A stretch of 64,000 nucleotides of DNA, from positions 94,501 through 158,500 of IMG/VR virus record IMGVR_UViG_3300046000_008568; one strand, 5' to 3'. The translations under genes and the position numbers were made by a program. The notes under the pieces were generated by a model, which was not told where the DNA came from, did no database searches, and saw only the letters and a program-made list of their open reading frames with translations. This DNA comes from a virus (taxonomy: Duplodnaviria > Heunggongvirae > Uroviricota > Caudoviricetes). Positions 1-64,000 of this stretch are shown here, in pieces (the first letter of the stretch is position 1; every line of letters starts with the position of its first letter).

Positions 1-2
1 CT

Positions 3-179
3 CTTACAAGTGTTAAAGTACACGAAGAGTTATTCGACGACTTTAAAGTCGCTAGTATTAAAAACAAATTTAATCTACAAAAACTTACAAACCGCGCAAT
101 GCATCTTTATTTAAACAATGATGAATTTCGCAAACAATTACACAATCACACTGAGTTAGTGTTGAGTGGCAGTCTTTAA
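3..179 (+). CDS. C-terminal fragment of an upstream gene (5' end outside window), hypothetical
   Basis: Open frame 3 from the window edge to TAA at 177-179; the next gene starts 19 nt downstream. Confidence 0.25.
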   Translation, partial: LTSVKVHEELFDDFKVASIKNKFNLQKLTNRAMHLYLNNDEFRKQLHNHTELVLSGSL

Positions 180-197
180 TATCCTTTAAAATTTGTT

Positions 198-1640
198 ATG
201 AAAGAAAATTACATCCCGCAAGAGAAGCGGAAAAAAATCCTGCTATTATCCGATGACATTAGAACAACATCGGGGATAGCTACAATGGCCCGAGAAATCG
301 TATTAGGAACGTGCCATCACTACAATTGGGTAAATTTAGGAGCAACTATCCAAAATCCCGATGAAGGTAAAAAATTAGATTTAAGCGGAGATTCCAACAA
401 CTTTGCTCAAATCACAGATGCAAACGTTATACTCTACCCATCTTCAGGGTATGGTACTATTGAAAGAATTAGAGATCTTTTAAAAACGGAAAAACCAGAT
501 GCAATTATGTTGTTTACAGACCCTCGTTATTGGGAGTGGTTATGGATGCATGAAAGAGAAATACGTTCTCAAGTACCTATTTTATATCTTAATATTTGGG
601 ATTCATTACCTTATCCATTATACAATAAAGGATACTATGAATCCTGTGATCTACTAATGGCTATTTCAAAACAAACTGAAAATATCAACAGATCAGTATT
701 AGGAGAAGCAGCCCATGATAAAGTAATAGGATATGTTCCTCATGGAATTAATGAAAATGTATTTTTTCCTATTAATGAAGGGGATGAAAAATGGAATGAA
801 CTTCAAGAGTTTAAAAAGAATTTATTTGGGATTAAAGAATATGAATTCGTATTAATGTTTAATTCACGAAATATTAGACGTAAATCATTCCCTGATACTC
901 TTCTAGCATGGAAATTATTTGTTGACAGCCTCCCAGAGGACAAAAAAGATAAAGTAGCATTTATTGCCCACACTCAACCAGTAGATGAAAATGGAACAGA
1001 TTTACCAGCAGTAATCGAAATGATCTGGGGTAAAACACCACCTAATGTGTTTCTTACAGGATTAAACCGATTCATTCCCGAACAAATGAATTTATTGTTT
1101 AACTGTGCTGATGCTGGAATATTAATTTCATCAAATGAAGGTTGGGGATTATCATTAACTGAAGCTATGATGTGTGGTAAGCCTATTATTGCAAACGTTA
1201 CTGGAGGTATGCAAGATCAAATGCGTTTTGAAGACGAAAATGGAGATTGGATCAAGTTTACAGAAGAATTTGGATCAAACCATTTTGGAAAATATAAAAA
1301 ATGTGGAGAATGGGCCTTTCCTGTATTCCCTAGCAATATGAGCTTAATAGGCTCCGTACCAACGCCTTATATATTTGATGATAGAGCAGATTTTAGAGAT
1401 GCTGCTAATCAAATCCAAGCAATATACGATTTAAGTTCAGAAGAACGCAAACGTTTAGGAAATTTAGCACGTGAATGGACTTTATCTGATGAAGCTATGA
1501 TGACTTCAACTAATATGGGTAAAAATGTTATTAGATATATTGATCAAACGTTTGATACTTGGATACCAAGAAAATCTCATGATTTCCTTAAAATAGAAGA
1601 ATTAATCGCAAAACAAAATAAAACTGTAATTTCGTTATGA
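198..1640 (+). CDS. glycosyltransferase, GT-B fold (GT4-like)
   Basis: 480 aa; C-terminal EGWGLSLTEAMMCGKPIIA resembles the GT4 E-x7-E nucleotide-sugar binding motif. Confidence 0.55.
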   Translation: MKENYIPQEKRKKILLLSDDIRTTSGIATMAREIVLGTCHHYNWVNLGATIQNPDEGKKLDLSGDSNNFAQITDANVILYPSSGYGTIERIRDLLKTEKPDAIMLFTDPRYWEWLWMHEREIRSQVPILYLNIWDSLPYPLYNKGYYESCDLLMAISKQTENINRSVLGEAAHDKVIGYVPHGINENVFFPINEGDEKWNELQEFKKNLFGIKEYEFVLMFNSRNIRRKSFPDTLLAWKLFVDSLPEDKKDKVAFIAHTQPVDENGTDLPAVIEMIWGKTPPNVFLTGLNRFIPEQMNLLFNCADAGILISSNEGWGLSLTEAMMCGKPIIANVTGGMQDQMRFEDENGDWIKFTEEFGSNHFGKYKKCGEWAFPVFPSNMSLIGSVPTPYIFDDRADFRDAANQIQAIYDLSSEERKRLGNLAREWTLSDEAMMTSTNMGKNVIRYIDQTFDTWIPRKSHDFLKIEELIAKQNKTVISL

Positions 1641-2935
1641 GTAAACCAATTTGTATAGTAAGCTGTCCTATCGACACATTTAGTGGATATGGAGCTAGAT
1701 CACGTGATTTTGTAAGATCACTTATTGCCTCTAAAGGTGAAGAATGGGATATTAGAATTTTATCCCAAAGGTGGGGACAAACCCCATTTGGAGCATTAAA
1801 TGAAAACATTCCTGAGGAAAAAGATTTAAAAGATAGAATTGCAGGAGCATTAACTATGAATCTCCCATCACAACCTGATGTGTGGATTCAAATCACAGTA
1901 CCAAACGAGTTCCAACCAGTAGGAAAATTTAATATTGGAGTAACAGCAGGTATTGAAACTACAATTTGTGATCCTACTTGGATTGAAGGATGTAATAGAA
2001 TGAACCTAATCTTAACATCATCAGATCACTCTAAAAAAGTATTTCAAGCTAGCCGATTTGAACAAAGAAATCAAGCCGGGCAACAAACAGGAGTTACTGA
2101 ATTAAAAACACCAGTTGAAATTCTATTTGAAGGTGCTGATTTAAGTAAATACTTTAAAGCAACTAAAAAGTTAGATTATGATGTGTGTAAAGATTTAGAT
2201 ACCATTCCGGAAAATTTCTGTTATCTATTTGTTGGACATTGGCTTCAAGGTGAGTTTGGAGAAGATAGAAAAAATGTTGGATATACAATTAAAGCATTCT
2301 TAGAAGTATTTAAAAATAAAAAAAATAAACCTGCTTTAATATTAAAAGTATCTCAAGGTGCAACTTCTATTCTAGATAGAGATAGAATTTTAAAAAGAAT
2401 AGATGATGTTAGAAAAACAGTAGCTGGTAAAAATTTACCCAATATTTACGTAATACACGGCGATTTAAGCGATAGTGAAATAAATGCCATATACAATCAT
2501 ACAAAAGTAAAGGCAATGGTTAATCTCACCAAAGGTGAAGGATTTGGACGACCTTTATTAGAATTTAGCGTTGTTGGAAAACCTATTATTGCTTCTGGTT
2601 GGAGTGGTCATATTGATTTCTTACCTTCAGAATTCGCAGGTTTAGTTGGAGGTTCATTACAACAAGTTCACCCAAGTGCGCACGTTCCTAATGTTATACT
2701 ACAAAATAGCCAATGGTTTAAACCAGATGACAATCAAGTAGGACATGCTTTTAATGATGTGTTTGACAAATATAAAGATTATCAAGAAAAAGCAAAACGT
2801 CTTGCTTTTAGAAATAAACAAAATTTCTCATTAGATAAGATGACTGAATCTTTAAGCGAAACATTAGTTAAATATGTACCGGAATTTCCTAAACATATTG
2901 AACTTAAATTACCAAAACTGACAAAAATAAAATAA
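1637..2935 (+). CDS. glycosyltransferase, GT-B fold (GT4-like)
   Basis: 432 aa; EGFGRPLLEFSVVGKPIIAS motif; ATGA overlap with upstream gene. Confidence 0.5.
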   Translation: MSKPICIVSCPIDTFSGYGARSRDFVRSLIASKGEEWDIRILSQRWGQTPFGALNENIPEEKDLKDRIAGALTMNLPSQPDVWIQITVPNEFQPVGKFNIGVTAGIETTICDPTWIEGCNRMNLILTSSDHSKKVFQASRFEQRNQAGQQTGVTELKTPVEILFEGADLSKYFKATKKLDYDVCKDLDTIPENFCYLFVGHWLQGEFGEDRKNVGYTIKAFLEVFKNKKNKPALILKVSQGATSILDRDRILKRIDDVRKTVAGKNLPNIYVIHGDLSDSEINAIYNHTKVKAMVNLTKGEGFGRPLLEFSVVGKPIIASGWSGHIDFLPSEFAGLVGGSLQQVHPSAHVPNVILQNSQWFKPDDNQVGHAFNDVFDKYKDYQEKAKRLAFRNKQNFSLDKMTESLSETLVKYVPEFPKHIELKLPKLTKIK

Positions 2936-2936
2936 A

Positions 2937-3368
2937 ATGGAAGATAATTTAGTAAAATGTGCTCATTGCGATGCAGAAATGTGTTATGAATATCATAATC
3001 CTCAATTTATACAATGGATGTGTTTTAACTGTGGTTACGGAAGTACTTCACATATGGTTAAGGATAGTGACTTTGTAAAATCATCTAAAGAAATATTACC
3101 TGAATTAATTAAAGATTTAGAATTTATTGATGATGCTGGATTTGTTTGGTATCCTAGTACAATTAATGTACCTGAAAAAGGAATACTATTCCCTAATGGA
3201 ACAAGCAAAGATACATGGGGGTGGTCAGTAGCACCATTAACATTAATTAAAGATGAGGAAAAGGCTAAATTCCCTAAAAATCAAACGCATAAAGTTGATC
3301 TAGCAGGTATAGAATACTTTCCAAAAGAATCATATGCATCGGCCGTTACAAGATTAAACGCATTGTAA
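2937..3368 (+). CDS. hypothetical protein with N-terminal CxxC...CxxC zinc-ribbon
   Basis: 143 aa; CAHCDAEMC...CFNCGYG. Confidence 0.4.
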   Translation: MEDNLVKCAHCDAEMCYEYHNPQFIQWMCFNCGYGSTSHMVKDSDFVKSSKEILPELIKDLEFIDDAGFVWYPSTINVPEKGILFPNGTSKDTWGWSVAPLTLIKDEEKAKFPKNQTHKVDLAGIEYFPKESYASAVTRLNAL

Positions 3369-3371
3369 AAT

Positions 3372-3989
3372 ATGAAAATAAGTTATGCAATAACAGTTTG
3401 TAATGAATTAGAGGAAATAAAAAGACTAGTCAATTTCCTTCTTTTAAACAAACGAGAACAAGATGAAATAGTTATACTATTTGATAGTAAAGGTACCAAA
3501 GAAGTTTGGAATTATTTATTAGAGACAGAAGAAAAACTTACCTTTTTACATAAAGATCAATTTAATGATGACTTTGGTAAATGGAAAAATCTACTTACTA
3601 AATTATGTACTGGAGATTTTATCTTTCAAATAGATGCTGATGAGATTCCTTGCACACCTATTATAGAATCTTTACCTTTTATTTTAGAATCAAATCCTGA
3701 ATTAGATGTGTTATTAGTACCTAGAGTAAATACTGTAGAAGGACTTACACAAGAACATATACAAAAATGGGGATGGAATATAAATTCAGAAGGATGGGTT
3801 AACTGGCCAGATTATCAATGGAGAATTTATAGAAATACTTCAAAAATACAATGGGTTAATAAAGTTCATGAAAGATTAGAAGGATTTAAAAATTATACGA
3901 CTTTACCAATGGAAGAAGATTATTCGTTATATCATCCAAAGACAATCGATAGACAAGAAAAACAAAATAAATATTACGATACATTATGA
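3372..3989 (+). CDS. putative glycosyltransferase (GT2-like, DxD)
   Basis: 205 aa; N-term YAITVCNE resembles GT2 start; QIDADE DxD-like motif. Confidence 0.4.
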   Translation: MKISYAITVCNELEEIKRLVNFLLLNKREQDEIVILFDSKGTKEVWNYLLETEEKLTFLHKDQFNDDFGKWKNLLTKLCTGDFIFQIDADEIPCTPIIESLPFILESNPELDVLLVPRVNTVEGLTQEHIQKWGWNINSEGWVNWPDYQWRIYRNTSKIQWVNKVHERLEGFKNYTTLPMEEDYSLYHPKTIDRQEKQNKYYDTL

Positions 3990-4603
3990 AAGCATTAATA
4001 CCTTGTGCTGGATTCGGCACTAGAATGAGAATGGCCCCACATCAAGCTAAAGAATTAATTCCTGATGAAACTGGAGCTCCTACTATTGAATGGTCTTTAA
4101 ATATATGTAAAAAATATAATATAGAACCTATTATTATTACTCGCCCTGAGAAGGAAGAATTTAATAAGTATTTAGACCAAAAACAAATCACTTATGTGTT
4201 TGATGATGGAAACTCAGTAGGAGAATCATTATTAAAAACACAACCATATTGGGATGCAACAAATATTGTAATTCTTCCCGATACTCGTTTTGATTATCCT
4301 GAAAATTTCTTTTTAGACGTTGATAAATGTATGAAAGCAGGCAATGATTATGTATTTGGGTTATTTGAAGTATCAGATCACCAAAATTGGGGTATTATAT
4401 GTAATAATGTATTCTTTGAAAAACCTAAACATAAATTTACTGAGTATGATTATGCGTATGCTTGGGGGACTATAGCATTTAGGAAGTCTACAGGAAAATC
4501 ATTACTTGAAAATTATAATTTAGTTTCTAAACCTTTCGAATTAAAAAATGCAGGTTATCTGTTTATAGACAATTTTAGAGATATTAGTAGAAAATATATA
4601 TAA
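3986..4603 (+). CDS. sugar-phosphate nucleotidyltransferase
   Basis: 205 aa; N-terminal LIPCAGFGTRMR matches the G-x-G-T-R NTP-transferase signature; ATGA overlap. Confidence 0.5.
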   Translation: MKALIPCAGFGTRMRMAPHQAKELIPDETGAPTIEWSLNICKKYNIEPIIITRPEKEEFNKYLDQKQITYVFDDGNSVGESLLKTQPYWDATNIVILPDTRFDYPENFFLDVDKCMKAGNDYVFGLFEVSDHQNWGIICNNVFFEKPKHKFTEYDYAYAWGTIAFRKSTGKSLLENYNLVSKPFELKNAGYLFIDNFRDISRKYI

Positions 4604-4605
4604 CT

Positions 4606-5250
4606 ATGGCAAACGGAATTTATAAAATAACAGAAGACTTTGAAAAAGCTTTAGCCGATTATACCGGAGCAAAATATGTAGTTACTTTAGATAATATGAG
4701 TAATGGATTATTCTTAGCATTATATTATGAAAATTACGTAAAAAAGAGTATAACTTCTCCAACAATAAAAATACCTAATAGAACTTATCCTTCTGTACCG
4801 TGTGAAATTATTCACGCTGGTTTAAAAGTAGAATTTGAACCTGTTAAAGGAAAAACTATAAAAGGAGCATATAATTTAAAAGGAAGTAATGTTTGGGATT
4901 CTGCTTTATCTTTTACAGCAGATATGTACAAATCTAAAACTCATATGTGTGTTTCATTTACAGGGCCTTACAAACATTTTAAATTAAGTAAAGGAGGAGC
5001 TATCTTAACTGATGACTATGAAGCATATCTTTGGTTCAAACGAGCTAGATATAGTGGAAGAAGAGAATGTTCATATCATGATGATAATCTAGATATGTTA
5101 GGATGGAATTTCTACATGATGCCTGAACTAGCTGCTCGAGGAATACTCCTAATGAACCAGTTCTATAACATAGATGGGACTAAAAAACATAATGCTGATT
5201 TAGAATTACCTTATCCGGATCTATCTAAGTTTGAAATTTATACTAAATGA
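4606..5250 (+). CDS. short DegT/DnrJ/EryC1/StrS-like aminotransferase homologue
   Basis: 214 aa; LADYTGAKYVVTLDNMSNGLFLAL and a later K-containing segment parallel the DegT N-term and active-site regions, but the middle domain is missing. Confidence 0.35.
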   Translation: MANGIYKITEDFEKALADYTGAKYVVTLDNMSNGLFLALYYENYVKKSITSPTIKIPNRTYPSVPCEIIHAGLKVEFEPVKGKTIKGAYNLKGSNVWDSALSFTADMYKSKTHMCVSFTGPYKHFKLSKGGAILTDDYEAYLWFKRARYSGRRECSYHDDNLDMLGWNFYMMPELAARGILLMNQFYNIDGTKKHNADLELPYPDLSKFEIYTK

Positions 5251-5822
5251 AAAAAGCTTTAATAGGATTTGGAGGGCATGCTAGAGAAGTATTAGCTCAA
5301 ATAGGAGAGAATCTTATATGTTTTGTAGATGATGATTATATAATAGAAGGTACTCAACCTCTTTCTTCTTTTGACCCAACAGAATATGAAGTAATAATAG
5401 CAGTTGGGTCTTCTAAAGATAGATATGACATTGTTCAAAAACTTCCAAAACAAACAAAATACTTTACCTTTATACATCCTACAGCTCTTGTACTGGATAA
5501 TGTTGAAATAGGAGAAGGTAGTTTTATAGGAGCTTATTCAATCCTTACTACTAACATTAAAATAGGCAAACATGCTTTACTAAATAGGAGTAGTCAGATA
5601 GGACATGACTGTATAGTAGGAGATTATTTTAGTGCAATGCCTGGAGCTATTATATCCGGTAATGTAAGAATATATGATTGTGTGTATATGGGAACAAATG
5701 CTTCAATTAAAGAAAAAATAACAATACATAGTTTCACTACAATTGGATCTAATGCTGCTGTAGTAAAACACATTGAAGAACCAGGAACATACACAGGAAC
5801 ACCAGCTAAAAAAATAAAATGA
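5247..5822 (+). CDS. PglD/NeuD/PerB-like hexapeptide-repeat sugar N-acetyltransferase
   Basis: 191 aa; N-terminal LIGFGGHAREV Rossmann-like start followed by left-handed beta-helix hexapeptide repeats (IGEGSFIGAYSIL, IGHDCIVGDY). Confidence 0.55.
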   Translation: MKKALIGFGGHAREVLAQIGENLICFVDDDYIIEGTQPLSSFDPTEYEVIIAVGSSKDRYDIVQKLPKQTKYFTFIHPTALVLDNVEIGEGSFIGAYSILTTNIKIGKHALLNRSSQIGHDCIVGDYFSAMPGAIISGNVRIYDCVYMGTNASIKEKITIHSFTTIGSNAAVVKHIEEPGTYTGTPAKKIK

Positions 5823-6496
5823 TACACATAATATATAGACATACAAGCAATGCTAGTGGTATAGGAAAAAACAGACCACATTGGTTTTCCTACGAAAAAA
5901 GTTTAAATAATATTTTATCAACAATTGATGGAATAAATTTTGTTAAATTTCATCTAGTATATGATGGTGAATATAAAGGAAATGATTCTAGAATACACCA
6001 CATAGAAAATTTTCAAGGAGGATCAGATTGGTTATCCTATGTTCATGCTTGGAATTATGCTAAAACATTACTATTAGAAGATAATGATTTAATTTACTTT
6101 GTAGAAAATGATTATGCCTTTATCCCTAATTGGCCTTACAAAGTACAAGAATTATTTAACTTATATGAAGGACTAGACTATATCACACCATATGACCACC
6201 CAGACTTCTATAATCCTAATAATTACCCGGGATTGATGACTTATATGATAGTAACGAAAACTCATCATTGGAAAACTGTCCCTAGTTCAACTGGTAGTAT
6301 TATTATATCTAAAAGAATACTAAATGAAGACTTTGATATACATACTTCTAACCCAAGTGATAGAGGTCGATTTGAATTTTTAAGTGCTACTAAAGGCAGA
6401 AATGTACTAGCACCAATACCAAGCTTAACTACACATTGTGAAGTAGAATGGTTAGCTCCTGTAATTGATTGGGAAACAATTTATAAAAATTATTAA
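5819..6496 (+). CDS. hypothetical protein (glycosylation island)
   Basis: 225 aa ORF, ATGA overlap with upstream gene. Confidence 0.35.
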   Translation: MIHIIYRHTSNASGIGKNRPHWFSYEKSLNNILSTIDGINFVKFHLVYDGEYKGNDSRIHHIENFQGGSDWLSYVHAWNYAKTLLLEDNDLIYFVENDYAFIPNWPYKVQELFNLYEGLDYITPYDHPDFYNPNNYPGLMTYMIVTKTHHWKTVPSSTGSIIISKRILNEDFDIHTSNPSDRGRFEFLSATKGRNVLAPIPSLTTHCEVEWLAPVIDWETIYKNY

Positions 6497-6497
6497 T

Positions 6498-7226
6498 ATG
6501 AAAACATTAGTAGCAATACTTCAATACAACACTTATGAGCTAACAGATAGTTTATACGAAAATTTAAAACCATATGAAAAAGATATCTATGATCTAATAG
6601 TAGTAGATAACGGTTCTAACTCTGATAAAATAAGTAAATATACCACTCACGCCTTAGAACAAAATGTATTTTATGGAGGGGGTGTAAGTGTTATATTAGA
6701 TTTATTTCTTGAATCACCTCAATATGATTCTGTTATAATATTGAACAATGATTTACACTTACATGGTTATGATTATATTAAAACATTACGAGAAGAAATG
6801 TTTAAAGGTGATTTTAAGTTAATTTCCCCTTGCGTATTAGAACCTCATACAGGTGAACAGTCTATTTGGAAAACTATGAGACCTTGGCATACTGGAACTA
6901 CTCGAGAAGTATCGTACATTGATTATCAAGCTCCTATGTTCTCTAGAGAATTAGCTGAAAAAATCCATCCAATTCCTGAACAATTAATCTATGGGTGGGG
7001 TATTGACTTCCTTTCTAGTATAATATGTGAAGAAAATAATTGGAAAATGGGAGTATGTGATAAAACACCTACAATACATCTAATCAGCCAAACTCTTAAA
7101 CTAAATTCAGAATTATCCCAAGTTAGTAATTTAGCTGAAAGAAATATGTTCGAATATTTTGAAAAATCAGGAAAATTTAGTAAATTTATGGAGATCAGAA
7201 ATAAAACTCTTAATTATGAAATCTAA
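6498..7226 (+). CDS. glycosyltransferase family 2
   Basis: LVAILQYNTYEL...VVDNGSN GT2-A N-terminal signature; the ATG at 6498 is preferred over the track start at 6465, which overlaps the upstream gene. Confidence 0.5.
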   Translation: MKTLVAILQYNTYELTDSLYENLKPYEKDIYDLIVVDNGSNSDKISKYTTHALEQNVFYGGGVSVILDLFLESPQYDSVIILNNDLHLHGYDYIKTLREEMFKGDFKLISPCVLEPHTGEQSIWKTMRPWHTGTTREVSYIDYQAPMFSRELAEKIHPIPEQLIYGWGIDFLSSIICEENNWKMGVCDKTPTIHLISQTLKLNSELSQVSNLAERNMFEYFEKSGKFSKFMEIRNKTLNYEI

Positions 7227-8085
7227 CACATTAGCAACACTACATATAATGTGGTACGAAAGTCAAATGATTAACGAAACATTAGACTCAATACAACAAG
7301 CAATATCAAACGCAACTCAACCTGTAGATCTGGTACTATGTTTAAATTCCCAAACATATATTGAAAAACCAGACGAAGGATTTATCCCTGAACAAATGTT
7401 TGATATATTTTTAGATCACCCTGTATTAGAAAATGCTAGTATAATAAAAAAAACAGATAGTGAACCTTTCTATAATATAGGGGATTGGGCTCGAGAAGCA
7501 TATAAGAGTGAAGCAAAGTACACAGTATGGTTAGAGAGTGATTGTTTAGTTCCTGAAGATTATTTTTTCTTATTAGAAAATATTAATATAGAACAACCAC
7601 ATCTTGTATCTTTATCAAATAGAAAAATGTGGGACTCTACTTGGGACGAAGTAGAACACCCTATCGTACAGCAAATACCAAGAACAGGACCTCCTGAAGA
7701 ACCTCAGAGAAATACACCTGAACCATTTGGAGTAGGGCATTACATAAATCAAGAAGACCTAAATAAATTTAATCAGCAATACGAACCTGTTCTAGTTAAA
7801 TTATCTCAACCTAAAGTGGATGGAGCACTAGCTGCTGTATCTAGTGACTTTCCTTACCCTTTTATAGTAGAAGGTGTTCATTTAGGTGGTCATGATTACT
7901 ATATGGAGTTGTTTATGAAAAAGAATAATATTTCTCAATACCATATTCCTACTAGACTAAAAGGACACAATTGTACACATCCTAAAAAAAGATTAGGAAC
8001 TAGTACTGCTAGAGGAGGTGTAGTATATAAAAAATACGAAAAGCAATGTAATGAGCTTATTCATAAACTAGTAACTACTGCCTAG
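7216..8085 (+). CDS. hypothetical protein (glycosylation island)
   Basis: The ATG at 7216 is preferred over 7159, which lies inside the upstream gene. Confidence 0.4.
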   Translation: MKSNTLATLHIMWYESQMINETLDSIQQAISNATQPVDLVLCLNSQTYIEKPDEGFIPEQMFDIFLDHPVLENASIIKKTDSEPFYNIGDWAREAYKSEAKYTVWLESDCLVPEDYFFLLENINIEQPHLVSLSNRKMWDSTWDEVEHPIVQQIPRTGPPEEPQRNTPEPFGVGHYINQEDLNKFNQQYEPVLVKLSQPKVDGALAAVSSDFPYPFIVEGVHLGGHDYYMELFMKKNNISQYHIPTRLKGHNCTHPKKRLGTSTARGGVVYKKYEKQCNELIHKLVTTA

Positions 8086-8151
8086 TATACTGCTATATAA
8101 AATTTGGATAATTAAAAAATAATCATTATATTTAAAAATAAAATAAAATAA

Positions 8152-9315
8152 ATGAAAAAAATAGAGTTAATTCAAGACACAATAGATAATCAAGATATTG
8201 ATAATTTAGTAGATTGGTTAAAAACATATCCAAGATTAACAAAAGGGGATAGAACAATTGAATTTGAAAATAAGTGGAGTAATTGGTTAGGAACTAAACA
8301 CTCTATCTTTGTTAATTCGGGATCATCTGCAAATCTTTTAATGCTATACACTCTTAGAGTATTGGGAAAAATGAAAAATGATAAAGTATGCGTACCTTCA
8401 CTATGTTGGGCAACTGACCTATCACCTGTCTTACAATTAAATATGACACCTTTACTAATCGATTGTAATCTAGATAACTTATCAGTTGATTTAAATCATT
8501 TAGAAAACATATTTATTGAACAAAATCCTTCTGTTTTACTATTAGTTTCTGTTTTAGGTCTTTCTCCGGATATGGAAAAAATTGTAGAATTATGTAACAA
8601 ATATGATGTAATTCTGCTTGAAGATAATTGTGAGTCTCAAGGAACTAAATATAATGATGTTAAATTAGGTAATTTTGGATTAATGTCTTCATTTTCAACC
8701 TACTTTGGACATACAATGTCTACAATTGAAGGTGGTATTATTTCAACAAACGATGATGAAGTATATTATACATTACTTCAACTTAGAAGTCATGGATGGG
8801 ATAGAGATTTACCTAAAACTCAACAAACAAATCTTAGAGAAGAATGGAAAATATCCGAATTCTCTTCATTATATACATTTTATATTCCTGGTTTTAATTT
8901 AAGAAGTACTGATTTGCAAGCCTATCTTGGATTACTTCAATTAAATAAAGTAGATCAAATGATTAATAATAGAGCTGAGAATTTTCAATATTACAAATCA
9001 AAATTAGAAGGCAAAGTTTGGTTTCCTAAAACTTTTAAAAATGAATTTATTGCAAATTTTGCACTTCCATTTATAGCCAAAACTGCTCAAGATAGAGAAA
9101 ATCTAATCAAAGAATTAACAGATAATAACATTACCTGCAGACCTTTAATTTCAGGATCTATGGGAACACAACCTTTTTATAAAAAATTGTATGGTGAGAA
9201 AATATTACCAAACTGCTCAATTATAGATGAAAGAGGTATCTATGTACCAAATCATGATAAATTAGCTAAGGAAGATATTGATAAAATTTGTAACATTCTT
9301 TTAAAATATAAATAA
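8152..9315 (+). CDS. DegT/DnrJ/EryC1/StrS-family PLP-dependent sugar aminotransferase
   Basis: 387 aa; KWSNWLGTKHSIFVNSGSSANLL ... FSTYFGHTMSTIEGGII resemble the aminotransferase class-V/DegT fold with its lysine region. Confidence 0.6.
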   Translation: MKKIELIQDTIDNQDIDNLVDWLKTYPRLTKGDRTIEFENKWSNWLGTKHSIFVNSGSSANLLMLYTLRVLGKMKNDKVCVPSLCWATDLSPVLQLNMTPLLIDCNLDNLSVDLNHLENIFIEQNPSVLLLVSVLGLSPDMEKIVELCNKYDVILLEDNCESQGTKYNDVKLGNFGLMSSFSTYFGHTMSTIEGGIISTNDDEVYYTLLQLRSHGWDRDLPKTQQTNLREEWKISEFSSLYTFYIPGFNLRSTDLQAYLGLLQLNKVDQMINNRAENFQYYKSKLEGKVWFPKTFKNEFIANFALPFIAKTAQDRENLIKELTDNNITCRPLISGSMGTQPFYKKLYGEKILPNCSIIDERGIYVPNHDKLAKEDIDKICNILLKYK

Positions 9316-9316
9316 T

Positions 9317-10192
9317 ATGATAACATACGCACTATCTACATTCAATACTTTAAATTATTTAAAATTAGCAGTACAATCCGCTAGAGAAAACGGATATTAT
9401 AAAGACGCTTTATTCGTTATACATGCTGAGAATTGCACTGACGGTACTAATGAATGGTTAGAAGAAAATAAAGAACGATATAATTTAGAAATTTATATTG
9501 AAAAAAACGAAATACCAAGAGGTATTGGAGGTGGAATGAATTTCTGCGCTAGTAAAGTTAAAACTAAATATATTGGGTTTTTATCTTCAGATTTTTACAT
9601 GGCTAGAAATTGGGATAAAGAATTGGTAGATATATGCGAAAATAACTCACAAGACAAAATATGGTCATTTAGTTATAGAATAGAACCAGACATATTTAAT
9701 GATCCTAATAGCAGACCAGGAGTAGTAAAAGTTCCAGTTGATGCCTTTGGTGAATTTCATCATAATTTTAATAGTGACTTTTTTACAGAATGGAGTAATG
9801 AATTTGCTGCTTCAAATGATATAATGTTTGATGTTCCTCAAGGAGTAAGTGGAGTTATTAAAAAAGAAGATTGGGATTACATAGGAGGTAATGATGATAG
9901 ATTTGCACCAATGTATTGGGAAGACGCCGATATTTTTATTAGAATGTTAAATGAAGGTTTTAAATTTAAACTTACCAGTAAGTCTGTACTTTATCACTTC
10001 GCTTCTAGAACAAGCCGATTTCCCGATGATAATTTAAACCAAAGACCAGCTCATTTAGCAGCATATGAGCAAAGAAGTTTGCAACGTTTTGTAGAAAAAT
10101 ACGGAAAGTTACCATTACATGGACCTTTAGGTCAATATACGCCTATGCCTATTGCTGATAGTTCACCAAATAGAATAAATCAAAATAATTAA
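9317..10192 (+). CDS. glycosyltransferase family 2-like
   Basis: 291 aa; N-term MITYALSTFN, DxD-like region. Confidence 0.4.
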   Translation: MITYALSTFNTLNYLKLAVQSARENGYYKDALFVIHAENCTDGTNEWLEENKERYNLEIYIEKNEIPRGIGGGMNFCASKVKTKYIGFLSSDFYMARNWDKELVDICENNSQDKIWSFSYRIEPDIFNDPNSRPGVVKVPVDAFGEFHHNFNSDFFTEWSNEFAASNDIMFDVPQGVSGVIKKEDWDYIGGNDDRFAPMYWEDADIFIRMLNEGFKFKLTSKSVLYHFASRTSRFPDDNLNQRPAHLAAYEQRSLQRFVEKYGKLPLHGPLGQYTPMPIADSSPNRINQNN

Positions 10193-10193
10193 T

Positions 10194-11159
10194 ATGAAAA
10201 CAGCGTTAATAACAGGAATAAACGGAATGGATGGAAGTCATTTAGCTGACTTTTTACTAGAAAAGGGATATACTGTCTACGGATTAGAAAGACGTAGTTC
10301 TAGTGAAAACCGAACAAATATACTACATATACAAGATAAAATTAAATTTATAAAAGGAGACTTAACAGATCAAAATTCTCTTTTAAGAGCCCTAAAAGAA
10401 GCTAACCCCGATGAAGTATATAATCTGGCTGCTCAATCATTTGTGGGAGAAAGCTGGAACACCCCAGAACAAACTAGTGATGTAACAGGATTAGGAGTGT
10501 TAAGAATGTTAGAAGCCATTCGTGAATATGGCTCGGATAAAATTAAATTTTACCAAGCATCATCCTCAGAAATGTTTGGACGTATGGTTGAAAACCCAGC
10601 AACAGAAAATACACCATTTTACCCTCGTTCGCCTTATGGTGTAGCTAAATTATATGGACATTGGATAACTAAAAATTATAGAGAATCTTATGATATGTTT
10701 ACTTGTTCTGGTATACTATTTAACCATGAATCAGAACGACGTGGTTTAGAATTTGTAACTAGAAAAATAACTAATGGTGTAGCTAAAATTCATTTAGGAT
10801 TAGCAAATCATATTTCATTGGGTAATTTAGATGCAAAACGTGATTGGGGTTATGCTCCTGATTATGTTGAAGCGATGTGGTTAATATTACAACAAGATAC
10901 ACCAGATGATTATGTTATTGCTACTAACTGCACTTATTCTATTAGAGACTTCTTAGATGAAGCATTCATAGCAATCGGAATTGCAGATTGGGAACCATAC
11001 ATTCAAATAGATCCTCAATTTATAAGACCAGCAGAAGTAGATGTGTTAAGAGGAAATGCTACTAAAGCATATAAACAATTAGATTGGTCTCCAAAAACAG
11101 ATTTTAAACAAATGGTACATATAATGGTACAAAACGATATAAAATTATTAAGTAAATAA
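10194..11159 (+). CDS. gmd: GDP-mannose 4,6-dehydratase
   Basis: ALITGINGMDGSHLADFLLEKGYTVYG, YNLAAQSFV, SSSEMFG, SPYGVAKLYGHWIT, LFNHESERRG are textbook Gmd/SDR motifs. Confidence 0.8.
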   Translation: MKTALITGINGMDGSHLADFLLEKGYTVYGLERRSSSENRTNILHIQDKIKFIKGDLTDQNSLLRALKEANPDEVYNLAAQSFVGESWNTPEQTSDVTGLGVLRMLEAIREYGSDKIKFYQASSSEMFGRMVENPATENTPFYPRSPYGVAKLYGHWITKNYRESYDMFTCSGILFNHESERRGLEFVTRKITNGVAKIHLGLANHISLGNLDAKRDWGYAPDYVEAMWLILQQDTPDDYVIATNCTYSIRDFLDEAFIAIGIADWEPYIQIDPQFIRPAEVDVLRGNATKAYKQLDWSPKTDFKQMVHIMVQNDIKLLSK

Positions 11160-11160
11160 A

Positions 11161-11730
11161 ATGGCTCATAAAGAACAAATTGATTACGTTAACAAAATAA
11201 AAAATCAATTTCCTCAATTTTTTACCAATAAAAAAGTGTTAGGTATAGGTACCTTTAATGTATGTGGTACTGAAGATGAATATTTTGAAAATTGTGACTA
11301 TCAAGGATTAGATTTAGGACCAGGACCAGGAGTTAATATTGTTTGTCCCGCTCAAGAGTATGATGCTCCTGATAATACATTTGACATAATTATTTCATGT
11401 GAATGTTTTGAACACAATCCATTTTATAAAAAAACCATACAAAATGCTGTTAGAATGTTAAAACCAAATGGTATGTTTCTATTCACTTGTGCTACTACAG
11501 GAAGACCAGTTCATGGAATTAAATCATTAGAAGAAGAAAGTAAAAAGAAATTTACTAATTGGAAAACAATGCCCAATGTAGTTAAAGAAAACTGGGATAA
11601 TGAGTACTATAAAAATTTAACTGAAGAAGATATTAGAGAATGTCTTGATTTTGATAAAGAATTTCTTTTATATAAATTTGAAGTTGAACCTAACCATTGC
11701 GATTTATTTTTCTGGGGAATTAAAAAATAA
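11161..11730 (+). CDS. class I SAM-dependent methyltransferase
   Basis: VLGIGTFNVCG glycine-rich motif I, LKPNGMFLF post-II motif. Confidence 0.5.
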   Translation: MAHKEQIDYVNKIKNQFPQFFTNKKVLGIGTFNVCGTEDEYFENCDYQGLDLGPGPGVNIVCPAQEYDAPDNTFDIIISCECFEHNPFYKKTIQNAVRMLKPNGMFLFTCATTGRPVHGIKSLEEESKKKFTNWKTMPNVVKENWDNEYYKNLTEEDIRECLDFDKEFLLYKFEVEPNHCDLFFWGIKK

Positions 11731-11733
11731 TTT

Positions 11734-12774
11734 ATGATATCACTAATAATACCTGCTACAACATCTAATTCGAATTATAATACTAATATAGTTCGTAATA
11801 TTAGAGATTTATATCCAAATGAGAATGAAGTTGAAATTATCCTAGAAATAAATGACGAAGTTAGTTTAGGTATCAATTACAACAATGCCGTTGCTCGCGC
11901 TAATGGTGAGAAAATAATATTATTACATAATGATATGGTTCTACCTAAAGGTTTTATAGAAACCATGGATAAACATATAAGTAAACGCGTAATAACGACG
12001 TATACTCGCATAGAACCTCCTATTTATATGGACACATATCCTGGTAAGATTATTAAAGATTGTGGCTCGGATTTAGGTACATTTGATGAAAGATTATTTA
12101 GTCAACTTCAATTTGAAGAAAGTCTAGTAGATGGTGGTTCACAATTATTCTTTGGGTGTATGAAAGAAGATTACATTGGAATAGATGGATATACATTTAC
12201 TAAATTTTGTGAGGATGATGATTTACATTTAAGATACAAATTAGCAGGTTTTGAACATAAAGTATCATCAGCACATGTGTATCATTTTGTAAGCAAAACA
12301 TCTCGTGTGGGTGACTACCAGAGTATTGAAATGAAATCAAATAAAAATTTTATACGTAAATGGGGGTCTAGAACTCCTAGTGTAAAATATAACATTGCTT
12401 ATATTGTTCATAATTGCCAATTACAGGCTTTAGAAACATTAGAATTATTTTGTGATAGAATATATGTTAATGAGAAATTTGAAATTGGTAGAATGTGGGA
12501 TTATGTTGAATTAGAACAAGAAAATACGTCGTTTGATTTATCTAAACGAGTATTAACTATAAAAAATAATGATCCAATATTAGAAAATGATATTGTAGTT
12601 GAGTTTGATCTTTTAAAATTTAATCCTGAATCTTTTAATATTTTACAACAGTTGCCTAACATAATTAAAGAAAGTGGTGAGATTGGTACATTTGAATTAG
12701 ATATATTTACAATTACTATTAATTCAATGACTGAATACCAAAATGATCTAATATTTATATCAAAACAACAATAA
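11734..12774 (+). CDS. glycosyltransferase family 2-like
   Basis: 346 aa; MISLIIPATT N-term, DDDL motif. Confidence 0.4.
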   Translation: MISLIIPATTSNSNYNTNIVRNIRDLYPNENEVEIILEINDEVSLGINYNNAVARANGEKIILLHNDMVLPKGFIETMDKHISKRVITTYTRIEPPIYMDTYPGKIIKDCGSDLGTFDERLFSQLQFEESLVDGGSQLFFGCMKEDYIGIDGYTFTKFCEDDDLHLRYKLAGFEHKVSSAHVYHFVSKTSRVGDYQSIEMKSNKNFIRKWGSRTPSVKYNIAYIVHNCQLQALETLELFCDRIYVNEKFEIGRMWDYVELEQENTSFDLSKRVLTIKNNDPILENDIVVEFDLLKFNPESFNILQQLPNIIKESGEIGTFELDIFTITINSMTEYQNDLIFISKQQ

Positions 12775-13184
12775 TGAAAGAAATTAGTATATTAGAAGAA
12801 TTACAATTATTCTTAGAAGCAGAAGGTGAAGCAGATATTACAGCAGCCGATGCCGCTATAGAGTCAGATATGGAAAATCCTAGAACACCTAAATTAAGAT
12901 TAGATGTAAACCCAAACCCAACTAAAAAAGGTATTAAAGTACAATTTATATTACCTAAAGGATATTCTACAAATCAAAAAGAAGATTTAACTCAAAAGTT
13001 AAAAACCAAATTAAATGCAGGACTAGCTCCTCATATGTTAAGTGTAGATGTTGATTTAGATGTACCTTACGAAAATGTAATTGGATTTTTAATTAGATTA
13101 AGTAATATCAAAATGTTAGTTAAATCTGCTCTAGAAGGAGGAACAACATCTCCAAATTCAGGAGAAAATGTACCTCAAATATAA
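12774..13184 (+). CDS. hypothetical protein
   Basis: 136 aa ORF, ATGA overlap. Confidence 0.4.
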   Translation: MKEISILEELQLFLEAEGEADITAADAAIESDMENPRTPKLRLDVNPNPTKKGIKVQFILPKGYSTNQKEDLTQKLKTKLNAGLAPHMLSVDVDLDVPYENVIGFLIRLSNIKMLVKSALEGGTTSPNSGENVPQI

Positions 13185-13201
13185 ATTTTAATAAATTAGT
13201 T

Positions 13202-13630
13202 ATGGAAAACCAAGATCCACTAAAAAAGCTTCAAGATCAAATGAAAAATTTGATTGGATCGGATAGCACTGTTAAACGTCGTAAAAAAACTAAAGAAGAT
13301 ACTCAACGAGAATTATTTTTAACTAATATACCTTTATTAGAACATATTCTTGCTAGAGGTGTCATGTTGGATAGTGATTATGGTTTTAATACTATTAAAT
13401 ACGACGAACCTTTTTATCAGATTATTGATAGTTTAATTTATATGCATTTTGATGAAGATGCTGCTGAATTGATCATGTTCTATCTATACGAACGAATAAA
13501 CCCAGATGGAACACTTAATACTGTTACTGATATAAATGGGGATGAATTTCTTTTGGAGAACGCAGAAGATCTATGGTCATTTGTACAACAAATAACAGAA
13601 GAAAATAAAGCCGACGATGCCAGCGCCTAA
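13202..13630 (+). CDS. hypothetical protein
   Basis: 142 aa ORF. Confidence 0.4.
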   Translation: MENQDPLKKLQDQMKNLIGSDSTVKRRKKTKEDTQRELFLTNIPLLEHILARGVMLDSDYGFNTIKYDEPFYQIIDSLIYMHFDEDAAELIMFYLYERINPDGTLNTVTDINGDEFLLENAEDLWSFVQQITEENKADDASA

Positions 13631-14273
13631 ACCATTAAGTAAAGAAGATATATTACGAGCAATGCGGTTTACAAAATCAAATCGCGCTGCCGCTCGATAT
13701 TTAAGTGTATCTTATCAGCATTATAAACCTTGGGCTAAACAATATAAAATAAACGATGGTGATATAGAAGCATTAACTCTATTTGATCTTCATAAAAATC
13801 AGTGCGGTAAAGGTATTCCTAAATTTTTACCTAATAGACGAAAAGATCCTAATGTTAAAGATATAATTGAAACAGGAACAGGATGGGAATCATTTACACC
13901 TGAGAAAATTAAATCTAGATTAATAGCTGAGGCATATTTAAAAGATGAGTGTTATCAATGCGGGTTTAATGAACGTAGAGTAACAGATTATAAAACACCA
14001 TTACTACTCCATTTTAAAGATGGAAATAAATGCAATTATTTATTAGATAATTTAGATTTACAATGCTACAATTGTTACTTTCTATATGTTGCCGATCCAT
14101 TAACACCAGACCAGATCAGACATATCGAAGACAATACAGAAGTAAAAGCAACAGCATATGAATGGGATTTAACCCCAGAACAAATATCGGCCATGAAAGA
14201 ATCGGGTTTATGGGATGATAATAAAGCTGATGAAGACGAACCCGGATCAGAATTTATATCTTATATAAAGTAA
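13617..14273 (+). CDS. hypothetical protein with C-terminal Cys/His cluster
   Basis: 218 aa; CYQCG...H...CNYL...CYNC resembles a zinc-binding or HNH-like module. Confidence 0.4.
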   Translation: MPAPKPLSKEDILRAMRFTKSNRAAARYLSVSYQHYKPWAKQYKINDGDIEALTLFDLHKNQCGKGIPKFLPNRRKDPNVKDIIETGTGWESFTPEKIKSRLIAEAYLKDECYQCGFNERRVTDYKTPLLLHFKDGNKCNYLLDNLDLQCYNCYFLYVADPLTPDQIRHIEDNTEVKATAYEWDLTPEQISAMKESGLWDDNKADEDEPGSEFISYIK

Positions 14274-14301
14274 ATATTTATAAACAACCAAAATAAAGAT
14301 T

Positions 14302-14514
14302 ATGTACGAAAACAAGTATTACATCGTTAAAGTTGAATTTCAATCAATTGACGATAAAGGAAAAACAAAAAGACAAAAGCTAGACTATTTAGTAGATGCT
14401 GTGTCTGTAACAGAAGCCGAAGTTAAAATAACTAAATGGTTAACCGACAATGGTGAACGCAACTTTGAAATCAAAGCAGCAATAACTTCACCTATTGTAG
14501 AAGTAATAGAATAA
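14302..14514 (+). CDS. hypothetical protein
   Basis: 70 aa ORF. Confidence 0.35.
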   Translation: MYENKYYIVKVEFQSIDDKGKTKRQKLDYLVDAVSVTEAEVKITKWLTDNGERNFEIKAAITSPIVEVIE

Positions 14515-14519
14515 TAAAA

Positions 14520-14669
14520 ATGGCAGAACCTTGTTCAAATTGTGGAACCACATTATCTTGTGGTTGTCAAAAAAGAGTAGCTACGGATGGCTCCTTATGT
14601 TGTGATCAATGTATTCAATCCTATGAGCAACATCTTGTAGCAATTAAAGTAATCACAACAAATGGCTAA
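14520..14669 (+). CDS. small Cys-rich protein (49 aa), not in ORF track
   Basis: Eleven Cys in 49 aa (CSNCGTTLSCGCQ...LCCDQC); fills an otherwise empty gap. Confidence 0.3.
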   Translation: MAEPCSNCGTTLSCGCQKRVATDGSLCCDQCIQSYEQHLVAIKVITTNG

Positions 14670-15048
14670 AAAACACATTACATTTACTCCTCTACTTCTT
14701 CAAGTAGACAACCCTTCTGATGTTTTTGATAAACATAGATTGGAGTTATCAAAATCGGCTGTAGAGGCAGTATCGTATTGTGTTAATAATAAGCTAACTA
14801 ATATCGTATTTGTTGAAATTGAAACGATACCATCGTTATCAACTTTGCAATTACGTGTTGATCAACAATCCTTTTTAGATGTTTTAGATAAAAATTTAGA
14901 AACATTGGAAAAGTTTGAAGAATATGAGTTATGTGCCGAAATACTTAGATTAAAAGAAAAAATAGCTAAAGATGTGGCTAAAAAAACTCGTACACGAAGA
15001 AAAAATAGATCTATAGATGATTTAATTAATGTCATAAAAGATCTATAA
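14662..15048 (+). CDS. hypothetical protein
   Basis: 128 aa ORF. Confidence 0.4.
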   Translation: MAKKHITFTPLLLQVDNPSDVFDKHRLELSKSAVEAVSYCVNNKLTNIVFVEIETIPSLSTLQLRVDQQSFLDVLDKNLETLEKFEEYELCAEILRLKEKIAKDVAKKTRTRRKNRSIDDLINVIKDL

Positions 15049-15081
15049 TATTTATAATAAACTAATTTAAAATAATATATT

Positions 15082-15849
15082 ATGGCAAATAATCCTGGGC
15101 TTTGGCAACATTTCCTACAAAGAGCGGATAATATAGGTATTCCTGTAGATCAAGCTCAACGAAAATATTTAATTGAGGTAAATCAATTTGAAGAATCATT
15201 ATCTAACTTCTTAGCTTTTGGTGCCGGTGGGGGTACTGCTCATCCTAATCCAATTACAGTTGAAGAGGTATTAGCTCAACAAGCAGCATGGTCTCAAGCA
15301 GTAGTTAATATAGGAGCAGCATACACAAACACCTCTGGTAGTTATCTTACTAAACAAGCTGCTGCATCCGCTGTTGCTACTACTGTAATTGCTAGTGCTT
15401 ATAATTATGATTTAGGACCTTGTTTCTTTAGACCCACATTAACCAACACACCTTATACCTTTAGAAACACATCAGAAGGAGCTCTATCTTACTTCGTAGG
15501 ACCAGACAATGACCCAGCAGGACCAGCATCAGGTTCAAACCCAAACTACCCAGATGATACTGGATTTGCTTTGAATGGTTGGAATAATGTTGTATTTGAT
15601 AATGATCCAATGAATACTGGTAATCCATATGCCGGGATAAATTGTATGGGTAATATAGCATTAACTATGGGTTATGTTACTTTTAGTGGCAGTGCTTCAT
15701 TCCCAAGTGGATCTCAACCAGTTCAAGTAGATAAAACATTCGGATATTACAAATATCCAAGTGGAGAAATCAAAATTATACTTCACTTCTCAGCAATAAC
15801 CAATTTAACTGACCAAGCTCCAGATTACAACGATGTGGATCCCGTATAA
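15082..15849 (+). CDS. hypothetical protein (Gly/Asn/Pro-rich, possibly virion-associated)
   Basis: 255 aa ORF followed by a strong terminator. Confidence 0.45.
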   Translation: MANNPGLWQHFLQRADNIGIPVDQAQRKYLIEVNQFEESLSNFLAFGAGGGTAHPNPITVEEVLAQQAAWSQAVVNIGAAYTNTSGSYLTKQAAASAVATTVIASAYNYDLGPCFFRPTLTNTPYTFRNTSEGALSYFVGPDNDPAGPASGSNPNYPDDTGFALNGWNNVVFDNDPMNTGNPYAGINCMGNIALTMGYVTFSGSASFPSGSQPVQVDKTFGYYKYPSGEIKIILHFSAITNLTDQAPDYNDVDPV

Positions 15850-15871
15850 TATTTAAAAAATATAAATTTTC

Positions 15872-15902
15872 TTGGGGAGCTATTTGGCTCCCCAATTTAT
15901 TA
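15872..15902 (+). terminator. rho-independent terminator
   Basis: TTGGGGAGC-TATTT-GCTCCCCAA hairpin followed by a T-rich tail. Confidence 0.6.
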
Positions 15903-15951
15903 TTCATACATTTATATTGTTAAATTACCGTTCGTAAAAACAAATAAAATT

Positions 15952-16233
15952 ATGGAACAATTATTAGCATTTATTTTAGGGGCAGGTACAGGTCTCATTA
16001 TATGGGGAGTTGTGGTAGCGTTTAGAACAGCAAAGCAAGTAAAATTATTACAAGTAAATATAACTGACATTTACCAAGTTATAAATCAAAACGATGCAAT
16101 GGTTAACAGAAGAGTTGATCAAGAAATCAATAGAACAGATAGTGCAGTATCAAACATATACTCAGCTATGGACTCTAGGTTCGATAAATTAGAAGCAAAG
16201 ATTACAAAAGAAAAACAATTAATAAAAGGATAA
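15952..16233 (+). CDS. small membrane protein (N-terminal TM helix plus coiled coil)
   Basis: 93 aa; LAFILGAGTGLIIWGVVVAF TM segment. Confidence 0.4.
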   Translation: MEQLLAFILGAGTGLIIWGVVVAFRTAKQVKLLQVNITDIYQVINQNDAMVNRRVDQEINRTDSAVSNIYSAMDSRFDKLEAKITKEKQLIKG

Positions 16234-16298
16234 ATTAAATAGAACGGTAATTTAATTTTTTCATAATTTATATATATTTATAGACATAAAATAATAAA

Positions 16299-16439
16299 AT
16301 GCAAGCACTTCAAAACATACATCAACAACTGAGCACAGCGAGTAGAGCCAATAATATTTGGTCGGATTCGTTATGTGGAGATGTGATTATGGGCTTTACG
16401 TATAATAACGAACCGAAACAAACCAAAACCGGGATATGA
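16299..16439 (+). CDS. small hypothetical protein (46 aa), not in ORF track
   Basis: ATG 16299, TGA 16437-16439; followed by a terminator. Confidence 0.25.
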   Translation: MQALQNIHQQLSTASRANNIWSDSLCGDVIMGFTYNNEPKQTKTGI

Positions 16440-16475
16440 TGTAAAATTAATTACACATATAAATTCTAATAAGAA

Positions 16476-16509
16476 GCCCGGATCAAAAAAAGATTCGGGT
16501 TTTTTTTTA
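16476..16509 (+). terminator. rho-independent terminator
   Basis: CCCGGATC-A7-GATTCGGG hairpin followed by T9. Confidence 0.55.
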
Positions 16510-16599
16510 AATAAATTTGGTTACTTAAAATAACAATCGTATCTTTATAAAAGATTAAAAAGTATAAATTGTTCATTGACATATTGGATAAGATTAAAT

Positions 16600-16683
16600 G
16601 GAAGGCATCCGGCAGGATCAGGAGCTGCTCTTGAAAAGCAGTAGCGGGTTAAACCGTTGTGAGTTCGAGTCTCACGCCTTCTT
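16600..16683 (+). tRNA. tRNA-Ser (anticodon TGA), class II
   Basis: Acceptor GGAAGGC/GCCTTCT; anticodon stem CTGCT/AGCAG with loop CTTGAAA; long variable arm; T-arm GTGAG-TTCGAGT-CTCAC. Confidence 0.6.
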
Positions 16684-16689
16684 CAATAT

Positions 16690-16761
16690 TGGTCTATGGT
16701 ATAACGGTTATTACACTTGACTTTGACTCAAGCAATCGTGGTTCGATTCCACGTAGACCAA
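16690..16761 (+). tRNA. tRNA-Gln (TTG)
   Basis: Acceptor TGGTCTA/TAGACCA; anticodon stem CTTGA/TCAAG with loop CTTTGAC; T-arm CGTGG-TTCGATT-CCACG. Confidence 0.6.
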
Positions 16762-16771
16762 CAAATAATTT

Positions 16772-16847
16772 CTGGATGTAGAGGAGCCCGGTTTATCTCG
16801 CTGGCCTTGGACGCTAGAGCACGCAGGTTCGAATCCTGCCATCCAGA
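16772..16847 (+). tRNA. tRNA-Pro (TGG)
   Basis: Acceptor CTGGATG/CATCCAG; anticodon stem CTGGC/GCTAG with loop CTTGGAC; T-arm GCAGG-TTCGAAT-CCTGC. Confidence 0.55.
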
Positions 16848-17048
16848 CTATAGACTGTTACTAATTCATAGATCACTGCCTAATAAGCACCGACGCATAG
16901 AATTAGATTTTGCCCTTTAGGCTTTAAAGTGAAGCACGATACTTTTAATATCGGGAAGTAGGAGCATTACCTACAAGGGGTACAAATTAGACTGTTAAGG
17001 TAGGACGTCAGTCAAAGAGAGGTGAGCCATACCTAAACCTCTTACCAG

Positions 17049-17119
17049 CCCCACATGGCGTAATGGTAGCGTGATTGTTTTACATGCAATAGGCGGTGGT
17101 TCGATTCCACCTGAGGGGA
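17049..17119 (+). tRNA. tRNA-Val (TAC)
   Basis: T-arm GGTGG-TTCGATT-CCACC; anticodon stem ATTGT/GCAAT with loop TTTACAT; acceptor has one mismatch. Confidence 0.5.
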
Positions 17120-17167
17120 CAATCAAGTGGTTATCACTAAACAATGGATTAAAAAGGAAGTGAATAA

Positions 17168-17238
17168 GGGGACAACAGGCAAGGTGCCGAGCAGCTCTGT
17201 AAAAGCTCACTGGGTAGGTTCGATTCCTACTGGCCCCA
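17168..17238 (+). tRNA. tRNA-Tyr (GTA), class-I-like
   Basis: T-arm GTAGG-TTCGATT-CCTAC; anticodon loop CTGTAAA; acceptor GGGGACA/TGGCCCC with one mismatch. Confidence 0.45.
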
Positions 17239-17301
17239 CAAAGTATGGAATAACATCGCTCCCGTAATGCCATGGCTCGTATACGAGTGACGGGAGACAA
17301 T

Positions 17302-17374
17302 GGACCTTTTGTATAGCTGGTGCGTACGCTAGTCTGAAGAACTAGAGGAGTAGGTTCGATTCCTACAGGGTCCA
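17302..17374 (+). tRNA. tRNA-Phe (GAA)
   Basis: Acceptor GGACCTT/AGGGTCC; anticodon stem CTAGT/ACTAG with loop CTGAAGA; T-arm GTAGG-TTCGATT-CCTAC. Confidence 0.65.
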
Positions 17375-17382
17375 CAATAAAT

Positions 17383-17457
17383 TGGTCTGAAGCTTAAGAG
17401 GTATATAGCGGAGGTTTGTTAAACCTAGGATAGCAGGTTCGAGTCCTGTCAGACCAG
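17383..17457 (+). tRNA. tRNA-Asn (GTT)
   Basis: Acceptor TGGTCTG/CAGACCA; anticodon loop TTGTTAA; T-arm GCAGG-TTCGAGT-CCTGT. Confidence 0.55.
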
Positions 17458-17464
17458 CAAAAAT

Positions 17465-17538
17465 AGGTAATTAGCTCAATTGGTTAGAGCACTCGCCTGA
17501 TACGTGAGAGGTTATAGGTTCGATTCCTATATTACCTA
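17465..17538 (+). tRNA. tRNA-Ile (GAT)
   Basis: Acceptor AGGTAAT/ATTACCT; D-arm GCTC..GAGC; anticodon stem CTCGC/GTGAG with loop CTGATAC; T-arm ATAGG-TTCGATT-CCTAT. Confidence 0.65.
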
Positions 17539-17544
17539 CAAAAT

Positions 17545-17629
17545 GGAAAGTAAATCAACATGGTGTTGAGTCCGCCTGCTAAGCGAGGCGTTCGGGTAAC
17601 CGGATTCAGTTCGATTCTGATTCTTTCCT
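17545..17629 (+). tRNA. tRNA-Ser-like (GCT), class II, imperfect
   Basis: 85 nt; anticodon loop CTGCTAA; long variable arm; T-loop TTCGATT; mismatches in the acceptor and T stems. Confidence 0.35.
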
Positions 17630-17920
17630 CTTTAAAAACCTGGTCCCTGTCCTCATAACGTGTTTAAGGAACACAGGAGTTGAATGTGCAATCGGGGCGG
17701 ATAGTGGTGGGACACTGATAAATAAAATCTTAAGCACAAAGATAAGTTAACGGGTTCTTATCAAACTACCGACTTGATCTAGGATCGAGAATATTTCATA
17801 AGTATTCCCAGACAAGAGCGTAACTTGTAGTCGGTACAATATGGTGTTCGAAGCTTTTTAGTGAAGCGCAAGACTGTGAATCTTGAGAAGATGGGGCGGT
17901 ACCGTTCTTACACCCAAAAT

Positions 17921-17994
17921 GCCCCTATGGTGAAACTGGTAAACACAACGGTTTTAAGCGCCGTAAGCTGTAGGTTCGAGTCCTACTGGGGGCA
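17921..17994 (+). tRNA. tRNA with anticodon TAA (Leu codon UUA) but a short variable arm
   Basis: Acceptor GCCCCTA/TGGGGGC; anticodon stem ACGGT/GCCGT with loop TTTAAGC; variable arm AAGCT (5 nt); T-arm GTAGG-TTCGAGT-CCTAC. Confidence 0.5.
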
Positions 17995-17999
17995 CAACT

Positions 18000-18071
18000 G
18001 GTCTTATAGTTTAATTGGAAAAACTTATCGCTACGAACGATAGAACGTAGGTTCGACTCCTACTAAGACCT
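18000..18071 (+). tRNA. tRNA-Arg (ACG)
   Basis: Acceptor GGTCTTA/TAAGACC; D-arm GTTT..AAAC; anticodon stem TATCG/CGATA with loop CTACGAA; T-arm GTAGG-TTCGACT-CCTAC. Confidence 0.65.
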
Positions 18072-18231
18072 CAAAATATAATTACAAAGCGTAGGTAAGA
18101 AGACGTGGAGAGACGTTGCGCAAGGGTACACACTAAGGATAAGTATTTATACTCAACTCTCTAATGGTGTGTGAAGCACTAAGAAATTAGAACCCAGATT
18201 CCTGATAAAACTTACTAATTATATTTTACTT

Positions 18232-18303
18232 GCCCGTATAGTTTAATTGGAAGAACTAAACGCTTCTAACGTTTCAGTCCTGGTTCAAGTCCAGGTATGG
18301 GTT
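18232..18303 (+). tRNA. tRNA-Arg (TCT)
   Basis: Anticodon stem AAACG/CGTTT with loop CTTCTAA; T-arm CCTGG-TTCAAGT-CCAGG; acceptor has two G-U pairs. Confidence 0.55.
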
Positions 18304-18310
18304 CAAAAAT

Positions 18311-18381
18311 GCGGGTCACAGACAAGGTGTCGGTACGGTCTCCAAAACTGCTACGGGTAAGTTCGATTCTTACGGCCTGCG
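18311..18381 (+). tRNA. tRNA-Trp-like (CCA), atypical D-arm
   Basis: Acceptor GCGGGTC/GGCCTGC with G-U pairs; T-arm GTAAG-TTCGATT-CTTAC; anticodon loop CTCCAAA; D-arm is irregular. Confidence 0.4.
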
Positions 18382-18447
18382 CAAAATTATTAATTATGAA
18401 AAAGAAATTCGATATGCATTAAGTTTATTAACTTAAAATGCATAAAA

Positions 18448-18630
18448 ATGAGAATCAAAAATCATACTCAGAAAGAGTATAAAAAAGAAAAAAGAAAACA
18501 ATCCAAAGATGGTGGAATGTGGTTTGAAGACTATTGGAGTAAATGTAAATCCGGAATATGGGCCTTCAAGTACAGAGAATACAGAACCTGGAAGTATAAC
18601 AGAAAAACACAATACAAACCTTTAAAATAA
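18448..18630 (+). CDS. small basic protein
   Basis: 60 aa, Lys/Arg/Tyr/Trp-rich; sits between the tRNA sub-arrays. Confidence 0.3.
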   Translation: MRIKNHTQKEYKKEKRKQSKDGGMWFEDYWSKCKSGIWAFKYREYRTWKYNRKTQYKPLK

Positions 18631-18636
18631 GTTATC

Positions 18637-19143
18637 ATGAGTAAGTACCAAAGAACACTGGTAATTGATTCAAGCTTTATGGCAAGATCCATTATCTCTA
18701 CCGAAAGAGCTTTCGTGATTTCGTATAAGGGTAATGCAGAAGTTATAGCTGAACATCCAGAAACATTCGGATTAGTAAATCCAAAACTAGAAATTTTTAA
18801 ACCTTCAATCATTAGGGTTTACAAATACGTAAAACAAAACATTCAAAAAGTTCCTCTAACAAGAGAGAATGTTTATCGAAGAGATAACTATGAATGTGTT
18901 TATTGTGGATCAAGTTATTTAAAATCACTAACTTTAGATCACGTTATTCCACAATCAAAAGGTGGAGCAAATGCTTGGGATAATTTAGTAACAGCATGTA
19001 GAAGTTGCAATTCACAAAAAGCAGATTTAACACTGGAGGAATATGGTAAAGAAATAGTAGAACCAAAAAGACCTCATTACTTAATGCTTATGAAACAACT
19101 AACATATGTTCCAAAAGAATGGGAAACATTTTTATTCTTTTAA
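18637..19143 (+). CDS. HNH homing-type endonuclease
   Basis: 168 aa; CVYCGSSY...LDHVIPQSKGG...WDNLVTACRSCNSQK is the classic HNH C-x2-C / H-N-H / C-x2-C pattern. Confidence 0.7.
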   Translation: MSKYQRTLVIDSSFMARSIISTERAFVISYKGNAEVIAEHPETFGLVNPKLEIFKPSIIRVYKYVKQNIQKVPLTRENVYRRDNYECVYCGSSYLKSLTLDHVIPQSKGGANAWDNLVTACRSCNSQKADLTLEEYGKEIVEPKRPHYLMLMKQLTYVPKEWETFLFF

Positions 19144-19190
19144 TTGGTTATTAAAAATATTGTTCGTATATTTAAGTATAATAAAGAGAT

Positions 19191-19376
19191 ATGAAAACCG
19201 AACAACAAATTAGAGAAAAGTACGAAGAGATGCTAAAGCATACAGAAGACTTGGATGATATGGTTCAAAACCCAAGTAAATATAGTGGTATTAATATTGA
19301 CAATATTCAAGATCATATAAAAGTAAGGGAAGAACAATATAAAATGAATACTCTGATTGAGTGGATTTTAAAATAA
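19191..19376 (+). CDS. hypothetical protein
   Basis: 61 aa ORF. Confidence 0.3.
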   Translation: MKTEQQIREKYEEMLKHTEDLDDMVQNPSKYSGINIDNIQDHIKVREEQYKMNTLIEWILK

Positions 19377-19453
19377 TAAATCACCTACTACATAACACGG
19401 CGCCAAATTAATTGTGACATGTACTGTCTGGAAGGTCAGGCTAGGTGATAAAT

Positions 19454-19523
19454 GGGCAGGATGGTTATGGAGACCGGCGGGATTGCAAACTCCGCAGAGT
19501 AAGTTCGATTCTTACCTTGCCCT
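19454..19523 (+). tRNA. tRNA-Cys (GCA)
   Basis: Acceptor GGGCAGG/CTTGCCC; anticodon loop TTGCAAA identical to canonical Cys; T-arm GTAAG-TTCGATT-CTTAC. Confidence 0.55.
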
Positions 19524-19618
19524 CATTTAAGGTTCGACCTTCTACCAAATGTGTTACACCCACAGATGGACATCGAGAGGGAGCTACCGATTGATAAGTG
19601 ACCGCACATGCGGTAAAT

Positions 19619-19692
19619 GCCCGAGTAGCCGAATTGGTATAGGCGCTAGACTTAGGATCTAGATTTTGCGAGTTCGAGTCTCGCCTTGGGTA
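19619..19692 (+). tRNA. tRNA with anticodon TAG (Leu codon CUA) but a short variable arm
   Basis: Anticodon stem CTAGA/TCTAG with loop CTTAGGA; variable arm ATTTT; T-arm GCGAG-TTCGAGT-CTCGC; acceptor GCCCGAG/CTTGGGT. Confidence 0.5.
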
Positions 19693-19851
19693 CGATAGTA
19701 GGACCGGGTTACCGGATATGGGTTCCTTAATTGGGCAGAAGGATTGGACGCCAAGCGCCTGGCCGCCTACAGATAAAATTAGAGTTAGCTTATAGTAAAG
19801 CAGCAGGGGCTAACCTGCAGAACGGATACGAAAACCGACTCTAATTTACTT

Positions 19852-19925
19852 GCTCTCGACGCACAAATGGTGGTGCACCGGATTTGTAACCCGGAATAGA
19901 GCCAGTTCGATCCTGGCCGAGAGCT
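19852..19925 (+). tRNA. tRNA-Thr (TGT)
   Basis: Acceptor GCTCTCG/CGAGAGC; D-arm GCAC..GTGC; anticodon loop TTTGTAA; T-arm GCCAG-TTCGATC-CTGGC. Confidence 0.6.
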
Positions 19926-19933
19926 CAATAATT

Positions 19934-20006
19934 GCGAATGTCGTATAACGGCTAATTATTCTTGACTTCCAATCAAGGGATGAGGGTTCGATTCCCTCCA
20001 TTCGCT
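19934..20006 (+). tRNA. tRNA-Gly (TCC)
   Basis: Acceptor GCGAATG/CATTCGC; anticodon stem CTTGA/TCAAG with loop CTTCCAA; T-arm GAGGG-TTCGATT-CCCTC. Confidence 0.65.
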
Positions 20007-20012
20007 CAAAAT

Positions 20013-20084
20013 GGCCCTATCGTCTATCGGTTAGGACACATGGTTTTCATCCATGAAAGTCGGGTTCGACTCCCGGTGGGGCTA
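20013..20084 (+). tRNA. tRNA-Glu (TTC)
   Basis: Anticodon stem CATGG/CCATG with loop TTTTCAT; T-arm TCGGG-TTCGACT-CCCGG. Confidence 0.6.
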
Positions 20085-20089
20085 CAATT

Positions 20090-20161
20090 GGGGCTATAGT
20101 ATAACGGCTATTACAATGGTTTTGCAAATCATAAATTGGAGTTCGATTCTCCATAGCTCCA
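20090..20161 (+). tRNA. tRNA-Ala (TGC)
   Basis: Acceptor GGGGCTA/TAGCTCC; anticodon stem ATGGT/ATCAT with loop TTTGCAA; T-arm TGGAG-TTCGATT-CTCCA. Confidence 0.6.
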
Positions 20162-20235
20162 CAAAATCGATCATAAGAGGATTGACCTATGAGGCTAATA
20201 GGTAAGTGATTGACAACTTGGAAAGACAGGTAACT

Positions 20236-20310
20236 GGTCCTATCGTTCAACGGCTAGGATGTAAGCTTGTCACGCTTATGATGAGGGTTCGATTCCCTCT
20301 AGGACCGCCA
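20236..20310 (+). tRNA. tRNA-Asp (GTC), with encoded 3' CCA
   Basis: Acceptor GGTCCTA/TAGGACC; anticodon stem TAAGC/GCTTA with loop TTGTCAC; T-arm GAGGG-TTCGATT-CCCTC; discriminator G followed by CCA. Confidence 0.65.
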
Positions 20311-20313
20311 TAT

Positions 20314-20387
20314 TGCGGGTTGGTAGAAGTTGGTATCTCGTGAGCCTCATAAGCTTAAGGTCGGGGGTTCGAGTCCCTCACCCGCTA
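20314..20387 (+). tRNA. tRNA-Met (CAT), with unpaired 1:72
   Basis: Anticodon stem TGAGC/GCTTA with loop CTCATAA; T-arm GGGGG-TTCGAGT-CCCTC; first acceptor base pair is a T-T mismatch. Confidence 0.5.
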
Positions 20388-20394
20388 CTAAATC

Positions 20395-20468
20395 GTCCTT
20401 TTAGCTCAGTTGGTCAGAGCAGCTCGCTCATAACGAGAAGGTCACAGGTTCGAGCCCTGTATAGGACA
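20395..20468 (+). tRNA. tRNA-Met or tRNA-Ile2 (CAT)
   Basis: D-arm GCTC-AGTTGGTCA-GAGC; anticodon loop CTCATAA; T-arm ACAGG-TTCGAGC-CCTGT. Confidence 0.55.
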
Positions 20469-20531
20469 CTAAATTTATTCAATATGAGGTCAATTCCTTC
20501 ATCTCCAATGTAGGTTAGCTATTGCTAACTT

Positions 20532-20765
20532 ATGACTCAAAAATTGAGAATTTGGAGAGTAGTCCCTACCAGTATGACTGGTGTTCAGGCTCCCACGTTT
20601 TTTGTAGAAACTACAGAAAATGGTAGAGAAGAAGCAGTAAGATCTGCAAACCTACAGGCTAGACAAAAATCTGGCTTGGGTAAGTTTAACCATTGGAATT
20701 TCGAATTGACTAAAATGAATGTCCGAGTTGACAGACATGGAAAGTATATTCGTCATCACCAATAA
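20532..20765 (+). CDS. hypothetical protein
   Basis: 77 aa ORF directly after the tRNA array, followed by a hairpin. Confidence 0.35.
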   Translation: MTQKLRIWRVVPTSMTGVQAPTFFVETTENGREEAVRSANLQARQKSGLGKFNHWNFELTKMNVRVDRHGKYIRHHQ

Positions 20766-20848
20766 GAAAGTATTTGAAGAGAGGTTTGGATACCTGAACC
20801 TTTCTTCTTATATTTAGATAAGAAATAAAAACAACAAAAATCATAGTT

Positions 20849-21760
20849 ATGAAAAATTCATTAGCATCAAAAGGGTTATCAATGTCACAAGCAGCATCAA
20901 TCTCTAACTTGTGTAATCAACGTTCAAAAGATATTACAGCACAATTAGCTGATATTAATAACGTTTCTAAAGAATTAGTAATAGGTACCGAAACCTATAT
21001 AGAAACTCAGGCTAATCCAATCCCCTTAAACGTAGTACAATTACTACAAGACAAAGCAAGATTATCTGCTACTCAAGCATTCTTGATGGAGAATATTAAG
21101 GCTAAGGATGAATTAATCAATAAAATCAAATACGAAGGATTCGAATATGATATAGAGGTTCCAATACGCCCTACAATCATCTCAGAAACACTTCCAAGTC
21201 AAGTGGATGAAGATTTTGGTTGGGATACTTTAACCACAGCCGAGTACAATGAATTCATAGAAGCAGAGGCTTATGCTTCACATATTGGACAATTTATCCA
21301 TAAAGGAGGTAAATTAGATAAGTTGAGAGCAGAACTTCCTACCATTAAAACTTTAGAGTTTATGGAAATTGAAGTAGGAAAGAAAACTCCTATGAAAGTA
21401 TCTATTCACCATACACCTGAGCAATTGCTTATAATTCACGAAGAGTTAGCAGCACTTCATAGAGGGTATGAGCAAAAAGTAAATTACTTTAAATCTAAAG
21501 TAAAAAATGCTACTACCTCTGAGAACGCTAGAGTTCAGAAAGAAAGAGGTGAGATCCAAGCAAGAGTAAATCAACAAAATGCAGATCTAGCAAATGCTTA
21601 TAAATTAGCATATGAGCAATGGACGGCTGAGCAACGTAAAGCTCAACACGATTTTGAAGAAAAACGTCAAAATAAAATTCAAGATGCTGTTAATTTAAAA
21701 ATTGAAGTAGCAGAAAGATTCCAAGACGTAGTAAATGAATTCTTGAATCAATTAAAATAA
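20849..21760 (+). CDS. hypothetical protein
   Basis: 303 aa ORF with phage-like composition. Confidence 0.5.
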   Translation: MKNSLASKGLSMSQAASISNLCNQRSKDITAQLADINNVSKELVIGTETYIETQANPIPLNVVQLLQDKARLSATQAFLMENIKAKDELINKIKYEGFEYDIEVPIRPTIISETLPSQVDEDFGWDTLTTAEYNEFIEAEAYASHIGQFIHKGGKLDKLRAELPTIKTLEFMEIEVGKKTPMKVSIHHTPEQLLIIHEELAALHRGYEQKVNYFKSKVKNATTSENARVQKERGEIQARVNQQNADLANAYKLAYEQWTAEQRKAQHDFEEKRQNKIQDAVNLKIEVAERFQDVVNEFLNQLK

Positions 21761-22146
21761 TTTGGTGCTAAGAAGGTAAGCACAAGCTGATCCTTTAGAG
21801 CTTTATGCTGGGGTAGTGGAGTTTTAAAAAAACTATATAAAAATGACTTTTAATCATTCTATGACAGACATAAATGGCCCCGTGCCCTTTGTAAACCGCT
21901 TCCCTACAAACTTAAACCCAAACTGAGATAGAACTCAACAGCTAGACAGGTTACATCCCATAATGGGTGATTGGTTAGCGAAACTGAGACTTAGTTTTTG
22001 TCCTTGCCCTTGTGGTAGTGGAAGGTTTTTGACTTTGATTTTGCATTTGACCTAGTCTATATGCTTTACACCCCAGTAACAAAATAATTAATAAAAAGCT
22101 TGCTTATGCAGGCTTTTATTTGTATATTTATAAAAAATTTAAAAGT

Positions 22147-22224
22147 TATGAAACAGATTAAAACATTTGCAATTACATTTGTAGCAATGCTAATACTAAT
22201 GATTATTGTAGTAAATTTAAGATA
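22147..22224 (+). CDS. tiny hydrophobic peptide (25 aa), not in ORF track
   Basis: MKQIKTFAITFVAMLILMIIVVNLR, a single TM helix. Confidence 0.25.
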
Positions 22225-22226
22225 AC

Positions 22227-22346
22227 ATGGAAACATATTTAGAATTTTTAGCAGTAACGCTAATGACATCAACTACCTTAGGGGTAGTTATTATAATAGT
22301 AGCAGGAGGTTATATGATTTACAAATATATTAAAGAAGAGTATTAA
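22227..22346 (+). CDS. tiny hydrophobic peptide (39 aa), not in ORF track
   Basis: METYLEFLAVTLMTSTTLGVVIIIVAGGYMIYKYIKEEY; its stop overlaps the start of the next gene (TAATG). Confidence 0.3.
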   Translation: METYLEFLAVTLMTSTTLGVVIIIVAGGYMIYKYIKEEY

Positions 22347-22963
22347 TGGAAGATTTTTTTGAAGAATTAAGCAACAGACCAAGACCAAACTTCTTTAGAA
22401 GAATATATCTTTGGTGGGAACATGACGGAAAGTATTACTATAAGTACTTTAAACAAGGAGTAAAAAACATTTGGTACTGGTTTCCAGTTATCTGGAAAGA
22501 TAGAGATTGGGATGGACATTATATTTTTGAAATACTACAGCATAAATTAACAGCACAAGCCAATTATATTGGTAGAAGAGATTTTCATACTAGAGCACAA
22601 CAAGATGCTCGTAGAATGAGACTATGTGTTAAGTTGATTAAAAAAGTACAAGAAGAAGACTATACAATGGAGTACATGGATTATCATAAAGACAGAGTAT
22701 GGTTTACAGATGTTGAAGACAGACCAGGAAATTCTTTATATAATTCGGAAGAGGTATGGGAAAAGTATGATGATTATTTTGCTAAATATCCTTTAGTTTA
22801 TAAAAAGGTATTAAAAGGTGAAGGAGTATTTACTTTGGATGGTAAAAATGAAGCTGATATGAAAAGAGTTATAGCAATGAATATTGCACATTTGAATCAC
22901 GATCGAGCAAGAAAATTGCTATTTAAAATAATGGAAGAAAATATAGAAGGATGGTGGGATTAG
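22346..22963 (+). CDS. hypothetical protein
   Basis: 205 aa ORF. Confidence 0.45.
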   Translation: MEDFFEELSNRPRPNFFRRIYLWWEHDGKYYYKYFKQGVKNIWYWFPVIWKDRDWDGHYIFEILQHKLTAQANYIGRRDFHTRAQQDARRMRLCVKLIKKVQEEDYTMEYMDYHKDRVWFTDVEDRPGNSLYNSEEVWEKYDDYFAKYPLVYKKVLKGEGVFTLDGKNEADMKRVIAMNIAHLNHDRARKLLFKIMEENIEGWWD

Positions 22964-23062
22964 TATGTGGTATAATGGGACTGCTAGTTGCAGTCGCAGT
23001 ATGGGTAGAAGGGATTGATTCTATGAATAAAAATTATCCTGACTATAAAGGAGAAGAATTGT

Positions 23063-23503
23063 TTGGAGAAGACGAAGAAAAAAAAGAAAAAGATGAGCAA
23101 GATTAAAATATACTTAGATGATGTAAGAACACCAGTTGATCCATCTTGGACTGTAGTAAGAAACTACGAACAATTTGTTGATACTGTTACTTATATTAGG
23201 TTGGAAAACATAGATGTAATCTCTTTAGATCACGATTTAGGTGATTCAGCAATGGCTGAATGGCATAAGAATGTTTACCATAATTACGAATTAAATTATG
23301 ATAATATTACAGAGAAGACTGGAATGGATTGCACAAAATGGTTGGTTAATCAATGGTTGGATGGAGCTTGTGTTGTTGATGTTGTAATACATTCGGCAAA
23401 TGCCGTTGGTAGTGCAAATATGATGGGATATATAAACAACTACAGGCATATTCATAGATTACCTCAAAACTGTGTAAGAGTACAAATTGAACATACAGTA
23501 TGA
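23063..23503 (+). CDS. hypothetical protein
   Basis: 146 aa; an alternative ATG at 23093 follows a Lys run. Confidence 0.4.
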   Translation: MEKTKKKKKKMSKIKIYLDDVRTPVDPSWTVVRNYEQFVDTVTYIRLENIDVISLDHDLGDSAMAEWHKNVYHNYELNYDNITEKTGMDCTKWLVNQWLDGACVVDVVIHSANAVGSANMMGYINNYRHIHRLPQNCVRVQIEHTV

Positions 23504-24051
23504 AAGTAATATTTCTAGATAATGACGGAGTAATCTGCCTAGCCAATAATTGGGGTAGTAGATTTAAAAAGCAGACAAAAAGCATAGCTAAAACTGTTGC
23601 TGACAAAGATCTACCTGTTGAACTTCGTTTTGATAACTTTGACCAAAAAGCAATTAAAGTACTAAATCAAATCCTAGAAGAAACAGGAGCAGAAATAGTA
23701 ATATCCTCAGATTGGAGAACATGGGCTACATTAGAGGAATTAGGAGAGTTTTATTTATCACAAGGGATAATAAAAAAACCAATAGCACTTACTCCGTTAT
23801 TGAAAAACTTTGATGATAGTGCTTTTCAATTATTTTGGTATAAAAGGTGGTTGGAGAAAATTAGAATCTTAGAAATCCAAGAATGGTTAGAAAATAATCA
23901 AGTTGATAAATGGGTAGCTATTGATGATTTAAACATGAGTCTACAATTTAATGGAGGTTATGGATTAGAGAATTTTGTTTTAACTCCTCGTTCAACTGAA
24001 GGAATAAAACAGTCAGGAATAAAAGAACAAATACTACAATATTTAGAATAA
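23500..24051 (+). CDS. HAD-superfamily phosphatase (candidate polynucleotide 3'-phosphatase)
   Basis: N-terminal FLDNDGVI matches the HAD motif I DxDG(T/V); ATGA overlap. Confidence 0.4.
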   Translation: MKVIFLDNDGVICLANNWGSRFKKQTKSIAKTVADKDLPVELRFDNFDQKAIKVLNQILEETGAEIVISSDWRTWATLEELGEFYLSQGIIKKPIALTPLLKNFDDSAFQLFWYKRWLEKIRILEIQEWLENNQVDKWVAIDDLNMSLQFNGGYGLENFVLTPRSTEGIKQSGIKEQILQYLE

Positions 24052-24146
24052 AATGAAATATTTTCTAATTTGGGTAGGGTATGAATTTATAAGACCAAAA
24101 TTTATTTGGTTGTGGTATTATTTAATAAAAAAAGGATCAGAATAAA

Positions 24147-24863
24147 GTGAGAATAACAGTATTATCAGACACACATACAAGACATGGATTAATTCCTATG
24201 GAAGATCTACCAGGTGGAGATTTATTACTCCATGCTGGAGATTTAATGAACTCAGGGTATAATAAACATGATATTCATAGTTTCTGTACCTGGTTTCAAT
24301 CATTGAAACAATATGAAGATAAAGTATTCATAGCAGGTAATCACGATCGTTTATTTGAAAATGAACCACATGAAGTAGAAGGATACTTAAAAGATTATCC
24401 GCTAATCGATTACCTTCAAGATGCTGAGTTAGTTTTGTATGGAGATGGTCCAAATGGAGATATGCCTGAAAATAACATTCGCATTTACGGATCACCTTGG
24501 CAACCGGAATTCTATTCTTGGGCATTCAATTTACCAAAAAATGGAATTGAAATAGCAGGTAAGTGGGAAGGTATTCCTAACAACACAGACATTCTTATCA
24601 CACATGGTCCTGCATTTGGAACTTTAGATACAGTAGCAGGAAGACCTTGGGACGGATTAGGATGCGAGTTATTAGCTCAAAGAATTGAAGTCGTAAAACC
24701 AAAAATTCACATCTGTGGTCACATTCATTCAGGATATGGTTATGAGTTTAAAGATGGTACTCACTTCTTCAATGCATCAGTATTGGACGAGGCTTACGAA
24801 TACACTCAAAAACCAATGACGTTTGATTGGGATAAAGAAACAAATACAATAAATTTCATTTAA
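24147..24863 (+). CDS. calcineurin-like metallophosphoesterase
   Basis: GTG start; VLSDTH, GDL, GNHD, ITHGP, CGHIH metal-binding motifs. Confidence 0.6.
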   Translation: MRITVLSDTHTRHGLIPMEDLPGGDLLLHAGDLMNSGYNKHDIHSFCTWFQSLKQYEDKVFIAGNHDRLFENEPHEVEGYLKDYPLIDYLQDAELVLYGDGPNGDMPENNIRIYGSPWQPEFYSWAFNLPKNGIEIAGKWEGIPNNTDILITHGPAFGTLDTVAGRPWDGLGCELLAQRIEVVKPKIHICGHIHSGYGYEFKDGTHFFNASVLDEAYEYTQKPMTFDWDKETNTINFI

Positions 24864-24921
24864 AATTAGGCTTATAAGTATATAGGTTGTAATTTTATAA
24901 AAGATTTAAAAATATAAGGTT

Positions 24922-25572
24922 ATGAGAATTACATTAGAAAAAGGACAAAGATTGTTCTTCACATCAGACACACATTACGCTCACTCAAACATTTGTAGTG
25001 CTACTACAAACTGGTCTGTGAACGATGGATACGCTCGTACATTCAATTCACTTGATCATATGAATGCTACTCTAATTAATAACATTAATTGTATGGTTGG
25101 TGAAGATGATATCTTAATTCACTTAGGAGATTGGTCATTTGGAGGATTTGATAAAGTACAAGAATTTAGAGATAGAATACTTTGTAAAAATATTCACTTG
25201 ATATTTGGAAATCACGATCACCACATTGAAAGAAACAAAGAAGGTATCCAATCATTATTTTCTTCAGTACAAAACTACTTGAGATTAGAAGTAAAAAGAC
25301 CAATCAATAAAGCAACAACTGAAAAGTTTACTTTCGTTTGTATGCACTATCCAATTGCGTCCTGGCATGATATGAACCAAGGAGTAATTCACTTACATGG
25401 TCACGTTCATCTACCACCACATCTAAGATTAGCAGATGGTAAAGCAATGGATGTTGGAGTAGATGGAAACGGTTTAGAGCCTTTATCAATGAATGAGATA
25501 TTATCGATAATGAAAGATCGTCCAATTAAAAAATTAGCCTTACCAAAGGATCACCATGAGCAAAGAATCTAA
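24922..25572 (+). CDS. metallophosphoesterase (second copy)
   Basis: TSDTHYAH, HLGDW, GNHDHH, HGHVH motifs. Confidence 0.55.
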   Translation: MRITLEKGQRLFFTSDTHYAHSNICSATTNWSVNDGYARTFNSLDHMNATLINNINCMVGEDDILIHLGDWSFGGFDKVQEFRDRILCKNIHLIFGNHDHHIERNKEGIQSLFSSVQNYLRLEVKRPINKATTEKFTFVCMHYPIASWHDMNQGVIHLHGHVHLPPHLRLADGKAMDVGVDGNGLEPLSMNEILSIMKDRPIKKLALPKDHHEQRI

Positions 25573-25822
25573 TATAAAATATGGAATAATTTTTACAAGT
25601 GCTTTAATTATAGAGATTTGTTCAACGTTCTATATTCGCTTTACAGCAGAAGCCAATACAATGGGGATGGTATTCTTTGCTTTTATTGGCCCGTTTTTAG
25701 CTTTACCATTTGCAGGTTATATGGTAGAATCTAAATTTTGGAATGAACGTATAAGAATGGCTTTTGCTTTAGCATTAGGTTACGCTCTTGGAGCATTAGT
25801 AGTTAATATTATAAAAATATAA
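25556..25822 (+). CDS. small membrane protein
   Basis: 88 aa with 3 predicted TM helices. Confidence 0.35.
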   Translation: MSKESNIKYGIIFTSALIIEICSTFYIRFTAEANTMGMVFFAFIGPFLALPFAGYMVESKFWNERIRMAFALALGYALGALVVNIIKI

Positions 25823-25825
25823 GAT

Positions 25826-26209
25826 ATGAAAGAGTTATTTTTATTAAGAGGATTACCTGGATCAGGAAAATCAACATTGGCAGAATCATTAGGAAATATG
25901 ACTATAGAAGCAGACCAATATTTTACATATAATGGTAAGTATGAATTTGATGCCTCTAAATTAAAAGATGCACATGCTTGGTGTCAAAATACTGCGAAAG
26001 TTTGGATGACAAATGATGTTAAGAAAATAATAGTATCAAATACATTTACTCAGACTTGGGAAATGGACTACTACTTTGACTTAGCAGAAAAGTACGGATA
26101 CAGAGTTTATTCTTTGATTGTAGAAAATAGACATGGAGGAGTAAATGAGCATGGAGTACCAGAAGAGAAATTAGTACAAATGAAAGATAGATTTGAAATA
26201 AAATTATAA
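25826..26209 (+). CDS. P-loop kinase (polynucleotide 5'-kinase-like)
   Basis: LLRGLPGSGKST Walker A at the N-terminus; 127 aa; sits immediately upstream of the RNA ligase. Confidence 0.5.
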   Translation: MKELFLLRGLPGSGKSTLAESLGNMTIEADQYFTYNGKYEFDASKLKDAHAWCQNTAKVWMTNDVKKIIVSNTFTQTWEMDYYFDLAEKYGYRVYSLIVENRHGGVNEHGVPEEKLVQMKDRFEIKL

Positions 26210-26212
26210 AAA

Positions 26213-27358
26213 ATGGAAAACAATAATTCAGTTTGCTTTATAGCAAAAATAAATGAAGTAAAAGCAATCGAAGGTGCTGATAACATCGAACTTGTAATCG
26301 CAGGTGGATGGAATGCTATCACTAGAAAAGGAGAATTTAAAGTAGGTGATGAGACAATCATTGCAACTACTGATGCAGTTATACCAGAAAAACTTTCTGA
26401 AGAAATGGGAGTTACTTCTTACCTAAGAAAAGGAGGTAGAGTAAGAACTGTAAAACTAAGAGGAGTTTATTCTGAATGTTTAATCATTCCAATGAAATAC
26501 CTTAGTGGTAAAACCACTATGGGTGACTTTGATTTGAAAGAAGGAAGCGACTGTATGGAGTTCTTAGGAATTATCAAATACGAACCACCAGTTAAACAAA
26601 TTCAACTTGCTTCAGGTAGAAAGATTAAATGGAGAGACAATCAGAACTTCCATATCTATTACAAATTCCCAAACCTTAAAAACGTTGAAGGAATGTTTAC
26701 ACCAGAAGATACAGTAGAGATTTCTCGTAAGATTCATGGTACAAATGCTAGATACGGTATTGTAAAAAAATCTAAATTGTCATTCTGGGATAAAGTAAAA
26801 AAATTCTTTAGACTAGCTGATAAGTGGATTGACTATGAATACATTTACGGTTCACATAATTGTGAGAAAGGATCTGACTCTCAAGGATTTTATTCTGAAG
26901 ATGTTTGGAAAACAATAGCTGAGAAGTATGATATTAAAGCTAAGCTTTGGGATGAAGTTAAAAATGGAGTAGCTAGTCTTGTAGATATTGGAAGTGGATT
27001 TGTAATCTATGGAGAAATTTATGGAGCAGGTATTCAAAAGAACTATGACTATGGATTAGATGATATTAGATTTATAGGATTTGATACAACTATTAGAGGT
27101 GCTTACAACTCACCAGCTGGTACTTTCGGTACATTTCATTCACTAGACTTACCTTATATTGAAGTACTTTATTTTGGACTTTGGAATCAAGAAGTACAGG
27201 ATAGGTTTACATTTAACAACTTCATTGAAGGAACAAAAGTACCACATGAAGGAATTGTAATTAAACATTCATCAGGTGATAGAAAGAAAGTAGCAAAGGT
27301 AATCAATCCCGACTATTTGATCTACGGAGAGAAGAATGATGTAGGAGATTCACATTAA
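26213..27358 (+). CDS. Rnl2-family RNA ligase
   Basis: RKIHGTN (motif I, cf. T4 Rnl2 EKIHGTN), IYGEIYGAGIQKNYDY (cf. T4 VFGEFAGPGIQKNVDY), EGIVIK, KVINPDY. Confidence 0.75.
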   Translation: MENNNSVCFIAKINEVKAIEGADNIELVIAGGWNAITRKGEFKVGDETIIATTDAVIPEKLSEEMGVTSYLRKGGRVRTVKLRGVYSECLIIPMKYLSGKTTMGDFDLKEGSDCMEFLGIIKYEPPVKQIQLASGRKIKWRDNQNFHIYYKFPNLKNVEGMFTPEDTVEISRKIHGTNARYGIVKKSKLSFWDKVKKFFRLADKWIDYEYIYGSHNCEKGSDSQGFYSEDVWKTIAEKYDIKAKLWDEVKNGVASLVDIGSGFVIYGEIYGAGIQKNYDYGLDDIRFIGFDTTIRGAYNSPAGTFGTFHSLDLPYIEVLYFGLWNQEVQDRFTFNNFIEGTKVPHEGIVIKHSSGDRKKVAKVINPDYLIYGEKNDVGDSH

Positions 27359-27373
27359 AATAATTGATAAAAG

Positions 27374-27400
27374 GCTTGTTTACACGAGCCTTTCTTCGTA
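27374..27400 (+). terminator. hairpin terminator
   Basis: AAGGCT-TGTTTACACG-AGCCTT followed by a T-rich tail; same architecture as the one at 32460. Confidence 0.4.
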
Positions 27401-27429
27401 ATTTTATATCAAAGTTAAAAATAAAAGTT

Positions 27430-27774
27430 ATGTTTAAAAGATTTTTTAAGTACACACCAACATCTCAAGAGCAACAATTCATAGACATTATATCTAAATT
27501 GCTGGAGCATCCTAAAACATCGTTACGGATGACACCTCTAACGGATAAATATTTTCTTATTAATGAACAGAAACATTATTACATTTTACTTCAAAATACA
27601 GGTATTCAACTAACAAATACAAAATTCTCCTTTTGTAAATCGTTGCATCCAAAAGCATATGATATGGTTATAGAAAATATCCACGCTCATATTGAAGCAA
27701 ACAGACAAGCCCTAGAAGCTAAATTATTTAAAAACGAAACAACTATGCTGGATACAGTATTAAACAATTTATAG
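27430..27774 (+). CDS. hypothetical protein
   Basis: The ATG at 27430 is preferred because the track start at 27364 lies inside the upstream terminator. Confidence 0.4.
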   Translation: MFKRFFKYTPTSQEQQFIDIISKLLEHPKTSLRMTPLTDKYFLINEQKHYYILLQNTGIQLTNTKFSFCKSLHPKAYDMVIENIHAHIEANRQALEAKLFKNETTMLDTVLNNL

Positions 27775-27775
27775 A

Positions 27776-27994
27776 ATGGAACAATTCACAGCATCAGTTA
27801 TTGTAAATGGTAATGAAATTAGATTAGTAACAAAAGATAATGGATATTTTATTTATTGGGGTGAAGAAGGTAAAGCAAGAGCGGTAAAGGAATTATTAAC
27901 ACCGACGGGAAAAAAACCATCACAAGAAAACGCTCATAAACAATTTTTAGAAGCAGTAGAAGCAACCCGACACCTAAAATTCAGTAAATTGTAA
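27776..27994 (+). CDS. hypothetical protein
   Basis: 72 aa ORF. Confidence 0.35.
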   Translation: MEQFTASVIVNGNEIRLVTKDNGYFIYWGEEGKARAVKELLTPTGKKPSQENAHKQFLEAVEATRHLKFSKL

Positions 27995-28179
27995 TGGCAG
28001 CACTAACAGACAACAAGTACGATGTATACAAGTGGATTCAAAAAGTAATAGATTCATGTAAAACATTCCACCATTTCCACAAAGTACATAGACTTATAGA
28101 TAATTTCTATAACAGGTATAAAGATATGGAAATGTCCGGACGACTAAGAGACCATGCACATCATCGAGAATTCAAATAA
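27994..28179 (+). CDS. hypothetical protein
   Basis: 61 aa ORF, TAATG overlap. Confidence 0.35.
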   Translation: MAALTDNKYDVYKWIQKVIDSCKTFHHFHKVHRLIDNFYNRYKDMEMSGRLRDHAHHREFK

Positions 28180-28180
28180 A

Positions 28181-28270
28181 ATGAAAAAAGATTATACAAA
28201 AGCAATAGTTTGGATCTCATTAGGGATCATTACAATTGCAATATGGACAACAATTTACAATTTAATATTT
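28181..28270 (+). CDS. tiny membrane peptide (29 aa), not in track
   Basis: MKKDYTKAIVWISLGIITIAIWTTIYNLIF. Confidence 0.25.
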
Positions 28271-28277
28271 TAAGGTT

Positions 28278-28424
28278 ATGGCAACAGAAACAAAGAAAAA
28301 AACAACAAAACCGTTTTGGGAACTAAATTTAAACCCTATTACAATGTATCCTCCTATTAAAGAGAGTTACAAAGAAAATAGCACCAAACGATATTATACT
28401 AAAACACAACCTGACGTAAAATGA
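28278..28424 (+). CDS. small hypothetical protein (48 aa), not in track
   Basis: AAGGTTATG leader; its stop overlaps the next start (ATGA). Confidence 0.3.
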   Translation: MATETKKKTTKPFWELNLNPITMYPPIKESYKENSTKRYYTKTQPDVK

Positions 28425-28618
28425 GAGATTTAATTACATTAAAAAATAGTCAAATTGAAGAGCTACAAGCTCAATTAGGTAAGGCAAACAGTAAAATAAC
28501 TCAATTAGAGACTTACATATTTGAATTATGTGATAAGAAATGTCCTGAAGCATATAAAGAAGTAATTCAAAGTGAAGTATTCAAGCATTTAAAAAAACAT
28601 AACATATACAATGGATAG
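28421..28618 (+). CDS. hypothetical protein
   Basis: 65 aa coiled-coil ORF. Confidence 0.35.
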   Translation: MRDLITLKNSQIEELQAQLGKANSKITQLETYIFELCDKKCPEAYKEVIQSEVFKHLKKHNIYNG

Positions 28619-28820
28619 TATAGTAGCAAGCGTCATTAGTAAGTTTAGACATAGAGCTGAATTTGGAAAGAAAAAATATGGTGTTGATTTAGATCGTACT
28701 GATTTAGATTTGGAAGATTACTTACAACATGCGTTGGAAGAGCATATGGATGCTATTTTATATTTAACTAAAGCATTAAAGTTAGAAAGAGAAAGAAAAG
28801 AGCGAGAAAAGCTTGGTTAG
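28611..28820 (+). CDS. hypothetical protein
   Basis: 69 aa ORF. Confidence 0.35.
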   Translation: MDSIVASVISKFRHRAEFGKKKYGVDLDRTDLDLEDYLQHALEEHMDAILYLTKALKLERERKEREKLG

Positions 28821-28832
28821 GCGATTTCTCTA

Positions 28833-28860
28833 TCGTAAATTTATAGCATAATTTAAAACA
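28833..28860 (+). promoter_or_regulatory. conserved early promoter cassette, copy 1
   Basis: TCGTAAATTTATAGCATAATTTAAAACA, then TATAAAGGTTATG 11 nt before the ORF start. Confidence 0.5.
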
Positions 28861-28870
28861 TATAAAGGTT

Positions 28871-29662
28871 ATGAAAATTACAAATCAAAGAATACCCATG
28901 GTGCTTCCCGAAGTACAAGCAGTTTGCCCAAGTGCGTTCACAACTACCGTAGCGCCTCATTTATCCCAAAATTATACTCATATCCCTACCTCACAGGTAG
29001 TAATGGATATGATTGAGTTGGGTTGGACACCAGTTAGTGCCCAAGAAGTTAGATCCCGTAAGTCAATAGGGTTCCAAAAACACATTATTAGATTCCAAAA
29101 TCAAAACATCACTATTAAAGGTGCTAATAATGATGATGTGTTTCCGGAATTGTTATTAACTAATTCACACGATGGTAAAAATGCATTTCATTTACGAGTA
29201 GGATTATATAGAACGGTATGTTCTAATGGTCTAGTAGTAGCTGATGCTGAATTTAGTAACGTAGCAATTCGTCATTCGGGTTATACGTTTGAACAATTGC
29301 GTGCCCAAGTATTAGTTATGATTGAAAATTTACCTAATCTAGTAAATAAAATCAACTCATTCAGAGATGTATCATTGTCAGATGAGCAACAAATTGAATT
29401 TGCTATAAGAGCAGCCCAAATCAGATGGAAAAACCAAGACATAACAGTAAATGCTGATGAATTACTATTAGCTGAACGTAACTTAGATATGGGTTCAGAT
29501 TTATGGGCAGTATTTAATAGAGTGCAAGAGAAGTTAGTAAATGGTGGGATTAGCTACAATAAGGGTAGAAAAACACGTAAAGTACGAGCTTTAAAAAATT
29601 TCACCGCAGATATGTATTTCAATGGTGAATTATGGCAATTAGCAGAAGAATATATTAACTAA
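28871..29662 (+). CDS. hypothetical protein
   Basis: 263 aa ORF behind cassette 1. Confidence 0.5.
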   Translation: MKITNQRIPMVLPEVQAVCPSAFTTTVAPHLSQNYTHIPTSQVVMDMIELGWTPVSAQEVRSRKSIGFQKHIIRFQNQNITIKGANNDDVFPELLLTNSHDGKNAFHLRVGLYRTVCSNGLVVADAEFSNVAIRHSGYTFEQLRAQVLVMIENLPNLVNKINSFRDVSLSDEQQIEFAIRAAQIRWKNQDITVNADELLLAERNLDMGSDLWAVFNRVQEKLVNGGISYNKGRKTRKVRALKNFTADMYFNGELWQLAEEYIN

Positions 29663-29676
29663 AATAAAATAGAGAA

Positions 29677-29931
29677 ATGGATATTTACGATCAATTATTT
29701 GAAATTCACTCACAGTTAGAAAACGATGAGATGTGGTTAACCATTATTGAAGGTTACTTTGAAGAATATGAAGTAGACAATATAGATGACTTTATAGATA
29801 AGTTAGCTGAAGCCGAAATAGAAGGTGTTGTTTATACTTTAATCAACGAAGGTGAAAATTTACTATCACTTAAAGAAACAGACGAGTGGTTTGATGACGA
29901 TTATGGTAATGACGATTACGACAACTATTAA
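29677..29931 (+). CDS. acidic hypothetical protein
   Basis: 84 aa, Asp/Glu-rich. Confidence 0.4.
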   Translation: MDIYDQLFEIHSQLENDEMWLTIIEGYFEEYEVDNIDDFIDKLAEAEIEGVVYTLINEGENLLSLKETDEWFDDDYGNDDYDNY

Positions 29932-29940
29932 AACAAACTT

Positions 29941-29962
29941 GGAGGCGCAAGCCTCCTTTTGT
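29941..29962 (+). terminator. rho-independent terminator
   Basis: GGAGGC-GCAA-GCCTCC followed by TTTTG. Confidence 0.55.
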
Positions 29963-29986
29963 AATTTTATAGCATAATTTAAAACA
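29959..29986 (+). promoter_or_regulatory. conserved early promoter cassette, copy 2
   Basis: TTGTAATTTTATAGCATAATTTAAAACA + TATAAAGGTTATG. Confidence 0.5.
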
Positions 29987-29996
29987 TATAAAGGTT

Positions 29997-30299
29997 ATGA
30001 ATAAAGAAATCAAATCAATAGCATACACATTTTTATTTTTATTAATATACTTTTGGGCATCAAAAGGTATTGTTAAACTATTTTTTAATACTAATGATAA
30101 ACGTAAATTTGATAACCAAGTCAAGTTTCTTAATTATTGTTTTGTATTATTTTCATTAGTCTATCTTATAGGAATTTACCACATAGTAGGCCCCTTCCAC
30201 ACAGCAGGTTTTTATAAAGCATTTGTTATATTTAATCTTATTTACTTAACTTTAGGAAATATATTTAACTCATTACCAATAAACAACTTTAAAAATTAA
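29997..30299 (+). CDS. membrane protein
   Basis: 100 aa with 3 TM helices. Confidence 0.4.
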   Translation: MNKEIKSIAYTFLFLLIYFWASKGIVKLFFNTNDKRKFDNQVKFLNYCFVLFSLVYLIGIYHIVGPFHTAGFYKAFVIFNLIYLTLGNIFNSLPINNFKN

Positions 30300-30303
30300 T
30301 ATT

Positions 30304-30585
30304 ATGACAAAACGTATCCAAATTGAGTCAACATTAGCTAAAATAGCAAATGTAGTATTTGAAACTAAAGATTTCAAATTAGCACAACAAACTGCACTTG
30401 ATCACTTAGCTGAAAGTAGTATTAAAGAATCGGATAGATTAAAAATGATCGAAGAGATATCTAAAGCTAAAAACCTACAACGCTTACAAATATATTGTGC
30501 TAATGCATTATTAAAGTATGAAGGATTAGGTGTAGGTAGACCACAATCAAATAAAACAGAACCAACCGATGATAGTGAAATATAA
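30304..30585 (+). CDS. hypothetical protein
   Basis: 93 aa ORF. Confidence 0.4.
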   Translation: MTKRIQIESTLAKIANVVFETKDFKLAQQTALDHLAESSIKESDRLKMIEEISKAKNLQRLQIYCANALLKYEGLGVGRPQSNKTEPTDDSEI

Positions 30586-30720
30586 AACCATAGAACATTC
30601 ACTTGTGGCTCGTTTAGATGATGAGATAACACAACACCTCCAATTAGGTTGGGAATTATACGGAGCACAATATTATACAGGGTTCCGTTATGTGCAAGTA
30701 GTAACTTTAAAAGAAGAATA

Positions 30721-30921
30721 ATGAATAAATTAGAAGTAGTATTAACAGCATTAGGAGTATTAGCAGTAACAGCAGTTATTTTAGCTTGGCCAACACAATG
30801 GCTTTGGAATAACGCTCTAGTAGGAGCTATAGATGGGATCAATCCAATAGGATTTTGGCAGGCATTAGGTATTAATTTCTTATTTGGAATTTTAATAAAA
30901 AATAATTCAAATAGCAATTAA
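30721..30921 (+). CDS. small membrane protein
   Basis: The internal ATG at 30721 (MNKLEVVLTALGVLAV...) is preferred over the track start at 30649. Confidence 0.35.
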   Translation: MNKLEVVLTALGVLAVTAVILAWPTQWLWNNALVGAIDGINPIGFWQALGINFLFGILIKNNSNSN

Positions 30922-30922
30922 A

Positions 30923-31177
30923 ATGAAGACAAAAACAATTTTAAAGACAATTGGATTTTTAATAGGATGGATAGTATCTTTCCAATTGATAGGTGTGGGA
31001 ACATCCTTAATGAATCAACCAAGCAATCTTTCATTTACATTTGGGGTAATATGCTTCCTATTGATTGTGATATCAATTTTTACATGTGCCTATAAATTCT
31101 CACAGGCCGCAGTACAATTAATAACAGAGTATAGAGAGAGTAAAGAAGTTAAACAAGAAAAAGAAGAAAAGTTATGA
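30923..31177 (+). CDS. small membrane protein
   Basis: 84 aa with 2 TM helices. Confidence 0.4.
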   Translation: MKTKTILKTIGFLIGWIVSFQLIGVGTSLMNQPSNLSFTFGVICFLLIVISIFTCAYKFSQAAVQLITEYRESKEVKQEKEEKL

Positions 31178-31536
31178 TATTATTAATAATAATTTTAGTA
31201 GCGTTAGTAATTATATCCTTAATAGTACTAGGAATGTTTCTATCTGAGTATGATGGTATATTAAATGATCAAATTATAAAAGATTATCTAGATAAATTAG
31301 GAGATAAGTATACTGTGTACATTGGAGAATATACTCAGAGAATACAACCTACTTACTCAGCAACTGTAAAAAAGGATATTGAAAGGTCTCCTGCATTCAT
31401 TCGATTAGTTTTTCCATATCACATAGAGTATGTAGGAGTAATTCCAGCCTGGAGTAAGTCAAAGTCTAGAATTGATGCAATGTTTGGACAAGGAACAAAA
31501 AGTAATTGGAAGAGAAAAAAATTAGGATTAGAATAA
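31174..31536 (+). CDS. membrane-anchored protein
   Basis: 120 aa with an N-terminal TM helix; ATGA overlap. Confidence 0.4.
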   Translation: MILLIIILVALVIISLIVLGMFLSEYDGILNDQIIKDYLDKLGDKYTVYIGEYTQRIQPTYSATVKKDIERSPAFIRLVFPYHIEYVGVIPAWSKSKSRIDAMFGQGTKSNWKRKKLGLE

Positions 31537-31579
31537 TAAATAAAAATAAACAATTAAATCAATTTAAACAAAAGTAGTT

Positions 31580-32437
31580 ATGAACAGAATTTTAGTAGCA
31601 GTAGCAGTAGTTTTAGTAGTGTTAGGATTAGCAGGATCATGTAAGATTGCCGATTCGGCAGAAGTAGCATTGGTAGTAGATCAGATTGGAACCAATAAAG
31701 GAGTTCCCAACATTGAAATGGCAAGTGGATTTATCTTCTATTTCCCACCAACACAGGACGTGTTTATGTATCCAACATCAGTTCAGCATAAAGTATGGAC
31801 AGCAGATTCAAATGAAGACTCTCCAACAGATGAACATATTGATGTAACGTCGGCAGATGGAGCTACATTTGGATTAGATGTATCTATTAACTTACAATTG
31901 CAGAGAGCAAGAGCAGCTGAGTTATTTATCAAGTATAGAGTTGATATGGAAGATTTAATCAATTCAAGAGTAAGAACTATAGTTAGAAAAGAGTTACTAG
32001 ACAATGCAGTTAACTTCGCTTCAGATAGCTTATTACAGCACAGAAATGTGTATGAAGGTAATGTAACAAGATCTTTAACAGCTTCTTTAGAGAAGGAAGG
32101 ATTTACATTAAACAATATTGCAATTCTTAAAATGCAATTGCCTAAATCATACAAAGCAGCTATTGAAAGAAAGATTGCAGTACTACAAGAAACAGCAACT
32201 ATTATATCACAAACTAAACAAGCTGAACAAACCGCATTAAAGAAAGTAGCATTAGCAAAAGGTAACTACGAAGCAGCACAGTATGATGCTAAAACAAAAG
32301 AAATCTTATCACAACCTAAATTACTTGAATTATATAAAGCAGAGACAGCACGTATCAGAGCAACAAATGGTACATCTGAATATGGTTCAAACAACGTATT
32401 TGGTTCAGCAGGTAATATTTTGCTAAATAGAAATTAA
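31580..32437 (+). CDS. SPFH/band-7 (prohibitin/HflKC-like) domain protein, probable lipoprotein
   Basis: Signal peptide ending LAGSC (lipobox-like); central region matches the SPFH pattern followed by a coiled-coil tail. Confidence 0.45.
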   Translation: MNRILVAVAVVLVVLGLAGSCKIADSAEVALVVDQIGTNKGVPNIEMASGFIFYFPPTQDVFMYPTSVQHKVWTADSNEDSPTDEHIDVTSADGATFGLDVSINLQLQRARAAELFIKYRVDMEDLINSRVRTIVRKELLDNAVNFASDSLLQHRNVYEGNVTRSLTASLEKEGFTLNNIAILKMQLPKSYKAAIERKIAVLQETATIISQTKQAEQTALKKVALAKGNYEAAQYDAKTKEILSQPKLLELYKAETARIRATNGTSEYGSNNVFGSAGNILLNRN

Positions 32438-32459
32438 AATATTCAAAGATAATTGATTG

Positions 32460-32485
32460 AAGGCTTGCTAACGCGAGCCTTTTTT
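32460..32485 (+). terminator. rho-independent terminator
   Basis: AAGGCT-TGCTAACGCG-AGCCTT followed by TTTTTCAT. Confidence 0.55.
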
Positions 32486-32508
32486 CATATCTTTATAAAA
32501 AATTAGAT

Positions 32509-32703
32509 ATGGCAGGATTATACAACATGATGGATAACGGTATCGCAAATGAATTGGGAGTTGATCTTTATACTTACATTAAAATAATAGAACATAAATG
32601 TACTGAAGACGAAGCAGGTTTTATTATTATGACTATTTTAACAGAAGATAAAGATAATCTAGAAAAAGCAAAAGAAACATTTAATAAGTATTTAGATAAA
32701 TAA
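32509..32703 (+). CDS. hypothetical protein
   Basis: 64 aa ORF. Confidence 0.35.
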   Translation: MAGLYNMMDNGIANELGVDLYTYIKIIEHKCTEDEAGFIIMTILTEDKDNLEKAKETFNKYLDK

Positions 32704-32706
32704 CAC

Positions 32707-33045
32707 ATGAATTTTATACTAGGATTATTATACGGAGCGTTTGCTCAAATACTTACATTTATACAACTACAAGGTCAATTCAAATACACTTGGATGAAAG
32801 ATAATCCATTAATAATGGCAGCATTTGGTTTTCCATTATCGCTATTGTATTTACTATCTGTAAAACATATGGTTGCTTATTTTGAGGGAAATTTATGGCC
32901 TTCTCGTTTAGTAGGTTTTGCTGTCGGAGCTATTGTATTTACCTTTATGTCTTGGATTTGGTTCCGAGAACCAATTACATTAAAAACAGGGATATGTCTA
33001 ATCCTATCTCTAGCGATAATGGGGGTGCAAATATTTTGGAAATGA
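32707..33045 (+). CDS. membrane protein
   Basis: 112 aa with 4 TM helices. Confidence 0.4.
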   Translation: MNFILGLLYGAFAQILTFIQLQGQFKYTWMKDNPLIMAAFGFPLSLLYLLSVKHMVAYFEGNLWPSRLVGFAVGAIVFTFMSWIWFREPITLKTGICLILSLAIMGVQIFWK

Positions 33046-33263
33046 TAAATTTAGAGTATATTATAGATGGAGTATATGTTGTATATTTCAATACAAAAAA
33101 GATAGGTGAGTTCACAGTACAGGATGATGGATTCTTTGGATTTTACCCTAATGAACTTTCAGGGTATTGGAGCTCGTATGCTTTAAGACTTATAGCAGAT
33201 AAGCTAGATGAACTAAATAAAGAATGGGACGAACACATTAAGAAAAATTTAGGAAATGAGTAA
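33042..33263 (+). CDS. hypothetical protein
   Basis: The ATG at 33042 (ATGA overlap) is preferred over the track start at 32895, which overlaps the upstream gene. Confidence 0.4.
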   Translation: MINLEYIIDGVYVVYFNTKKIGEFTVQDDGFFGFYPNELSGYWSSYALRLIADKLDELNKEWDEHIKKNLGNE

Positions 33264-33561
33264 ACTAGAAAAATGTCACCACTGCGGTGAAGAAAAAGAA
33301 GATTGTTATCACGGATTCATAGCAATGTGTCTTCCTATTCCGGAAGCAGAAGATAAAATCAAGAAGTGGGGTGGAGAAGGTTGGTGGAAGAATTTAGAAC
33401 GAACCGATCTTACAGATGAGGAAGCAAAAGAATTAGATGATCTTTGCTCATACGACCAATTTCTAAACACAGTTGGACGAGGCATTCAATGTGATGATTG
33501 TGGTAAATTAGAAGCGGAATTATATGCAAAATACTATCCGGAACAATATAAGTCCGAATAA
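33256..33561 (+). CDS. Cys-rich hypothetical protein
   Basis: 101 aa; CHHCGEEKEDC...C...CDDCGK zinc-ribbon-like. Confidence 0.4.
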   Translation: MSKLEKCHHCGEEKEDCYHGFIAMCLPIPEAEDKIKKWGGEGWWKNLERTDLTDEEAKELDDLCSYDQFLNTVGRGIQCDDCGKLEAELYAKYYPEQYKSE

Positions 33562-33616
33562 AGCATAAACAAAGCTTGCAGTAACACAACACAATACAAA
33601 CATACGTATATACGAG

Positions 33617-33808
33617 ATGATAAGAAAATTATATTACAAACTAGTTAGATTTATTGGATACTCAATTTTAATACACGATTATTACAATCCAGAGACATTT
33701 GAGTTGGAAAAGAAATATGCTTATGTGGGACTTTATAAGTACTTAGGCAATTACAAGCACGATGGTAGTTTAAAAATGATTCAAATTTGGGAAATTAAAA
33801 TCAGATAA
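33617..33808 (+). CDS. hypothetical protein
   Basis: 63 aa. Confidence 0.3.
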   Translation: MIRKLYYKLVRFIGYSILIHDYYNPETFELEKKYAYVGLYKYLGNYKHDGSLKMIQIWEIKIR

Positions 33809-33811
33809 GAT

Positions 33812-34003
33812 ATGGTAAAAGTTAGAATGGTTATAATGAGACAGGGTCATGAGGATTATGATTTCGAAACAGAGATAATAAAGCCTAGAATAGGAGAGTT
33901 AATCTCCATAGGAGGTAATCATTATGAAGTACGGTTTATACAATACCTTTTCGATGATGAGAAACAATTCAAACACTTACTTGTAACAGCAATAAAAGTA
34001 TAA
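33812..34003 (+). CDS. hypothetical protein
   Basis: 63 aa. Confidence 0.3.
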   Translation: MVKVRMVIMRQGHEDYDFETEIIKPRIGELISIGGNHYEVRFIQYLFDDEKQFKHLLVTAIKV

Positions 34004-34005
34004 AA

Positions 34006-34143
34006 ATGAAACTAACACAAAAAGCAAGGAAAATTCTAGAGATGTTAAGTGATAGAAGTGGATTCGGAGATGTAATAAGTAATCTTGATGAGGATATCTT
34101 AGATGAAATTGTAGAAGAAATTGTAGACATAATTAAACAATAA
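34006..34143 (+). CDS. small acidic protein (45 aa), not in track
   Basis: ATG 34006, TAA 34141. Confidence 0.25.
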   Translation: MKLTQKARKILEMLSDRSGFGDVISNLDEDILDEIVEEIVDIIKQ

Positions 34144-34146
34144 ATC

Positions 34147-34380
34147 ATGACAGTAAAACAACTAATCGAGCAACTAAGCACTATTGAAAATCAAGATGTA
34201 TTTATAATGACTCCAGGGTATGAAGGAGGATACAATGATGTTGATAATATAAATACATTACAAGTAGATATAGCTTTGAATGTAAATACAGAATGGTATT
34301 ATGGTAATCATGAAAGAGCAGAAATGTTAATATATGAAGATAGAGAAAAATACCAAGTAGTAAAAGCAATCATAATTTAG
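34147..34380 (+). CDS. hypothetical protein
   Basis: 77 aa. Confidence 0.35.
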   Translation: MTVKQLIEQLSTIENQDVFIMTPGYEGGYNDVDNINTLQVDIALNVNTEWYYGNHERAEMLIYEDREKYQVVKAIII

Positions 34381-34400
34381 GTTGGCTTATAGGAATTGTA

Positions 34401-34429
34401 TTCGTAAATTTATAGCATAATTTAAAACA
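34401..34429 (+). promoter_or_regulatory. conserved early promoter cassette, copy 3
   Basis: TTCGTAAATTTATAGCATAATTTAAAACA + AAGGTTATG. Confidence 0.5.
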
Positions 34430-34435
34430 AAGGTT

Positions 34436-34819
34436 ATGGATAAGTTTCAATTACTAGAAAAAATAAAAGCAGGTAAATACAACCCAGAACAACTAATGTC
34501 ATGGGTAGGTTGTTTACCAGTACCATCAGAGAAGAGAAAGCCTAAATTTAATAAAGTAGGAGATGTTTATATGCATACAATATTTAATCATCCCTATATC
34601 CTATTGGAGAAACGAGATGACTTTTGGGTATGTGGATTAATGACAAGTGAAAGTAAATGCCCCGAAATATTAGAAGAATGTCATTCTAGATTCTTTCAAG
34701 GATATATAACAAAGACATTATTTACAGCAAGTGAAATCTCAGGTAGCTTTATAAACAGCTATGACAATACAAGGCACTTGAAAAAAGTATTAGCTAAATT
34801 AAGAGAAACATTAAAATAA
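34436..34819 (+). CDS. hypothetical protein
   Basis: 127 aa. Confidence 0.45.
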   Translation: MDKFQLLEKIKAGKYNPEQLMSWVGCLPVPSEKRKPKFNKVGDVYMHTIFNHPYILLEKRDDFWVCGLMTSESKCPEILEECHSRFFQGYITKTLFTASEISGSFINSYDNTRHLKKVLAKLRETLK

Positions 34820-34825
34820 AAGGTT

Positions 34826-35098
34826 ATGATAGTAGACAGATCAGAATTAGTAGTAGGTAAAAAGTATTACATAGACAATAGAAAAGATATAATCGGTACA
34901 CTTGTAGATAAAAATGAAGATTCACTTTATTTTGATTGTGGAAAGCAAGACAGATACACACCGTCTAATATTAGAGAGGGATTAATTCCATTCCATAATG
35001 TAGGAGGAGAGGGATTTGATGAGGTATTGATTGGAGATGATCTTACAGATGAAAATCTAGAATTGATAGAATCTATATTAGAAGACACTAAAAAATAA
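34826..35098 (+). CDS. hypothetical protein
   Basis: 90 aa. Confidence 0.4.
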   Translation: MIVDRSELVVGKKYYIDNRKDIIGTLVDKNEDSLYFDCGKQDRYTPSNIREGLIPFHNVGGEGFDEVLIGDDLTDENLELIESILEDTKK

Positions 35099-35128
35099 TT
35101 GTTACATATTCTCTTACATTGTAAGGTC

Positions 35129-35197
35129 TGTTGTGAGGCGTATTGGTATACGCACCGATCGAAAGGGAGATAGTAGGTTCGATTCCTACCACAACAT
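35129..35197 (+). ncRNA. isolated degenerate tRNA-like element
   Basis: Acceptor TGTTGTG/CACAACA; D-arm GCGT-ATTGGTAT-ACGC; T-arm GTAGG-TTCGATT-CCTAC; no foldable anticodon arm; lies 15 kb from the tRNA array. Confidence 0.4.
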
Positions 35198-35214
35198 CAA
35201 ATAATTTAAAACAA

Positions 35215-35532
35215 ATGGTTATGGAAATTCACGAAAAGTATGATTGCGTTAGAGAAGTGGTTAGAGAATATTTCACTCAAAACGGAACACCAGAAAATTT
35301 AGGTAGCATGTTTCAAAGCGATGATGAAATAGAACACATCATTGAGATAGGAACAAGCATATTAATGACTAAATGGGGTATAGGTTATCCGGGAGGTAGC
35401 TTTGTACAAGCGATTGTGGATAATGACTTACAAGAAGCAATTGGTAGAGCAGATAGTGTTAATATTAAAGCACTTAAATTCTATGTTCAATTGAAGTACA
35501 ATACAGGAATGCCTCGAGCAATAATGAATTAA
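35215..35532 (+). CDS. hypothetical protein
   Basis: The ATG at 35215 is preferred; the track start at 35143 lies inside the tRNA-like element. Confidence 0.4.
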   Translation: MVMEIHEKYDCVREVVREYFTQNGTPENLGSMFQSDDEIEHIIEIGTSILMTKWGIGYPGGSFVQAIVDNDLQEAIGRADSVNIKALKFYVQLKYNTGMPRAIMN

Positions 35533-35541
35533 AATAAGGTT

Positions 35542-35700
35542 ATGGAGGAAATCAAAGAAATACATTCTATACTTCAAGAAGCCAAAAAATATGGTTTAGA
35601 GACCGAAGTAATTTGGTCGGCACTAAACTCACTAAAAAACAATCCTACTCAAACAATAATTGAGGCGATGGAGAATGGAATGAACGAATGGATAAAATAA
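35542..35700 (+). CDS. small hypothetical protein (52 aa), not in track
   Basis: AAGGTTATG leader. Confidence 0.25.
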   Translation: MEEIKEIHSILQEAKKYGLETEVIWSALNSLKNNPTQTIIEAMENGMNEWIK

Positions 35701-35948
35701 GACAAATGGATACTCAGCTAAATAAAATAGATACAGAAAGAATTGTGTATAAGGGTAAACAATATATAATTGACATACCGATGAGAGATCTAGTTGAAGC
35801 ACCACATCAAACTAATAAATGGCAACGACAACAAATGGAACACGCTATAGCGAGACAGGATTGGGTAACGGTGGATAATAGAATAATAAATGGACTGAGA
35901 TTTATGTGGTTATGGGAGTTGGATGATAATGGGAATAGGGTACCGTAG
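35688..35948 (+). CDS. hypothetical protein
   Basis: 86 aa. Confidence 0.35.
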   Translation: MDKIRQMDTQLNKIDTERIVYKGKQYIIDIPMRDLVEAPHQTNKWQRQQMEHAIARQDWVTVDNRIINGLRFMWLWELDDNGNRVP

Positions 35949-35949
35949 G

Positions 35950-36700
35950 TTTTTTTTGTTTAACGCATTGTTTTTTTGTTGTACACAACGCCATGTATAA
36001 TTGGAGTTCATTGAAACTATCGCGTATTTTTGCGCAATAAACGCGGTTTTTTTGTTGCTTAAGCAGTATAGTAACGTTTGTAGAACAAGACGCAAGTAGG
36101 TCAAACAGTTTGTGTGGTAATGGTTTTTTTGTAACAAATGCATTATAGTATATGGAATGCTATATAATAATGGGTATTGTGGTTTGTTGTGTAGGGGCAA
36201 ATCCCCGCCCCGCTCCGTCCCGTTTCCTTCGAAACCAAAACGTATATACAACGTTTCGTAACGCTTTGTTCAATATTTGTGCGATGTTTTGTTGTTTTAT
36301 TGCAGTATCCTCAGTCGCCACACGCGGAAGGAATTCTCATTCACAATGAAGTGGCGATTTTGTTGTGAACAATGCAATTTCGGCGACAAATTTGGTTACC
36401 TCAAGTTTTTTTTGTATATTATATTAAACATAAAATAAATTTTATATGCCTATTATCGTACCGTTTCCCGTTTATGGATTGCTTTTTGGAATACAATATG
36501 TCGCTGGCGACGTAGATGAGAATTTTGATCTAGACGACGACGTCCACATGGTCCAAATTGCACTTGGTTTTTTTGGTTTATCCATTATGTGGTAAGACCG
36601 TAGTGTTTTTTTTTTGTTCACAACTTTTTTTGCTAGAAATTTGGCTACGTTATTTTTGTGTCGTAATTTTATAGCAGAGTTAAAATAAACAAATATTAAC
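35950..36700. other. 750-bp non-coding region with iterated T7-8G(T) tracts and CACAA/TTGTG inverted repeats
   Basis: At least eight TTTTTTTGT copies, some after short hairpins (e.g. CGCGT...ACGCG at 36026-36055); the track ORFs in this region are short with odd composition. Confidence 0.4.
36661..36686 (+). promoter_or_regulatory. conserved early promoter cassette, copy 4
   Basis: TCGTAATTTTATAGCAGAGTTAAAAT + AAAGGTTATG. Confidence 0.5.
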
Positions 36701-36716
36701 ATTAAATTTAAAGGTT

Positions 36717-37040
36717 ATGACACGTAATGAAATCATTGCAACAGTAAAAGAAATGGGTATCAAAACGCAACGCCCAGCACATCAAATGAAAACAGAAGCT
36801 CTTCAAGCGCTGTTAGACGCCCACACAAGCGAGACAAAAGCTCGTGGACGTAAAATTAATTTGGGTAGCGCCCGCCAAGCCAGATTAGCTGCCAGAGCGG
36901 CTCTTGAGCTAGAGGGACCAGTCCAAAAAGGCCGACGCGTCAATACAGCTAGTGCTCGTCAACAACGATTAGCTGCTTTTGAGGCACGCAAGGCGAATGG
37001 TGAGACCATCAAGCGAGGAAGACCGGCTCTGGCAATGTAA
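36717..37040 (+). CDS. basic protein with SAP/Rho_N-like N-terminus and internal repeats
   Basis: 107 aa; two copies of (K/R)GR(K/R)xNxxSARQxRLAAxxA; higher GC than its neighbours. Confidence 0.45.
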   Translation: MTRNEIIATVKEMGIKTQRPAHQMKTEALQALLDAHTSETKARGRKINLGSARQARLAARAALELEGPVQKGRRVNTASARQQRLAAFEARKANGETIKRGRPALAM

Positions 37041-37068
37041 AAGCCACTCAAACGCACTCATGAGGATT

Positions 37069-37097
37069 GACCCGACAGAAATGTTGGGTCTTTTTTT
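37069..37097 (+). terminator. rho-independent terminator
   Basis: GACCC-(12 nt)-GGGTC followed by TTTTTTTG. Confidence 0.5.
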
Positions 37098-37263
37098 GTC
37101 GTACATAATATTTTTGTTCGTAATTGTTCATAAGCAATTTTTGTTTTACTAGGATATATCAGAAATTTTTCGTACCTTTACCCCAATTTAAAGAAGAAAA
37201 AAACAACACAATAAAACAAAGCGAAAATGAATTGAGAAAAACTTGGTTGCCGGGTAAAAAGAT

Positions 37264-37290
37264 ATTAATTTTATGCCTGAGTTAAAAACA
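37264..37290 (+). promoter_or_regulatory. early promoter cassette variant
   Basis: ATTAATTTTATGCCTGAGTTAAAAACA + AAGGTTATG. Confidence 0.4.
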
Positions 37291-37321
37291 ACAATTAAAA
37301 ATTAAATTAAAAATTAAGGTT

Positions 37322-37636
37322 ATGAAAAAACAAGACGTATTAAACCGTGTATTGAATTCTGAGAGTTCTATTTTTAGCAAAGACGACGTCGTTCGTTTAA
37401 TTGAGTCTCTAGACGATGTGACAAACGTTACGGTAACAGAAATCGGAGCAGCAATTGATAGAATAATAGATACTCTTGCCCGCATGGGAGATGATTTGTT
37501 AGATCTGAGCACGGCTGAGTTTGATTTGAATGGAAACGAGATTCAATTAATCAATGTAGATGTAGATTTAGATTGCATCAGGGAACAAATGGAAGATAAG
37601 TTGATGCCGTTGGGTGAGGTTGATCAGAATAATTAA
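37322..37636 (+). CDS. acidic hypothetical protein
   Basis: 104 aa. Confidence 0.4.
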   Translation: MKKQDVLNRVLNSESSIFSKDDVVRLIESLDDVTNVTVTEIGAAIDRIIDTLARMGDDLLDLSTAEFDLNGNEIQLINVDVDLDCIREQMEDKLMPLGEVDQNN

Positions 37637-37639
37637 TTA

Positions 37640-37664
37640 AAGCGCTTCGGCGCTTTTTTTTTAT
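37640..37664 (+). terminator. rho-independent terminator (AGCGCTTCGGCGCT family)
   Basis: AGCGC-TTCG-GCGCT tetraloop hairpin followed by T10. Confidence 0.65.
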
Positions 37665-37690
37665 CTATGTTTGGTTTATAGAAATACAAT

Positions 37691-37717
37691 TCGTAATTTT
37701 ATAGCAGAGTTAAAAAC
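37691..37717 (+). promoter_or_regulatory. conserved early promoter cassette, copy 5
   Basis: TCGTAATTTTATAGCAGAGTTAAAAAC. Confidence 0.5.
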
Positions 37718-37743
37718 AATAATAACAATTAAAAAATTAAATC

Positions 37744-38016
37744 ATGAAGGGATTAGAAGACATTTTAAACAAAGTACACCAGAGAGCAGGCTTATTAGCA
37801 GTTATAACTGGTGTTTTACAGACGTCTAGCTGTGAGGCAACTAAAAAATCAATCGCAAGCACTTTAAAGCACATTTTTGATGAGTACTCAGTGAATGATG
37901 ACATTGAAAGAATGACTAAACGTGCTATGAATGAAGTGCTGGAACAGAAAGAAGACAGTGCTGAGGACCAGTTAAAATTAATGATTAATATGATGAGAGA
38001 AGCTTTAAAAGATTAA
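37744..38016 (+). CDS. hypothetical protein
   Basis: 90 aa. Confidence 0.4.
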   Translation: MKGLEDILNKVHQRAGLLAVITGVLQTSSCEATKKSIASTLKHIFDEYSVNDDIERMTKRAMNEVLEQKEDSAEDQLKLMINMMREALKD

Positions 38017-38020
38017 GGTT

Positions 38021-38194
38021 ATGAAAAACGAAATTAAAAATTTAGCTGATGATCTAGAATTAGGAGACGATACTATCGAAAGAGATGCGTTTATTAGAGA
38101 ATTTGAAGAAGCTGTAGATTTAATGAGAGAAGACGATTGGGATCAGTTTTATGCTTTCGCCGACATTATAATGCAGAAATATTAATTAAAGCGC
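38021..38194 (+). CDS. small acidic protein (57 aa), not in track
   Basis: AAGGTTATG leader; followed by a terminator. Confidence 0.3.
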
Positions 38195-38197
38195 TTC

Positions 38198-38220
38198 GGC
38201 GCTTTTTTTTGTTTACACGA
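38198..38220 (+). terminator. rho-independent terminator (AGCGCTTCGGCGCT family)
   Basis: Identical hairpin followed by T8G. Confidence 0.65.
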
Positions 38221-38227
38221 GATATGA

Positions 38228-38256
38228 TTCGTATCTTTATATCATAGTAATTTAAA
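38228..38256 (+). promoter_or_regulatory. conserved early promoter cassette, copy 6
   Basis: TTCGTATCTTTATATCATAGTAATTTAAAA + AAGGTCATG. Confidence 0.45.
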
Positions 38257-38267
38257 AAATTAAGGTC

Positions 38268-38462
38268 ATGAAAGAAACAGTTAGAGATGTTATTGATTAT
38301 TTTGATAAGGAATATCCTTACGTTGATTTAGGAATGTTATCTGAAAATTCTATAAGTGGGTTTTTGGTACAAGATTATATAGTAAATTTATCGTTTGAAC
38401 GAAAGATGGATTGTTTGTATGATTACATTCTCTCACAAGATTTGTGTGGTGTAGAAGAATAA
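38268..38462 (+). CDS. hypothetical protein
   Basis: 64 aa. Confidence 0.35.
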   Translation: MKETVRDVIDYFDKEYPYVDLGMLSENSISGFLVQDYIVNLSFERKMDCLYDYILSQDLCGVEE

Positions 38463-38465
38463 ATA

Positions 38466-38516
38466 AAGCGCTTAGGCGCTTTTTTTGTCCCAACGTGTTT
38501 GGGACATTTTTTTGTC
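38466..38516 (+). terminator. tandem pair of rho-independent terminators
   Basis: AGCGCTTAGGCGCT+T7 followed immediately by GTCCCAACGTGTTTGGGAC+T7. Confidence 0.6.
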
Positions 38517-38540
38517 GTACATTTATAGCCTAATTTAAAA
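38515..38540 (+). promoter_or_regulatory. conserved early promoter cassette, copy 7
   Basis: TCGTACATTTATAGCCTAATTTAAAA. Confidence 0.45.
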
Positions 38541-38549
38541 TTGAATAAA

Positions 38550-39110
38550 ATGAAAACATTAGTTATACACCCTAAAGACAAATCAACTGATTTCCTCAAG
38601 CCAATCTACGCCGGCCTAGATGAGGTCACTCTAGTGACTGGGGGCCTGAACCAAGAAGATATACTTCAGGCAATCCAGACGCACGATCAAGTGATGATGA
38701 TGGGGCATGGGAGTCCAAGCGGGTTGTTTGCCGTGGGGCAATTTCCATTCGCCCGGCCCTATTCGGGCTATGTGATCGGGGCTGATCTAGTTGAGGCGCT
38801 GAGCCAGAAGGACAACAACATTTTTATCTGGTGTAACGCAGACCAGTTTGTCAACCGACATGAGCTCAAGGGCTTCTATAGCGGGATGTTTGTCTCTGAG
38901 ACCGGCGAGGCTTTTTATTGCGGCGTCAAGACATTTGATCAGGTGTCCGTAACCGAATCGAATGACACGTTCGCCCGCCTGCTCGGGGAGTGTCTTCAGG
39001 CCACGCGCGCGCCAGAAGAGATCCACAGCCAGATAAAAGAACAGTATGGCTCTCTAGCCGGCACTAACCTTATAGCGGCATATAATCATCAACGTCTTTA
39101 TTTGAATTAA
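38550..39110 (+). CDS. GC-rich (about 50%) horizontally acquired gene of unknown function
   Basis: 186 aa from the ATG at 38550 (the track start at 38541 is TTG); uses GGG/GCC/CGC codons rare elsewhere in the window; flanked by cassette promoter 7 and a normal terminator. Confidence 0.5.
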   Translation: MKTLVIHPKDKSTDFLKPIYAGLDEVTLVTGGLNQEDILQAIQTHDQVMMMGHGSPSGLFAVGQFPFARPYSGYVIGADLVEALSQKDNNIFIWCNADQFVNRHELKGFYSGMFVSETGEAFYCGVKTFDQVSVTESNDTFARLLGECLQATRAPEEIHSQIKEQYGSLAGTNLIAAYNHQRLYLN

Positions 39111-39141
39111 TTTATGTTTTGTTTTGTTGTGTTATAATTTA

Positions 39142-39170
39142 TTCGTATCTTTATAACAGAGTTAATAACA
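39142..39170 (+). promoter_or_regulatory. conserved early promoter cassette, copy 8
   Basis: TTCGTATCTTTATAACAGAGTTAATAACA + AAAGTTATG. Confidence 0.45.
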
Positions 39171-39189
39171 ACAATTAAAAATTAAAGTT

Positions 39190-39429
39190 ATGTTAAAATT
39201 TAAAGAAAATGTTTATGGTTTTGTTTATGATTCAAGTATTGGTAGTGTAAAGAAAATTTACAATAGACAATTAACTGAAGATGAAATAGAATTAATAAAT
39301 GAAGTAATTAGTGAAGATGATGTTTTACTTACAAACATTGAAGATGTAAGAGAATTATTTGAAATAACATCTAAAGAACATTTAACAAGTGATGAAGAAG
39401 GTTTAAATGAAGTATTTGATTTTGTTTAA
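39190..39429 (+). CDS. acidic hypothetical protein
   Basis: 79 aa. Confidence 0.4.
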   Translation: MLKFKENVYGFVYDSSIGSVKKIYNRQLTEDEIELINEVISEDDVLLTNIEDVRELFEITSKEHLTSDEEGLNEVFDFV

Positions 39430-39438
39430 TTAAAATTT

Positions 39439-39465
39439 AAAGACTCTTAATTGAGTCTTTTTTTG
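39439..39465 (+). terminator. rho-independent terminator (AGACTCTTAATTGAGTCT family)
   Basis: AGACTC-TTAATT-GAGTCT followed by T7G. Confidence 0.6.
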
Positions 39466-39491
39466 TCTCTATTTGGTTTATAGAAATACAA

Positions 39492-39520
39492 TTCGTATCT
39501 TTATATAAGAGTTAAAAACA
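39492..39520 (+). promoter_or_regulatory. conserved early promoter cassette, copy 9
   Basis: TTCGTATCTTTATATAAGAGTTAAAAACA. Confidence 0.45.
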
Positions 39521-39547
39521 TAATAATAACAATTAAAAAATTAAATT

Positions 39548-39850
39548 ATGAATGAAGATCAAAACCCAGAAACAGACGAGAACGTATTAGAAGATTGTTT
39601 GTTTCATTTAACAGTAAAAGACGGTGTAACGTCTCTTAAAGTAGAAGGTACATTAGGAGGTATATCAGAAGCATTTGCTAATGCCGCCTTACAGAGCCCT
39701 CAACTAGATGAGGTACTTAAAATGGTTACTTATATGTTGTTTGAACATCATATGGAAAATAAAGACGAGCCAAATGATAATGAAGATGATGTACCAGCTG
39801 AAGCAACAGAAATGTTAAAGAAACTGTTTGGTCAAATGGGTGAAGCTTAA
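39548..39850 (+). CDS. acidic hypothetical protein
   Basis: 100 aa. Confidence 0.4.
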   Translation: MNEDQNPETDENVLEDCLFHLTVKDGVTSLKVEGTLGGISEAFANAALQSPQLDEVLKMVTYMLFEHHMENKDEPNDNEDDVPAEATEMLKKLFGQMGEA

Positions 39851-39881
39851 TTAAAGTAGATTTGGTGGGGCGAAAGCCTCA

Positions 39882-39907
39882 CCGTATCTTTATATCAAAG
39901 TTAAACA
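39882..39907 (+). promoter_or_regulatory. conserved early promoter cassette, copy 10
   Basis: CCGTATCTTTATATCAAAGTTAAACA preceded by a GTGGGGCGAAAGCCTCAC hairpin. Confidence 0.4.
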
Positions 39908-39920
39908 ACAAATAAAAGTT

Positions 39921-40133
39921 ATGAAAGCAAAAATTAAAATCAAAAACGGTTATTGGACGTACAATGGAGTTCCTGTTAAGAACTGTTCATTTCCAATTCA
40001 AACATTAGTTGCCTCGTTTATTAAAACACAAGTGTTCAATAATGAGGTTAAAGCAGTGCAGGTGTCTAGACCGACTGAGATAAATTTAGGTCAGGTTTTT
40101 TGTTCCACACCAGTTTTTATACCAGTACAATAA
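39921..40133 (+). CDS. hypothetical protein
   Basis: 70 aa. Confidence 0.35.
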   Translation: MKAKIKIKNGYWTYNGVPVKNCSFPIQTLVASFIKTQVFNNEVKAVQVSRPTEINLGQVFCSTPVFIPVQ

Positions 40134-40525
40134 TGTCAACGAGATCATACATTGGGACTCTTAAAGAGGATAAACAGGTGTTTTTTGTGTACTGTCATTT
40201 CGACGGTTACCCTACAGGTGTAGGTAGAATATTAAGAGAGTATTATGACAGACCTGAGCGTGTAATTAAATTGCTTTCTTTTGGTAACATAAGTTCATTA
40301 GCTACCTTAATTGATGATACTGTCTTTTACGGGCGTGACAGAAATGAGCCAAACCAAGAACAACAACAAACAACCATTTATGAATACCTCCCAAGTGCGG
40401 GATCAGAAGATTCTGGAGTGGATTACAAATACTTGTTTGATGAATATAGTGAAGAGTGGTCTTGTTACAACATGCGAGGCGACCTAATTGAAATACCTAC
40501 TGATGATCTAGACATAATCAGGTAG
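40133..40525 (+). CDS. hypothetical protein
   Basis: ATG at 40133 (TAATG overlap), 130 aa. Confidence 0.4.
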   Translation: MSTRSYIGTLKEDKQVFFVYCHFDGYPTGVGRILREYYDRPERVIKLLSFGNISSLATLIDDTVFYGRDRNEPNQEQQQTTIYEYLPSAGSEDSGVDYKYLFDEYSEEWSCYNMRGDLIEIPTDDLDIIR

Positions 40526-40596
40526 TTATGCTTTAATTTTTTAATGTTGTTTTGAGACGGCTCATCAGAAATGGTGAGCCGCCTCTATTTATAGCC

Positions 40597-40803
40597 ATGA
40601 AGTACAAGACATTTATTACATTTTTGATCGTCTGGATCGCTGAGAATCTGGCGGTGCCATTTTGGGTGGTAGGGCATGTCCATCTTACAATGAACATTTA
40701 TAAGGACATTCATGAGGTGATTGCCTCATTTGGGATGAACATTATAGTGCTTATAGGGATATGGCTTGGGTGGAAAAAAAATTTAAAAGAAAATGAAAAA
40801 TAA
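40597..40803 (+). CDS. small membrane protein
   Basis: ATG at 40597 (MKYKTFITFLIVWIAENL...), 2 TM helices. Confidence 0.35.
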   Translation: MKYKTFITFLIVWIAENLAVPFWVVGHVHLTMNIYKDIHEVIASFGMNIIVLIGIWLGWKKNLKENEK

Positions 40804-40833
40804 TTATAATAATGTTTGGTTATATTATGTTTA

Positions 40834-40863
40834 GTTTATATCTTTATATAAGAGTTAAAAACA
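40834..40863 (+). promoter_or_regulatory. conserved early promoter cassette, copy 11
   Basis: GTTTATATCTTTATATAAGAGTTAAAAACA + AAGGTTATG. Confidence 0.45.
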
Positions 40864-40890
40864 ACAATTAATAATTAAAAAATTAAGGTT

Positions 40891-41196
40891 ATGGAAATTA
40901 AATTAATGAATTTTACAGACAATTTAAACGATGTTAATAAATTTAACAGTAAAAAGTTTAATTGTGAAATTGACGATGCAGTAAATAATGTTTACTGTTG
41001 TGAGTTACAATTAAAAGATTGTGATGGTAGCTGTTTAGAGAGTATATTAGCTGATATAGTTTATAGTGAGTTAAGTTGTATAGTTGTTATAAATAATAAT
41101 GATCATTATACTGTAAATAATGATAATGATCGTGATAATGTTTATAATGAAATTAAATTAAAATATAATTTAACTGATTTGGAAATTTGGAGTTAA
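40891..41196 (+). CDS. Asn/Asp-rich hypothetical protein
   Basis: 101 aa, very C-poor coding sequence. Confidence 0.4.
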   Translation: MEIKLMNFTDNLNDVNKFNSKKFNCEIDDAVNNVYCCELQLKDCDGSCLESILADIVYSELSCIVVINNNDHYTVNNDNDRDNVYNEIKLKYNLTDLEIWS

Positions 41197-41210
41197 AAAT
41201 AATAAAAATT

Positions 41211-41236
41211 AAAGACTCTTAATTGAGTCTTTTTTA
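41211..41236 (+). terminator. rho-independent terminator (AGACTCTTAATTGAGTCT family)
   Basis: Same hairpin followed by a T-run. Confidence 0.6.
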
Positions 41237-41325
41237 ATCTATATTAACCCAAAGCTATATTTAGTTATTTAGAATGAATATAAATGGTAAAATAATTGTA
41301 AATATATTTTGTTATGTTGTGTTTT

Positions 41326-41352
41326 ATTATTATCTTTATAGTGTTAAAATAA
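41326..41352 (+). promoter_or_regulatory. early promoter cassette, C-depleted variant (copy 12)
   Basis: TTATTATCTTTATAGTGTTAAAATAA + AAGGTTATG. Confidence 0.4.
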
Positions 41353-41376
41353 ATAATTAATTAAAAAATTAAGGTT

Positions 41377-41616
41377 ATGAAAAAATTAAGTTTTGGGTTT
41401 TGCTTTTATGGTAGTAAAAAAGGTTTAAAAGATTGTGAGAAATGTGAGAATGTTTTATTAGAAAATAATATTGAATTTGAAAGAAATGATAGAATGTATA
41501 ATTTTAAAAGTTTCTTTAAAAGTAAAGATTTATTAAATGATAAAATTAATAATGTTAGAAATTTAATGTTAGAAAATGATATAATAAAATATGTTATTTT
41601 TGAGGGTGAGAAATAA
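41377..41616 (+). CDS. hypothetical protein lacking Ala/Thr/Pro/His/Gln
   Basis: 79 aa; only 2-3 cytosines in the gene. Confidence 0.4.
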   Translation: MKKLSFGFCFYGSKKGLKDCEKCENVLLENNIEFERNDRMYNFKSFFKSKDLLNDKINNVRNLMLENDIIKYVIFEGEK

Positions 41617-41652
41617 ATAAATTAAAATAAGGTTGGAGGTGTAAGCCTCCTT

Positions 41653-41680
41653 CCTTAATTTTATATCAGAGTTTAAAACA
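41653..41680 (+). promoter_or_regulatory. conserved early promoter cassette, copy 13
   Basis: CCTTAATTTTATATCAGAGTTTAAAACA preceded by a GGAGG-TGTAA-GCCTCC hairpin. Confidence 0.4.
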
Positions 41681-41705
41681 ACAATTAATAATTAAAATTA
41701 AAGTT

Positions 41706-41906
41706 ATGAAAAATTATTTAGTAATTAGTATTGAAGACGTAAATGACACTTTTGAAGTTAATGATTTAGATGAATTAATTAAAGATATGTACTCACAAGA
41801 ATTATTTGATGGTTCATTTGAAACAGTTAAAAAGTGGTTTTTTAATAATTACAATGTTTATGAAAGTGAAAGTGAAATTAAATTATTAAAATTAGAAGAC
41901 TCTTAA
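41706..41906 (+). CDS. acidic hypothetical protein
   Basis: 66 aa. Confidence 0.4.
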   Translation: MKNYLVISIEDVNDTFEVNDLDELIKDMYSQELFDGSFETVKKWFFNNYNVYESESEIKLLKLEDS

Positions 41907-41920
41907 TTGAGTCTTTTTTT
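41896..41920 (+). terminator. rho-independent terminator (AGACTCTTAATTGAGTCT family)
   Basis: Same hairpin followed by T7G. Confidence 0.6.
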
Positions 41921-41974
41921 GTCTAATAATATATTAAAAATATTTTGTGATTTGTTTGTTTATATGGAATTAAT

Positions 41975-42000
41975 ATGTTAATTTTATAGTGTTAAAATAA
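41975..42000 (+). promoter_or_regulatory. early promoter cassette, C-free variant (copy 14)
   Basis: ATGTTAATTTTATAGTGTTAAAATAA. Confidence 0.4.
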
Positions 42001-42027
42001 TTAAATAATAATTAAAAAATTAGTGTT

Positions 42028-42444
42028 ATGGAAAAGTATTTAGGTAAAATGTTAGGTAAAGAAGTTAAGTTAGAATTAGAGAATGTTTATGAGAAGTATT
42101 GTTGGAATGATTTAGGTGTTGGGGATGATAGTAGAATGGATAGAGATGAGTGGAGTAAAATGTTGGAGAAGTTTGTTGATTTTAGATTATATGTTAGTGG
42201 GGGAAGGTATGGTTGTAGTATGGGAAGTGTTGGTTGTGAGAGTGTAAGTGGGTTTTTAAATGAGATATTTTTATTTGATAATATGATGTGTGATTGGGGT
42301 GGGTGTTATAGAGGTGATTTTAGTTATGAGTGTTTAGATGGGTTAATTGAATTATTAAATGAAAGTAGTTTAAGTGATGATATTAAGGAGATGATAATTG
42401 ATGGGTATAAAGAAGAGAATGGATTAAATGATGATGAAGAATAA
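42028..42444 (+). CDS. hypothetical protein encoded without any C-containing codon
   Basis: 138 aa with no Ala, Thr, Pro, His or Gln; Gly/Asp/Glu/Cys-rich. Confidence 0.45.
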   Translation: MEKYLGKMLGKEVKLELENVYEKYCWNDLGVGDDSRMDRDEWSKMLEKFVDFRLYVSGGRYGCSMGSVGCESVSGFLNEIFLFDNMMCDWGGCYRGDFSYECLDGLIELLNESSLSDDIKEMIIDGYKEENGLNDDEE

Positions 42445-42520
42445 AAATAAATAATGTAAGTATAAATGATGAAATAGTTTGAAAATAATTTATATTTAGT
42501 TAGGTTATGTTGAATTAAAG

Positions 42521-42547
42521 TTGTAATTTTATAGTGTTAAAAAATAA
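42521..42547 (+). promoter_or_regulatory. early promoter cassette, C-free variant (copy 15)
   Basis: TTGTAATTTTATAGTGTTAAAAAATAA. Confidence 0.4.
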
Positions 42548-42572
42548 TATTAATAATTAAAAATTAGAAAAA

Positions 42573-42824
42573 ATGGAAGAAATTTTAATTGATTTATTTG
42601 GTTGTGGAAATGATAATGAGTATGAAAGTGGAGAAAGAGTTGAATGTTTATTTGAAGATGAGGAGTATAATGATAGAGAAAATTATGATGATGAGTTTGT
42701 AGATGATTGGATTGAGTTAAAGAATAGGTTAAAAAATGGAATGATTGTAAATAAAGAATTTAATGGTGATATTAATTTTGAATTAGTAGGTGAAGATATA
42801 TTAATGTGGTTTATAGAAGAATAA
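42573..42824 (+). CDS. acidic hypothetical protein encoded without any C-containing codon
   Basis: 83 aa with no Ala/Thr/Pro/His/Gln. Confidence 0.45.
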   Translation: MEEILIDLFGCGNDNEYESGERVECLFEDEEYNDRENYDDEFVDDWIELKNRLKNGMIVNKEFNGDINFELVGEDILMWFIEE

Positions 42825-42895
42825 TTTAGTATAAGTATAAATGATGAAATAGTTTGAAAATAATTTATATTTAGTTTGGTTTATAGATTTATAGT

Positions 42896-42924
42896 TTGTA
42901 ATTTTATATCTGAGTTTAAAACAA
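42896..42924 (+). promoter_or_regulatory. conserved early promoter cassette, copy 16
   Basis: TTTGTAATTTTATATCTGAGTTTAAAACA. Confidence 0.45.
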
Positions 42925-42951
42925 CAATTAACAATTAAAACAATTAAAATT

Positions 42952-43122
42952 ATGTCTACATTAAAATTTAGTGACGGAGAAGAATTCGATTTAACAGGCG
43001 AATTAAGAACAGAAGAACGATACGACGGATGGTATGTGTTAGGAGAAAACCAAATGATACCTGTATGCGATGAAGAAGATGCATTACGTACGATTGATAA
43101 ATTAAACATGCTAAAGCAATAA
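42952..43122 (+). CDS. small acidic protein (56 aa), not in track
   Basis: ATG 42952 behind cassette 16; TAA 43120. Confidence 0.3.
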   Translation: MSTLKFSDGEEFDLTGELRTEERYDGWYVLGENQMIPVCDEEDALRTIDKLNMLKQ

Positions 43123-43149
43123 CGCTATGAAAAGACAAGACATAAATGC

Positions 43150-43560
43150 AGGAATATTCATTATCATATGGATATCAGCAATAGTAACAGCTATAGCGTT
43201 CACTTAATAGGATACGCGCGTACACTAAACAACAACACACAACACGATAGAGGCGGCCAAATGGTCGCCTTCGTTAATCTAGCGCGCGCGCGCATGCCTG
43301 AAATAAAAGAGACACGGGAGCCGGGCCTGCGACAAAAAAGATCGCCGGATCTGGGGCTCTGGAGGGAGGAAGGTCTTTTCTGATCCGCTAGCGCTGCGCG
43401 CGCGCTGCGACGGCGAAATGGCCCCACGGTAATTGCGGTCCATCGACGCTGCGCTACAAAAATGTGAGAAGGCCCCGTCCCTACAGATAAACGACAAAAA
43501 CCCGCCCGCGCATTTCATATATACAAATATACCATAAAAATCATTATAACCCCTTTAGCC
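43150..43560. other. GC-rich (about 60%) non-coding island with alternating (GC)n tracts
   Basis: CTAGCGCGCGCGCGCATG at about 43277 and CTAGCGCTGCGCGCGCGCTGCG at about 43388; the track ORFs here overlap one another on both strands. Confidence 0.6.
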
Positions 43561-43666
43561 ACAAAATCCGAGGGGGTGAACTCCTTCTCTCTACAAAATT
43601 TCTTTCAAAGCCGAAACGTATATACGAGAGTGTGGATTATAAAAAGACTATTCGTATATTTAGAGC

Positions 43667-43918
43667 ATGAAAATAAGAACTATGGAAGAACAAGGTATAT
43701 TATTAGAACACGCATCATTTAGTTTCTCACAAGACGCCAATTGTCTATCAGATCAAGACGAATATGAATTTTTAGAGATAAAAGCACATTCAAGTATAGG
43801 AATAGATAGAGATGAAGATTGTTTCTTTGTATTAAAAACAGAGAAATGGTCAGTAGATTCGGCAAAAGACCTAGAAGAGTTATTTGATAGAATAAGACAA
43901 GTAGTAATAAAAAAATAA
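43667..43918 (+). CDS. hypothetical protein
   Basis: 83 aa; upstream TTCGTATATTTAGAGC is a promoter-cassette variant. Confidence 0.4.
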   Translation: MKIRTMEEQGILLEHASFSFSQDANCLSDQDEYEFLEIKAHSSIGIDRDEDCFFVLKTEKWSVDSAKDLEELFDRIRQVVIKK

Positions 43919-43921
43919 ATT

Positions 43922-44263
43922 ATGTCAACACTAGAATCACAATACAAAGAGTTCATTAAATTAAACCCAAGGGCCGACTTATCGTTTGAAGAATGGGAGA
44001 AGATAAATGCTAGATTAATTAAACAAGCTCTAATCAATATGATGAAAGCGGATGAGGATTTAGGATTGTATGACGAAACAACTAAATGTTATTGTGGGCA
44101 TACTACAACTTGTGATTGTGGACCCGAAGAACCTAAACAAGAAACACTTTATAGTGAGGAAGAAGTTATAGACATAGCAAAACAAGCTTTTGTACTTGGA
44201 AAAGATTTTGGATTAATAGGTACATTTAAAGAATGGTTTGACACAGTTAAAAAGAAATCATGA
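43922..44263 (+). CDS. hypothetical protein with Cys cluster
   Basis: 113 aa; CYCGHTTTCDC. Confidence 0.4.
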   Translation: MSTLESQYKEFIKLNPRADLSFEEWEKINARLIKQALINMMKADEDLGLYDETTKCYCGHTTTCDCGPEEPKQETLYSEEEVIDIAKQAFVLGKDFGLIGTFKEWFDTVKKKS

Positions 44264-44509
44264 TAATATACATGAACGCTACCATAGAATGGGCCGGTCC
44301 TCTTTATCCGGAATATTTTAAAAAAATAATGGCCGAGGGTGAATTACGCCACACAAAAGATGATGTACCATACTTAGTGTTAGAGGATAAACCGGCGCAA
44401 ATAACGCAAGTATAGCGCAAATTCGCGCGTGTCAAGTATTTTTACACGGTCTTATATTCATATGGTTTCAATATATTTATACCCAGCATTTAATATAAAT
44501 TAAAAAATA

Positions 44510-44992
44510 ATGACCAATAACTTTGATTTAAAATCGTTTTTAATAAAAAATAAAATGACCCGCAATTCAAAGCTTCTAGCTGAGGGTTCTGATAGTTTCA
44601 ATGAGCAAGATGAGGAAATAATAGTTGAACTTGACGATTACTTAATTAATAAAGCTTTAGATTTTAATGATGTAGATTGTGACGAGAAAGTTGAATTTCG
44701 TAAAACTCATTTTAAATGTACATATAGAGTAGAGACATCTGAATTGAATTACTCTTTAATACTTAGTACTACTTTTCTTTTTGATGGTGATGAAGATGGT
44801 GGTTTTCAAGGAGATTATATTACACTTACTGATTTTGACAAAATAGGTCCTTCATGGGAAGAATATGAAGATGAGTTGATAGATTTTGATGATGTTGATA
44901 TCGAATCATTAAATCGTAAAACACAAAATAGATTAGAACAAATTTTTGAGGAATTAAAAACCGATTGGTACGACGATCAATTTAATAATTAA
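44510..44992 (+). CDS. acidic hypothetical protein
   Basis: 160 aa. Confidence 0.45.
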   Translation: MTNNFDLKSFLIKNKMTRNSKLLAEGSDSFNEQDEEIIVELDDYLINKALDFNDVDCDEKVEFRKTHFKCTYRVETSELNYSLILSTTFLFDGDEDGGFQGDYITLTDFDKIGPSWEEYEDELIDFDDVDIESLNRKTQNRLEQIFEELKTDWYDDQFNN

Positions 44993-44994
44993 TT

Positions 44995-45279
44995 ATGGCA
45001 GAATATATATTACAAGATAAAGATAAAGCAGCATTTATAAATCGTATGAATAAAGTCCTATCTCAAATCGGATCTGGATTTGGTTTAGATCAAAGTAGCT
45101 TTGTTGACGTACCAGAGACGGAAGATGATGATAAATGTATCTTTATTGCTTCAACTGATGTTGAGGAAAAAGTAGTTGATTCTATGATCGACAAAAATGC
45201 GTTCACATATAAAGTAAAGAAAATTAGTGTAAACGAGATATTGAGAGAAATTAAACAACAACTACAAACTAAAAAATAA
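44995..45279 (+). CDS. hypothetical protein
   Basis: 94 aa. Confidence 0.4.
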   Translation: MAEYILQDKDKAAFINRMNKVLSQIGSGFGLDQSSFVDVPETEDDDKCIFIASTDVEEKVVDSMIDKNAFTYKVKKISVNEILREIKQQLQTKK

Positions 45280-45575
45280 TGAAAAAACAATTTATAACTG
45301 AAGCTAAACGCCTTCAAAAACTAGCTGGTATTATTACTGAATCCAAAGTGTTAAGCGAAGCTGTAACATTAGATGGAAAACAAGTAGATATTAATTCAAT
45401 TGAAATTGATAATATTGAAATGGAAGATTTTCCGGATTTTTCTGATGCTCAAATATCATATGCTGAATTTAAAGATGGTACTCCATTATCTGAAGATGAA
45501 TTAATGAGATTAGAAGATGAAAATTATGGTATCACTAATGAGTTAATTCACGATAAACAATTATACGATAGATAA
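45279..45575 (+). CDS. hypothetical protein
   Basis: 98 aa, ATGA overlap. Confidence 0.4.
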   Translation: MKKQFITEAKRLQKLAGIITESKVLSEAVTLDGKQVDINSIEIDNIEMEDFPDFSDAQISYAEFKDGTPLSEDELMRLEDENYGITNELIHDKQLYDR

Positions 45576-45608
45576 GAAATCTCCCCTTTGCGTTCTATTG
45601 CATTGGCT

Positions 45609-45637
45609 AACCCGTCCCTAAAAAGACGGGTTTTTTT
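45609..45637 (+). terminator. rho-independent terminator
   Basis: ACCCGTC-CCTAAAAA-GACGGGT followed by T7G. Confidence 0.6.
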
Positions 45638-45771
45638 GTCTTGCATCGTCTTGTATATATGTATTTATTGATGATGTATTGTGTCTGCTGCTCCTAAAAA
45701 TAATTTGGAAAAAACGTGGTTGCTCCAATTCCGCTTCGTATATTAAATTAAACCTTATAAATAATAAAAAA

Positions 45772-45957
45772 ATGAAATACAAAGAACAAGCCCTTAGAAA
45801 AATTGAAAAAATTGATCACAAAGTTGCTGCTTTAGAGAGTACAATTAGTCGTAGTGAAGATATGAGCGTTATCGCTGGTGCCTTTAGAGAAATGAGAGAA
45901 GCTGTGGCTAGCTTAAGAGATACTATCTCTATCGAGAATGATGAAATGAATTACTAA
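45772..45957 (+). CDS. hypothetical coiled-coil protein
   Basis: The ATG at 45772 is preferred over the track start at 45679; 61 aa. Confidence 0.35.
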   Translation: MKYKEQALRKIEKIDHKVAALESTISRSEDMSVIAGAFREMREAVASLRDTISIENDEMNY

Positions 45958-45959
45958 AT

Positions 45960-46241
45960 ATGATTACCTTTATTATTATATTAATCCTTTTAGCAGGTGT
46001 ATTAGGTTATACTTCCTATAACTTATTTAAAAAAGTAGAGACACTAGAGAAAATGGTTGATGGTCAAGATAGATACATCCAACAGTTTTCTAATGCTGTT
46101 GACGTTACTAATAGAAGATTGGGAGAAATTGATGACAAGGGAACATTTCAATCTGATGATGAAATAGGATGGTTTTTCGAAAGCATTAAAACACTTCAGA
46201 ATGAACTAAACGACTTTAACCTTAATGGAACTAGAAACTAA
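45960..46241 (+). CDS. membrane-anchored protein
   Basis: 93 aa with an N-terminal TM helix. Confidence 0.4.
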   Translation: MITFIIILILLAGVLGYTSYNLFKKVETLEKMVDGQDRYIQQFSNAVDVTNRRLGEIDDKGTFQSDDEIGWFFESIKTLQNELNDFNLNGTRN

Positions 46242-46980
46242 TATACCCGTTATCGAGCTGACCAAATCTGGTCAGCCTCGTAAACGTAAACCCAAAACAT
46301 CCAATACTTACTTTACTGAAGATACTCAAAATGCTATTTTAGAATATGTGGCTTCAACTAACCAGGACTTTAGAGATAAGGTGTATCGTGAGCGTATAGA
46401 ATATGGGTTCTTTAAATTAACACAAAATATCATACATACTTTTAAGTTTTACTATACTGATGGTGAATCTATAGAAGATGTGCAGCAGGAAGTAATTGCT
46501 TTTTTACTTGAAAAACTTAGATTATATAAACCGGAGAAAGGTAAAGCATATTCCTATTTTGGAACCATTACTAAACGTTATTTAATTCTTAAAAATAAGA
46601 AAAATTATCAAAAACTTCAAAACAAAGGTGACTTACTTGAAGTAGATGAGGATAAAACTATTAAAGAAGAAATTATAAACGATTATTACGGTAAAGATTA
46701 TAGCGTAAGTGAATTTATGGGTTTGTATATCAAATATATTGATAAACATCTTAATAGATTATTTCCTAAAGACCTTGATGCTAAAACAGCAGACGCTATT
46801 GTTGAACTGTTTCGTAAATGTGAATCGCTAGATATATTTAATAAAAAAGCACTTTACATATACATCCGTGAAATAGTAGATGTCGATACTCCCCAGATCA
46901 CTAAAATTATCAAAAAATTAAAAGTCACTTACGTTGAGCTATACAGCCAGTATTATTCAGACGGATATGTAAGAATATAG
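46225..46980 (+). CDS. late-transcription sigma factor, T4 gp55-like
   Basis: KGKAYSYFGTITKRY parallels the gp55 KKYSYFVHNVY core; it sits directly upstream of the baseplate genes. Confidence 0.45.
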   Translation: MELETNIPVIELTKSGQPRKRKPKTSNTYFTEDTQNAILEYVASTNQDFRDKVYRERIEYGFFKLTQNIIHTFKFYYTDGESIEDVQQEVIAFLLEKLRLYKPEKGKAYSYFGTITKRYLILKNKKNYQKLQNKGDLLEVDEDKTIKEEIINDYYGKDYSVSEFMGLYIKYIDKHLNRLFPKDLDAKTADAIVELFRKCESLDIFNKKALYIYIREIVDVDTPQITKIIKKLKVTYVELYSQYYSDGYVRI

Positions 46981-47017
46981 AGTTTTATAGCTTTTATATT
47001 TATAACCAAAAATAATT

Positions 47018-47374
47018 ATGGATTTTGAACAAGTAATGTGGGGTAATAAGAAATTTTCTGATTTACTCAAGGACATTTATAATAACTCAAAAGAGAAGGA
47101 AAAACAAATCAAAGAATTAATTGAGACATTAAAACCATTAGTTACTAATTCTCAATCAGCTCTTATGATTGTTCCTTTAATCGCCGAACATCTTAATATA
47201 AGCGTAAAGAATGATGACCAATTAATTAAATTGGCTAGTATAGTACAACGCGCTATGAATACTTCTTCTTCAGATGAAGCTGCTCATATGATTTTAAGCG
47301 AAGCAGAAAAACAACAACTATTCTCAGCGGTAAACGAAATCGGAGGTACTATTAACGGACCTAAAGCAGAGTAA
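47018..47374 (+). CDS. hypothetical protein
   Basis: 118 aa. Confidence 0.4.
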   Translation: MDFEQVMWGNKKFSDLLKDIYNNSKEKEKQIKELIETLKPLVTNSQSALMIVPLIAEHLNISVKNDDQLIKLASIVQRAMNTSSSDEAAHMILSEAEKQQLFSAVNEIGGTINGPKAE

Positions 47375-47376
47375 CT

Positions 47377-48576
47377 ATGAGAGTAAGAGATGGTTTAGCT
47401 CCTATTACGGCTAATATGGGGAATAACAATTACCAAACCCCTCAGGGATATAAAGTTGGTAAGGTTTATGCTGTTATGTTAAGTCCTTCTAGCGTTCCTA
47501 AAAAAATATGGGAAGATAACGGTGGTTGGGGTGGTATAGGTACTATTATTTATCAAGAATACAGAGAAGATATTGAGATATCTTTAAAAGATTTAACAGA
47601 TGAAGTGTTACTTACATTTAATACGGCTCTTCCTTTTTATCCTAATCAAAAATATTTTCCTTTACCCGGAGAAATAGTGTTATTGATGGATTTACCTTCT
47701 GCGCCATCCCCAATAACTAATAAAACAAATGAGACATACTACCAAAGTCCCATTAATGCTTGGAACAGTCCGCAATTTAACGGATTATTCTTAGATGATG
47801 ATAAAAATATACTTTATAATTCATTTATTGAAGATGGTGAATTTAGAGGTTTACAAACATTTGAAGGCGATTATATATTAGAAGGTCGATTTGGAAACTC
47901 AATTCGTTTCGGAAGTACAAATAAATCAGGAAATGAAGACTTATCTCCATGGTCTACTAACCCTATTGAATTAGCCAGTAACCCTATCATACTTCTATCC
48001 AACCAGCATAATTTTAAATTACCTGATTCTGAGTTGAATGTTGAAGATATTAATAAAGATGGGTCATCCATCTACCTAACATCCGACCAATCTATACCAT
48101 TAAACATAGGGAATGTTGCTCTAAGCAGTATAACCAACCCTATTAACTTAGCCGATTATACGAGCCCACAAGTTATTATAAATGCTGATAGGACGGTAAT
48201 TTCTTCTAAATCAGATGAAATTTTAATGTTTGGTAAGACGGGTATTGAATTATACTCACAAGGTCCTGTATATCTACAGAGTGCTAACGTCGGGTTAACA
48301 ATGCAGGATAATCAAATATATTTGGGTCCTTTTAGTAACAATTCAACAAGTCCGGAGCCTTTAGTTTTAGGACTCCAACTTCAAGAATGGCTTTCCGATT
48401 TAACAGTAGCCTTAAGTACGTTTGCTACCGTTTTAGGACCAACATTTTCTCAAGCAGAAGGAACTCTTCTTGAATCAGTAAATTCAGCCGCTAGTGCTCT
48501 CCAAGATTCTGTGGATAAATTGAATACAAGAATAGTAAAAGAAACCTTAATATCTAAAGTAACATATACAACATAA
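47377..48576 (+). CDS. putative baseplate hub/spike protein
   Basis: 399 aa; assigned from position at the head of the baseplate module, no motif-level support. Confidence 0.35.
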   Translation: MRVRDGLAPITANMGNNNYQTPQGYKVGKVYAVMLSPSSVPKKIWEDNGGWGGIGTIIYQEYREDIEISLKDLTDEVLLTFNTALPFYPNQKYFPLPGEIVLLMDLPSAPSPITNKTNETYYQSPINAWNSPQFNGLFLDDDKNILYNSFIEDGEFRGLQTFEGDYILEGRFGNSIRFGSTNKSGNEDLSPWSTNPIELASNPIILLSNQHNFKLPDSELNVEDINKDGSSIYLTSDQSIPLNIGNVALSSITNPINLADYTSPQVIINADRTVISSKSDEILMFGKTGIELYSQGPVYLQSANVGLTMQDNQIYLGPFSNNSTSPEPLVLGLQLQEWLSDLTVALSTFATVLGPTFSQAEGTLLESVNSAASALQDSVDKLNTRIVKETLISKVTYTT

Positions 48577-49919
48577 TGGCTGAAATTACTAAAGAACAAA
48601 AAATTGCTGCTGCTAAAAAGGCTCTAGAGGAAGCCAAAAAGGTATCCGATACTGCTCAGGCGCAATATACTAAAGCAGAAGCCTTATATAATAAAGCTAA
48701 AGTTGCGGCTTTGGCTATTCAAGCATTAGCCGCGGGAGCTGCCGCGGGTGTTGCTAGTGCGGCTAGTGGTCTTGCCTCTTCGGTTTCAAATGCCGCTGTT
48801 GCTAGTCAAGGAGCCGCAGCCGCTGCAGGATCTGCTATCGGTTCAGGTATAGGAGCCGCTCTTAGTCTTTTATCCCCGGAGGAAAGAGATAAAGAGATAA
48901 AGAAATATAAAGATGAGGCTAAAAAATTAGAAAGAAAAGCTCAAAAGGAATTAGAAAAAGCTAAAAAAGCTTATGATGGTGCCAAAAAACGTATTATTGT
49001 AATACAAGAGCAACTTAATATTTTATTTACTAAACGAACATTAAAAGAAAAAGCCGAACAGCAAAAAATATTATCTAAACAAAAAAATAAAAGAAATGGT
49101 GAAAAAGTAAAAAGGAATAAAGCTAAATTAAAAAAAGGATTAAAAAAAGTTCTTAAAGCAGCAGGCCCAATAGCTATTATATTTGCATTTGGAAAAATTT
49201 TAAATATTTATGTTACTCGATTATCTGATACGGTTTCTCAATTAAGTATATTAGTAGATAAAACTAACGATATTATACAAGCCGCTATAACTAAGCAAGA
49301 TATTCAAAAAGCAAAAGTATCACGAGACGCTGCTTTAGCTACTCTATCCGCTGCCGAGTCTCAGGTAAAAAGTTTTGAAAAGACTATTGAATCCATGGGA
49401 TTAGTAATTAATGTTATAACATTATTATTAAATATCGTGGCGGCTCTACCTACAGCCCCTTATCAAACAGCTACTATTGGTATATTAGCTACTCGAATAT
49501 TAGCTAAATTTAACCCTATTTTATTATCATTAAGTATTCTATTACAAGTATCTCAAGTTACCCTTGATAGTTTTTTATCTAGTATTGCCTACGAACGTTC
49601 TAGATTACTTCCTTTAAATGATGTTTTAGAACAAGCAGATGCTCAAGACCTAACACCAGAAGAAGTACGTGGATTATTAGCAGCCGCTAATAGTGGATTA
49701 GGTCCTGTGGTAGGAGTTGAATATAATGGATTTACTTTTTCTATAATTGAAGAAGAAGACCCTAACTTTGTGGTAGCAGGTAATAAACGTAGATACGCTG
49801 TTGCTCTAGATCGAAGTGGATTTGTAGTACTACAGTCTCCTCCGTCATTTACATTAGATCCTAATGTACTTATTGAAGAATTAAAATTAGAAATTAATAA
49901 ACGAAATCTTGAAGCTTAA
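48576..49919 (+). CDS. coiled-coil/transmembrane virion protein (tape-measure-like or internal protein)
   Basis: 447 aa; Ala/Lys-rich coiled coils and two hydrophobic segments; ATGA overlap. Confidence 0.35.
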   Translation: MAEITKEQKIAAAKKALEEAKKVSDTAQAQYTKAEALYNKAKVAALAIQALAAGAAAGVASAASGLASSVSNAAVASQGAAAAAGSAIGSGIGAALSLLSPEERDKEIKKYKDEAKKLERKAQKELEKAKKAYDGAKKRIIVIQEQLNILFTKRTLKEKAEQQKILSKQKNKRNGEKVKRNKAKLKKGLKKVLKAAGPIAIIFAFGKILNIYVTRLSDTVSQLSILVDKTNDIIQAAITKQDIQKAKVSRDAALATLSAAESQVKSFEKTIESMGLVINVITLLLNIVAALPTAPYQTATIGILATRILAKFNPILLSLSILLQVSQVTLDSFLSSIAYERSRLLPLNDVLEQADAQDLTPEEVRGLLAAANSGLGPVVGVEYNGFTFSIIEEEDPNFVVAGNKRRYAVALDRSGFVVLQSPPSFTLDPNVLIEELKLEINKRNLEA

Positions 49920-49930
49920 TATTTATAGAC

Positions 49931-50305
49931 ATGAAAACAAACGAATTAAAAAATCTTATTAAAGACGCCGTAAGAGAAGTTCTTAAGGAAGAATTAGCAG
50001 AATTAGGTAAACAAAAAATTAATGAATCTCTATCTAGAGGATTACCTTACAATCAAGTCCAATCTAATAACGGTAATGAGGCTTGGCCTACTATGAATTT
50101 CAATTCTAGTAACATTAATCCGGCTGCTAGTAAAGAAAGTATTCGCCAAACATTAATGGATCAAATGGGTATTGACGCACCACCTACGGCAGCTCCAACA
50201 ACATTCCAAGAAAAACAGAATGTTTATCAAAGCTTGCTTGCTCAAGTAGCAAATGATATGAGAAATAATCCTGCTGATTTAAGCAATTTTAGAAACGTTC
50301 AATAA
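49931..50305 (+). CDS. hypothetical structural protein
   Basis: 124 aa. Confidence 0.35.
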   Translation: MKTNELKNLIKDAVREVLKEELAELGKQKINESLSRGLPYNQVQSNNGNEAWPTMNFNSSNINPAASKESIRQTLMDQMGIDAPPTAAPTTFQEKQNVYQSLLAQVANDMRNNPADLSNFRNVQ

Positions 50306-50715
50306 TGGCTTATATAAGAAGTAATAGGGTTGACCCTAGGGATTTCCAAATCAATACTGCTATTGGGGTTGCATTACCTTTTAGTGCTCCTGGTGTCTTT
50401 AGTAGTGTATATTCTACTAGGGATCAAGTCAAATACAATCTTATAAACCTAATAATGACCTCTCAAGGAGAAAGAATTGAAAATCCTAATTTTGGTACAA
50501 TTCTAAAACAACAATTATTTGAGCAAATCTCAGAGCAAACATTTCCTATTATTAAAAGTAGTATAACCAATGCTGTTGAACAATATATGCCCGAAGTTGC
50601 TATAGATTCTATTGACATAGTACCATATGCCGATGATAATACTTTAGTAGTAACAATAAATTATAGAATACTTCTTTCTAATCAACCCGATATTATAACA
50701 ATTAACCTAGTATAA
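50305..50715 (+). CDS. baseplate wedge protein, gp25/GPW-like
   Basis: 136 aa; TSQGERIENPNFGTILKQQLFEQ fits the gp25-family core; ATGA overlap. Confidence 0.55.
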   Translation: MAYIRSNRVDPRDFQINTAIGVALPFSAPGVFSSVYSTRDQVKYNLINLIMTSQGERIENPNFGTILKQQLFEQISEQTFPIIKSSITNAVEQYMPEVAIDSIDIVPYADDNTLVVTINYRILLSNQPDIITINLV

Positions 50716-52526
50716 TGGCTCAAAACAAAAATATATCTTATCTAAATAAGAATTTTCTTCAATATAAAGCATCTCTTATTGAGTTTGCTAAAAATTACTT
50801 TCCGAACACATATACTGACTTTTCAGAAGCATCACCTGGTACTATGTTTATTGAAATGTCTTCATATGTTGGGGATGTTTTGTCATTTTATACAGATACC
50901 CAAATACAAGAAAATTTTGTATTAACGGCTAAAGAAAAGGAAAACTTATTGAATATGGCTTATTCTTTAGGATATCGTCCTAAGGCATCATATGCTTCTG
51001 TTACTACAGTTGATTTTTATCAAAGAGTTCCTATTTTAAATGGTGCTCCTAATTTAGATTACGCATTAATTATTCCTGAGAATACTCCTTTACAATCTAA
51101 TTCTTCTCAAACCAACTTTATAACTACTAAAAAGGTTGATTTTACTGACACGGGTTCGGTAAGTATTAGTTTGTATGATGGTAACAATTACTTATTTAAA
51201 AAATCAGTTAAAGCTATTTCTGCTACTATACAAACTGCAACTTTCTCATTTGGAGCTCCTGTAAAATTTAATTCTGTTGAAATAAATGATCCTAACTTTC
51301 TTCAAGTACTTCAAGTTACAGGAAGTGATGCTAGTCAGTGGTATGAAGTACCTTATTTAGCTCAATCTAATATAATAAATAGAACTACTAATACTGGTCC
51401 TTCACTTAACCAAGTACCTTATTTGCTAAGTTTATTAGAAACTCCTAATAGATATGTATCAAGAATTAGAACGGATGATATTATAGAATTACAATTTGGT
51501 TCAGGTATGTATGTAAACGACCCAGATAATGTACTTATTCCTACCCCAGATGCAATTCAATTAGGAATGGTTCCTTCTGTTGATACTTCTGATTTGATTA
51601 ATAACTACAATCAAGCTGCTGTATTTTACACTAAACAATATGGTACGGTGCCATCAAATATATCATTAACAGTTCAATATCTTTCAGGTGGTGGAGTTGG
51701 TGCTAACGTGACAGCAAATGATATTACTATAGTTGCTTCTAATGCTGGTATAACTGCTCTTAACCCAACATATACCAATGCGTCTCTCGCGACTTTACTC
51801 GTGAATAACGCAATACCTGCTACAGGTGGTAGAAGTGGTGATACAGTAGAAGAAATACGTTTAAACACGCTAAATGCATTTTCGGCACAATTAAGAGCTG
51901 TAAGTAAAGATGATTATATGAATCGTGCTTTAAGTATGCCTTCTGATTTTGGTACTATATCTAAAGTGTATGTTGAGCAAGCTTCTGCATTATCTGTTAA
52001 TACTGGTAATGATCCTTTAATTGATAATAATCCTTTAGCGTTATCAATGTATGTGTTGGCTTATGATGATAATAAAAAATTAGTTAACGCAACTACGGAT
52101 TTAAAAACTAACTTAAAAGAATATTTAGAACCATTTAGAATGGTTACAGATGCGGTTATTATTAAAGATGCCTATTATATTAATTTAGGTTTAAACTTTG
52201 ATATAACAGTTATTCCTGGGTTGAGTAATAATCAAATATTAACAGATTGTATAACTGCATTAGTTAACTATTTTGATATAGATAAATGGCAAATTAATCA
52301 ACCTATTATACTATCAAATATTAATGCTCTATTATTACAAATAAAAGGAGTACAATCATTAGTAAAACTTGAATTTACGAACAAATCCGGAGGTAATTAT
52401 TCTCCATATAGTTATGATGTTTCTGGTGCTTTTAGAAGTGGAGTTTTATATCCTTCTTTAGATCCGGCTACATTTGAAATAAGATACCCTGATTTAGACA
52501 TACAAGGTAGAGTTGTAACTTTTTAA
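50715..52526 (+). CDS. baseplate J/gp6-like protein
   Basis: 603 aa immediately after the gp25-like gene, with a TAATG overlap. Confidence 0.4.
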   Translation: MAQNKNISYLNKNFLQYKASLIEFAKNYFPNTYTDFSEASPGTMFIEMSSYVGDVLSFYTDTQIQENFVLTAKEKENLLNMAYSLGYRPKASYASVTTVDFYQRVPILNGAPNLDYALIIPENTPLQSNSSQTNFITTKKVDFTDTGSVSISLYDGNNYLFKKSVKAISATIQTATFSFGAPVKFNSVEINDPNFLQVLQVTGSDASQWYEVPYLAQSNIINRTTNTGPSLNQVPYLLSLLETPNRYVSRIRTDDIIELQFGSGMYVNDPDNVLIPTPDAIQLGMVPSVDTSDLINNYNQAAVFYTKQYGTVPSNISLTVQYLSGGGVGANVTANDITIVASNAGITALNPTYTNASLATLLVNNAIPATGGRSGDTVEEIRLNTLNAFSAQLRAVSKDDYMNRALSMPSDFGTISKVYVEQASALSVNTGNDPLIDNNPLALSMYVLAYDDNKKLVNATTDLKTNLKEYLEPFRMVTDAVIIKDAYYINLGLNFDITVIPGLSNNQILTDCITALVNYFDIDKWQINQPIILSNINALLLQIKGVQSLVKLEFTNKSGGNYSPYSYDVSGAFRSGVLYPSLDPATFEIRYPDLDIQGRVVTF

Positions 52527-52559
52527 TAACTCTATATTTATAGCAAATAAATAATATAA

Positions 52560-53696
52560 ATGGCCGTTTATAAAATATTTCCCGAAAAGGACACAACTAT
52601 CTATTCTGAATTTCCTGATCTTAATACAGGATTGGATTCTATATTAGAAGTAAAGAATACTGTTCCTACTTTAAATAGTGATACTCAAGTATCTAGAACA
52701 TTAATTCAATTTCCTTCTGATAAGATGTTAGAAGTTTCTGCTTTAATTTTTAATACAAATACTATCCCTGTTGTTGGTCCTGTTCCTCCATCTACTCCTA
52801 CGGGAATGTATAGTGCCTCTTTAAAATTATTCATAGCAGAAGCATATAACCTACCAGATAATTATACTTTATATTGCTACGCAACTTCACAATCATGGCA
52901 AGCAGGAACAGGAAGATATTTATATGATCCTCCTTATACTCAAGATTGTAATTGGTATAATAGAGATAACAGTAATGCGTGGCCTACTTCTAGTTTCTTT
53001 ACTGATACTACTGCTTCCTTTAACTTTAATACTCCTGGGGGTGGTGTTTGGTGGGATATATATTTTGGATCTCAATCGTTTATAATAAACACTACTAAAG
53101 ATACTAATATAAATGTTACTGATATTGTAGAGACATTTAATACTCCTGGTTTTTTAGAGAATAATGGATTCCTATTAAAATTTGAAGACCTGTATGAATT
53201 TAATGCTTCGTCTTCTTATTCATTAAAATTTTTTTCTAAAGACACTCATACTATATATCTTCCTCAACTTGAATTTGGTTGGGATGATAGTGTTTATAAT
53301 ACGGGATCATTATCTGTATTAGGAGATCAAAATGTAGCCGTTACTTTAGGTAATAATGTAGGGTTTTATAATGTAAATGATGTATGCCAATTCAGAGTAA
53401 ATGCACGACCTATTTATCCTCCTCGTCAATTTACAACCCAATCGGTATTTACTCTAAATAGTGCTTTACCTTCATCTTCTTATTATGCTATACAGGATTT
53501 AGACACAGAAGAATATGTTGTAAATTTTAGTGAAGAACATACCAAAATAAGTTGTGATACCGCAGGGAACTTTTTTACGTTATACACTGCTGGGTTTCAA
53601 CCCGAAAGATATTATAAAATATTGATTAAATCTACATTTAGTAATGGTTCATCTGTTATATATAATAACGATTATATTTTTAAAATAAATAAATAA
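52560..53696 (+). CDS. baseplate/tail-fibre-associated structural protein
   Basis: 378 aa, Asn/Thr/Ser-rich. Confidence 0.35.
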   Translation: MAVYKIFPEKDTTIYSEFPDLNTGLDSILEVKNTVPTLNSDTQVSRTLIQFPSDKMLEVSALIFNTNTIPVVGPVPPSTPTGMYSASLKLFIAEAYNLPDNYTLYCYATSQSWQAGTGRYLYDPPYTQDCNWYNRDNSNAWPTSSFFTDTTASFNFNTPGGGVWWDIYFGSQSFIINTTKDTNINVTDIVETFNTPGFLENNGFLLKFEDLYEFNASSSYSLKFFSKDTHTIYLPQLEFGWDDSVYNTGSLSVLGDQNVAVTLGNNVGFYNVNDVCQFRVNARPIYPPRQFTTQSVFTLNSALPSSSYYAIQDLDTEEYVVNFSEEHTKISCDTAGNFFTLYTAGFQPERYYKILIKSTFSNGSSVIYNNDYIFKINK

Positions 53697-54046
53697 TGGC
53701 TGAAATAATTCCGGTTCAGAATTTAATTTACAATAAGGGGACATTTACTAGAGTGATTAATACACAATTTAGTGAATTAAATTCTCCTCCAATTGTTATT
53801 CCTGAGACAACAGTAGATGCCTTTTTTGAATTATATGATGAATTATTTCCTATTATACCTAATGAAGGTGATATAAATTCGCATAGAGCAATTTTATTAA
53901 GAGAAGCTGAGTATTTAAATGTGCAATTAGCCGATGAAGCTGAAGTACAGGCTTTGCTACAGGAAATAACAGATTTAAGACAACAATTATTAGAAGCTGA
54001 AGTAAACACTGTTACAACATTAGCTCAAAATAATTTAAACATATAA
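53696..54046 (+). CDS. coiled-coil structural protein
   Basis: 116 aa with a C-terminal heptad coiled coil. Confidence 0.35.
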   Translation: MAEIIPVQNLIYNKGTFTRVINTQFSELNSPPIVIPETTVDAFFELYDELFPIIPNEGDINSHRAILLREAEYLNVQLADEAEVQALLQEITDLRQQLLEAEVNTVTTLAQNNLNI

Positions 54047-54063
54047 TAAACAAATAACTGTTA

Positions 54064-55668
54064 ATGGCAGATAATATAAAAATAATAGGACAAGTTTTAG
54101 ATACAAGCCGAGTAAATCGTTATGATTTACAGGATGAACAACTACTTCTTCCTATTGTACAACAAGAAACCTTCGGGAAACCAGAAGACTATGTTGAATA
54201 CTTTGTATTTGATCTAGGAGGAAATGTATTAAATTCAAATTATAACTATAATTCATATAAATTACCTTCAAATTACGGTTATTCCCAAAGTTATCTCCCT
54301 ACACTAGAAATAGACCCAATCCAGGATATTGAAAATTTAGGATATGAATCCGGTGAAGTTACCTCTAGATATAATTTCTTTAGAAAAGTATCAGGAGAGC
54401 CTTTTAGTTCCCAACTCTTTATATCCCAAATATCATCAGACCGAACTGAATTAAGAGTAGGCTCTACTGAGTTAGATGATATTGCTTTAATTGATGTTGC
54501 TAGTAATTTTGCTGATAAGCAATTGGCTGTTCCTTATTATTATTACGTTATACTTAATTTTGGTAATAATAACCAAGTAGTAGCAGTTAATGTATTAAGT
54601 GAAGTAAATGCTTTAGGAGAAGCAAGTTTATTATTTAAATTATACGAAGCACTTCCATCTAATATTACATTAAAAGATAAATTTTGGATTGTAGAAGAGA
54701 TAGTTAATCCTTATATCTATGACCTTAGTTTAAGTAAAGTAATTACTCCTTTACCTCAACCTTATTTAAAAGGACCTAATTTTAATATTGATTTAGAATT
54801 TAAAGATGTAGTACCTACCCAATATAGCAATTTAAATCAATTAATTAACCCATCTGCTGGTCCTTCTTATCCAGTAACACCATCAATAAGTGTTACTCCT
54901 AGTGTAACTATTACTCCTAGTGTAACTGTTACCCCTAGTGTAACACCATCTATAACAGTCAGTGTTACTCCTAGTGTAACTATTACTCCTAGTGTAACAC
55001 CAACAATTTCAGTAAGTGTTACTCCTAGTGCATCACCAGGAAATTCAGTAAGTGCTACTCCTAGTATAACACCGTCAATATCGATTTCGTCTACTCCTAG
55101 TATAACACCGTCAATATCGATTTCGTCTACTCCAAGTGTAACACCGTCAATAACAATCAGTGCTACTCCTAGTGTAACGCCTACAATTTCAATTAGTGCA
55201 ACACCAAGTGTAACACCATCAATATCGATTTCGTCTACTCCTAGTATAACGCCTACAATTTCAATTAGTGCAACACCAAGTGTAACACCATCAATATCGA
55301 TTTCGTCTACTCCTAGTATAACACCTACAATAACAGTAAGTGTTACTCCTAGTATAACACCGTCTTCTTCTGAACCACCAGCAATATTGTTGAAAGAATT
55401 TTTAATATCAAATCTTTCAGATGAGTCTAATGCCTGTAGTCTTCCTATTTCAAACACAGTTTATGTCACTAATACTACTATTGATGGAGGAAATACTACT
55501 GCAACAACTACCTCAGAAATTTATACAAATCCAGCAGGTACAATAACTTTTACTGGTGATGGTGATTATTATGCTCTTTTTTGTGATGACTTAACCAATA
55601 CATTGACAACAAATCAAAGGATTACTCCAGTAGGTACAATAAATGGTAGTGTTGGTGTATGTCTTTAA
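54064..55668 (+). CDS. tail fibre/adhesin protein with a (T/S)PS(I/V)T linker array
   Basis: 534 aa; residues 270-440 consist of TPSVTPSITISATPSV repeats. Confidence 0.5.
   Translation: MADNIKIIGQVLDTSRVNRYDLQDEQLLLPIVQQETFGKPEDYVEYFVFDLGGNVLNSNYNYNSYKLPSNYGYSQSYLPTLEIDPIQDIENLGYESGEVTSRYNFFRKVSGEPFSSQLFISQISSDRTELRVGSTELDDIALIDVASNFADKQLAVPYYYYVILNFGNNNQVVAVNVLSEVNALGEASLLFKLYEALPSNITLKDKFWIVEEIVNPYIYDLSLSKVITPLPQPYLKGPNFNIDLEFKDVVPTQYSNLNQLINPSAGPSYPVTPSISVTPSVTITPSVTVTPSVTPSITVSVTPSVTITPSVTPTISVSVTPSASPGNSVSATPSITPSISISSTPSITPSISISSTPSVTPSITISATPSVTPTISISATPSVTPSISISSTPSITPTISISATPSVTPSISISSTPSITPTITVSVTPSITPSSSEPPAILLKEFLISNLSDESNACSLPISNTVYVTNTTIDGGNTTATTTSEIYTNPAGTITFTGDGDYYALFCDDLTNTLTTNQRITPVGTINGSVGVCL
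54880..55380 (+). repeat. in-frame tandem DNA repeats (about 60-nt units) encoding the Thr-Pro-Ser linker
   Basis: Near-identical 60-nt units at 55141-55200, 55201-55260 and 55261-55320; the same unit family recurs at 62880-63470. Confidence 0.6.
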
Positions 55669-55708
55669 TATTAATTAGGAAATTGTTCATTTGAAAATAA
55701 AATAAAAT

Positions 55709-58700
55709 ATGTCAATATACGCAACTTTAAACTCACTTACCAATCAAGAAATAAACATAAATATAGATTATAGTTTATTAAACGATTTTATTCATTATAG
55801 CTCAGCTGTAAGTAGAATAAATAATTTTATGTATAAGATTGGGGAGATTGAAGGGTATCAATATGAAATTACTACTTTTTCTCCTTTAACATCAAGTAAT
55901 GCTTCTTTAATAAACCAAATAAATAAAGCAAGTTCTAGTTTAAACACAACTATTGCGAATTTTGATGGGTTTGAATCTTATTTATATTTTAATTCTAGTT
56001 CATTAACCTCTTCTATTATACAATATACTTTAGATACGGGTTCATATTTAACATATAATATAGCTCCTTATCCTAAATCAAATCTTGTTCAACCATATAT
56101 TTTATATCCATCATCATCTGTTACTGTTACAAATTGGTATCAAGATGCCATTGAAGTAGCAAGTAATTATGATATAGAAAATAAAGACATATTAATTAAT
56201 ACTATACCTTCCTATATCCTAGATGACCCAGGTAATTATTTACCTTATATTGTTTTTGTTAATATGATAGGCCAATATTTCGATAACATTTGGGTTTACA
56301 TCGATAAAGTAACTGATGTATGGGATAATAATAATAATTTAAACGAAGGTATATCTCAAGATTTAGTATATGATTGGTTGAGATCATTTGGGATGAAATT
56401 ATATAATTCTCAGGGTGACCAAAGTGTATTGGATTATAATGTTGGTGGGTATAGTGGTAGTGTTGAATTTGCTCCAAATTGTCGTACTTACGAATTTACT
56501 AATATTACTAGTTCTCCTTTAACTCAAACTTGGATTAATTGTAATAATACTTTAGGAAGCGCAAATATTTCTGGTTTATTTGCAAGTGTACAAGCCTGTG
56601 CTATATCGGGAAGTTATTCTCCTTTAACCGCAGGTATAACAGTAACAGATTTAGGTCCTTGTTATGATGGAAATTATTCACCATCGAGTAGTTTCTTAAA
56701 TAATATTCCTAAAAAAGAATTAGTATTAGATACTTATAAAAGACTTTATCATAATTTACCTTATTTATTTAAAGGAAAAGGTGCCCATGGTGGTTTACAA
56801 GGACTAATTACATTATTTGGTATTACAGGTTCAATTCTTCCTATTAAAGAATATGGTGGAACAAATGATTATCAAGATTTAAAAGGATATTCACTAAACA
56901 AAATATCATTAGGATCAAATAATCTTACAGGAAGTATATTATCTCCTATAAAACGATTTGAAACTACTACAACATCATCTAGAGCAGTTAAAAGTCAAGA
57001 TTTACATTTTATTGATGTATCTTTTTCTCCTCAAACCCAAATTGATAGCGAAGTATCTGCTTCTATCACAGCAGTAAACCCTAATTGGGTCATTGATGAT
57101 TATATTGCCTACCCAGAAGCGCTTTATTTAGATACTTATCCTTCACTATCATTTCAACGAGATTATTGGTTTGGGCAAACCTTTACACACCCAAATGAAG
57201 GATTTGATTATGCTGGGTTTATTAGATTAATTCAATTCTTTGATAATTCATTATTTAAAATGGTCAAAGATTTTACTCCGGCTAGAGGTAATACTTGGAC
57301 TGGGGTATCTATTAAGTCACCTGTGTTAGAACGTCCTAAGGTACCGGAAGCTAAGCCTATATTTACTGCTTATCCTGATTTGGAAGGTGAAGTTACAGGG
57401 GCTGCTTTAATACCCGTTTATGATCCTTACTATTTTTATTTAGCAGGAGATAAAGAACCTTACTACAATGGTAATATTACAGGATCATTTATTGACACTT
57501 ATGCTCAATTTGAAGAATTAAACAGAAACCCATATTTAGTAAACAATACAGTTGGATATATCCCACCAGGATTTGTTAATGGTAATACAGATTTTATTTT
57601 AGACACTACAGCACCAGCATACGAAAATTTCTTTATTAATTCAGATTTTAATGCCTTACAAAATAATGAATTTGTAAGTTTAACTTCTAAATATAGAAAA
57701 AAATTAATTCCTATATTATCTACAGATTCTTTAGGAAGAGCATTTACTTCTTATTCAATAACAGGAGCTGTTCAACTTCAAGATTCATATTTAAGTGATA
57801 CATCATATGTTAATTCAAGATATAATGGTGTACAACTTTATAGCACTATTTATAATACATGGACTGAGGGAGACCGATCATATGGTCTTACCCCAGTAAT
57901 AAATTATAATACTAAAAAACTTGGTTTATTTACTGAGGTTGTAGATAGTGTATTGCCTTATAAAAGTAATGTTACTTTAAAATATTTAGTTGATGAAGAC
58001 GGAAAACTTACTGAATTGAATCAACGTAATAGAAACTGGTGTGAGGTTCAAAATACATTTGAAACTGGGGAAACATTAAATGTATCTTTATTTAATACAC
58101 AACAATATTCAAATCAATATGCTACTAATGGTAATAGAGTAATCCATGAAAGCGGGTATGCTTACTACCCAGTACTATATTTTTTTGGTGCTTCTGCACC
58201 AACTGCATCTCAATTTATACCTTTTTATAATCCAACAGGCCAATTAGGAGTATTAGGTACTAATTTCTTTAATAATCATCCCTCAGGAGGTAACTTTATT
58301 CCTGCTGCAAATTATACTTCTGCTAGTAATGGGGGGTCATATGAAGTATGGAATATGTTTAATATAACAGGTTCACCAGGAGCCCAACCAATTTCACTAT
58401 TTTCTCAAGTTAATTTCCCTACAAGTTATTTTGGTGATTCATTCTTTACAGGTTCTGGGCCTGGTGTTGTTGATGATAATGGATTAAGAGTTACTTCTTC
58501 ATATTATATAGTTCCAAGTACTGGAGTTTATGATTTTTCACATGATTTTGAAGTAACTGTAACTGGAGATGTTGGGGCTATTTTTACAGGTAGTATGGAA
58601 ATCTGGTTGAGTAGTTCAATAAATCAAACATTTTCTAAACAAATTTCTACTGAATTATCAGTTAAAATAGAGCCGGGAGTATGGAATGGATTATTAGGCA

Positions 58701-59782
58701 ATCAAAACTGGCTGGCATCCTCTCAAAATTCTTACATTGTAGATACTGGGGAGTTTGTTACTATATTTAACCAGTATGTTATAAATGAATATGGTGGAAT
58801 ATCTGCAACTTGTGGACAATCTCCTGATAGTACATTTCTAGTAAACCCTTCAGATACTATATATAGAAAATATAATGCATATTTTGATAGAGATTACCAA
58901 GCTGTACTTTGGGGTACTTTTTGGATAGCTGATGATCTTAATCCTCTTCAAAATGATAATTGGAGAACATGTAAAAAATATAAAGACTTATCTCTATGTT
59001 CTGGAAACCCAACATCAACATTAAGATTTACAAATAACTGGCTACTTGATACTAATCAATCTGCTACATTTGGGGTTGGAGATATTGTATCTTTTAGATT
59101 TTTATGCCAAACTACATCCTCAGGGGCTAATAAAATAGAATCAGCATCGTTAAGTTCATTTATTGAAAGTACAGCATATACTCCTTTTTGGGTATTTTCT
59201 GGGACTAGTTATTCTCCCGGAGTATTAAAAGTTACTCCTACTAATAATGCTCAAGTAGCAACAGCTTCTATTTGTACAGATCAACCCAATAATTCATTTG
59301 TTTTAGGACAGAATTTATCTAATTTTTATTCCCCAGATTATTTTTTCAATCCATTAGCTACAAACTACTCAGCATCATATGCTACCTTATATCAAGAATA
59401 TGGTTATATTGCTTATCCTTTTCAATTAGAATCTTATGATAAAATATTAATTCAAATTGAAGGAGCTAATGGTTTTCTATTTGAATATAATATAGATCAA
59501 GTAGCTATTGATGGTAATGGTAATCTTAATATATTAATAAAGGAAGATATAAATGGGTATTTTAGAGACAAAACATGTAATACATTTTATAAAATAGTAT
59601 TTTTAAAACGAGTCCCTGATGAAACTAGTATTTTTATTAATCTAATAAAACCACCAGGAAAAACATCTTATGGATTTATAATTCCCGAAAATATATCCTT
59701 AGATGTAATGAATAACATAGATAACATTACTAAAAACGTTAAATTACAGTTATTAGATGCTGGAAGTAATGTAATTGTATAA
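55709..59782 (+). CDS. large tail fibre/baseplate structural protein
   Basis: 1357 aa, Asn/Ser/Thr/Tyr-rich. Confidence 0.5.
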   Translation: MSIYATLNSLTNQEININIDYSLLNDFIHYSSAVSRINNFMYKIGEIEGYQYEITTFSPLTSSNASLINQINKASSSLNTTIANFDGFESYLYFNSSSLTSSIIQYTLDTGSYLTYNIAPYPKSNLVQPYILYPSSSVTVTNWYQDAIEVASNYDIENKDILINTIPSYILDDPGNYLPYIVFVNMIGQYFDNIWVYIDKVTDVWDNNNNLNEGISQDLVYDWLRSFGMKLYNSQGDQSVLDYNVGGYSGSVEFAPNCRTYEFTNITSSPLTQTWINCNNTLGSANISGLFASVQACAISGSYSPLTAGITVTDLGPCYDGNYSPSSSFLNNIPKKELVLDTYKRLYHNLPYLFKGKGAHGGLQGLITLFGITGSILPIKEYGGTNDYQDLKGYSLNKISLGSNNLTGSILSPIKRFETTTTSSRAVKSQDLHFIDVSFSPQTQIDSEVSASITAVNPNWVIDDYIAYPEALYLDTYPSLSFQRDYWFGQTFTHPNEGFDYAGFIRLIQFFDNSLFKMVKDFTPARGNTWTGVSIKSPVLERPKVPEAKPIFTAYPDLEGEVTGAALIPVYDPYYFYLAGDKEPYYNGNITGSFIDTYAQFEELNRNPYLVNNTVGYIPPGFVNGNTDFILDTTAPAYENFFINSDFNALQNNEFVSLTSKYRKKLIPILSTDSLGRAFTSYSITGAVQLQDSYLSDTSYVNSRYNGVQLYSTIYNTWTEGDRSYGLTPVINYNTKKLGLFTEVVDSVLPYKSNVTLKYLVDEDGKLTELNQRNRNWCEVQNTFETGETLNVSLFNTQQYSNQYATNGNRVIHESGYAYYPVLYFFGASAPTASQFIPFYNPTGQLGVLGTNFFNNHPSGGNFIPAANYTSASNGGSYEVWNMFNITGSPGAQPISLFSQVNFPTSYFGDSFFTGSGPGVVDDNGLRVTSSYYIVPSTGVYDFSHDFEVTVTGDVGAIFTGSMEIWLSSSINQTFSKQISTELSVKIEPGVWNGLLGNQNWLASSQNSYIVDTGEFVTIFNQYVINEYGGISATCGQSPDSTFLVNPSDTIYRKYNAYFDRDYQAVLWGTFWIADDLNPLQNDNWRTCKKYKDLSLCSGNPTSTLRFTNNWLLDTNQSATFGVGDIVSFRFLCQTTSSGANKIESASLSSFIESTAYTPFWVFSGTSYSPGVLKVTPTNNAQVATASICTDQPNNSFVLGQNLSNFYSPDYFFNPLATNYSASYATLYQEYGYIAYPFQLESYDKILIQIEGANGFLFEYNIDQVAIDGNGNLNILIKEDINGYFRDKTCNTFYKIVFLKRVPDETSIFINLIKPPGKTSYGFIIPENISLDVMNNIDNITKNVKLQLLDAGSNVIV

Positions 59783-59827
59783 AAGACATAAAACACAAAT
59801 ATTTATAAACAAATAATTAATTAATAA

Positions 59828-60490
59828 ATGGCTATATTAAATAACAATACTGTAACAATTGATGCAGTTTTAACAGCTAAAGGTAGAGAATTGCTAGCTA
59901 GAAACGATGGTTCTTTTAGAATTACACAATTCTCTTTGGCAGACGACGAAGTGGATTATACATTATATAATCCATCGCAACCATCAGGATCTGCGTTTTA
60001 CGGACAAGCAATTGAAGCTATGCCTGTAATGGAAGCATTCCCAGATGATACGCAAATTATGATTTATAAATTAGTAACTTTACCTAGAGGTACAGCTAAA
60101 TTACCTGTAATTAATGTTGGATACAATAGTATCTCATTAAAACAAGGAGCTACATTAACCATTACTCCTCAAACATTAAATTACTTAGGTGCTACTAGTA
60201 CATTTGAAGCTAATGGGTACGCTATTACAATTGCTGATGTTAGATTCTTATCTACATTCTCGGCAACAGGCGTCCCAGGCTCAACAACTACACCAACAGG
60301 TGTTACGTCAACAGTAGGTTCACAATTAAGCCAAACTATTATAGGTACTTCGTTTACATTAACTGGTACTACAATTAATACATTATTTGGTTCTGGTTTA
60401 AATCAAATTACAACTACTTTAACAGTACTAGGTAGAGATTCAGGAGCCAGAATTACAATTCCAGTAACAATCACAAAATCAAATTCATAA
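59828..60490 (+). CDS. virion structural protein
   Basis: 220 aa. Confidence 0.4.
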   Translation: MAILNNNTVTIDAVLTAKGRELLARNDGSFRITQFSLADDEVDYTLYNPSQPSGSAFYGQAIEAMPVMEAFPDDTQIMIYKLVTLPRGTAKLPVINVGYNSISLKQGATLTITPQTLNYLGATSTFEANGYAITIADVRFLSTFSATGVPGSTTTPTGVTSTVGSQLSQTIIGTSFTLTGTTINTLFGSGLNQITTTLTVLGRDSGARITIPVTITKSNS

Positions 60491-60496
60491 TAATAT

Positions 60497-61519
60497 ATGT
60501 CATTCGTAAGATATAACCCAGAAGACTCAGTAGTAAGTACAGAAACCGTAGTAAGACCAATGTGGAGTGGTGACCTTAACACATTAACTACTTTTTATAC
60601 TTCTAGTGTAATTACTAGCTCATTTTATATAAATGTATATAGTGCATATCCCGGAGCCCTAAATGCTACTACAGAATCGGTTCAAATGGCCATTCAATAT
60701 GGAAACAAATATGGTAGTGGTTCATCCTATATAAACCCCGCTGCAACTACTATAATGCCGGATGGTTCATCTTTAACTACTTCTAGAGTTGTTTACGGAC
60801 AATATAGAACATTATTGTTAGGAACAGAAAGTGGAAGTTTTGATTTTGGAAATGATAATCCAAATGATATTTATATTATAAATGTTGCTAGAAATAGATA
60901 TAAAGAACACCTTCAACCGGGTTCTATGACATTAAATCTAAAAAATGGTGCCGCAACAATTGTTTTAACAGATAATAGTCAAATAACATCTACAACTAAC
61001 TACACAACTGCTGGTACTTTATATTATACTTTAATTTCAGGTAGTGCCGGGGCTGCGGCTACGGCGGCTAATTCAGCCTCTATTTATGGTTATATGTATC
61101 CGGACAGTGATATTATTATTCTTAATCCAACAGCATTAAGCAAATCAATACCAGATGGTGGTTTAGCTTTTACTCCAACCGTATCCTCTCCGGGGACTAA
61201 TAATAGCATTCAACAAGGATTTTATCAAATAATGTCCGCTAGTGCTAATTTTGCTCTTCAATCAGCTGAAAATGTATCTGCTCATTATTTCTTTACAAGA
61301 GTAAAAAATCAAGATTTTAACTATACCACTAATCCTTCTATTATAGATGCTAATGGTAATTTAATTTATACTACATTAATTAATAATCCACAAACGTTTA
61401 TAACAACTGTTGGATTATATAATGATACTAATGAATTGTTAGCCGTAGCTAAATTAAGTAGACCGTTAGTAAAAGACTTTACTAAAGAAGCCCTTATAAA
61501 AGTAAAATTAGACTATTAA
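60497..61519 (+). CDS. virion structural protein
   Basis: 340 aa. Confidence 0.4.
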   Translation: MSFVRYNPEDSVVSTETVVRPMWSGDLNTLTTFYTSSVITSSFYINVYSAYPGALNATTESVQMAIQYGNKYGSGSSYINPAATTIMPDGSSLTTSRVVYGQYRTLLLGTESGSFDFGNDNPNDIYIINVARNRYKEHLQPGSMTLNLKNGAATIVLTDNSQITSTTNYTTAGTLYYTLISGSAGAAATAANSASIYGYMYPDSDIIILNPTALSKSIPDGGLAFTPTVSSPGTNNSIQQGFYQIMSASANFALQSAENVSAHYFFTRVKNQDFNYTTNPSIIDANGNLIYTTLINNPQTFITTVGLYNDTNELLAVAKLSRPLVKDFTKEALIKVKLDY

Positions 61520-61540
61520 TCTAAATAATAATGTTACTAC

Positions 61541-64000
61541 ATGGGATCATTCAAACAGTTAAAATCATCAGATGTTATAACAGTACCCGTTATAGCCAAT
61601 AAAACTTGGAATTTTAACTACTGTCCTATTCCATCTACTGATCCTTATATTTCAGTGTATAATGGGACTAACTATACTAATTCTTTTAATCCGGGTAATG
61701 AGCCTTCGACTAATACACATTACGATAGGTTAACCTATAGACAAATTAATCAGTTATTTTATCATCAATACTCAGGAAGTCTAAATACGGCTTCCTTGGC
61801 TTCTTCTATTCATTATTTATCTGCTAGCAGTCAACATCCATCGGCTTCGTTTTTTAATTTTAATAACGATCCTGCTTTTATTTCATATTTTCCTACAGGA
61901 GCAAATGAAACTATTAGGGTAATTCAGATATCTCCGGATGCTTATGGTAATAAGGTTTTACCATATTCATTTCAAATGTCATCGTCTCAATATAGTTTTT
62001 ATGATGATGGTAAAGGAAATATTTATGATAATTTTAGTGGTCCTACTCCTATTTTTGTAGGTAATATATTTTATCCTGAAGGTACTATTGTTATTACAAG
62101 TCAAACTTATCAGAATGTATTTGTTTTACCGGCAGTTGCTTATGATGATGTTTACACTATAGTAAGAAATGATTATCTAAATCCTGCTACATTTTCTTTT
62201 TATCCATTAATAAATGATGATTTACGAGGAAATACACTAGTAAATAATTCAATTCAAATATTTGGAGGTAATGCTAGTTTCTTTAGTACGGGTTCAAATA
62301 ATTCCGTGTCTTTATCTTTCTCTGGTCTAGGCATAGGAACATATCAGACATTTTATACATTTTTTACTACAGGCTCTTATTGTGCTCCCTTAATGAGTAG
62401 CACAGCTAGTATTACTGTTAATGTAACTGATCCTGATTGTGAATTTGAAATTAAAATTATAATTCCTCCCCCATATCCACCTAGTTTATCTCCTAGCCCA
62501 ACAGTTACACCATCAATAACAGTAACTCCATCAATTACCGTTACTCCTAGCTTAACACCTAGTAGAACAATAACACCAACAGTTACACCATCAATAACAG
62601 CAACGCCAACAGTAACACCAACACCATCTCCTTCAACACCATTTGAATTTAGAGATGCTAAAGGATGTTGTGATGGATCGTATCAAGTAATATCTATACC
62701 GGCAGCCTATGGTGGTGGGTGGTATGTTACCACTACTGGTCAATGTTATAGTGTAGGAGATGATCCAACACCAGGGCCAGCAACTATTATTTGGGATGGA
62801 GGAACATTATATGCTGATTGTGCTGCTTGTACAAGTGTTAATTTATGTCCTTCACCATCACCAACACCTACAAAATCAGCTACTCCAAGTGTAACGCCAT
62901 CTATAACAGTGTCTCCTAGTGTAACACCATCTAAAACACCAAGTGTAACGCCTACAATATCAATTAGTAGAACACCTAGTGTAACTCCGTCTTCTTCGCC
63001 ACCGGTTGATTGTAATTGTTATGAATATGAATTTGAAGCACTTTCAGATGGGTATGTTTGTTATACAGATTGTATTAGTGGAGATAATATTTGTGATTTC
63101 TATGCTGCTGGAACTTATACATCTAATTGTGTAAGGGCAAATACTTTAGGTGGAAATATTTCAATTGAAACCGCTACGCTTTGTGGTAATTGGTGTGTTT
63201 CCTCAAGTCCAACTCCAACACCAACTAAGACTCAAACACCATCAATTTCAATAACACCTACTATTTCGATTAGTAGAACACCTAGTGTAACGCCTACAAT
63301 TAGTATAACTCCGTCTATATCAATTAGTATAACACCGACAGTAACGCCAACAATTTCAATTAGTGCTACTCCTAGTATAACACCGTCAATAACAATCAGT
63401 GCTACTCCAAGTGTAACGCCTACAATTTCAATTAGTGCTACTCCTAGTGTAACGCCTTCTCCTTCTACAACTACTATATCCTCTCCAACCTCACTAAATA
63501 TAGGAGAAACCAGTAACCAAGCTTGTTCTGGAACTGGGGGAGCAGCACTTGTTTGTTTTGTTGGTGGTATTGATTTATGTACTGCTACTTCATTAAGAGA
63601 TAGTGATGGAGTTATTTGTTTCTTAACTCCTCCTCAAGATGGGTGGTATTCAGATGGGTTTGATGTTCGATATTGGGACGGGTCAGCATTTACAACAAGT
63701 TGTACTGTATGTTTATCACCATCACCATCACCAACACCAACACCAACAAAAACTGTCACACCAACCCCTAGTATAACACCATCTCCATCAGGGCCAGCAT
63801 GTGAAATTATTACATTTAACTTTGGTGTAACTAAAACTGGGGCTTGCTCAGAATTTGCAGACTTTGCTGATTTTGGTTTATTAGATGGAGATTTTTTATG
63901 TAGTGGAGGAATGACTTTACTAAATAGTAATGGAGTCAGTTGTTTGGGGGTTGCTAGCTCTATTTGGATAGCTACTCTTGGTGGTGGTTCGGGTGCTGAT
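61541..64000 (+). CDS. large modular adhesin/fibre protein, 3' end outside window
   Basis: Frame open from the ATG at 61541 to the window end (820 codons); not in the ORF track because it has no stop; four Cys-rich modules separated by PTPT/TPSITPS linkers. Confidence 0.5.
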   Translation, partial: MGSFKQLKSSDVITVPVIANKTWNFNYCPIPSTDPYISVYNGTNYTNSFNPGNEPSTNTHYDRLTYRQINQLFYHQYSGSLNTASLASSIHYLSASSQHPSASFFNFNNDPAFISYFPTGANETIRVIQISPDAYGNKVLPYSFQMSSSQYSFYDDGKGNIYDNFSGPTPIFVGNIFYPEGTIVITSQTYQNVFVLPAVAYDDVYTIVRNDYLNPATFSFYPLINDDLRGNTLVNNSIQIFGGNASFFSTGSNNSVSLSFSGLGIGTYQTFYTFFTTGSYCAPLMSSTASITVNVTDPDCEFEIKIIIPPPYPPSLSPSPTVTPSITVTPSITVTPSLTPSRTITPTVTPSITATPTVTPTPSPSTPFEFRDAKGCCDGSYQVISIPAAYGGGWYVTTTGQCYSVGDDPTPGPATIIWDGGTLYADCAACTSVNLCPSPSPTPTKSATPSVTPSITVSPSVTPSKTPSVTPTISISRTPSVTPSSSPPVDCNCYEYEFEALSDGYVCYTDCISGDNICDFYAAGTYTSNCVRANTLGGNISIETATLCGNWCVSSSPTPTPTKTQTPSISITPTISISRTPSVTPTISITPSISISITPTVTPTISISATPSITPSITISATPSVTPTISISATPSVTPSPSTTTISSPTSLNIGETSNQACSGTGGAALVCFVGGIDLCTATSLRDSDGVICFLTPPQDGWYSDGFDVRYWDGSAFTTSCTVCLSPSPSPTPTPTKTVTPTPSITPSPSGPACEIITFNFGVTKTGACSEFADFADFGLLDGDFLCSGGMTLLNSNGVSCLGVASSIWIATLGGGSGAD
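62460..63480 (+). repeat. Thr-Pro-Ser linker repeats homologous at DNA level to those at 54880-55380
   Basis: AGTGTAACGCCTACAATTTCAATTAGTGCTACTCCTAGT units shared with the gene at 54064-55668. Confidence 0.55.

Follow-up and report, generated by a model that had tools for sequence, protein, structure and literature searches.

Why does a tailed phage carry a whole island of sugar genes, which sugars would these make, and onto what would they be transferred? The best explanation, to which we give a probability of roughly 0.55 as a whole, is a cytoplasmic glycan-assembly operon in a lineage of abundant aquatic myoviruses related to Flavobacterium phage immuto, built of a core and an exchanged cassette, with phage structural proteins as the most likely acceptor.

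Organisation of the island

The island (positions 198-12774 of the window, the 64-kb stretch of viral DNA analysed here) spans 12.6 kb and holds 15 tightly packed genes, all on the plus strand. Its phage source is backed by synteny with immuto, of which the window phage is a relative, and by a baseplate wedge homologue. The coordinates of all island ORFs were verified; for the two with a TTG start, the ATG codons at 6498 and 7216 are likelier starts, the former agreeing with a 98% identical homologue in the related locus L003. A first-pass annotation had described a co-directional nucleotide-sugar and glycosyltransferase operon with ATGA overlaps. Four such overlaps lie at 1637, 3986, 5247 and 5819 in the junction table, the other gaps being mostly 1-3 nt. 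Profile matches bear the description out for Gmd, a PglD-family N-acetyltransferase, a methyltransferase and GT2/GT4 enzymes, and the families proposed for a Pfam check (PF01041, PF16363, Hexapep, PF00535 and PF00534) are all matched in the island. As to its count of at least six glycosyltransferases, three score above the Pfam gathering cut-offs (198-1640, 3372-3989 and 9317-10192) and four more are probable (1637-2935, 5819-6496, 6498-7226 and 11734-12774).

Comparison with 81 related loci, namely 80 from IMG/VR (L numbers) and immuto, separates two layers. Two GT4 enzymes, a small protein and a GmaR-like GT2 form a core found across this set, whereas the sugar cassette is variable and recombining and differs among loci. 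Identities are mosaic, the flanks of the island being nearest to L005 and its centre to L003. The cassette genes, including the ColD-type gene and its adjoining GT2 gene, are intact and show dN/dS values of 0.046-0.063 at dS 0.35-0.64 (window versus L003); the arrangement has therefore persisted under selection.

The conserved core

198-1640, +, core GT4 glycosyltransferase 1, 480 aa (PF00534 40.2 bits, cut-off 26.4)
1637-2935, +, core GT4-like glycosyltransferase 2, 432 aa (PF00534 22.5 bits, sub-threshold)
2937-3368, +, small conserved protein, 143 aa (N-terminal CxxC...CxxC motif)
3372-3989, +, core GT2 glycosyltransferase, 205 aa (PF00535 34.7 bits, cut-off 23.3)

The first GT4 is present in 80 of the 81 loci (44-93% identity; dN/dS 0.049 versus L005), and the second, which overlaps its upstream gene by ATGA, in all of them. 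For both, the best PDB match is the virus-encoded glycosyltransferase B736L (3oy2, E 2.7e-8 for the first; E 2e-3 for the second, which also matches TIGR04047 with E 2.5e-7). The small protein, which is Zn-ribbon-like, matched no family in Pfam/NCBIfam-type profile searches; its homologues in 66 of the 81 loci (median identity 34%) invariably lie between the second GT4 and the core GT2.

The core GT2 is the most conserved gene of the island, with at least 595 IMG/VR relatives at 61-79% identity. A profile built from 32 sequences aligns with GmaR (chain 22ao) over positions 7-202 of 207 (E 3.3e-9), whereas other GT2 structures match over the first ~110 positions only. The core GT2 is a full-length, if remote (40 bits), homologue of the flagellin O-GlcNAc-transferase domain of GmaR (function: PMC9638930). 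This remoteness, together with the fact that the acceptor specificity of a GT2 cannot be read from homology, weakens the case for a protein acceptor.

A probable 3-deoxy sugar module in place of a fucose module

7216-8085, +, conserved protein, 289 aa from ATG 7216, always flanking the Fcl/ColD slot
8086-8151, no strand, AT-rich intergenic gap of 66 nt, the only sizeable gap of the island and left edge of the swapped gene
8152-9315, +, predicted ColD-type PMP-dependent GDP-4-keto-6-deoxy-D-mannose 3-dehydratase, 387 aa (DegT fold, PF01041 224 bits)
9317-10192, +, GT2 glycosyltransferase between ColD and Gmd, 291 aa (PF00535 48.6 bits, cut-off 23.3)
10194-11159, +, GDP-mannose 4,6-dehydratase Gmd, 321 aa (TIGR01472 equivalog, 430.7 bits, cut-off 415)

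The Gmd assignment of the first-pass annotation is confirmed by the equivalog model, by PF16363 (439.9 bits) and by the motifs GINGMDG, SSSE, YGVAK and NHESERRG; identity to cyanophage Gmd proteins is 52-56%. For 8152-9315, the same annotation had proposed a full DegT aminotransferase that converts GDP-4-keto-6-deoxymannose to GDP-perosamine. The full-length DegT fold holds, but the aminotransferase identity was rejected. Among PDB entries, ColD (2gms, 208 bits, E 1.6e-60) lies far above perosamine synthetase (122 bits), and the segment FSTYFGHTMSTIEGG aligns a His with His188 of ColD, where an aminotransferase would carry its catalytic Lys; the mutant entries 3b8x and 2r0t read N or K at this position. 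L013, L089 and cyanophage gp222 share the His, whereas a Lys stands there in the aminotransferase of immuto. The Cys-rich Fe-S insert present in an E1-like protein of L021 is absent. According to PMC8987622, the His column and the absence of the Fe-S cysteines are defining features of the ColD family, and the experiments summarised there gave no transaminase activity for ColD. Judged by these residues and matches, the protein is a ColD-type 3-dehydratase and the canonical step to GDP-perosamine by this enzyme falls away.

In L004, L005, L021 and L038 the same slot is taken by a 308-aa protein that the GDP-L-fucose synthase model matches at 388.9 bits, flanked by the same 7216 homologue, the same GT2 and Gmd. 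ColD thus replaces the GDP-fucose synthase of the sister phages exactly, which turns the fucose module into a 3-deoxy, colitose-type one. The flanking 7216-8085 protein is 79-91% identical in L003, L004, L005, L021 and L038 and gave no match in Pfam, NCBIfam, PDB or profile-profile searches; the GT2 between ColD and Gmd (PF10111 27.4 bits) is 83-95% identical in five close relatives.

Could the swap have arisen recently, by accidental recombination, so that the pathway ends at a 4-keto sugar and the Gmd module no longer functions? Neither a ColC-type reductase nor a second SDR was found within the 64-kb window, whereas cellular and cyanophage ColD genes adjoin Gmd and an Fcl-like SDR; the nearest cellular homologue (63% identity) lies between the two. 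However, ColD, its GT2 neighbour and the rest of the cassette are intact and under the strong purifying selection given above, and the dN/dS of 0.056 at dS 0.35 (versus L003) indicates that the ColD gene itself is maintained. We consider a broken pathway very improbable. The absent ColC step leaves the colitose branch incomplete within the window, which counts against our main reading; the whole genome probably measures about 160 kb, so a reductase may sit outside the 64 kb analysed.

Cyanophage ACG-2014f already combines Gmd, an Fcl-like reductase and a ColD-like protein. With this set, Gmd in 84 GenBank phage records and the many relatives of the core glycosyltransferases, the proposed rarity of such a kit in phages was overstated.

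A probable amino-sugar module

3986-4603, +, probable sugar-1-phosphate nucleotidylyltransferase, 205 aa (NTP_transf_3 24.3 bits, cut-off 27)
4606-5250, +, mini-DegT PLP-fold protein, 214 aa (PF01041 on residues 7-84 only)
5247-5822, +, N-acetyltransferase with left-handed beta-helix, NeuD/PglB/VioB family, 191 aa (TIGR03570 165.2 bits, cut-off 160.8)

The nucleotidyltransferase, stated as such in the first-pass annotation, is probable only: besides its NTP_transf_3 score below the cut-off, it matches the N-terminal domains of GlmU, RmlA and GalU at sub-threshold E values of 2e-6 to 2e-4. Homologues occur in L003 and L005 only, and the slot holds a 332-aa SDR in L004. The acetyltransferase combines PglD_N and Hexapep domains and lies always beside the mini-DegT gene or one gene off. 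The family assignment by TIGR03570 stands; within the proposed PglD/PerB likeness, PglD (79 bits) outranks PerB (56), and VioB (100) is the best PDB match.

Aligned with a bona fide aminotransferase, the mini-DegT protein has its motif YKHF..KGG at the catalytic Lys. The family comprises 7,510 clusters at 90% identity, the best 120 of which are 84-95% identical and ~214 aa long, and 378 representatives at 50% identity (E<1e-10). Among 104 diverse members K123, S117, G131 and E13 are conserved in 100% and D98 in 99%, so that the catalytic Lys, Asp and Ser are all retained; some members are fused to a GNAT acetyltransferase. The structural matches of an AF2 model (pLDDT 64) are all sugar aminotransferases, with GDP-perosamine synthase first, and dN/dS is 0.044 versus immuto. 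We predict that the protein is likely a sugar 4-aminotransferase feeding the acetyltransferase. It differs from known DegT enzymes, whose C-terminal domain helps to bind the substrate, in lacking that domain.

GDP-N-acetylperosamine, the product originally proposed, is possible only by way of this mini-DegT protein: bearing the Lys, it could aminate the Gmd product, as the top match of the model would allow, and Gmd and an acetyltransferase of the PglD/PerB superfamily are indeed present. However, mini-DegT proteins of 84-95% identity also turn up where Gmd is lacking (immuto, L068) and in NeuB neighbourhoods; the module's companions in another phage lineage are NeuB, a CMP-sugar synthetase, a GT29-like protein and a Maf/MptE-like protein. 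Such contexts speak against the GDP-mannose derivative as the substrate.

Remaining cassette and border genes

5819-6496, +, probable GT-A fold glycosyltransferase, 225 aa (family profile: SunS E 1e-3, SpsA 0.2)
6498-7226, +, DUF707-like protein, probably GT-A-like, 242 aa from ATG 6498 (PF05212 27 bits, cut-off 24.1)
11161-11730, +, SAM-dependent methyltransferase, 189 aa (Methyltransf_11 36 bits, cut-off 21.2)
11734-12774, +, GT2-like glycosyltransferase at the right island border, 346 aa (PF00535 19 bits, sub-threshold)

The 5819-6496 protein alone gave no direct profile match, and 3 of the 11 members of its family match PF00535. The methyltransferase, annotated correctly in the first pass, has no homologue among the 81 related loci, and in L003 Gmd directly abuts the next glycosyltransferase gene; by this comparison it appears as an insertion specific to the window phage. 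The border gene is a homologue (40% identity) of the immuto gp102 'glycosyltransferase' and occurs in 24 loci.

The acceptor

Long Thr/Ser/Pro arrays at 54064-55668 and 61541 to the window end had been taken as targets of self-glycosylation. They are present, as 18/36-nt tandem repeats. However, immuto has the same core glycosyltransferases and no such arrays, and none of 74 fibre relatives carries one; in the nearest relative the array is simply missing and the fibre is an unsplit 1,542-aa protein. The arrays are an insertion unique to the window phage among these relatives, so the link between island and fibre is unsupported: conservation of the island does not extend to the only evident Ser/Thr-rich candidate substrates. 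N-acetylperosamine built by 8152-9315 and placed on these arrays is accordingly improbable.

A serious rival, though in our view an unlikely one, is remodelling of the host surface, with unusual sugars and glycosyltransferases fed into a host Und-P-linked pathway that alters LPS or capsule. This would block superinfection, or keep progeny off infected cells and debris. ColD, Gmd, Fcl, E1-like and PglD-like proteins belong to the classic repertoire of O-antigen synthesis, the cassette is as hypervariable as O-antigen loci, and the absence of a ColC-type step and of 4,6-dehydratases suggests dependence on host glycan metabolism. Comparable cyanophage clusters ('LPS genes') are usually read in this way (PMC9602691). 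On the other hand, all island proteins are soluble, with no transmembrane segment in any of them, and Pfam/NCBIfam-type profile searches of the island matched no Wzx/Wzy flippase, polymerase or priming transferase family; a priming phosphoglycosyltransferase and a ligase are likewise absent from it. The relatives are virulent myoviruses, and the core GT2 found throughout the lineage has the look of a protein O-glycosyltransferase, not of a lipid-linked one. Given the genome size, membrane components may be encoded outside the window, as may an enzyme of DNA modification.

The latter would matter if the glycosyltransferases modified phage bases to evade restriction. Known DNA-glycosylation systems employ one or two glycosyltransferases, far fewer than the approximately seven found here with dideoxy/acetamido pathways. 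Phage GT-A/GT-B enzymes that glycosylate DNA are widespread and usually cluster with ThyS, 5mYOX or C5-MT genes (bioRxiv 10.1101/2023.12.21.572611), none of which was seen in or near the island within the window. DNA modification does feature in immuto, which has DpdA, QueC/D/E/F and a ThyA-like gene that is long, but this last gene lies ~22 kb away, and the best glycosyltransferase matches are protein- and glycan-acting enzymes. DNA hypermodification is hardly to be expected.

A cytoplasmic protein acceptor is suggested by the soluble proteins, the absence of Wzx/Wzy, the GmaR-like GT2 and the B736L match. Mycobacteriophages, as cited in PMC12619734, provide a precedent for virion glycosylation, which is a live hypothesis on grounds other than the Thr/Ser/Pro arrays. 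The exact sugars and the acceptor are what we infer from these families. Gmd would yield GDP-4-keto-6-deoxymannose, from which the ColD-type dehydratase would remove the 3-OH to give GDP-4-keto-3,6-dideoxymannose; a host Fcl/ColC-like reductase might perform the final reduction, or the keto sugar might pass to the amino-sugar module. There, nucleotidyltransferase, mini-DegT and VioB/PglD-type N-acetyltransferase would produce a 4-acetamido-4,6-dideoxyhexose; completion of the glycan would fall to the methyltransferase and another three to five GT-A enzymes. In this phage lineage, the core (two GT4s, the Zn-ribbon-like protein and the GT2) would place the initial sugars on a conserved acceptor, at best guess virion proteins O-glycosylated in the cytoplasm prior to assembly, and the recombining cassette would supply strain-specific activated sugars and the glycosyltransferases for extension.

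Organisation of the island and its relatives

The fifteen genes at 198-12774 lie without exception on the + strand, in agreement with the co-directional order described in the first-pass annotation. The ATGA overlaps read there exist at four junctions (1637, 3986, 5247 and 5819), but elsewhere neighbouring genes are mostly separated by 1-3 nt, and the sole sizeable gap measures 66 nt (8086-8151). The following genes were assigned:

Genes of the island (coordinates in the window, strand, assignment)
198-1640, +, GT4 glycosyltransferase, above curated threshold
1637-2935, +, second GT4, probable, sub-threshold
2937-3368, +, small protein with N-terminal CxxC...CxxC motif, no family assignment
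3372-3989, +, GT2 glycosyltransferase of the core, above curated threshold
3986-4603, +, nucleotidyltransferase-like protein, probable, sub-threshold
4606-5250, +, short DegT-fold protein (mini-DegT), predicted aminotransferase
5247-5822, +, NeuD/PglB/VioB-family N-acetyltransferase (TIGR03570, 165.2 bits versus 160.8)
5819-6496, +, putative glycosyltransferase family; profile weakly matches SunS and SpsA, PF00535 in 3 of 11 members
6498-7226, +, DUF707-like protein, probable
7216-8085, +, conserved protein, no family assignment
8152-9315, +, predicted ColD-type 3-dehydratase
9317-10192, +, GT2 glycosyltransferase, above curated threshold
10194-11159, +, Gmd (TIGR01472, 430.7 bits versus 415, above curated cut-off)
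11161-11730, +, SAM methyltransferase, above curated threshold
11734-12774, +, GT2-like protein, probable, sub-threshold

The earlier gene inventory is mostly correct, except that its "at least six glycosyltransferases" is to be read as three above threshold plus four probable ones. For the conserved protein at 7216-8085, nothing usable came from Pfam, NCBIfam, PDB sequence and PDB profile searches, from hhalign against the island GT2 family and Pfam on all family members, or from a single-sequence AF2 model (pLDDT 36).

The window is phage DNA. Megablast returned one match only, the Flavobacterium phage vB_FspM_immuto (a 160 kb virulent myovirus, in the following immuto), and tblastn revealed synteny with immuto along the window, baseplate and fibre genes included; a baseplate wedge homologue is located at 50715-52526. 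The GC content of the island (0.28-0.34) is in line with that of the remaining window.

A core block of GT4, GT4, small protein and GT2 is present in 80 fetched loci and in immuto, with 41-93% identity (a small protein homologue in 66 of the 81), and the region downstream of it is variable among the same loci. The core GT2 is the most conserved island gene and has at least 595 relatives in IMG/VR. Identities form a mosaic: the island flanks are nearest to the close relative L005 and the centre (6465-10192) to another, L003, which points to exchange of cassettes by recombination. The methyltransferase at 11161-11730 has a counterpart in none of the related loci and is a private insertion of the window phage.

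In immuto (Immutovirus), gp90-gp102 occupy the same position in the same order (GT4, GT4, small protein, GT2, cassette, GT). The core proteins are ~60% identical, the mini-DegT 92% and the acetyltransferase 82%. The immuto cassette differs in consisting of a Lys-type WecE/PseC-like aminotransferase, a methyltransferase, a mannosyltransferase and a 283-aa short-chain dehydrogenase/reductase (SDR), and in having neither Gmd nor ColD. The immuto island is annotated in GenBank, with generic annotations only.

A predicted 3-dehydratase in place of an aminotransferase

The protein encoded at 8152-9315 adopts a full-length DegT fold (PF01041, 224 bits). Its best PDB match is E. coli ColD (208 bits, E 1.6e-60; 31% identity over 351 aligned residues), followed by perosamine synthetase (122 bits) and E1 (115 bits). 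In the alignment with ColD, segment FSTYFGHTMSTIEGG sets a His on the catalytic column, the "FGH" of the window protein being aligned to the His188 column of ColD; this column is H in the wild type, N in 3b8x and K in 2r0t, and hence corresponds to His188. The exchange of Lys for His is the key distinction between 3-dehydratases and aminotransferases, and a four-cysteine [2Fe-2S] motif is found in E1 and SpnQ but is absent from ColD, for which no transaminase activity was seen under the conditions tested (review PMC8987622). The window protein has no Cys in residues 160-329 and no insert following the His; in the region without cysteines, the E1-like protein of the relative L021 has "CYC...CGC".

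Residue on the catalytic column of DegT-fold proteins
His, dehydratase class: window 8152-9315, related loci L003 and L013, MAG L089, Pelagibacter MAG L090, cyanophage ACG-2014f gp222
His, dehydratase class: L021 (E1/RfbH-like)
Lys, aminotransferase class: immuto gp94 (WecE/PseC-like)

With His for Lys, no Fe-S motif, a ColD match ahead of aminotransferases and E1, and Gmd in the same cluster, the protein is predicted to be a ColD-type 3-dehydratase and not an aminotransferase. We also considered it as a GDP-perosamine synthase (Per/RfbE) and rejected this assignment: the Lys that forms the Schiff base with PLP is absent, its column being occupied by His. The step from GDP-4-keto-6-deoxymannose to GDP-perosamine, which the first-pass annotation had ascribed to this protein, has to be withdrawn in view of the same His and of the ColD score relative to that of Per.

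Gmd is encoded one gene downstream, and the same Gmd-ColD pairing occurs in L003, L013, MAG L089 and cyanophage ACG-2014f. Bacterial genomes were scanned for ColD relatives with highly specific peptide patterns, which gave two loci only. The closest cellular homologue (63% identity) is that of MAG L089, where the genes follow one another as in classical colitose loci (Fcl-like SDR, ColD, Gmd). With the bacterial GDP-L-colitose pathway (Gmd/ColB, ColD, ColC; E. coli O55, Yersinia pseudotuberculosis, Vibrio cholerae O139), the window shares Gmd and a PMP-dependent His-type 3-dehydratase without Fe-S cluster. In contrast to that pathway, besides the low identity to E. coli ColD, the His is preceded by Gly instead of Ser, ColC is missing, and the ColD gene resides in a phage operon without Wzx/Wzy.

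Cyanomyovirus "LPS / cell-wall" clusters (P-SSM2, S-CAM7, S-SCSM1, ACG-2014f) likewise contain Gmd (52-56% identity), Fcl, several glycosyltransferases and methyltransferases. For example, ACG-2014f gp220-222 comprise Gmd (52% identity), an Fcl/ColC-like SDR (46% to the Fcl-like protein of L005) and a His-type ColD-like protein. In the cyanophage a reductase adjoins ColD, whereas the window has none; phage family and host are different, and a core glycosyltransferase trio common to both was not seen. The cyanophage ColD-like gene is annotated only as "aminotransferase" or "hypothetical". In the record of Synechococcus phage ACG-2014f (L091; NC_047713.1, 155911-159028), gp220-222 are labelled "nucleotide-sugar epimerase" twice and then "aminotransferase"; judged from the encoded sequences, this cultured cyanophage seems to have a full set of three colitose-type genes that has gone unrecognised. 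The labelling of ColD-type dehydratases as aminotransferases, met here and in GenBank cyanophage records, is an annotation error likely to recur.

A one-gene swap that removes the reductase

The assignment of Gmd at 10194-11159 is confirmed. TIGR01472 scores above the equivalog cut-off, with residues 2-318 covering profile positions 1-341 of 342, and all catalytic motifs are present (GINGMDG at residue 8, SSSE at 123, YGVAK at 148 and NHESERRG at 177). Gmd was found in 84 of 50,697 phage records, and phage-encoded Gmd/Fcl/glycosyltransferase clusters are already documented.

The right half of the island is common to the window and five close relatives, in the order 7216 homologue, one variable slot, GT2, Gmd and final glycosyltransferase. 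This slot is occupied by ColD in the window and L003, and by a 308-aa SDR, which scores 388.9 bits against the GDP-L-fucose synthase model, in L004, L005, L021 and L038. Colitose is 3-deoxy-L-fucose, so the swap represents a minimal sugar change inside an otherwise conserved module. In addition, L021 and L038 encode an E1/RfbH-like dehydratase (349 bits) and an RmlD-like SDR, and 3,6-dideoxy chemistry is thus recurrent in the lineage.

Exchange of Fcl for ColD takes away the sole reductase. A search of the six-frame ORFs of the 64 kb for a ColC/Fcl-like reductase (phmmer --max, five SDR queries) recovered Gmd only, and a complete GDP-L-colitose pathway, which includes ColC for C5 epimerisation and C4 reduction, is not encoded within the 64-kb window. 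One could therefore suppose that the swap left a dead-end pathway, but purifying selection contradicts this: for ColD, the adjacent GT2 and the mini-DegT, dN/dS of the window versus L003 is 0.046-0.063 at dS 0.35-0.64, indicating that the ColD arrangement without reductase is maintained and not decaying. The comparison of Gmd with that of L005 was excluded from the dN/dS analysis because an indel had put the alignment out of register.

The short DegT-fold protein and its acetyltransferase partner

In the 214-aa mini-DegT, the PF01041 match is confined to the first 85 residues and covers profile positions 24-97 only, with 162-246 added in distant members. The protein is colinear with DegT enzymes and has kept the Asp (WDSA) and the Ser-Phe...Lys...Gly-Gly signature; its Lys falls on the aminotransferase column, aligned to that of immuto gp94. 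One internal segment (a beta-alpha unit) and the whole C-terminal domain are missing, and the full two-domain architecture (~360-390 aa) is not present. As far as its sequence relatives tell, this is not a one-off truncation. It is matched by 7,510 clusters at 90% identity, the best 120 of which are all 84-95% identical and ~214 aa long; an exhaustive search gave 378 representatives at 50% identity (E<1e-10), mostly of 196-260 aa. A set of 104 diverse members (32-61% identity) has K123, S117, G131 and E13 without exception and D98 in 99% of cases. Fusions to GNAT acetyltransferases exist in part of the family, and one member carries a GT4 plus an FkbM methyltransferase; in several members from elsewhere, an HNH or EndoVII homing endonuclease is either fused to the mini-DegT or called with it.

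An AF2 model of the mini-DegT (moderate confidence; pLDDT 64, pTM 0.70) matched sugar aminotransferases only, with GDP-perosamine synthase as top structural match and many others nearly equal. A PDB sequence search with the window protein gave no match, and no member of the short family was found among solved structures; the best NCBIfam matches, PseC and LegC, are weak. Taken together with the conserved Lys, the mini-DegT is likely to be the aminotransferase partner of the acetyltransferase.

The first-pass label "PglD/PerB-like" for the acetyltransferase holds at the level of the NeuD/PglB/VioB family, but not for PerB specifically: in the PDB the best match is VioB (100 bits), followed by the 4m9c protein (87), PglD (79) and PerB (56). 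In the PglE/PglD, LegC/LegH and VioA/VioB pairs, a Lys-type DegT-fold enzyme adjoins a PglD-type LbH acetyltransferase as well, although PglE, LegC and VioA have ~370-390 aa. A recent interphage transfer of the mini-DegT/acetyltransferase pair, considered in view of 82% nucleotide identity to immuto, was rejected; dN/dS of the mini-DegT is 0.044 with synonymous sites near saturation (dS ~1.4), which speaks for constraint and not recency.

The module also occurs in other settings. Near-identical mini-DegT proteins are encoded in immuto and in locus L068, both without a Gmd homologue in the sequence examined, and a 4,6-dehydratase-like SDR adjoins the module in immuto and L004. The same mini-DegT/PglD-like module was seen in a different phage lineage with PhoH and dUTPase (L082-L085, ENA/JGI/Logan contigs; L082 genes at 3388-12096). 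Its neighbours there are NeuB, a CTP_transf_3 CMP-sugar synthetase, an MptE/Maf-like protein and a protein resembling GT29 sialyltransferases. Such a neighbourhood is a nonulosonic-acid context, in which a pair of 4-aminotransferase and N-acetyltransferase is expected, and the gene content suggests phage-encoded synthesis and transfer of nonulosonic acids.

For the window, one speculative reading is that Gmd and ColD would produce GDP-4-keto-3,6-dideoxymannose, which the mini-DegT would aminate and the acetyltransferase would cap. The product would be GDP-4-acetamido-3,4,6-trideoxy-D-mannose (N-acetyl-3-deoxyperosamine), a sugar not known from nature; we rate this outcome at roughly one chance in eight. 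This route would account for the selective maintenance of ColD in the absence of ColC. A perosamine synthase structure (PDB 3dr7) contains GDP-3-deoxyperosamine in the active site. On this reading, the core would act as a cytoplasmic O-glycosylation system of the flagellin type and transfer the glycan to virion proteins.

Candidate acceptors of the glycan

No transmembrane segment was detected in any island protein (highest 19-residue hydropathy 1.5), and Pfam and NCBIfam gave no match in the island to priming phosphoglycosyltransferase, flippase/transporter or polymerase families. The island does not have the make-up of a Wzx/Wzy- or ABC-dependent O-antigen/capsule locus; assembly would be cytoplasmic, onto a pre-existing acceptor. 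For cyanophage glycan clusters, remodelling of the host surface is the standard reading (PMC9602691). Applied to the island, it agrees with a set of enzymes like that of O-antigen loci and with steps that seem to be left to the host, while the lack of membrane machinery in the island counts against it; we regard it as a serious, though less likely, alternative here.

Both core GT4s have as best solved relative the glycosylation enzyme B736L, presumably a chlorovirus protein. That the two adjacent genes form a GtfA/GtfB-like pair, as in glycosylation of serine-rich repeats, was rejected, the PDB search having returned B736L as best match and no GtfA/GtfB. A 32-sequence profile of the core GT2 matches GmaR (chain 22ao) with E 3.3e-9 over positions 7-202 of 207, whereas other GT2 structures match in the generic N-terminal half only. 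In GmaR, the matched domain is responsible for GlcNAc transfer to flagellin (PMC9638930). The core GT2 corresponds to this domain by homology, without a TPR or anti-repressor part. In cytoplasmic O-glycosylation systems (GmaR on Listeria flagellin, Maf/FlmG for flagellin nonulosonic acids, mycobacteriophage and chlorovirus virions), soluble glycosyltransferases modify structural proteins before export or assembly, and those of the island may do likewise. The GmaR and B736L matches are a hint at protein O-glycosylation of a structural polymer, with mycobacteriophage virion glycosylation as a precedent (as cited in PMC12619734).

As substrates, the first-pass annotation had named the Thr/Ser/Pro arrays of the fibre proteins. 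Co-occurrence argues against them as a general explanation: immuto has no such arrays despite its core glycosyltransferases, and among 74 relatives of the N-terminal fibre domain not one array was seen within 6 kb. The array at 54064-55668 consists of (T/S)PS(V/I)(T/S)(V/I) in 18/36-nt tandem repeats. In the closest relative (L092 5995-10620, on the L005 contig), a single 1,542-aa fibre/baseplate protein corresponds to the N-terminus of 54064-55668 plus 55709-59782. In the window (54064-59782) the fibre gene is split by an insert of ~1 kb, made up of the array and a Cys-containing C-terminal module and followed by a new start codon; the unsplit protein of the relative identifies array and Cys-rich module as an insertion private to the window phage. 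The arrays could be glycosylated in this phage, but the island is older than they are. The protein at 61541-end has similar arrays in alternation with small Cys-rich modules, reminiscent of binding domains joined by linkers.

DNA as the acceptor of the island glycosyltransferases is unlikely. DNA-glycosylating enzymes of phages usually adjoin genes for ThyS (hydroxymethylase), 5mYOX or C5-MT (Pyle et al. preprint, bioRxiv 10.1101/2023.12.21.572611), none of which was found in the island or among the larger window ORFs, and glycosyltransferases and sugar pathways are too many; in its favour are DpdA/Que genes and a long ThyA-like gene elsewhere in immuto, in a region beyond the window.

Other features of the window and of immuto

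Immuto (L086 18607-37015 and 26884-28155) encodes DpdA, FolE and QueC/D/E/F, a full 7-deazaguanine DNA-modification set, and an unusually long ThyA-like protein of 423 aa. The window contains 18 tRNA genes in 3.9 kb (16600-20469), which account for the GC rise to 0.37-0.40 at 16-22 kb, and a separate tRNA-Ser(cga) at 35129-35198; this far exceeds the 4 annotated at the corresponding place in immuto. HNH endonucleases are encoded within the tRNA cluster (18637-19143) and directly downstream of the island (13617-14273; a homologue of immuto gp107, 49% identity). Adjoining the tRNA cluster is a probable tRNA/RNA-repair set (22346-27358), which includes:

23500-24051, HAD domain of "Swiss Army Knife" RNA repair proteins
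24147-24863 and 24922-25572, two calcineurin-like phosphoesterases
26213-27358, RNA ligase with PHA02142 OB domain

A promoter-like motif, GTAWYTTTATA, often followed by ..GTTAAAAACA, has 12 sites in 16539-42908, all on the + strand (1.0 expected). These sites precede the tRNA block and many small genes at 24-43 kb, and are absent from the island and the structural region. A second motif, ATATTTATA, also has 12 sites, all on the + strand (6.9 expected on both strands), including 12751, 14274, 15048, 44473, 46996, 49919, 52534 and 59799. It is mostly found ~20 nt upstream of start codons of structural genes and of three genes directly after the island, and may be a late-promoter element. Neither motif stands before the island, where the window opens inside an ORF and contains only its last part, and a sigma-70 scan stayed below chance expectation. 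A 255-aa protein (15082-15849) matches the metal-independent carbonic anhydrase model NF047901 below threshold (113.8 bits, cut-off 350); the strongest of the terminator-like hairpins in this region comes after its gene (15872-15895).

Implications

Three observations are worth recording: the architecture of fixed core and variable cassette, the one-gene fucose-to-3-deoxy swap without a reductase, and the very large, highly constrained mini-DegT family. Glycan genes of phages are usually classed as generic "LPS" auxiliary genes. In this lineage, which is abundant in aquatic viromes and has immuto as cultured member, the fixed glycosyltransferase core with its interchangeable sugar cassettes provides a clean natural experiment, the one-gene swap included. 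If the proposed role of the mini-DegT is true, it would represent a new minimal class of sugar aminotransferases, of ~60% the usual size and widespread in aquatic phages.

Follow-up and report, generated by a model that had tools for sequence, protein, structure and literature searches.

Leucine tRNAs of class I shape, which lack the long variable arm of class II tRNAs, are known from animal mitochondria and likewise from Streptomyces coelicolor. A natural type I tRNA-Leu of S. coelicolor is leucylated by the LeuRS of this species but is charged neither by the E. coli LeuRS nor by one Streptomyces LeuRS (PMC6614811), and the long arm is absent from the identity set of the E. coli enzyme (PMC9976931). 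Annotated genes of this kind occur in Vibrio, Gordonia, Streptomyces, and Cellulophaga phages, and a strict class I Leu pattern retrieves at least 120 viral contigs as well as 101 stretches in 185,579 species genomes, most of them within dense tRNA arrays in which tRNA-Ser keeps its long arm. The shape is also found in chromosomal tRNA arrays, such as that of Sorangium. The pair of phage genes described here is thus a further instance of a shape that is already known.

The two genes belong to a tRNA gene array on the plus strand (16600–20468) of the 64-kb stretch of DNA that we analyzed, hereafter the window. The array is that of an uncultivated myovirus that probably infects one of the Bacteroidota, as its nearest isolate, with a baseplate protein of 42% identity, is Flavobacterium phage immuto. 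In 80 related viral loci from IMG/VR (designated by the prefix L), the array order is the same. By ARAGORN, Rfam, and synteny, the array contains 25 genes in which all 20 amino acids are represented, and its anticodons form a near-minimal set for these amino acids that fits the AT-rich codon usage of the phage. The original prediction had correctly recognized the array but counted about 22 genes; the Lys, His, Tyr, and third CAU tRNAs have cores that are non-canonical and are missed by default detectors.

With default settings, ARAGORN reports 18 tRNA genes on the plus strand (16600–20469), including both with Leu anticodons. The first is a class II tRNA-Ser(UGA) that retains its long variable arm (16600–16683; 36.8 bits with the Rfam tRNA-Sec model, which is of the same clan). 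The others are also matched by the Rfam tRNA model RF00005, for which the gathering score is 29 bits: Gln(UUG) (16690–16761; 64.8 bits), Pro(UGG) (16772–16847; 55.4 bits), Val(UAC) (17049–17119), Phe(GAA) (17302–17374), Ile(GAU) (17465–17538; 72.4 bits), Leu(UAA) (17921–17994), Arg(ACG) (18000–18071), Arg(UCU) (18232–18303), Cys(GCA) (19454–19523; 33.6 bits), Leu(UAG) (19619–19692), Thr(UGU) (19852–19925), Gly(UCC) (19934–20006), Glu(UUC) (20013–20084), Ala(UGC) (20090–20161), Asp(GUC) (20236–20307), and two Met-type CAU tRNAs (20314–20387 and 20395–20468). The remaining genes, on the same strand, come from ARAGORN at a lowered threshold (-ps90) and from Rfam, which was also rerun with laxer filters. 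Asn(GUU) (17383–17457) is found by -ps90 and RF00005 (51.8 bits), and Ser(GCU) (about 17545–17629), again class II with its long arm retained, by -ps90, with a tRNA-Sec model score of 35.2 bits that lies under the threshold of that model. The same holds for the score of Trp(CCA) (18310–18381; 30 bits). Lys(UUU) (16912–16982) is found by -ps90 and, under lax filters, at 36.6 bits; Tyr(GUA) (17165–17235; 27.1 bits at 17168–17238) and His(GUG) (about 17843–17914; 25.9 bits) are RF00005 matches under lax filters; and a third CAU tRNA of Met or Ile2 type (about 17768–17836) is reported by -ps90 only. All of these isotypes recur at syntenic positions of the related arrays. Lys and His, neither of which had been found by eye, have non-canonical D and T loops and were overlooked for that reason.

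Each Leu-anticodon gene is 74 nt long with a 5-nt variable loop in the ARAGORN drawings. ARAGORN (tRNA-Leu(taa), 17921–17995; tRNA-Leu(tag), 19619–19693) and Rfam agree on the anticodon register and the loop, as had been predicted by hand folding, and both genes are matched over their full length with scores among the best in the array (64.9 bits for UAA and 63.7 bits for UAG). They are thus genuine class I-shaped tRNAs and neither register artifacts nor obvious pseudogenes. Leu(UAA) has the variable loop AAGCU, A73, A15/U48, and a 3-bp D stem with A13.A22, and Leu(UAG) has AUUUU, G1.U72, A73, A15/U48, and a 3-bp D stem with G13.A22; both share a Leu-type D arm resembling GUGGUGRAAYUGGUARACAC with a mismatch at 13:22. 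The anticodon loop of Leu(UAA), UUUAAGC (U32, G37, C38), is atypical, that of its relatives being CUUAAAA. As had been noted earlier, no class II tRNA-Leu accompanies them: ARAGORN finds none anywhere in the window.

One could suppose that the two genes are pseudogenes or encode tRNA-like RNAs without a role in translation, such that the phage would use host tRNA-Leu. Phage arrays can indeed hold pseudogenes, two being annotated in phi4:1, and the neighboring His, Tyr, and CAU genes have mismatches and low covariance-model scores. We consider this very unlikely for the Leu genes, the stems of which are perfect or wobble-paired and which are the sole phage-encoded Leu decoders in the window, where Leu makes up 8.9% of codons. 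Leu(UAG) is identical in the distantly related loci L045 and L046. In 61 diverse class I Leu sequences, pairing extends to 99.2% of cells, and double, compensatory changes occur in 18 of 19 pairs; 0 of 500 shuffles match this covariation, and slid controls are only 35–49% paired. Invariant in these sequences are U8, A14, A15, G18, G19, U48, U54, U55, C56, and A58, with the qualifications that D-arm conservation in loci L083–L303 is forced by the search pattern and that A73, a filter criterion for alignment A1, owes its invariance there partly to this filter.

The related loci contain a range of arm lengths. Among their unique genes, the variable region of Leu(UAA) measures 5 nt (7 genes), 11 nt (10), or 16–17 nt (13), that of Leu(UAG) 5–7 nt (26) or 11–13 nt (2), and that of Tyr 5 nt (3) or 10–15 nt (23), while that of Ser is 15–21 nt with one exception. 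Leu(UAA) of the window and its 11-nt counterpart in L050 do not differ at all in the anticodon and T arms, and their bodies are 85% identical, and the Leu(UAG) genes of L007 (5-nt loop) and L008 (11-nt region) have their acceptor, D, and T arms in common. Across the Leu genes of the related loci, A73 is present in 59 of 60 and so is A15:U48, although the latter is shared with other isotypes of these AT-rich arrays, being also the commonest pair in Ala, Arg, Gln, Gly, and Ile. We therefore read the short genes, with a probability of about 0.82 for the reading as a whole and on the strength of sequence comparison, as true tRNA-Leu, homologous to class II tRNA-Leu but without the extra arm. In this reading, an ordinary class II tRNA-Leu lost its arm stepwise, from 16–17 nt through an 11-nt mini-hairpin to a loop of 5–7 nt. 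The elements that bacterial LeuRS is known to use are still in place (A73, U8:A14, A15:U48, G18G19, the layout of the D loop, and a T loop that is intact). The same trimming has affected tRNA-Tyr but spared the tRNA-Ser species; SerRS requires the long variable arm.

Alternatively, the genes could be class I tRNAs of another isotype that gained a Leu anticodon by mutation and would then resemble tRNA-Leu in the anticodon only. Body identity alone does not discriminate for Leu(UAG), which is 74% identical to class II Leu and 73% to other isotypes, but Leu(UAA) reaches 85% with Leu and at most 74% with any non-Leu tRNA. Both genes also occupy syntenic Leu slots of the related arrays, and 11-nt intermediates with the same body are found. 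Both moreover carry G1.U72, A73, and the Leu-type D arm with its 13:22 mismatch, and the window copy of Leu(UAG) shows compensatory changes in its D stem, making such an anticodon shift scarcely credible.

The original prediction had also raised the possibility of recoding, in which the class I "Leu" tRNAs would carry another amino acid and UUA and CUA would be reassigned or ambiguous. Losing a class-defining arm could in principle alter synthetase recognition, and the rejection of a natural type I tRNA-Leu by the E. coli LeuRS lends this some plausibility. The codons themselves, however, argue otherwise. UUR and CUN together make up 8.9% of the codons of the phage, with 5.4% contributed by UUA alone; as TTA constitutes 60% of Leu codons, the Leu content is normal only with standard decoding. 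In a conserved phage enzyme, Leu is the majority residue at 27 of 30 TTA sites and at 7 of 7 CTA sites among 105 homologues, all translated with the standard genetic code and some of them perhaps from related phages. The sole fully independent test is the comparison with the crystallized E. coli ColD (PDB 2gms; 31% identity), in which 26 TTA sites align with L at 9, I at 5, F at 3, and V at 2, against a Leu background of 8.5%. As homologues have Leu opposite TTA and CTA codons, recoding is not supported, and it becomes exceedingly improbable given that neither anticodon reads a stop codon and that, the arm aside, both tRNAs are almost the same as class II tRNA-Leu, with A73 and the Leu-type D arm retained. 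The short-armed tRNA-Leu is a rare yet documented tRNA shape and not a change in the genetic code.

Once expressed, as they presumably are, both tRNAs would most likely be leucylated by the host LeuRS and read UUR and CUN as Leu. The suggestion that non-canonical LeuRS recognition would be needed holds in part: an identity set without the long arm, as in E. coli, speaks against it, but since the E. coli enzyme nevertheless rejects the type I tRNA-Leu, charging would depend on the host enzyme and is not to be taken for granted with just any bacterial LeuRS.

Several other tRNAs of the array are unusual, and the mismatched stems seen earlier by eye are real (A5.G68 in Tyr, 5:68 and 6:67 in His, and 7:66 in Ser(GCU)). 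tRNA-Tyr is likewise class I-shaped and has a 5-nt variable loop (ACUGG), a 3-bp D stem with a 5-nt loop (AAGGU), G1-C72, and A73, with compensatory changes at 7:66, at 30:40, and in the D stem. Its register was set using the T arm together with the ARAGORN predictions for the orthologues in L007, L012, L014, and L050. tRNA-Trp shares this short D arm (AGAC-AAGGU-GUCG), and orthologues are found in L007, L018, L027, L030, and L034–36. tRNA-Lys combines A8 and U14 with the D loop UAAAGUG (A18 G19) and the T loop AGCAUUA (A54 G55 C56 .. U58), a form that recurs, with compensatory changes in its stems, across many of the related loci. tRNA-His has an encoded G-1, C73, A8, U14, the D loop UUUAGUG, and the T loop GGCGGUA, and this form recurs in L018, L020–22, L034, and L039. 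The third CAU tRNA, for which Rfam gives no match, has the D arm GAUC-UAG-GAUC and the T loop AGCGUAA (A54 G55 .. U58) and is conserved at its syntenic site with compensatory changes in the T and anticodon stems. Less expected is an A18:G55 elbow that recurs in the Lys, His, and CAU tRNAs, often together with A54:U58.

Between the tRNA genes lie conserved, structured spacer RNAs on the plus strand, none with a credible match in Rfam searches (at E ≤ 10 for element C). Element C (17636–17765), with nhmmer matches in 33 loci, pairs its own 5′ end with the loop of its 3′ hairpin; the 20 unique copies have 99% of cells paired, with compensatory change in 5 pairs. Element D (18088–18222), enclosed by a long stem (18073–18230), is matched in 16–17 loci at up to 96% identity, and 10 of its 27 predicted pairs show compensatory change, the L007 copy having a variable inserted hairpin. 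A 95-nt element (19525–19618) stops a few nt short of tRNA-Leu(UAG); it is found in 29 loci (92–97% identity) and, upstream of tRNA-Ser, in phage immuto. Its P1 stem (CCCUCU/AGAGGG) surrounds a hairpin with the loop UUACACC and is followed by a 3′ hairpin (ACCGC/GCGGU); RNAalifold predicts 21 pairs, 3 of them compensatory. Finally, a two-domain RNA (19697–19848) consists of a four-way junction (domain A, 19697–19775; 5 pairs with compensatory change) and a three-hairpin domain (domain B, 19778–19848), the latter present in 51 loci, with 99% pairing and 8 pairs showing compensatory change in 27 unique copies. The array is also interrupted by an ORF for a 168-aa HNH endonuclease (18637–19143, plus strand; phrog_16726, E = 2.8e-32), flanked in the ORF list by two ORFs of about 60 aa.

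As to why the arm was lost, we lean toward relaxed constraint, as LeuRS and TyrRS can do without it. A tentative alternative, which rivals neutral loss only and complements the reading of the genes as short tRNA-Leu, is that arm loss was adaptive, allowing escape from host nucleases for which the class II variable arm is a recognition or cleavage site; the Leu and Tyr tRNAs without an arm, like the rewired Lys, His, and CAU tRNAs, would then be nuclease-proof stand-ins that sustain translation while host defenses cut class II variable arms or other features of tRNAs. There is precedent in that Retron-Eco7 and Septu PtuAB cut host tRNA-Tyr within its variable loop, at C48/A49, cleavage that T5 tRNA-Tyr resists via its distinctive variable loop (PMC13096335), and in that loop mutations let phage tRNAs evade anticodon nucleases (PMC10264068). 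Within the array, conserved spacers of 60–160 nt and the HNH gene are retained with no obvious size pressure, so simple streamlining is a weak driver; moreover, arm length differs between the close relatives L007 and L008, and Leu(UAA) of the window has an atypical anticodon loop besides its short arm. Against an adaptive origin, we know of no bacterial nuclease that targets the tRNA-Leu variable arm, the class I Leu shape is present in chromosomal arrays too, and the computed data fit selection and drift alike. Consistent with such an origin, an RNA-repair gene module (23063–27358, plus strand; Pfam and PHROGs; PF20274, PF18143, PF00149, PF09414, PF21189) lies 2.6 kb downstream of the array and comprises cREC_REC (23063–23503), the SAK-type HAD protein HAD_SAK_2 (23500–24051), two Metallophos ORFs encoding metallophosphoesterases (24147–24863 and 24922–25572), and an RNA ligase (26213–27358). 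Together with the odd tRNA elbows and the spacer RNAs, this module hints at conflict with host tRNA-cleaving defenses.

With default settings, ARAGORN reports 18 tRNA genes on the plus strand of the window between 16600 and 20469, including tRNA-Leu(taa) at 17921-17995 and tRNA-Leu(tag) at 19619-19693. Rfam adds Asn (17383-17457), and it detects Ser(GCU) (17545-17628) and Trp (18310-18381) below threshold via the related tRNA-Sec model. When the tRNA model RF00005 was run on short stretches, a procedure that relaxes its filters, Lys(UUU) at 16912-16982 (36.6 bits), Tyr(GUA) (27.1 bits) and His(GUG) at 17844-17914 (25.9 bits) were also recovered, while ARAGORN at a lowered threshold recovers Lys and a third CAU tRNA (17768-17837). 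Because each of these additions (Asn, Ser(GCU), Trp, Lys, Tyr, His and the third CAU tRNA) sits at the position of the same isotype in related arrays, we count 25 genes that represent all 20 amino acids, co-oriented on one strand within 3.9 kb, as is expected of a phage tRNA array. The original prediction was thus right that an array is present but incomplete in its count of about 22 genes, and the Lys and His tRNAs that it had missed both exist. For annotation, default detectors overlook five to seven of the 25 genes, which would give the false impression of a phage that lacks Lys, His and Tyr tRNAs.

From the 5' end the order is Ser, Gln, Pro, Lys, Val, Tyr, Phe, Asn, Ile, Ser, CAU, His, Leu, Arg, Arg and Trp; three ORFs follow, including an HNH endonuclease, and then Cys, Leu, Thr, Gly, Glu, Ala, Asp, CAU and CAU. 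The HNH ORF (18637-19143) lies between Trp and Cys in a gap whose size differs among relatives, and a second HNH-like ORF is found upstream of the array at 13617-14273. With U34 or G34 throughout and ACG for Arg, the anticodons would come close to the minimal complete decoding set predicted from wobble rules.

The two Leu genes are among the top scorers of the array, with end-to-end RF00005 matches of 64.9 bits for Leu(UAA) and 63.7 bits for Leu(UAG) against a gathering score of 29. In the ARAGORN drawings, both have an acceptor stem of 7 bp, anticodon and T stems of 5 bp each, a standard 7-nt anticodon loop with U33, and 5-nt variable loops (AAGCU and AUUUU, respectively). The coordinates (17921-17994 and 19619-19692), anticodon registers and class I architecture first read from the sequence by eye are therefore upheld by both ARAGORN and Rfam, as is the apparent lack of a canonical Leu tRNA, since ARAGORN finds no class II tRNA-Leu in the whole 64-kb window. 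Bacterial class II tRNA-Leu has a variable arm of at least 10 nt with a stem; given their 5-nt loops, the window Leu genes are not filed there, and both instead show the Leu anticodon and 4-5-nt variable loop on a cloverleaf that define a type I tRNA-Leu.

When compared to related viral loci, the two genes are most readily identified as class II tRNA-Leu trimmed of the variable arm. Among the unique genes of these loci, the variable region of Leu(UAA) is 5 nt in 7 genes, 11 nt in 10 and 16-17 nt in 13, while that of Leu(UAG) is 5-7 nt in 26 and 11-13 nt in 2, and the tRNA bodies remain constant as arm length steps down. The anticodon and T arms of the window Leu(UAA) are identical to those of a Leu(UAA) with an 11-nt variable region in the related locus L050, and with the variable region and anticodon masked the two genes share 85% identity, versus 74% for the best non-Leu tRNA. 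Likewise, the Leu(UAG) genes of two other relatives, L007 (5 nt) and L008 (11 nt), have their acceptor, D and T arms in common. In Cellulophaga phage phi4:1, a class I Leu(UAG) adjoins a Leu(UAA) with an 11-nt arm, whose acceptor and D arm almost equal those of the window gene. Every one of these Leu genes has a D arm of the bacterial Leu type (GUGGUGRAAYUGGUARACAC-like, with a 3-bp stem and a 13:22 mismatch), frequently together with G1.U72, and A73 and A15:U48 are each found in 59/60 Leu genes of the related loci.

Two candidate marks of Leu ancestry were set aside. In these arrays several other isotypes also have A15:U48 more often than any other state, and the pair is thus compatible with Leu identity rather than diagnostic of it. 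Whole-body nearest-neighbour identity works for Leu(UAA) but fails for Leu(UAG), where the Leu and non-Leu values are 74% and 73%, and the ancestry of Leu(UAG) is based on its D-arm signature, synteny and the 11-nt intermediate.

Selection on the short Leu tRNAs as tRNAs is indicated by covariation in an alignment of 61 non-redundant class I Leu(UAR) sequences, drawn from other viral contigs as well as from the window and related loci. Standard pairs make up 99.2% of cells, both-side changes occur in 18/19 tested pairs, and the covariation score of 0.853 (0.233 in shuffled alignments) was matched by 0/500 shuffles, while slid controls were only 35-49% paired. This set was pre-filtered for A73, and its pattern-fetched members have a forced D-arm motif.

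The window Leu(UAG) is identical to genes in two related loci, L045 (9423-9497) and L046 (8315-8389), despite a flanking protein that is only 61-62% identical and a different array order, which suggests that single tRNA genes may be exchanged between arrays. The anticodon loop of the window Leu(UAA) is UUUAAGC (U32, G37, C38) rather than the CUUAAAA usual in many relatives, a variant shared with related loci L004-L008, L012, L014 and L050. An i6A-type modification is typical of UUR-reading tRNAs, and G37 would preclude it in Leu(UAA).

The original prediction also raised the possibility that the two tRNAs are charged with another amino acid, or else need non-canonical recognition by LeuRS. Recoding is not supported by codon usage: TTA supplies 60% of the Leu codons and 5.4% of codons overall, and the Leu content comes to a normal 8.9% of residues only when TTA and CTA are read as Leu. 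In the phage aminotransferase (8152-9315), Leu is the majority residue at 27/30 TTA and 7/7 CTA sites across 105 homologues of about 80% identity or less. As these homologues could share the decoding of the phage, the crystallised E. coli enzyme ColD (PDB 2gms, 31% identity) was also compared; it has Leu at 9, Ile at 5, Phe at 3 and Val at 2 of 26 TTA sites, against a background of 8.5% Leu and 32% LIVMF. Nor do the genes qualify as suppressor or recoding tRNAs, their anticodons reading UUR and CUN rather than stop codons. Together, these comparisons are indirect evidence that both tRNAs decode their codons as Leu in vivo.

With respect to charging, A73 is crucial for Leu identity in E. coli, whereas the anticodon and long arm are not; A15-U48, G18G19, A20a and the D/T-loop contacts matter, and minimal tRNA-Leu variants without the arm stay active (PMC9976931). 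Every Leu identity element of that review is found in the window Leu genes. The set used by E. coli-type LeuRS (A73, U8:A14, A15:U48, G18G19 placement and U54:A58) is complete in both and invariant in the 61 class I sequences, a set pre-filtered for A73. A natural type I tRNA-Leu(CAA) of S. coelicolor is leucylated by its own LeuRS, but neither E. coli LeuRS nor a second LeuRS from Streptomyces charges it (Fan et al. 2019, PMC6614811). Given this precedent and these failures, leucylation of the window tRNAs by the host LeuRS is plausible but unproven, and would depend on the enzyme.

The S. coelicolor tRNA is the closest experimental parallel, being a tRNA-Leu of the bacterial world with a 5-nt variable loop that occurs alongside type II tRNA-Leu and a single LeuRS (PMC6614811). 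It differs in being chromosomal with a CAA anticodon, whereas the window genes are phage-borne with UAA and UAG. Moreover, its LeuRS ignores A73, which is conserved here, and needs a particular leucine-specific domain, and intermediates of arm loss are visible among the relatives of the window. Animal mitochondrial tRNA-Leu also lacks the long arm and is recognised via A73 and A14 (PMC9976931), but it has degenerate elbows and a dedicated LeuRS, whereas the elbow of the window Leu tRNAs is still a canonical G18G19/T-loop one. The same review places the long arm in tRNA-Leu everywhere but animal mitochondria (PMC9976931), a statement that the window and its relatives contradict, as phage and mobile tRNA arrays often hold a tRNA-Leu without the arm.

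By BLAST against isolated phages, the window Leu(UAG) has full-length matches to annotated 76-78-nt tRNA-Leu genes in Gordonia, Streptomyces and T5-like Vibrio phages, and ARAGORN confirms these as Leu(UAG) and Leu(UAA) of class I shape. Genes built in this way, 74-78 nt long with a short variable loop, a D arm of the Leu type, A73 and UAG or UAA anticodons, lie in the tRNA clusters of Vibrio phage vB_ValS_X1 (T5-like), Gordonia phage Fryberger, Streptomyces phage Wofford and Cellulophaga phage phi4:1. These phages belong to other lineages and hosts, and their genes share about 79-84% identity with the window genes. A strict pattern requiring the Leu-type D arm, a UAR anticodon and a short variable region has matches in at least 120 viral contigs, and 118 of the 120 viral matches listed are Leu genes of 78 nt or less by ARAGORN. 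In 185,579 species-representative genomes, the pattern finds 101 matching stretches (89 confirmed), and 60 of the 101 hold 5 or more tRNA genes, with many in Sorangium, Chryseobacterium, Saccharibacteria and Acidobacteriota. Given the annotated phage genes and S. coelicolor, the architecture is already in databases with one experimental precedent, and the window genes are of a known, under-appreciated kind. A literature search found no paper discussing class I tRNA-Leu architecture in phages, where it appears not to have been remarked on.

Class-I-shaped Leu genes in cellular assemblies include those of L088, L111, L112, L116, L118 and other Sorangium chromosomes, as well as L092, L101, L146 and L156 from Chryseobacterium and Epilithonimonas. 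They mostly lie within dense arrays of 10-33 tRNA genes per 8 kb, which may be prophage-borne or chromosomal, and in some of these arrays all Leu anticodons occur in the short form.

Bacterial tRNA-Tyr is normally class II. The window tRNA-Tyr(GUA) at 17165-17235 has the G1-C72 and A73 of the bacterial type, but its variable loop is only 5 nt long and its D arm consists of a 3-bp stem and a 5-nt loop; this arm-less form is shared with related loci L007, L012, L014 and L050, with compensatory changes. Among the unique genes of related loci, the Tyr(GUA) variable region is 5 nt in 3 genes and 10-15 nt in 23, while those of Ser(UGA) and Ser(GCU) are 15-21 nt with the exception of one low-threshold gene. 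In the arrays of the pattern matches listed, Ser is long (82 nt or more) in 171/174 genes and Tyr in 75/80, such that arm-less Tyr is much rarer than arm-less Leu; none of these 80 Tyr genes, from 221 other arrays, was arm-less. Because SerRS uses the variable arm as its main identity element (PMC9976931), loss in Leu and Tyr but not in Ser, the one low-threshold exception aside, fits the requirements of the synthetases. The stepwise shrinkage of the arm on a constant body thus amounts to an experiment of nature on the class II features that the individual synthetases require.

A further departure from canonical structure lies in the elbow of Lys, His and the third CAU tRNA, which do not have the usual combination of a D-loop GG with UUC at 54-56 (G18:Psi55, G19:C56, T54:A58). 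The D and T loops are UAAAGUG and AGCAUUA in Lys, UUUAGUG and GGCGGUA in His, and a 3-nt UAG (A18 G19) and AGCGUAA in the CAU tRNA. All three retain G19:C56 with A:G at 18:55, and in Lys and His U8:A14 is swapped to A8:U14. Across 663 unique well-paired tRNAs of the window and the related loci L001-L082, A54 G55 .. U58 occurs in 26 and A54 U55 .. U58 in 25. A D loop without GG is found in 22/27 G55 tRNAs versus 12/631 U55 tRNAs (Fisher p 6e-28, uncorrected for relatedness). Orthologous pairs in at least 7 isotypes, from the related loci L004-L060, combine G18-to-A18 with U55-to-G55 while keeping G19:C56. Other arrays likewise have AG in place of GG alongside U54 G55 C56. A literature search returned nothing on A18/G55 tRNAs, and a BLAST search of isolated phages with the odd Lys tRNA gave one partial match. 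A18:G55 appears to be an undescribed, recurrent and isotype-independent alternative to the near-universal G18:Psi55 contact and, if so, would represent a new rule of tRNA tertiary structure.

The loss of the arm may be neutral or adaptive. Long spacers are tolerated in the array, so that compaction does not stand out as its driver, a point in favour of a possible origin in conflict with host defences. The same explanation gains from the RNA-repair module directly downstream of the array (23063-27358), which encodes a cREC_REC domain (PF20274), a SAK-type HAD domain (HAD_SAK_2, PF18143), two calcineurin-like metallophosphoesterases and an RNA ligase with a PHA02142 OB domain, and which suggests that the phage expects host cleavage of RNA or tRNA. 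Against it, we know of no nuclease directed at the tRNA-Leu arm. If conflict is the cause, these tRNAs would serve as probes for nucleases targeting class II arms or the tRNA elbow.

A broader reading is that the array may be a "hardened" translation island, a full phage tRNA set rewired where host tRNA-targeting defences or host modification enzymes recognise tRNAs, to which we give roughly one chance in four. Such rewiring would comprise the removal of the variable arm from Leu and Tyr, the A18:G55 elbow of Lys, His and the CAU tRNA, whether or not joined by A54:U58, and the changed anticodon loop of Leu(UAA). The island would also hold several uncharacterised structured spacer RNAs, with the RNA heal-and-seal module after it. 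The arm-less bacterial-type tRNA-Tyr would then add a third independent case of Tyr losing its extra arm. A partial parallel is the tRNA-Tyr of phage T5, likewise a phage class II isotype, in which an altered variable region confers resistance to retron-Eco7/Septu PtuAB (PMC13096335). In T5, however, the variable arm is retained and resistance is demonstrated, whereas the window Tyr and Leu remove the arm and resistance can only be inferred.

Conserved structured spacers with compensatory changes lie at 17636-17765, 18088-18222, 19525-19618 and 19697-19848. The elements at 17636-17765, 18088-18222, 19697-19775 and 19778-19848 have 98-99% paired cells, 5-10 compensatory pairs and variable peripheral hairpins. 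The tRNA spacers have a G+C of 0.34-0.48 versus 0.32 for the genome and occur sporadically but with high identity in related arrays. Rfam assigns them to no family, its sub-threshold matches (snR40 at 22 bits, YrlA at 21 bits, and Plastid-ycf2 antisense to tRNAs) being dismissed as chance, and they are candidate new structured RNAs that bear comparison with the stable RNAs in the tRNA cluster of T4. Further spacers are found at 16848-16911, 16983-17048, 17241-17301 and 20162-20235.

The 95-nt element at 19525-19618 is 92-97% identical in 29 loci, making it more conserved than the neighbouring tRNAs, and is 91% identical in the distant Flavobacterium phage immuto (L002, 4001-4093), upstream of tRNA-Ser. 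In every case a tRNA gene follows within a few nt of its end, and its consensus fold has three compensatory pairs. A hammerhead (CUGAUAAG...AAA) was rejected by eye, as core G8 is A and GAAA is absent. A permuted tRNA/tmRNA (GGUUCGA...CCCUCU-ACCA with downstream AGAGGG) is not supported, as G3:U70 is missing and the CCA is paired in the consensus fold.

The tRNA cluster of T4 also encodes the small stable RNAs species 1 and 2. Clusters of the T4/T6 type, which contain the homing endonuclease SegB and tRNA-Tyr (PMC13096335), resemble the array in being dense and same-stranded with a free-standing endonuclease gene and non-tRNA structured RNAs. They differ in having a GIY-YIG rather than an HNH enzyme and 8 rather than 25 tRNAs, and the window spacer RNAs have no detectable similarity to any Rfam family.

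A solitary tRNA-like gene lies intergenically at 35129-35197 on the plus strand, with 38.9 bits to RF00005 and perfect acceptor and T arms. It has the anticodon CGA (Ser codon), a 3-nt variable loop, U73 and two anticodon-stem mismatches, and would be an unlikely substrate for SerRS.

At 32% G+C, the window has genes for a wedge protein of the baseplate, for sugar-modifying enzymes, for an RNA ligase and for HNH endonucleases. The closest isolate by baseplate protein is Flavobacterium phage vB_FspM_immuto (42% identity), while DNA-level matches to isolated phages are limited to tRNAs and one spacer, mainly in Cellulophaga phi4:1-like phages and immuto. The array-flanking protein (20849-21760) has no homologues among 50,697 phage records, and neither this ORF nor most large structural ORFs match Pfam or PHROGs. 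In IMG/VR, this protein recovers 80 loci at 47-89% identity, and most of those that span the region have a syntenic tRNA array. A sigma-70 promoter scan gave 6 sites versus 12 expected. The DegT-family aminotransferase (8152-9315, CDP-6-deoxy-hexulose dehydrase-like), which is 78-80% identical to proteins on contigs up to 321 kb, belongs to a sugar-modification block (198-12774) that looks like a recently acquired host-like gene cluster.
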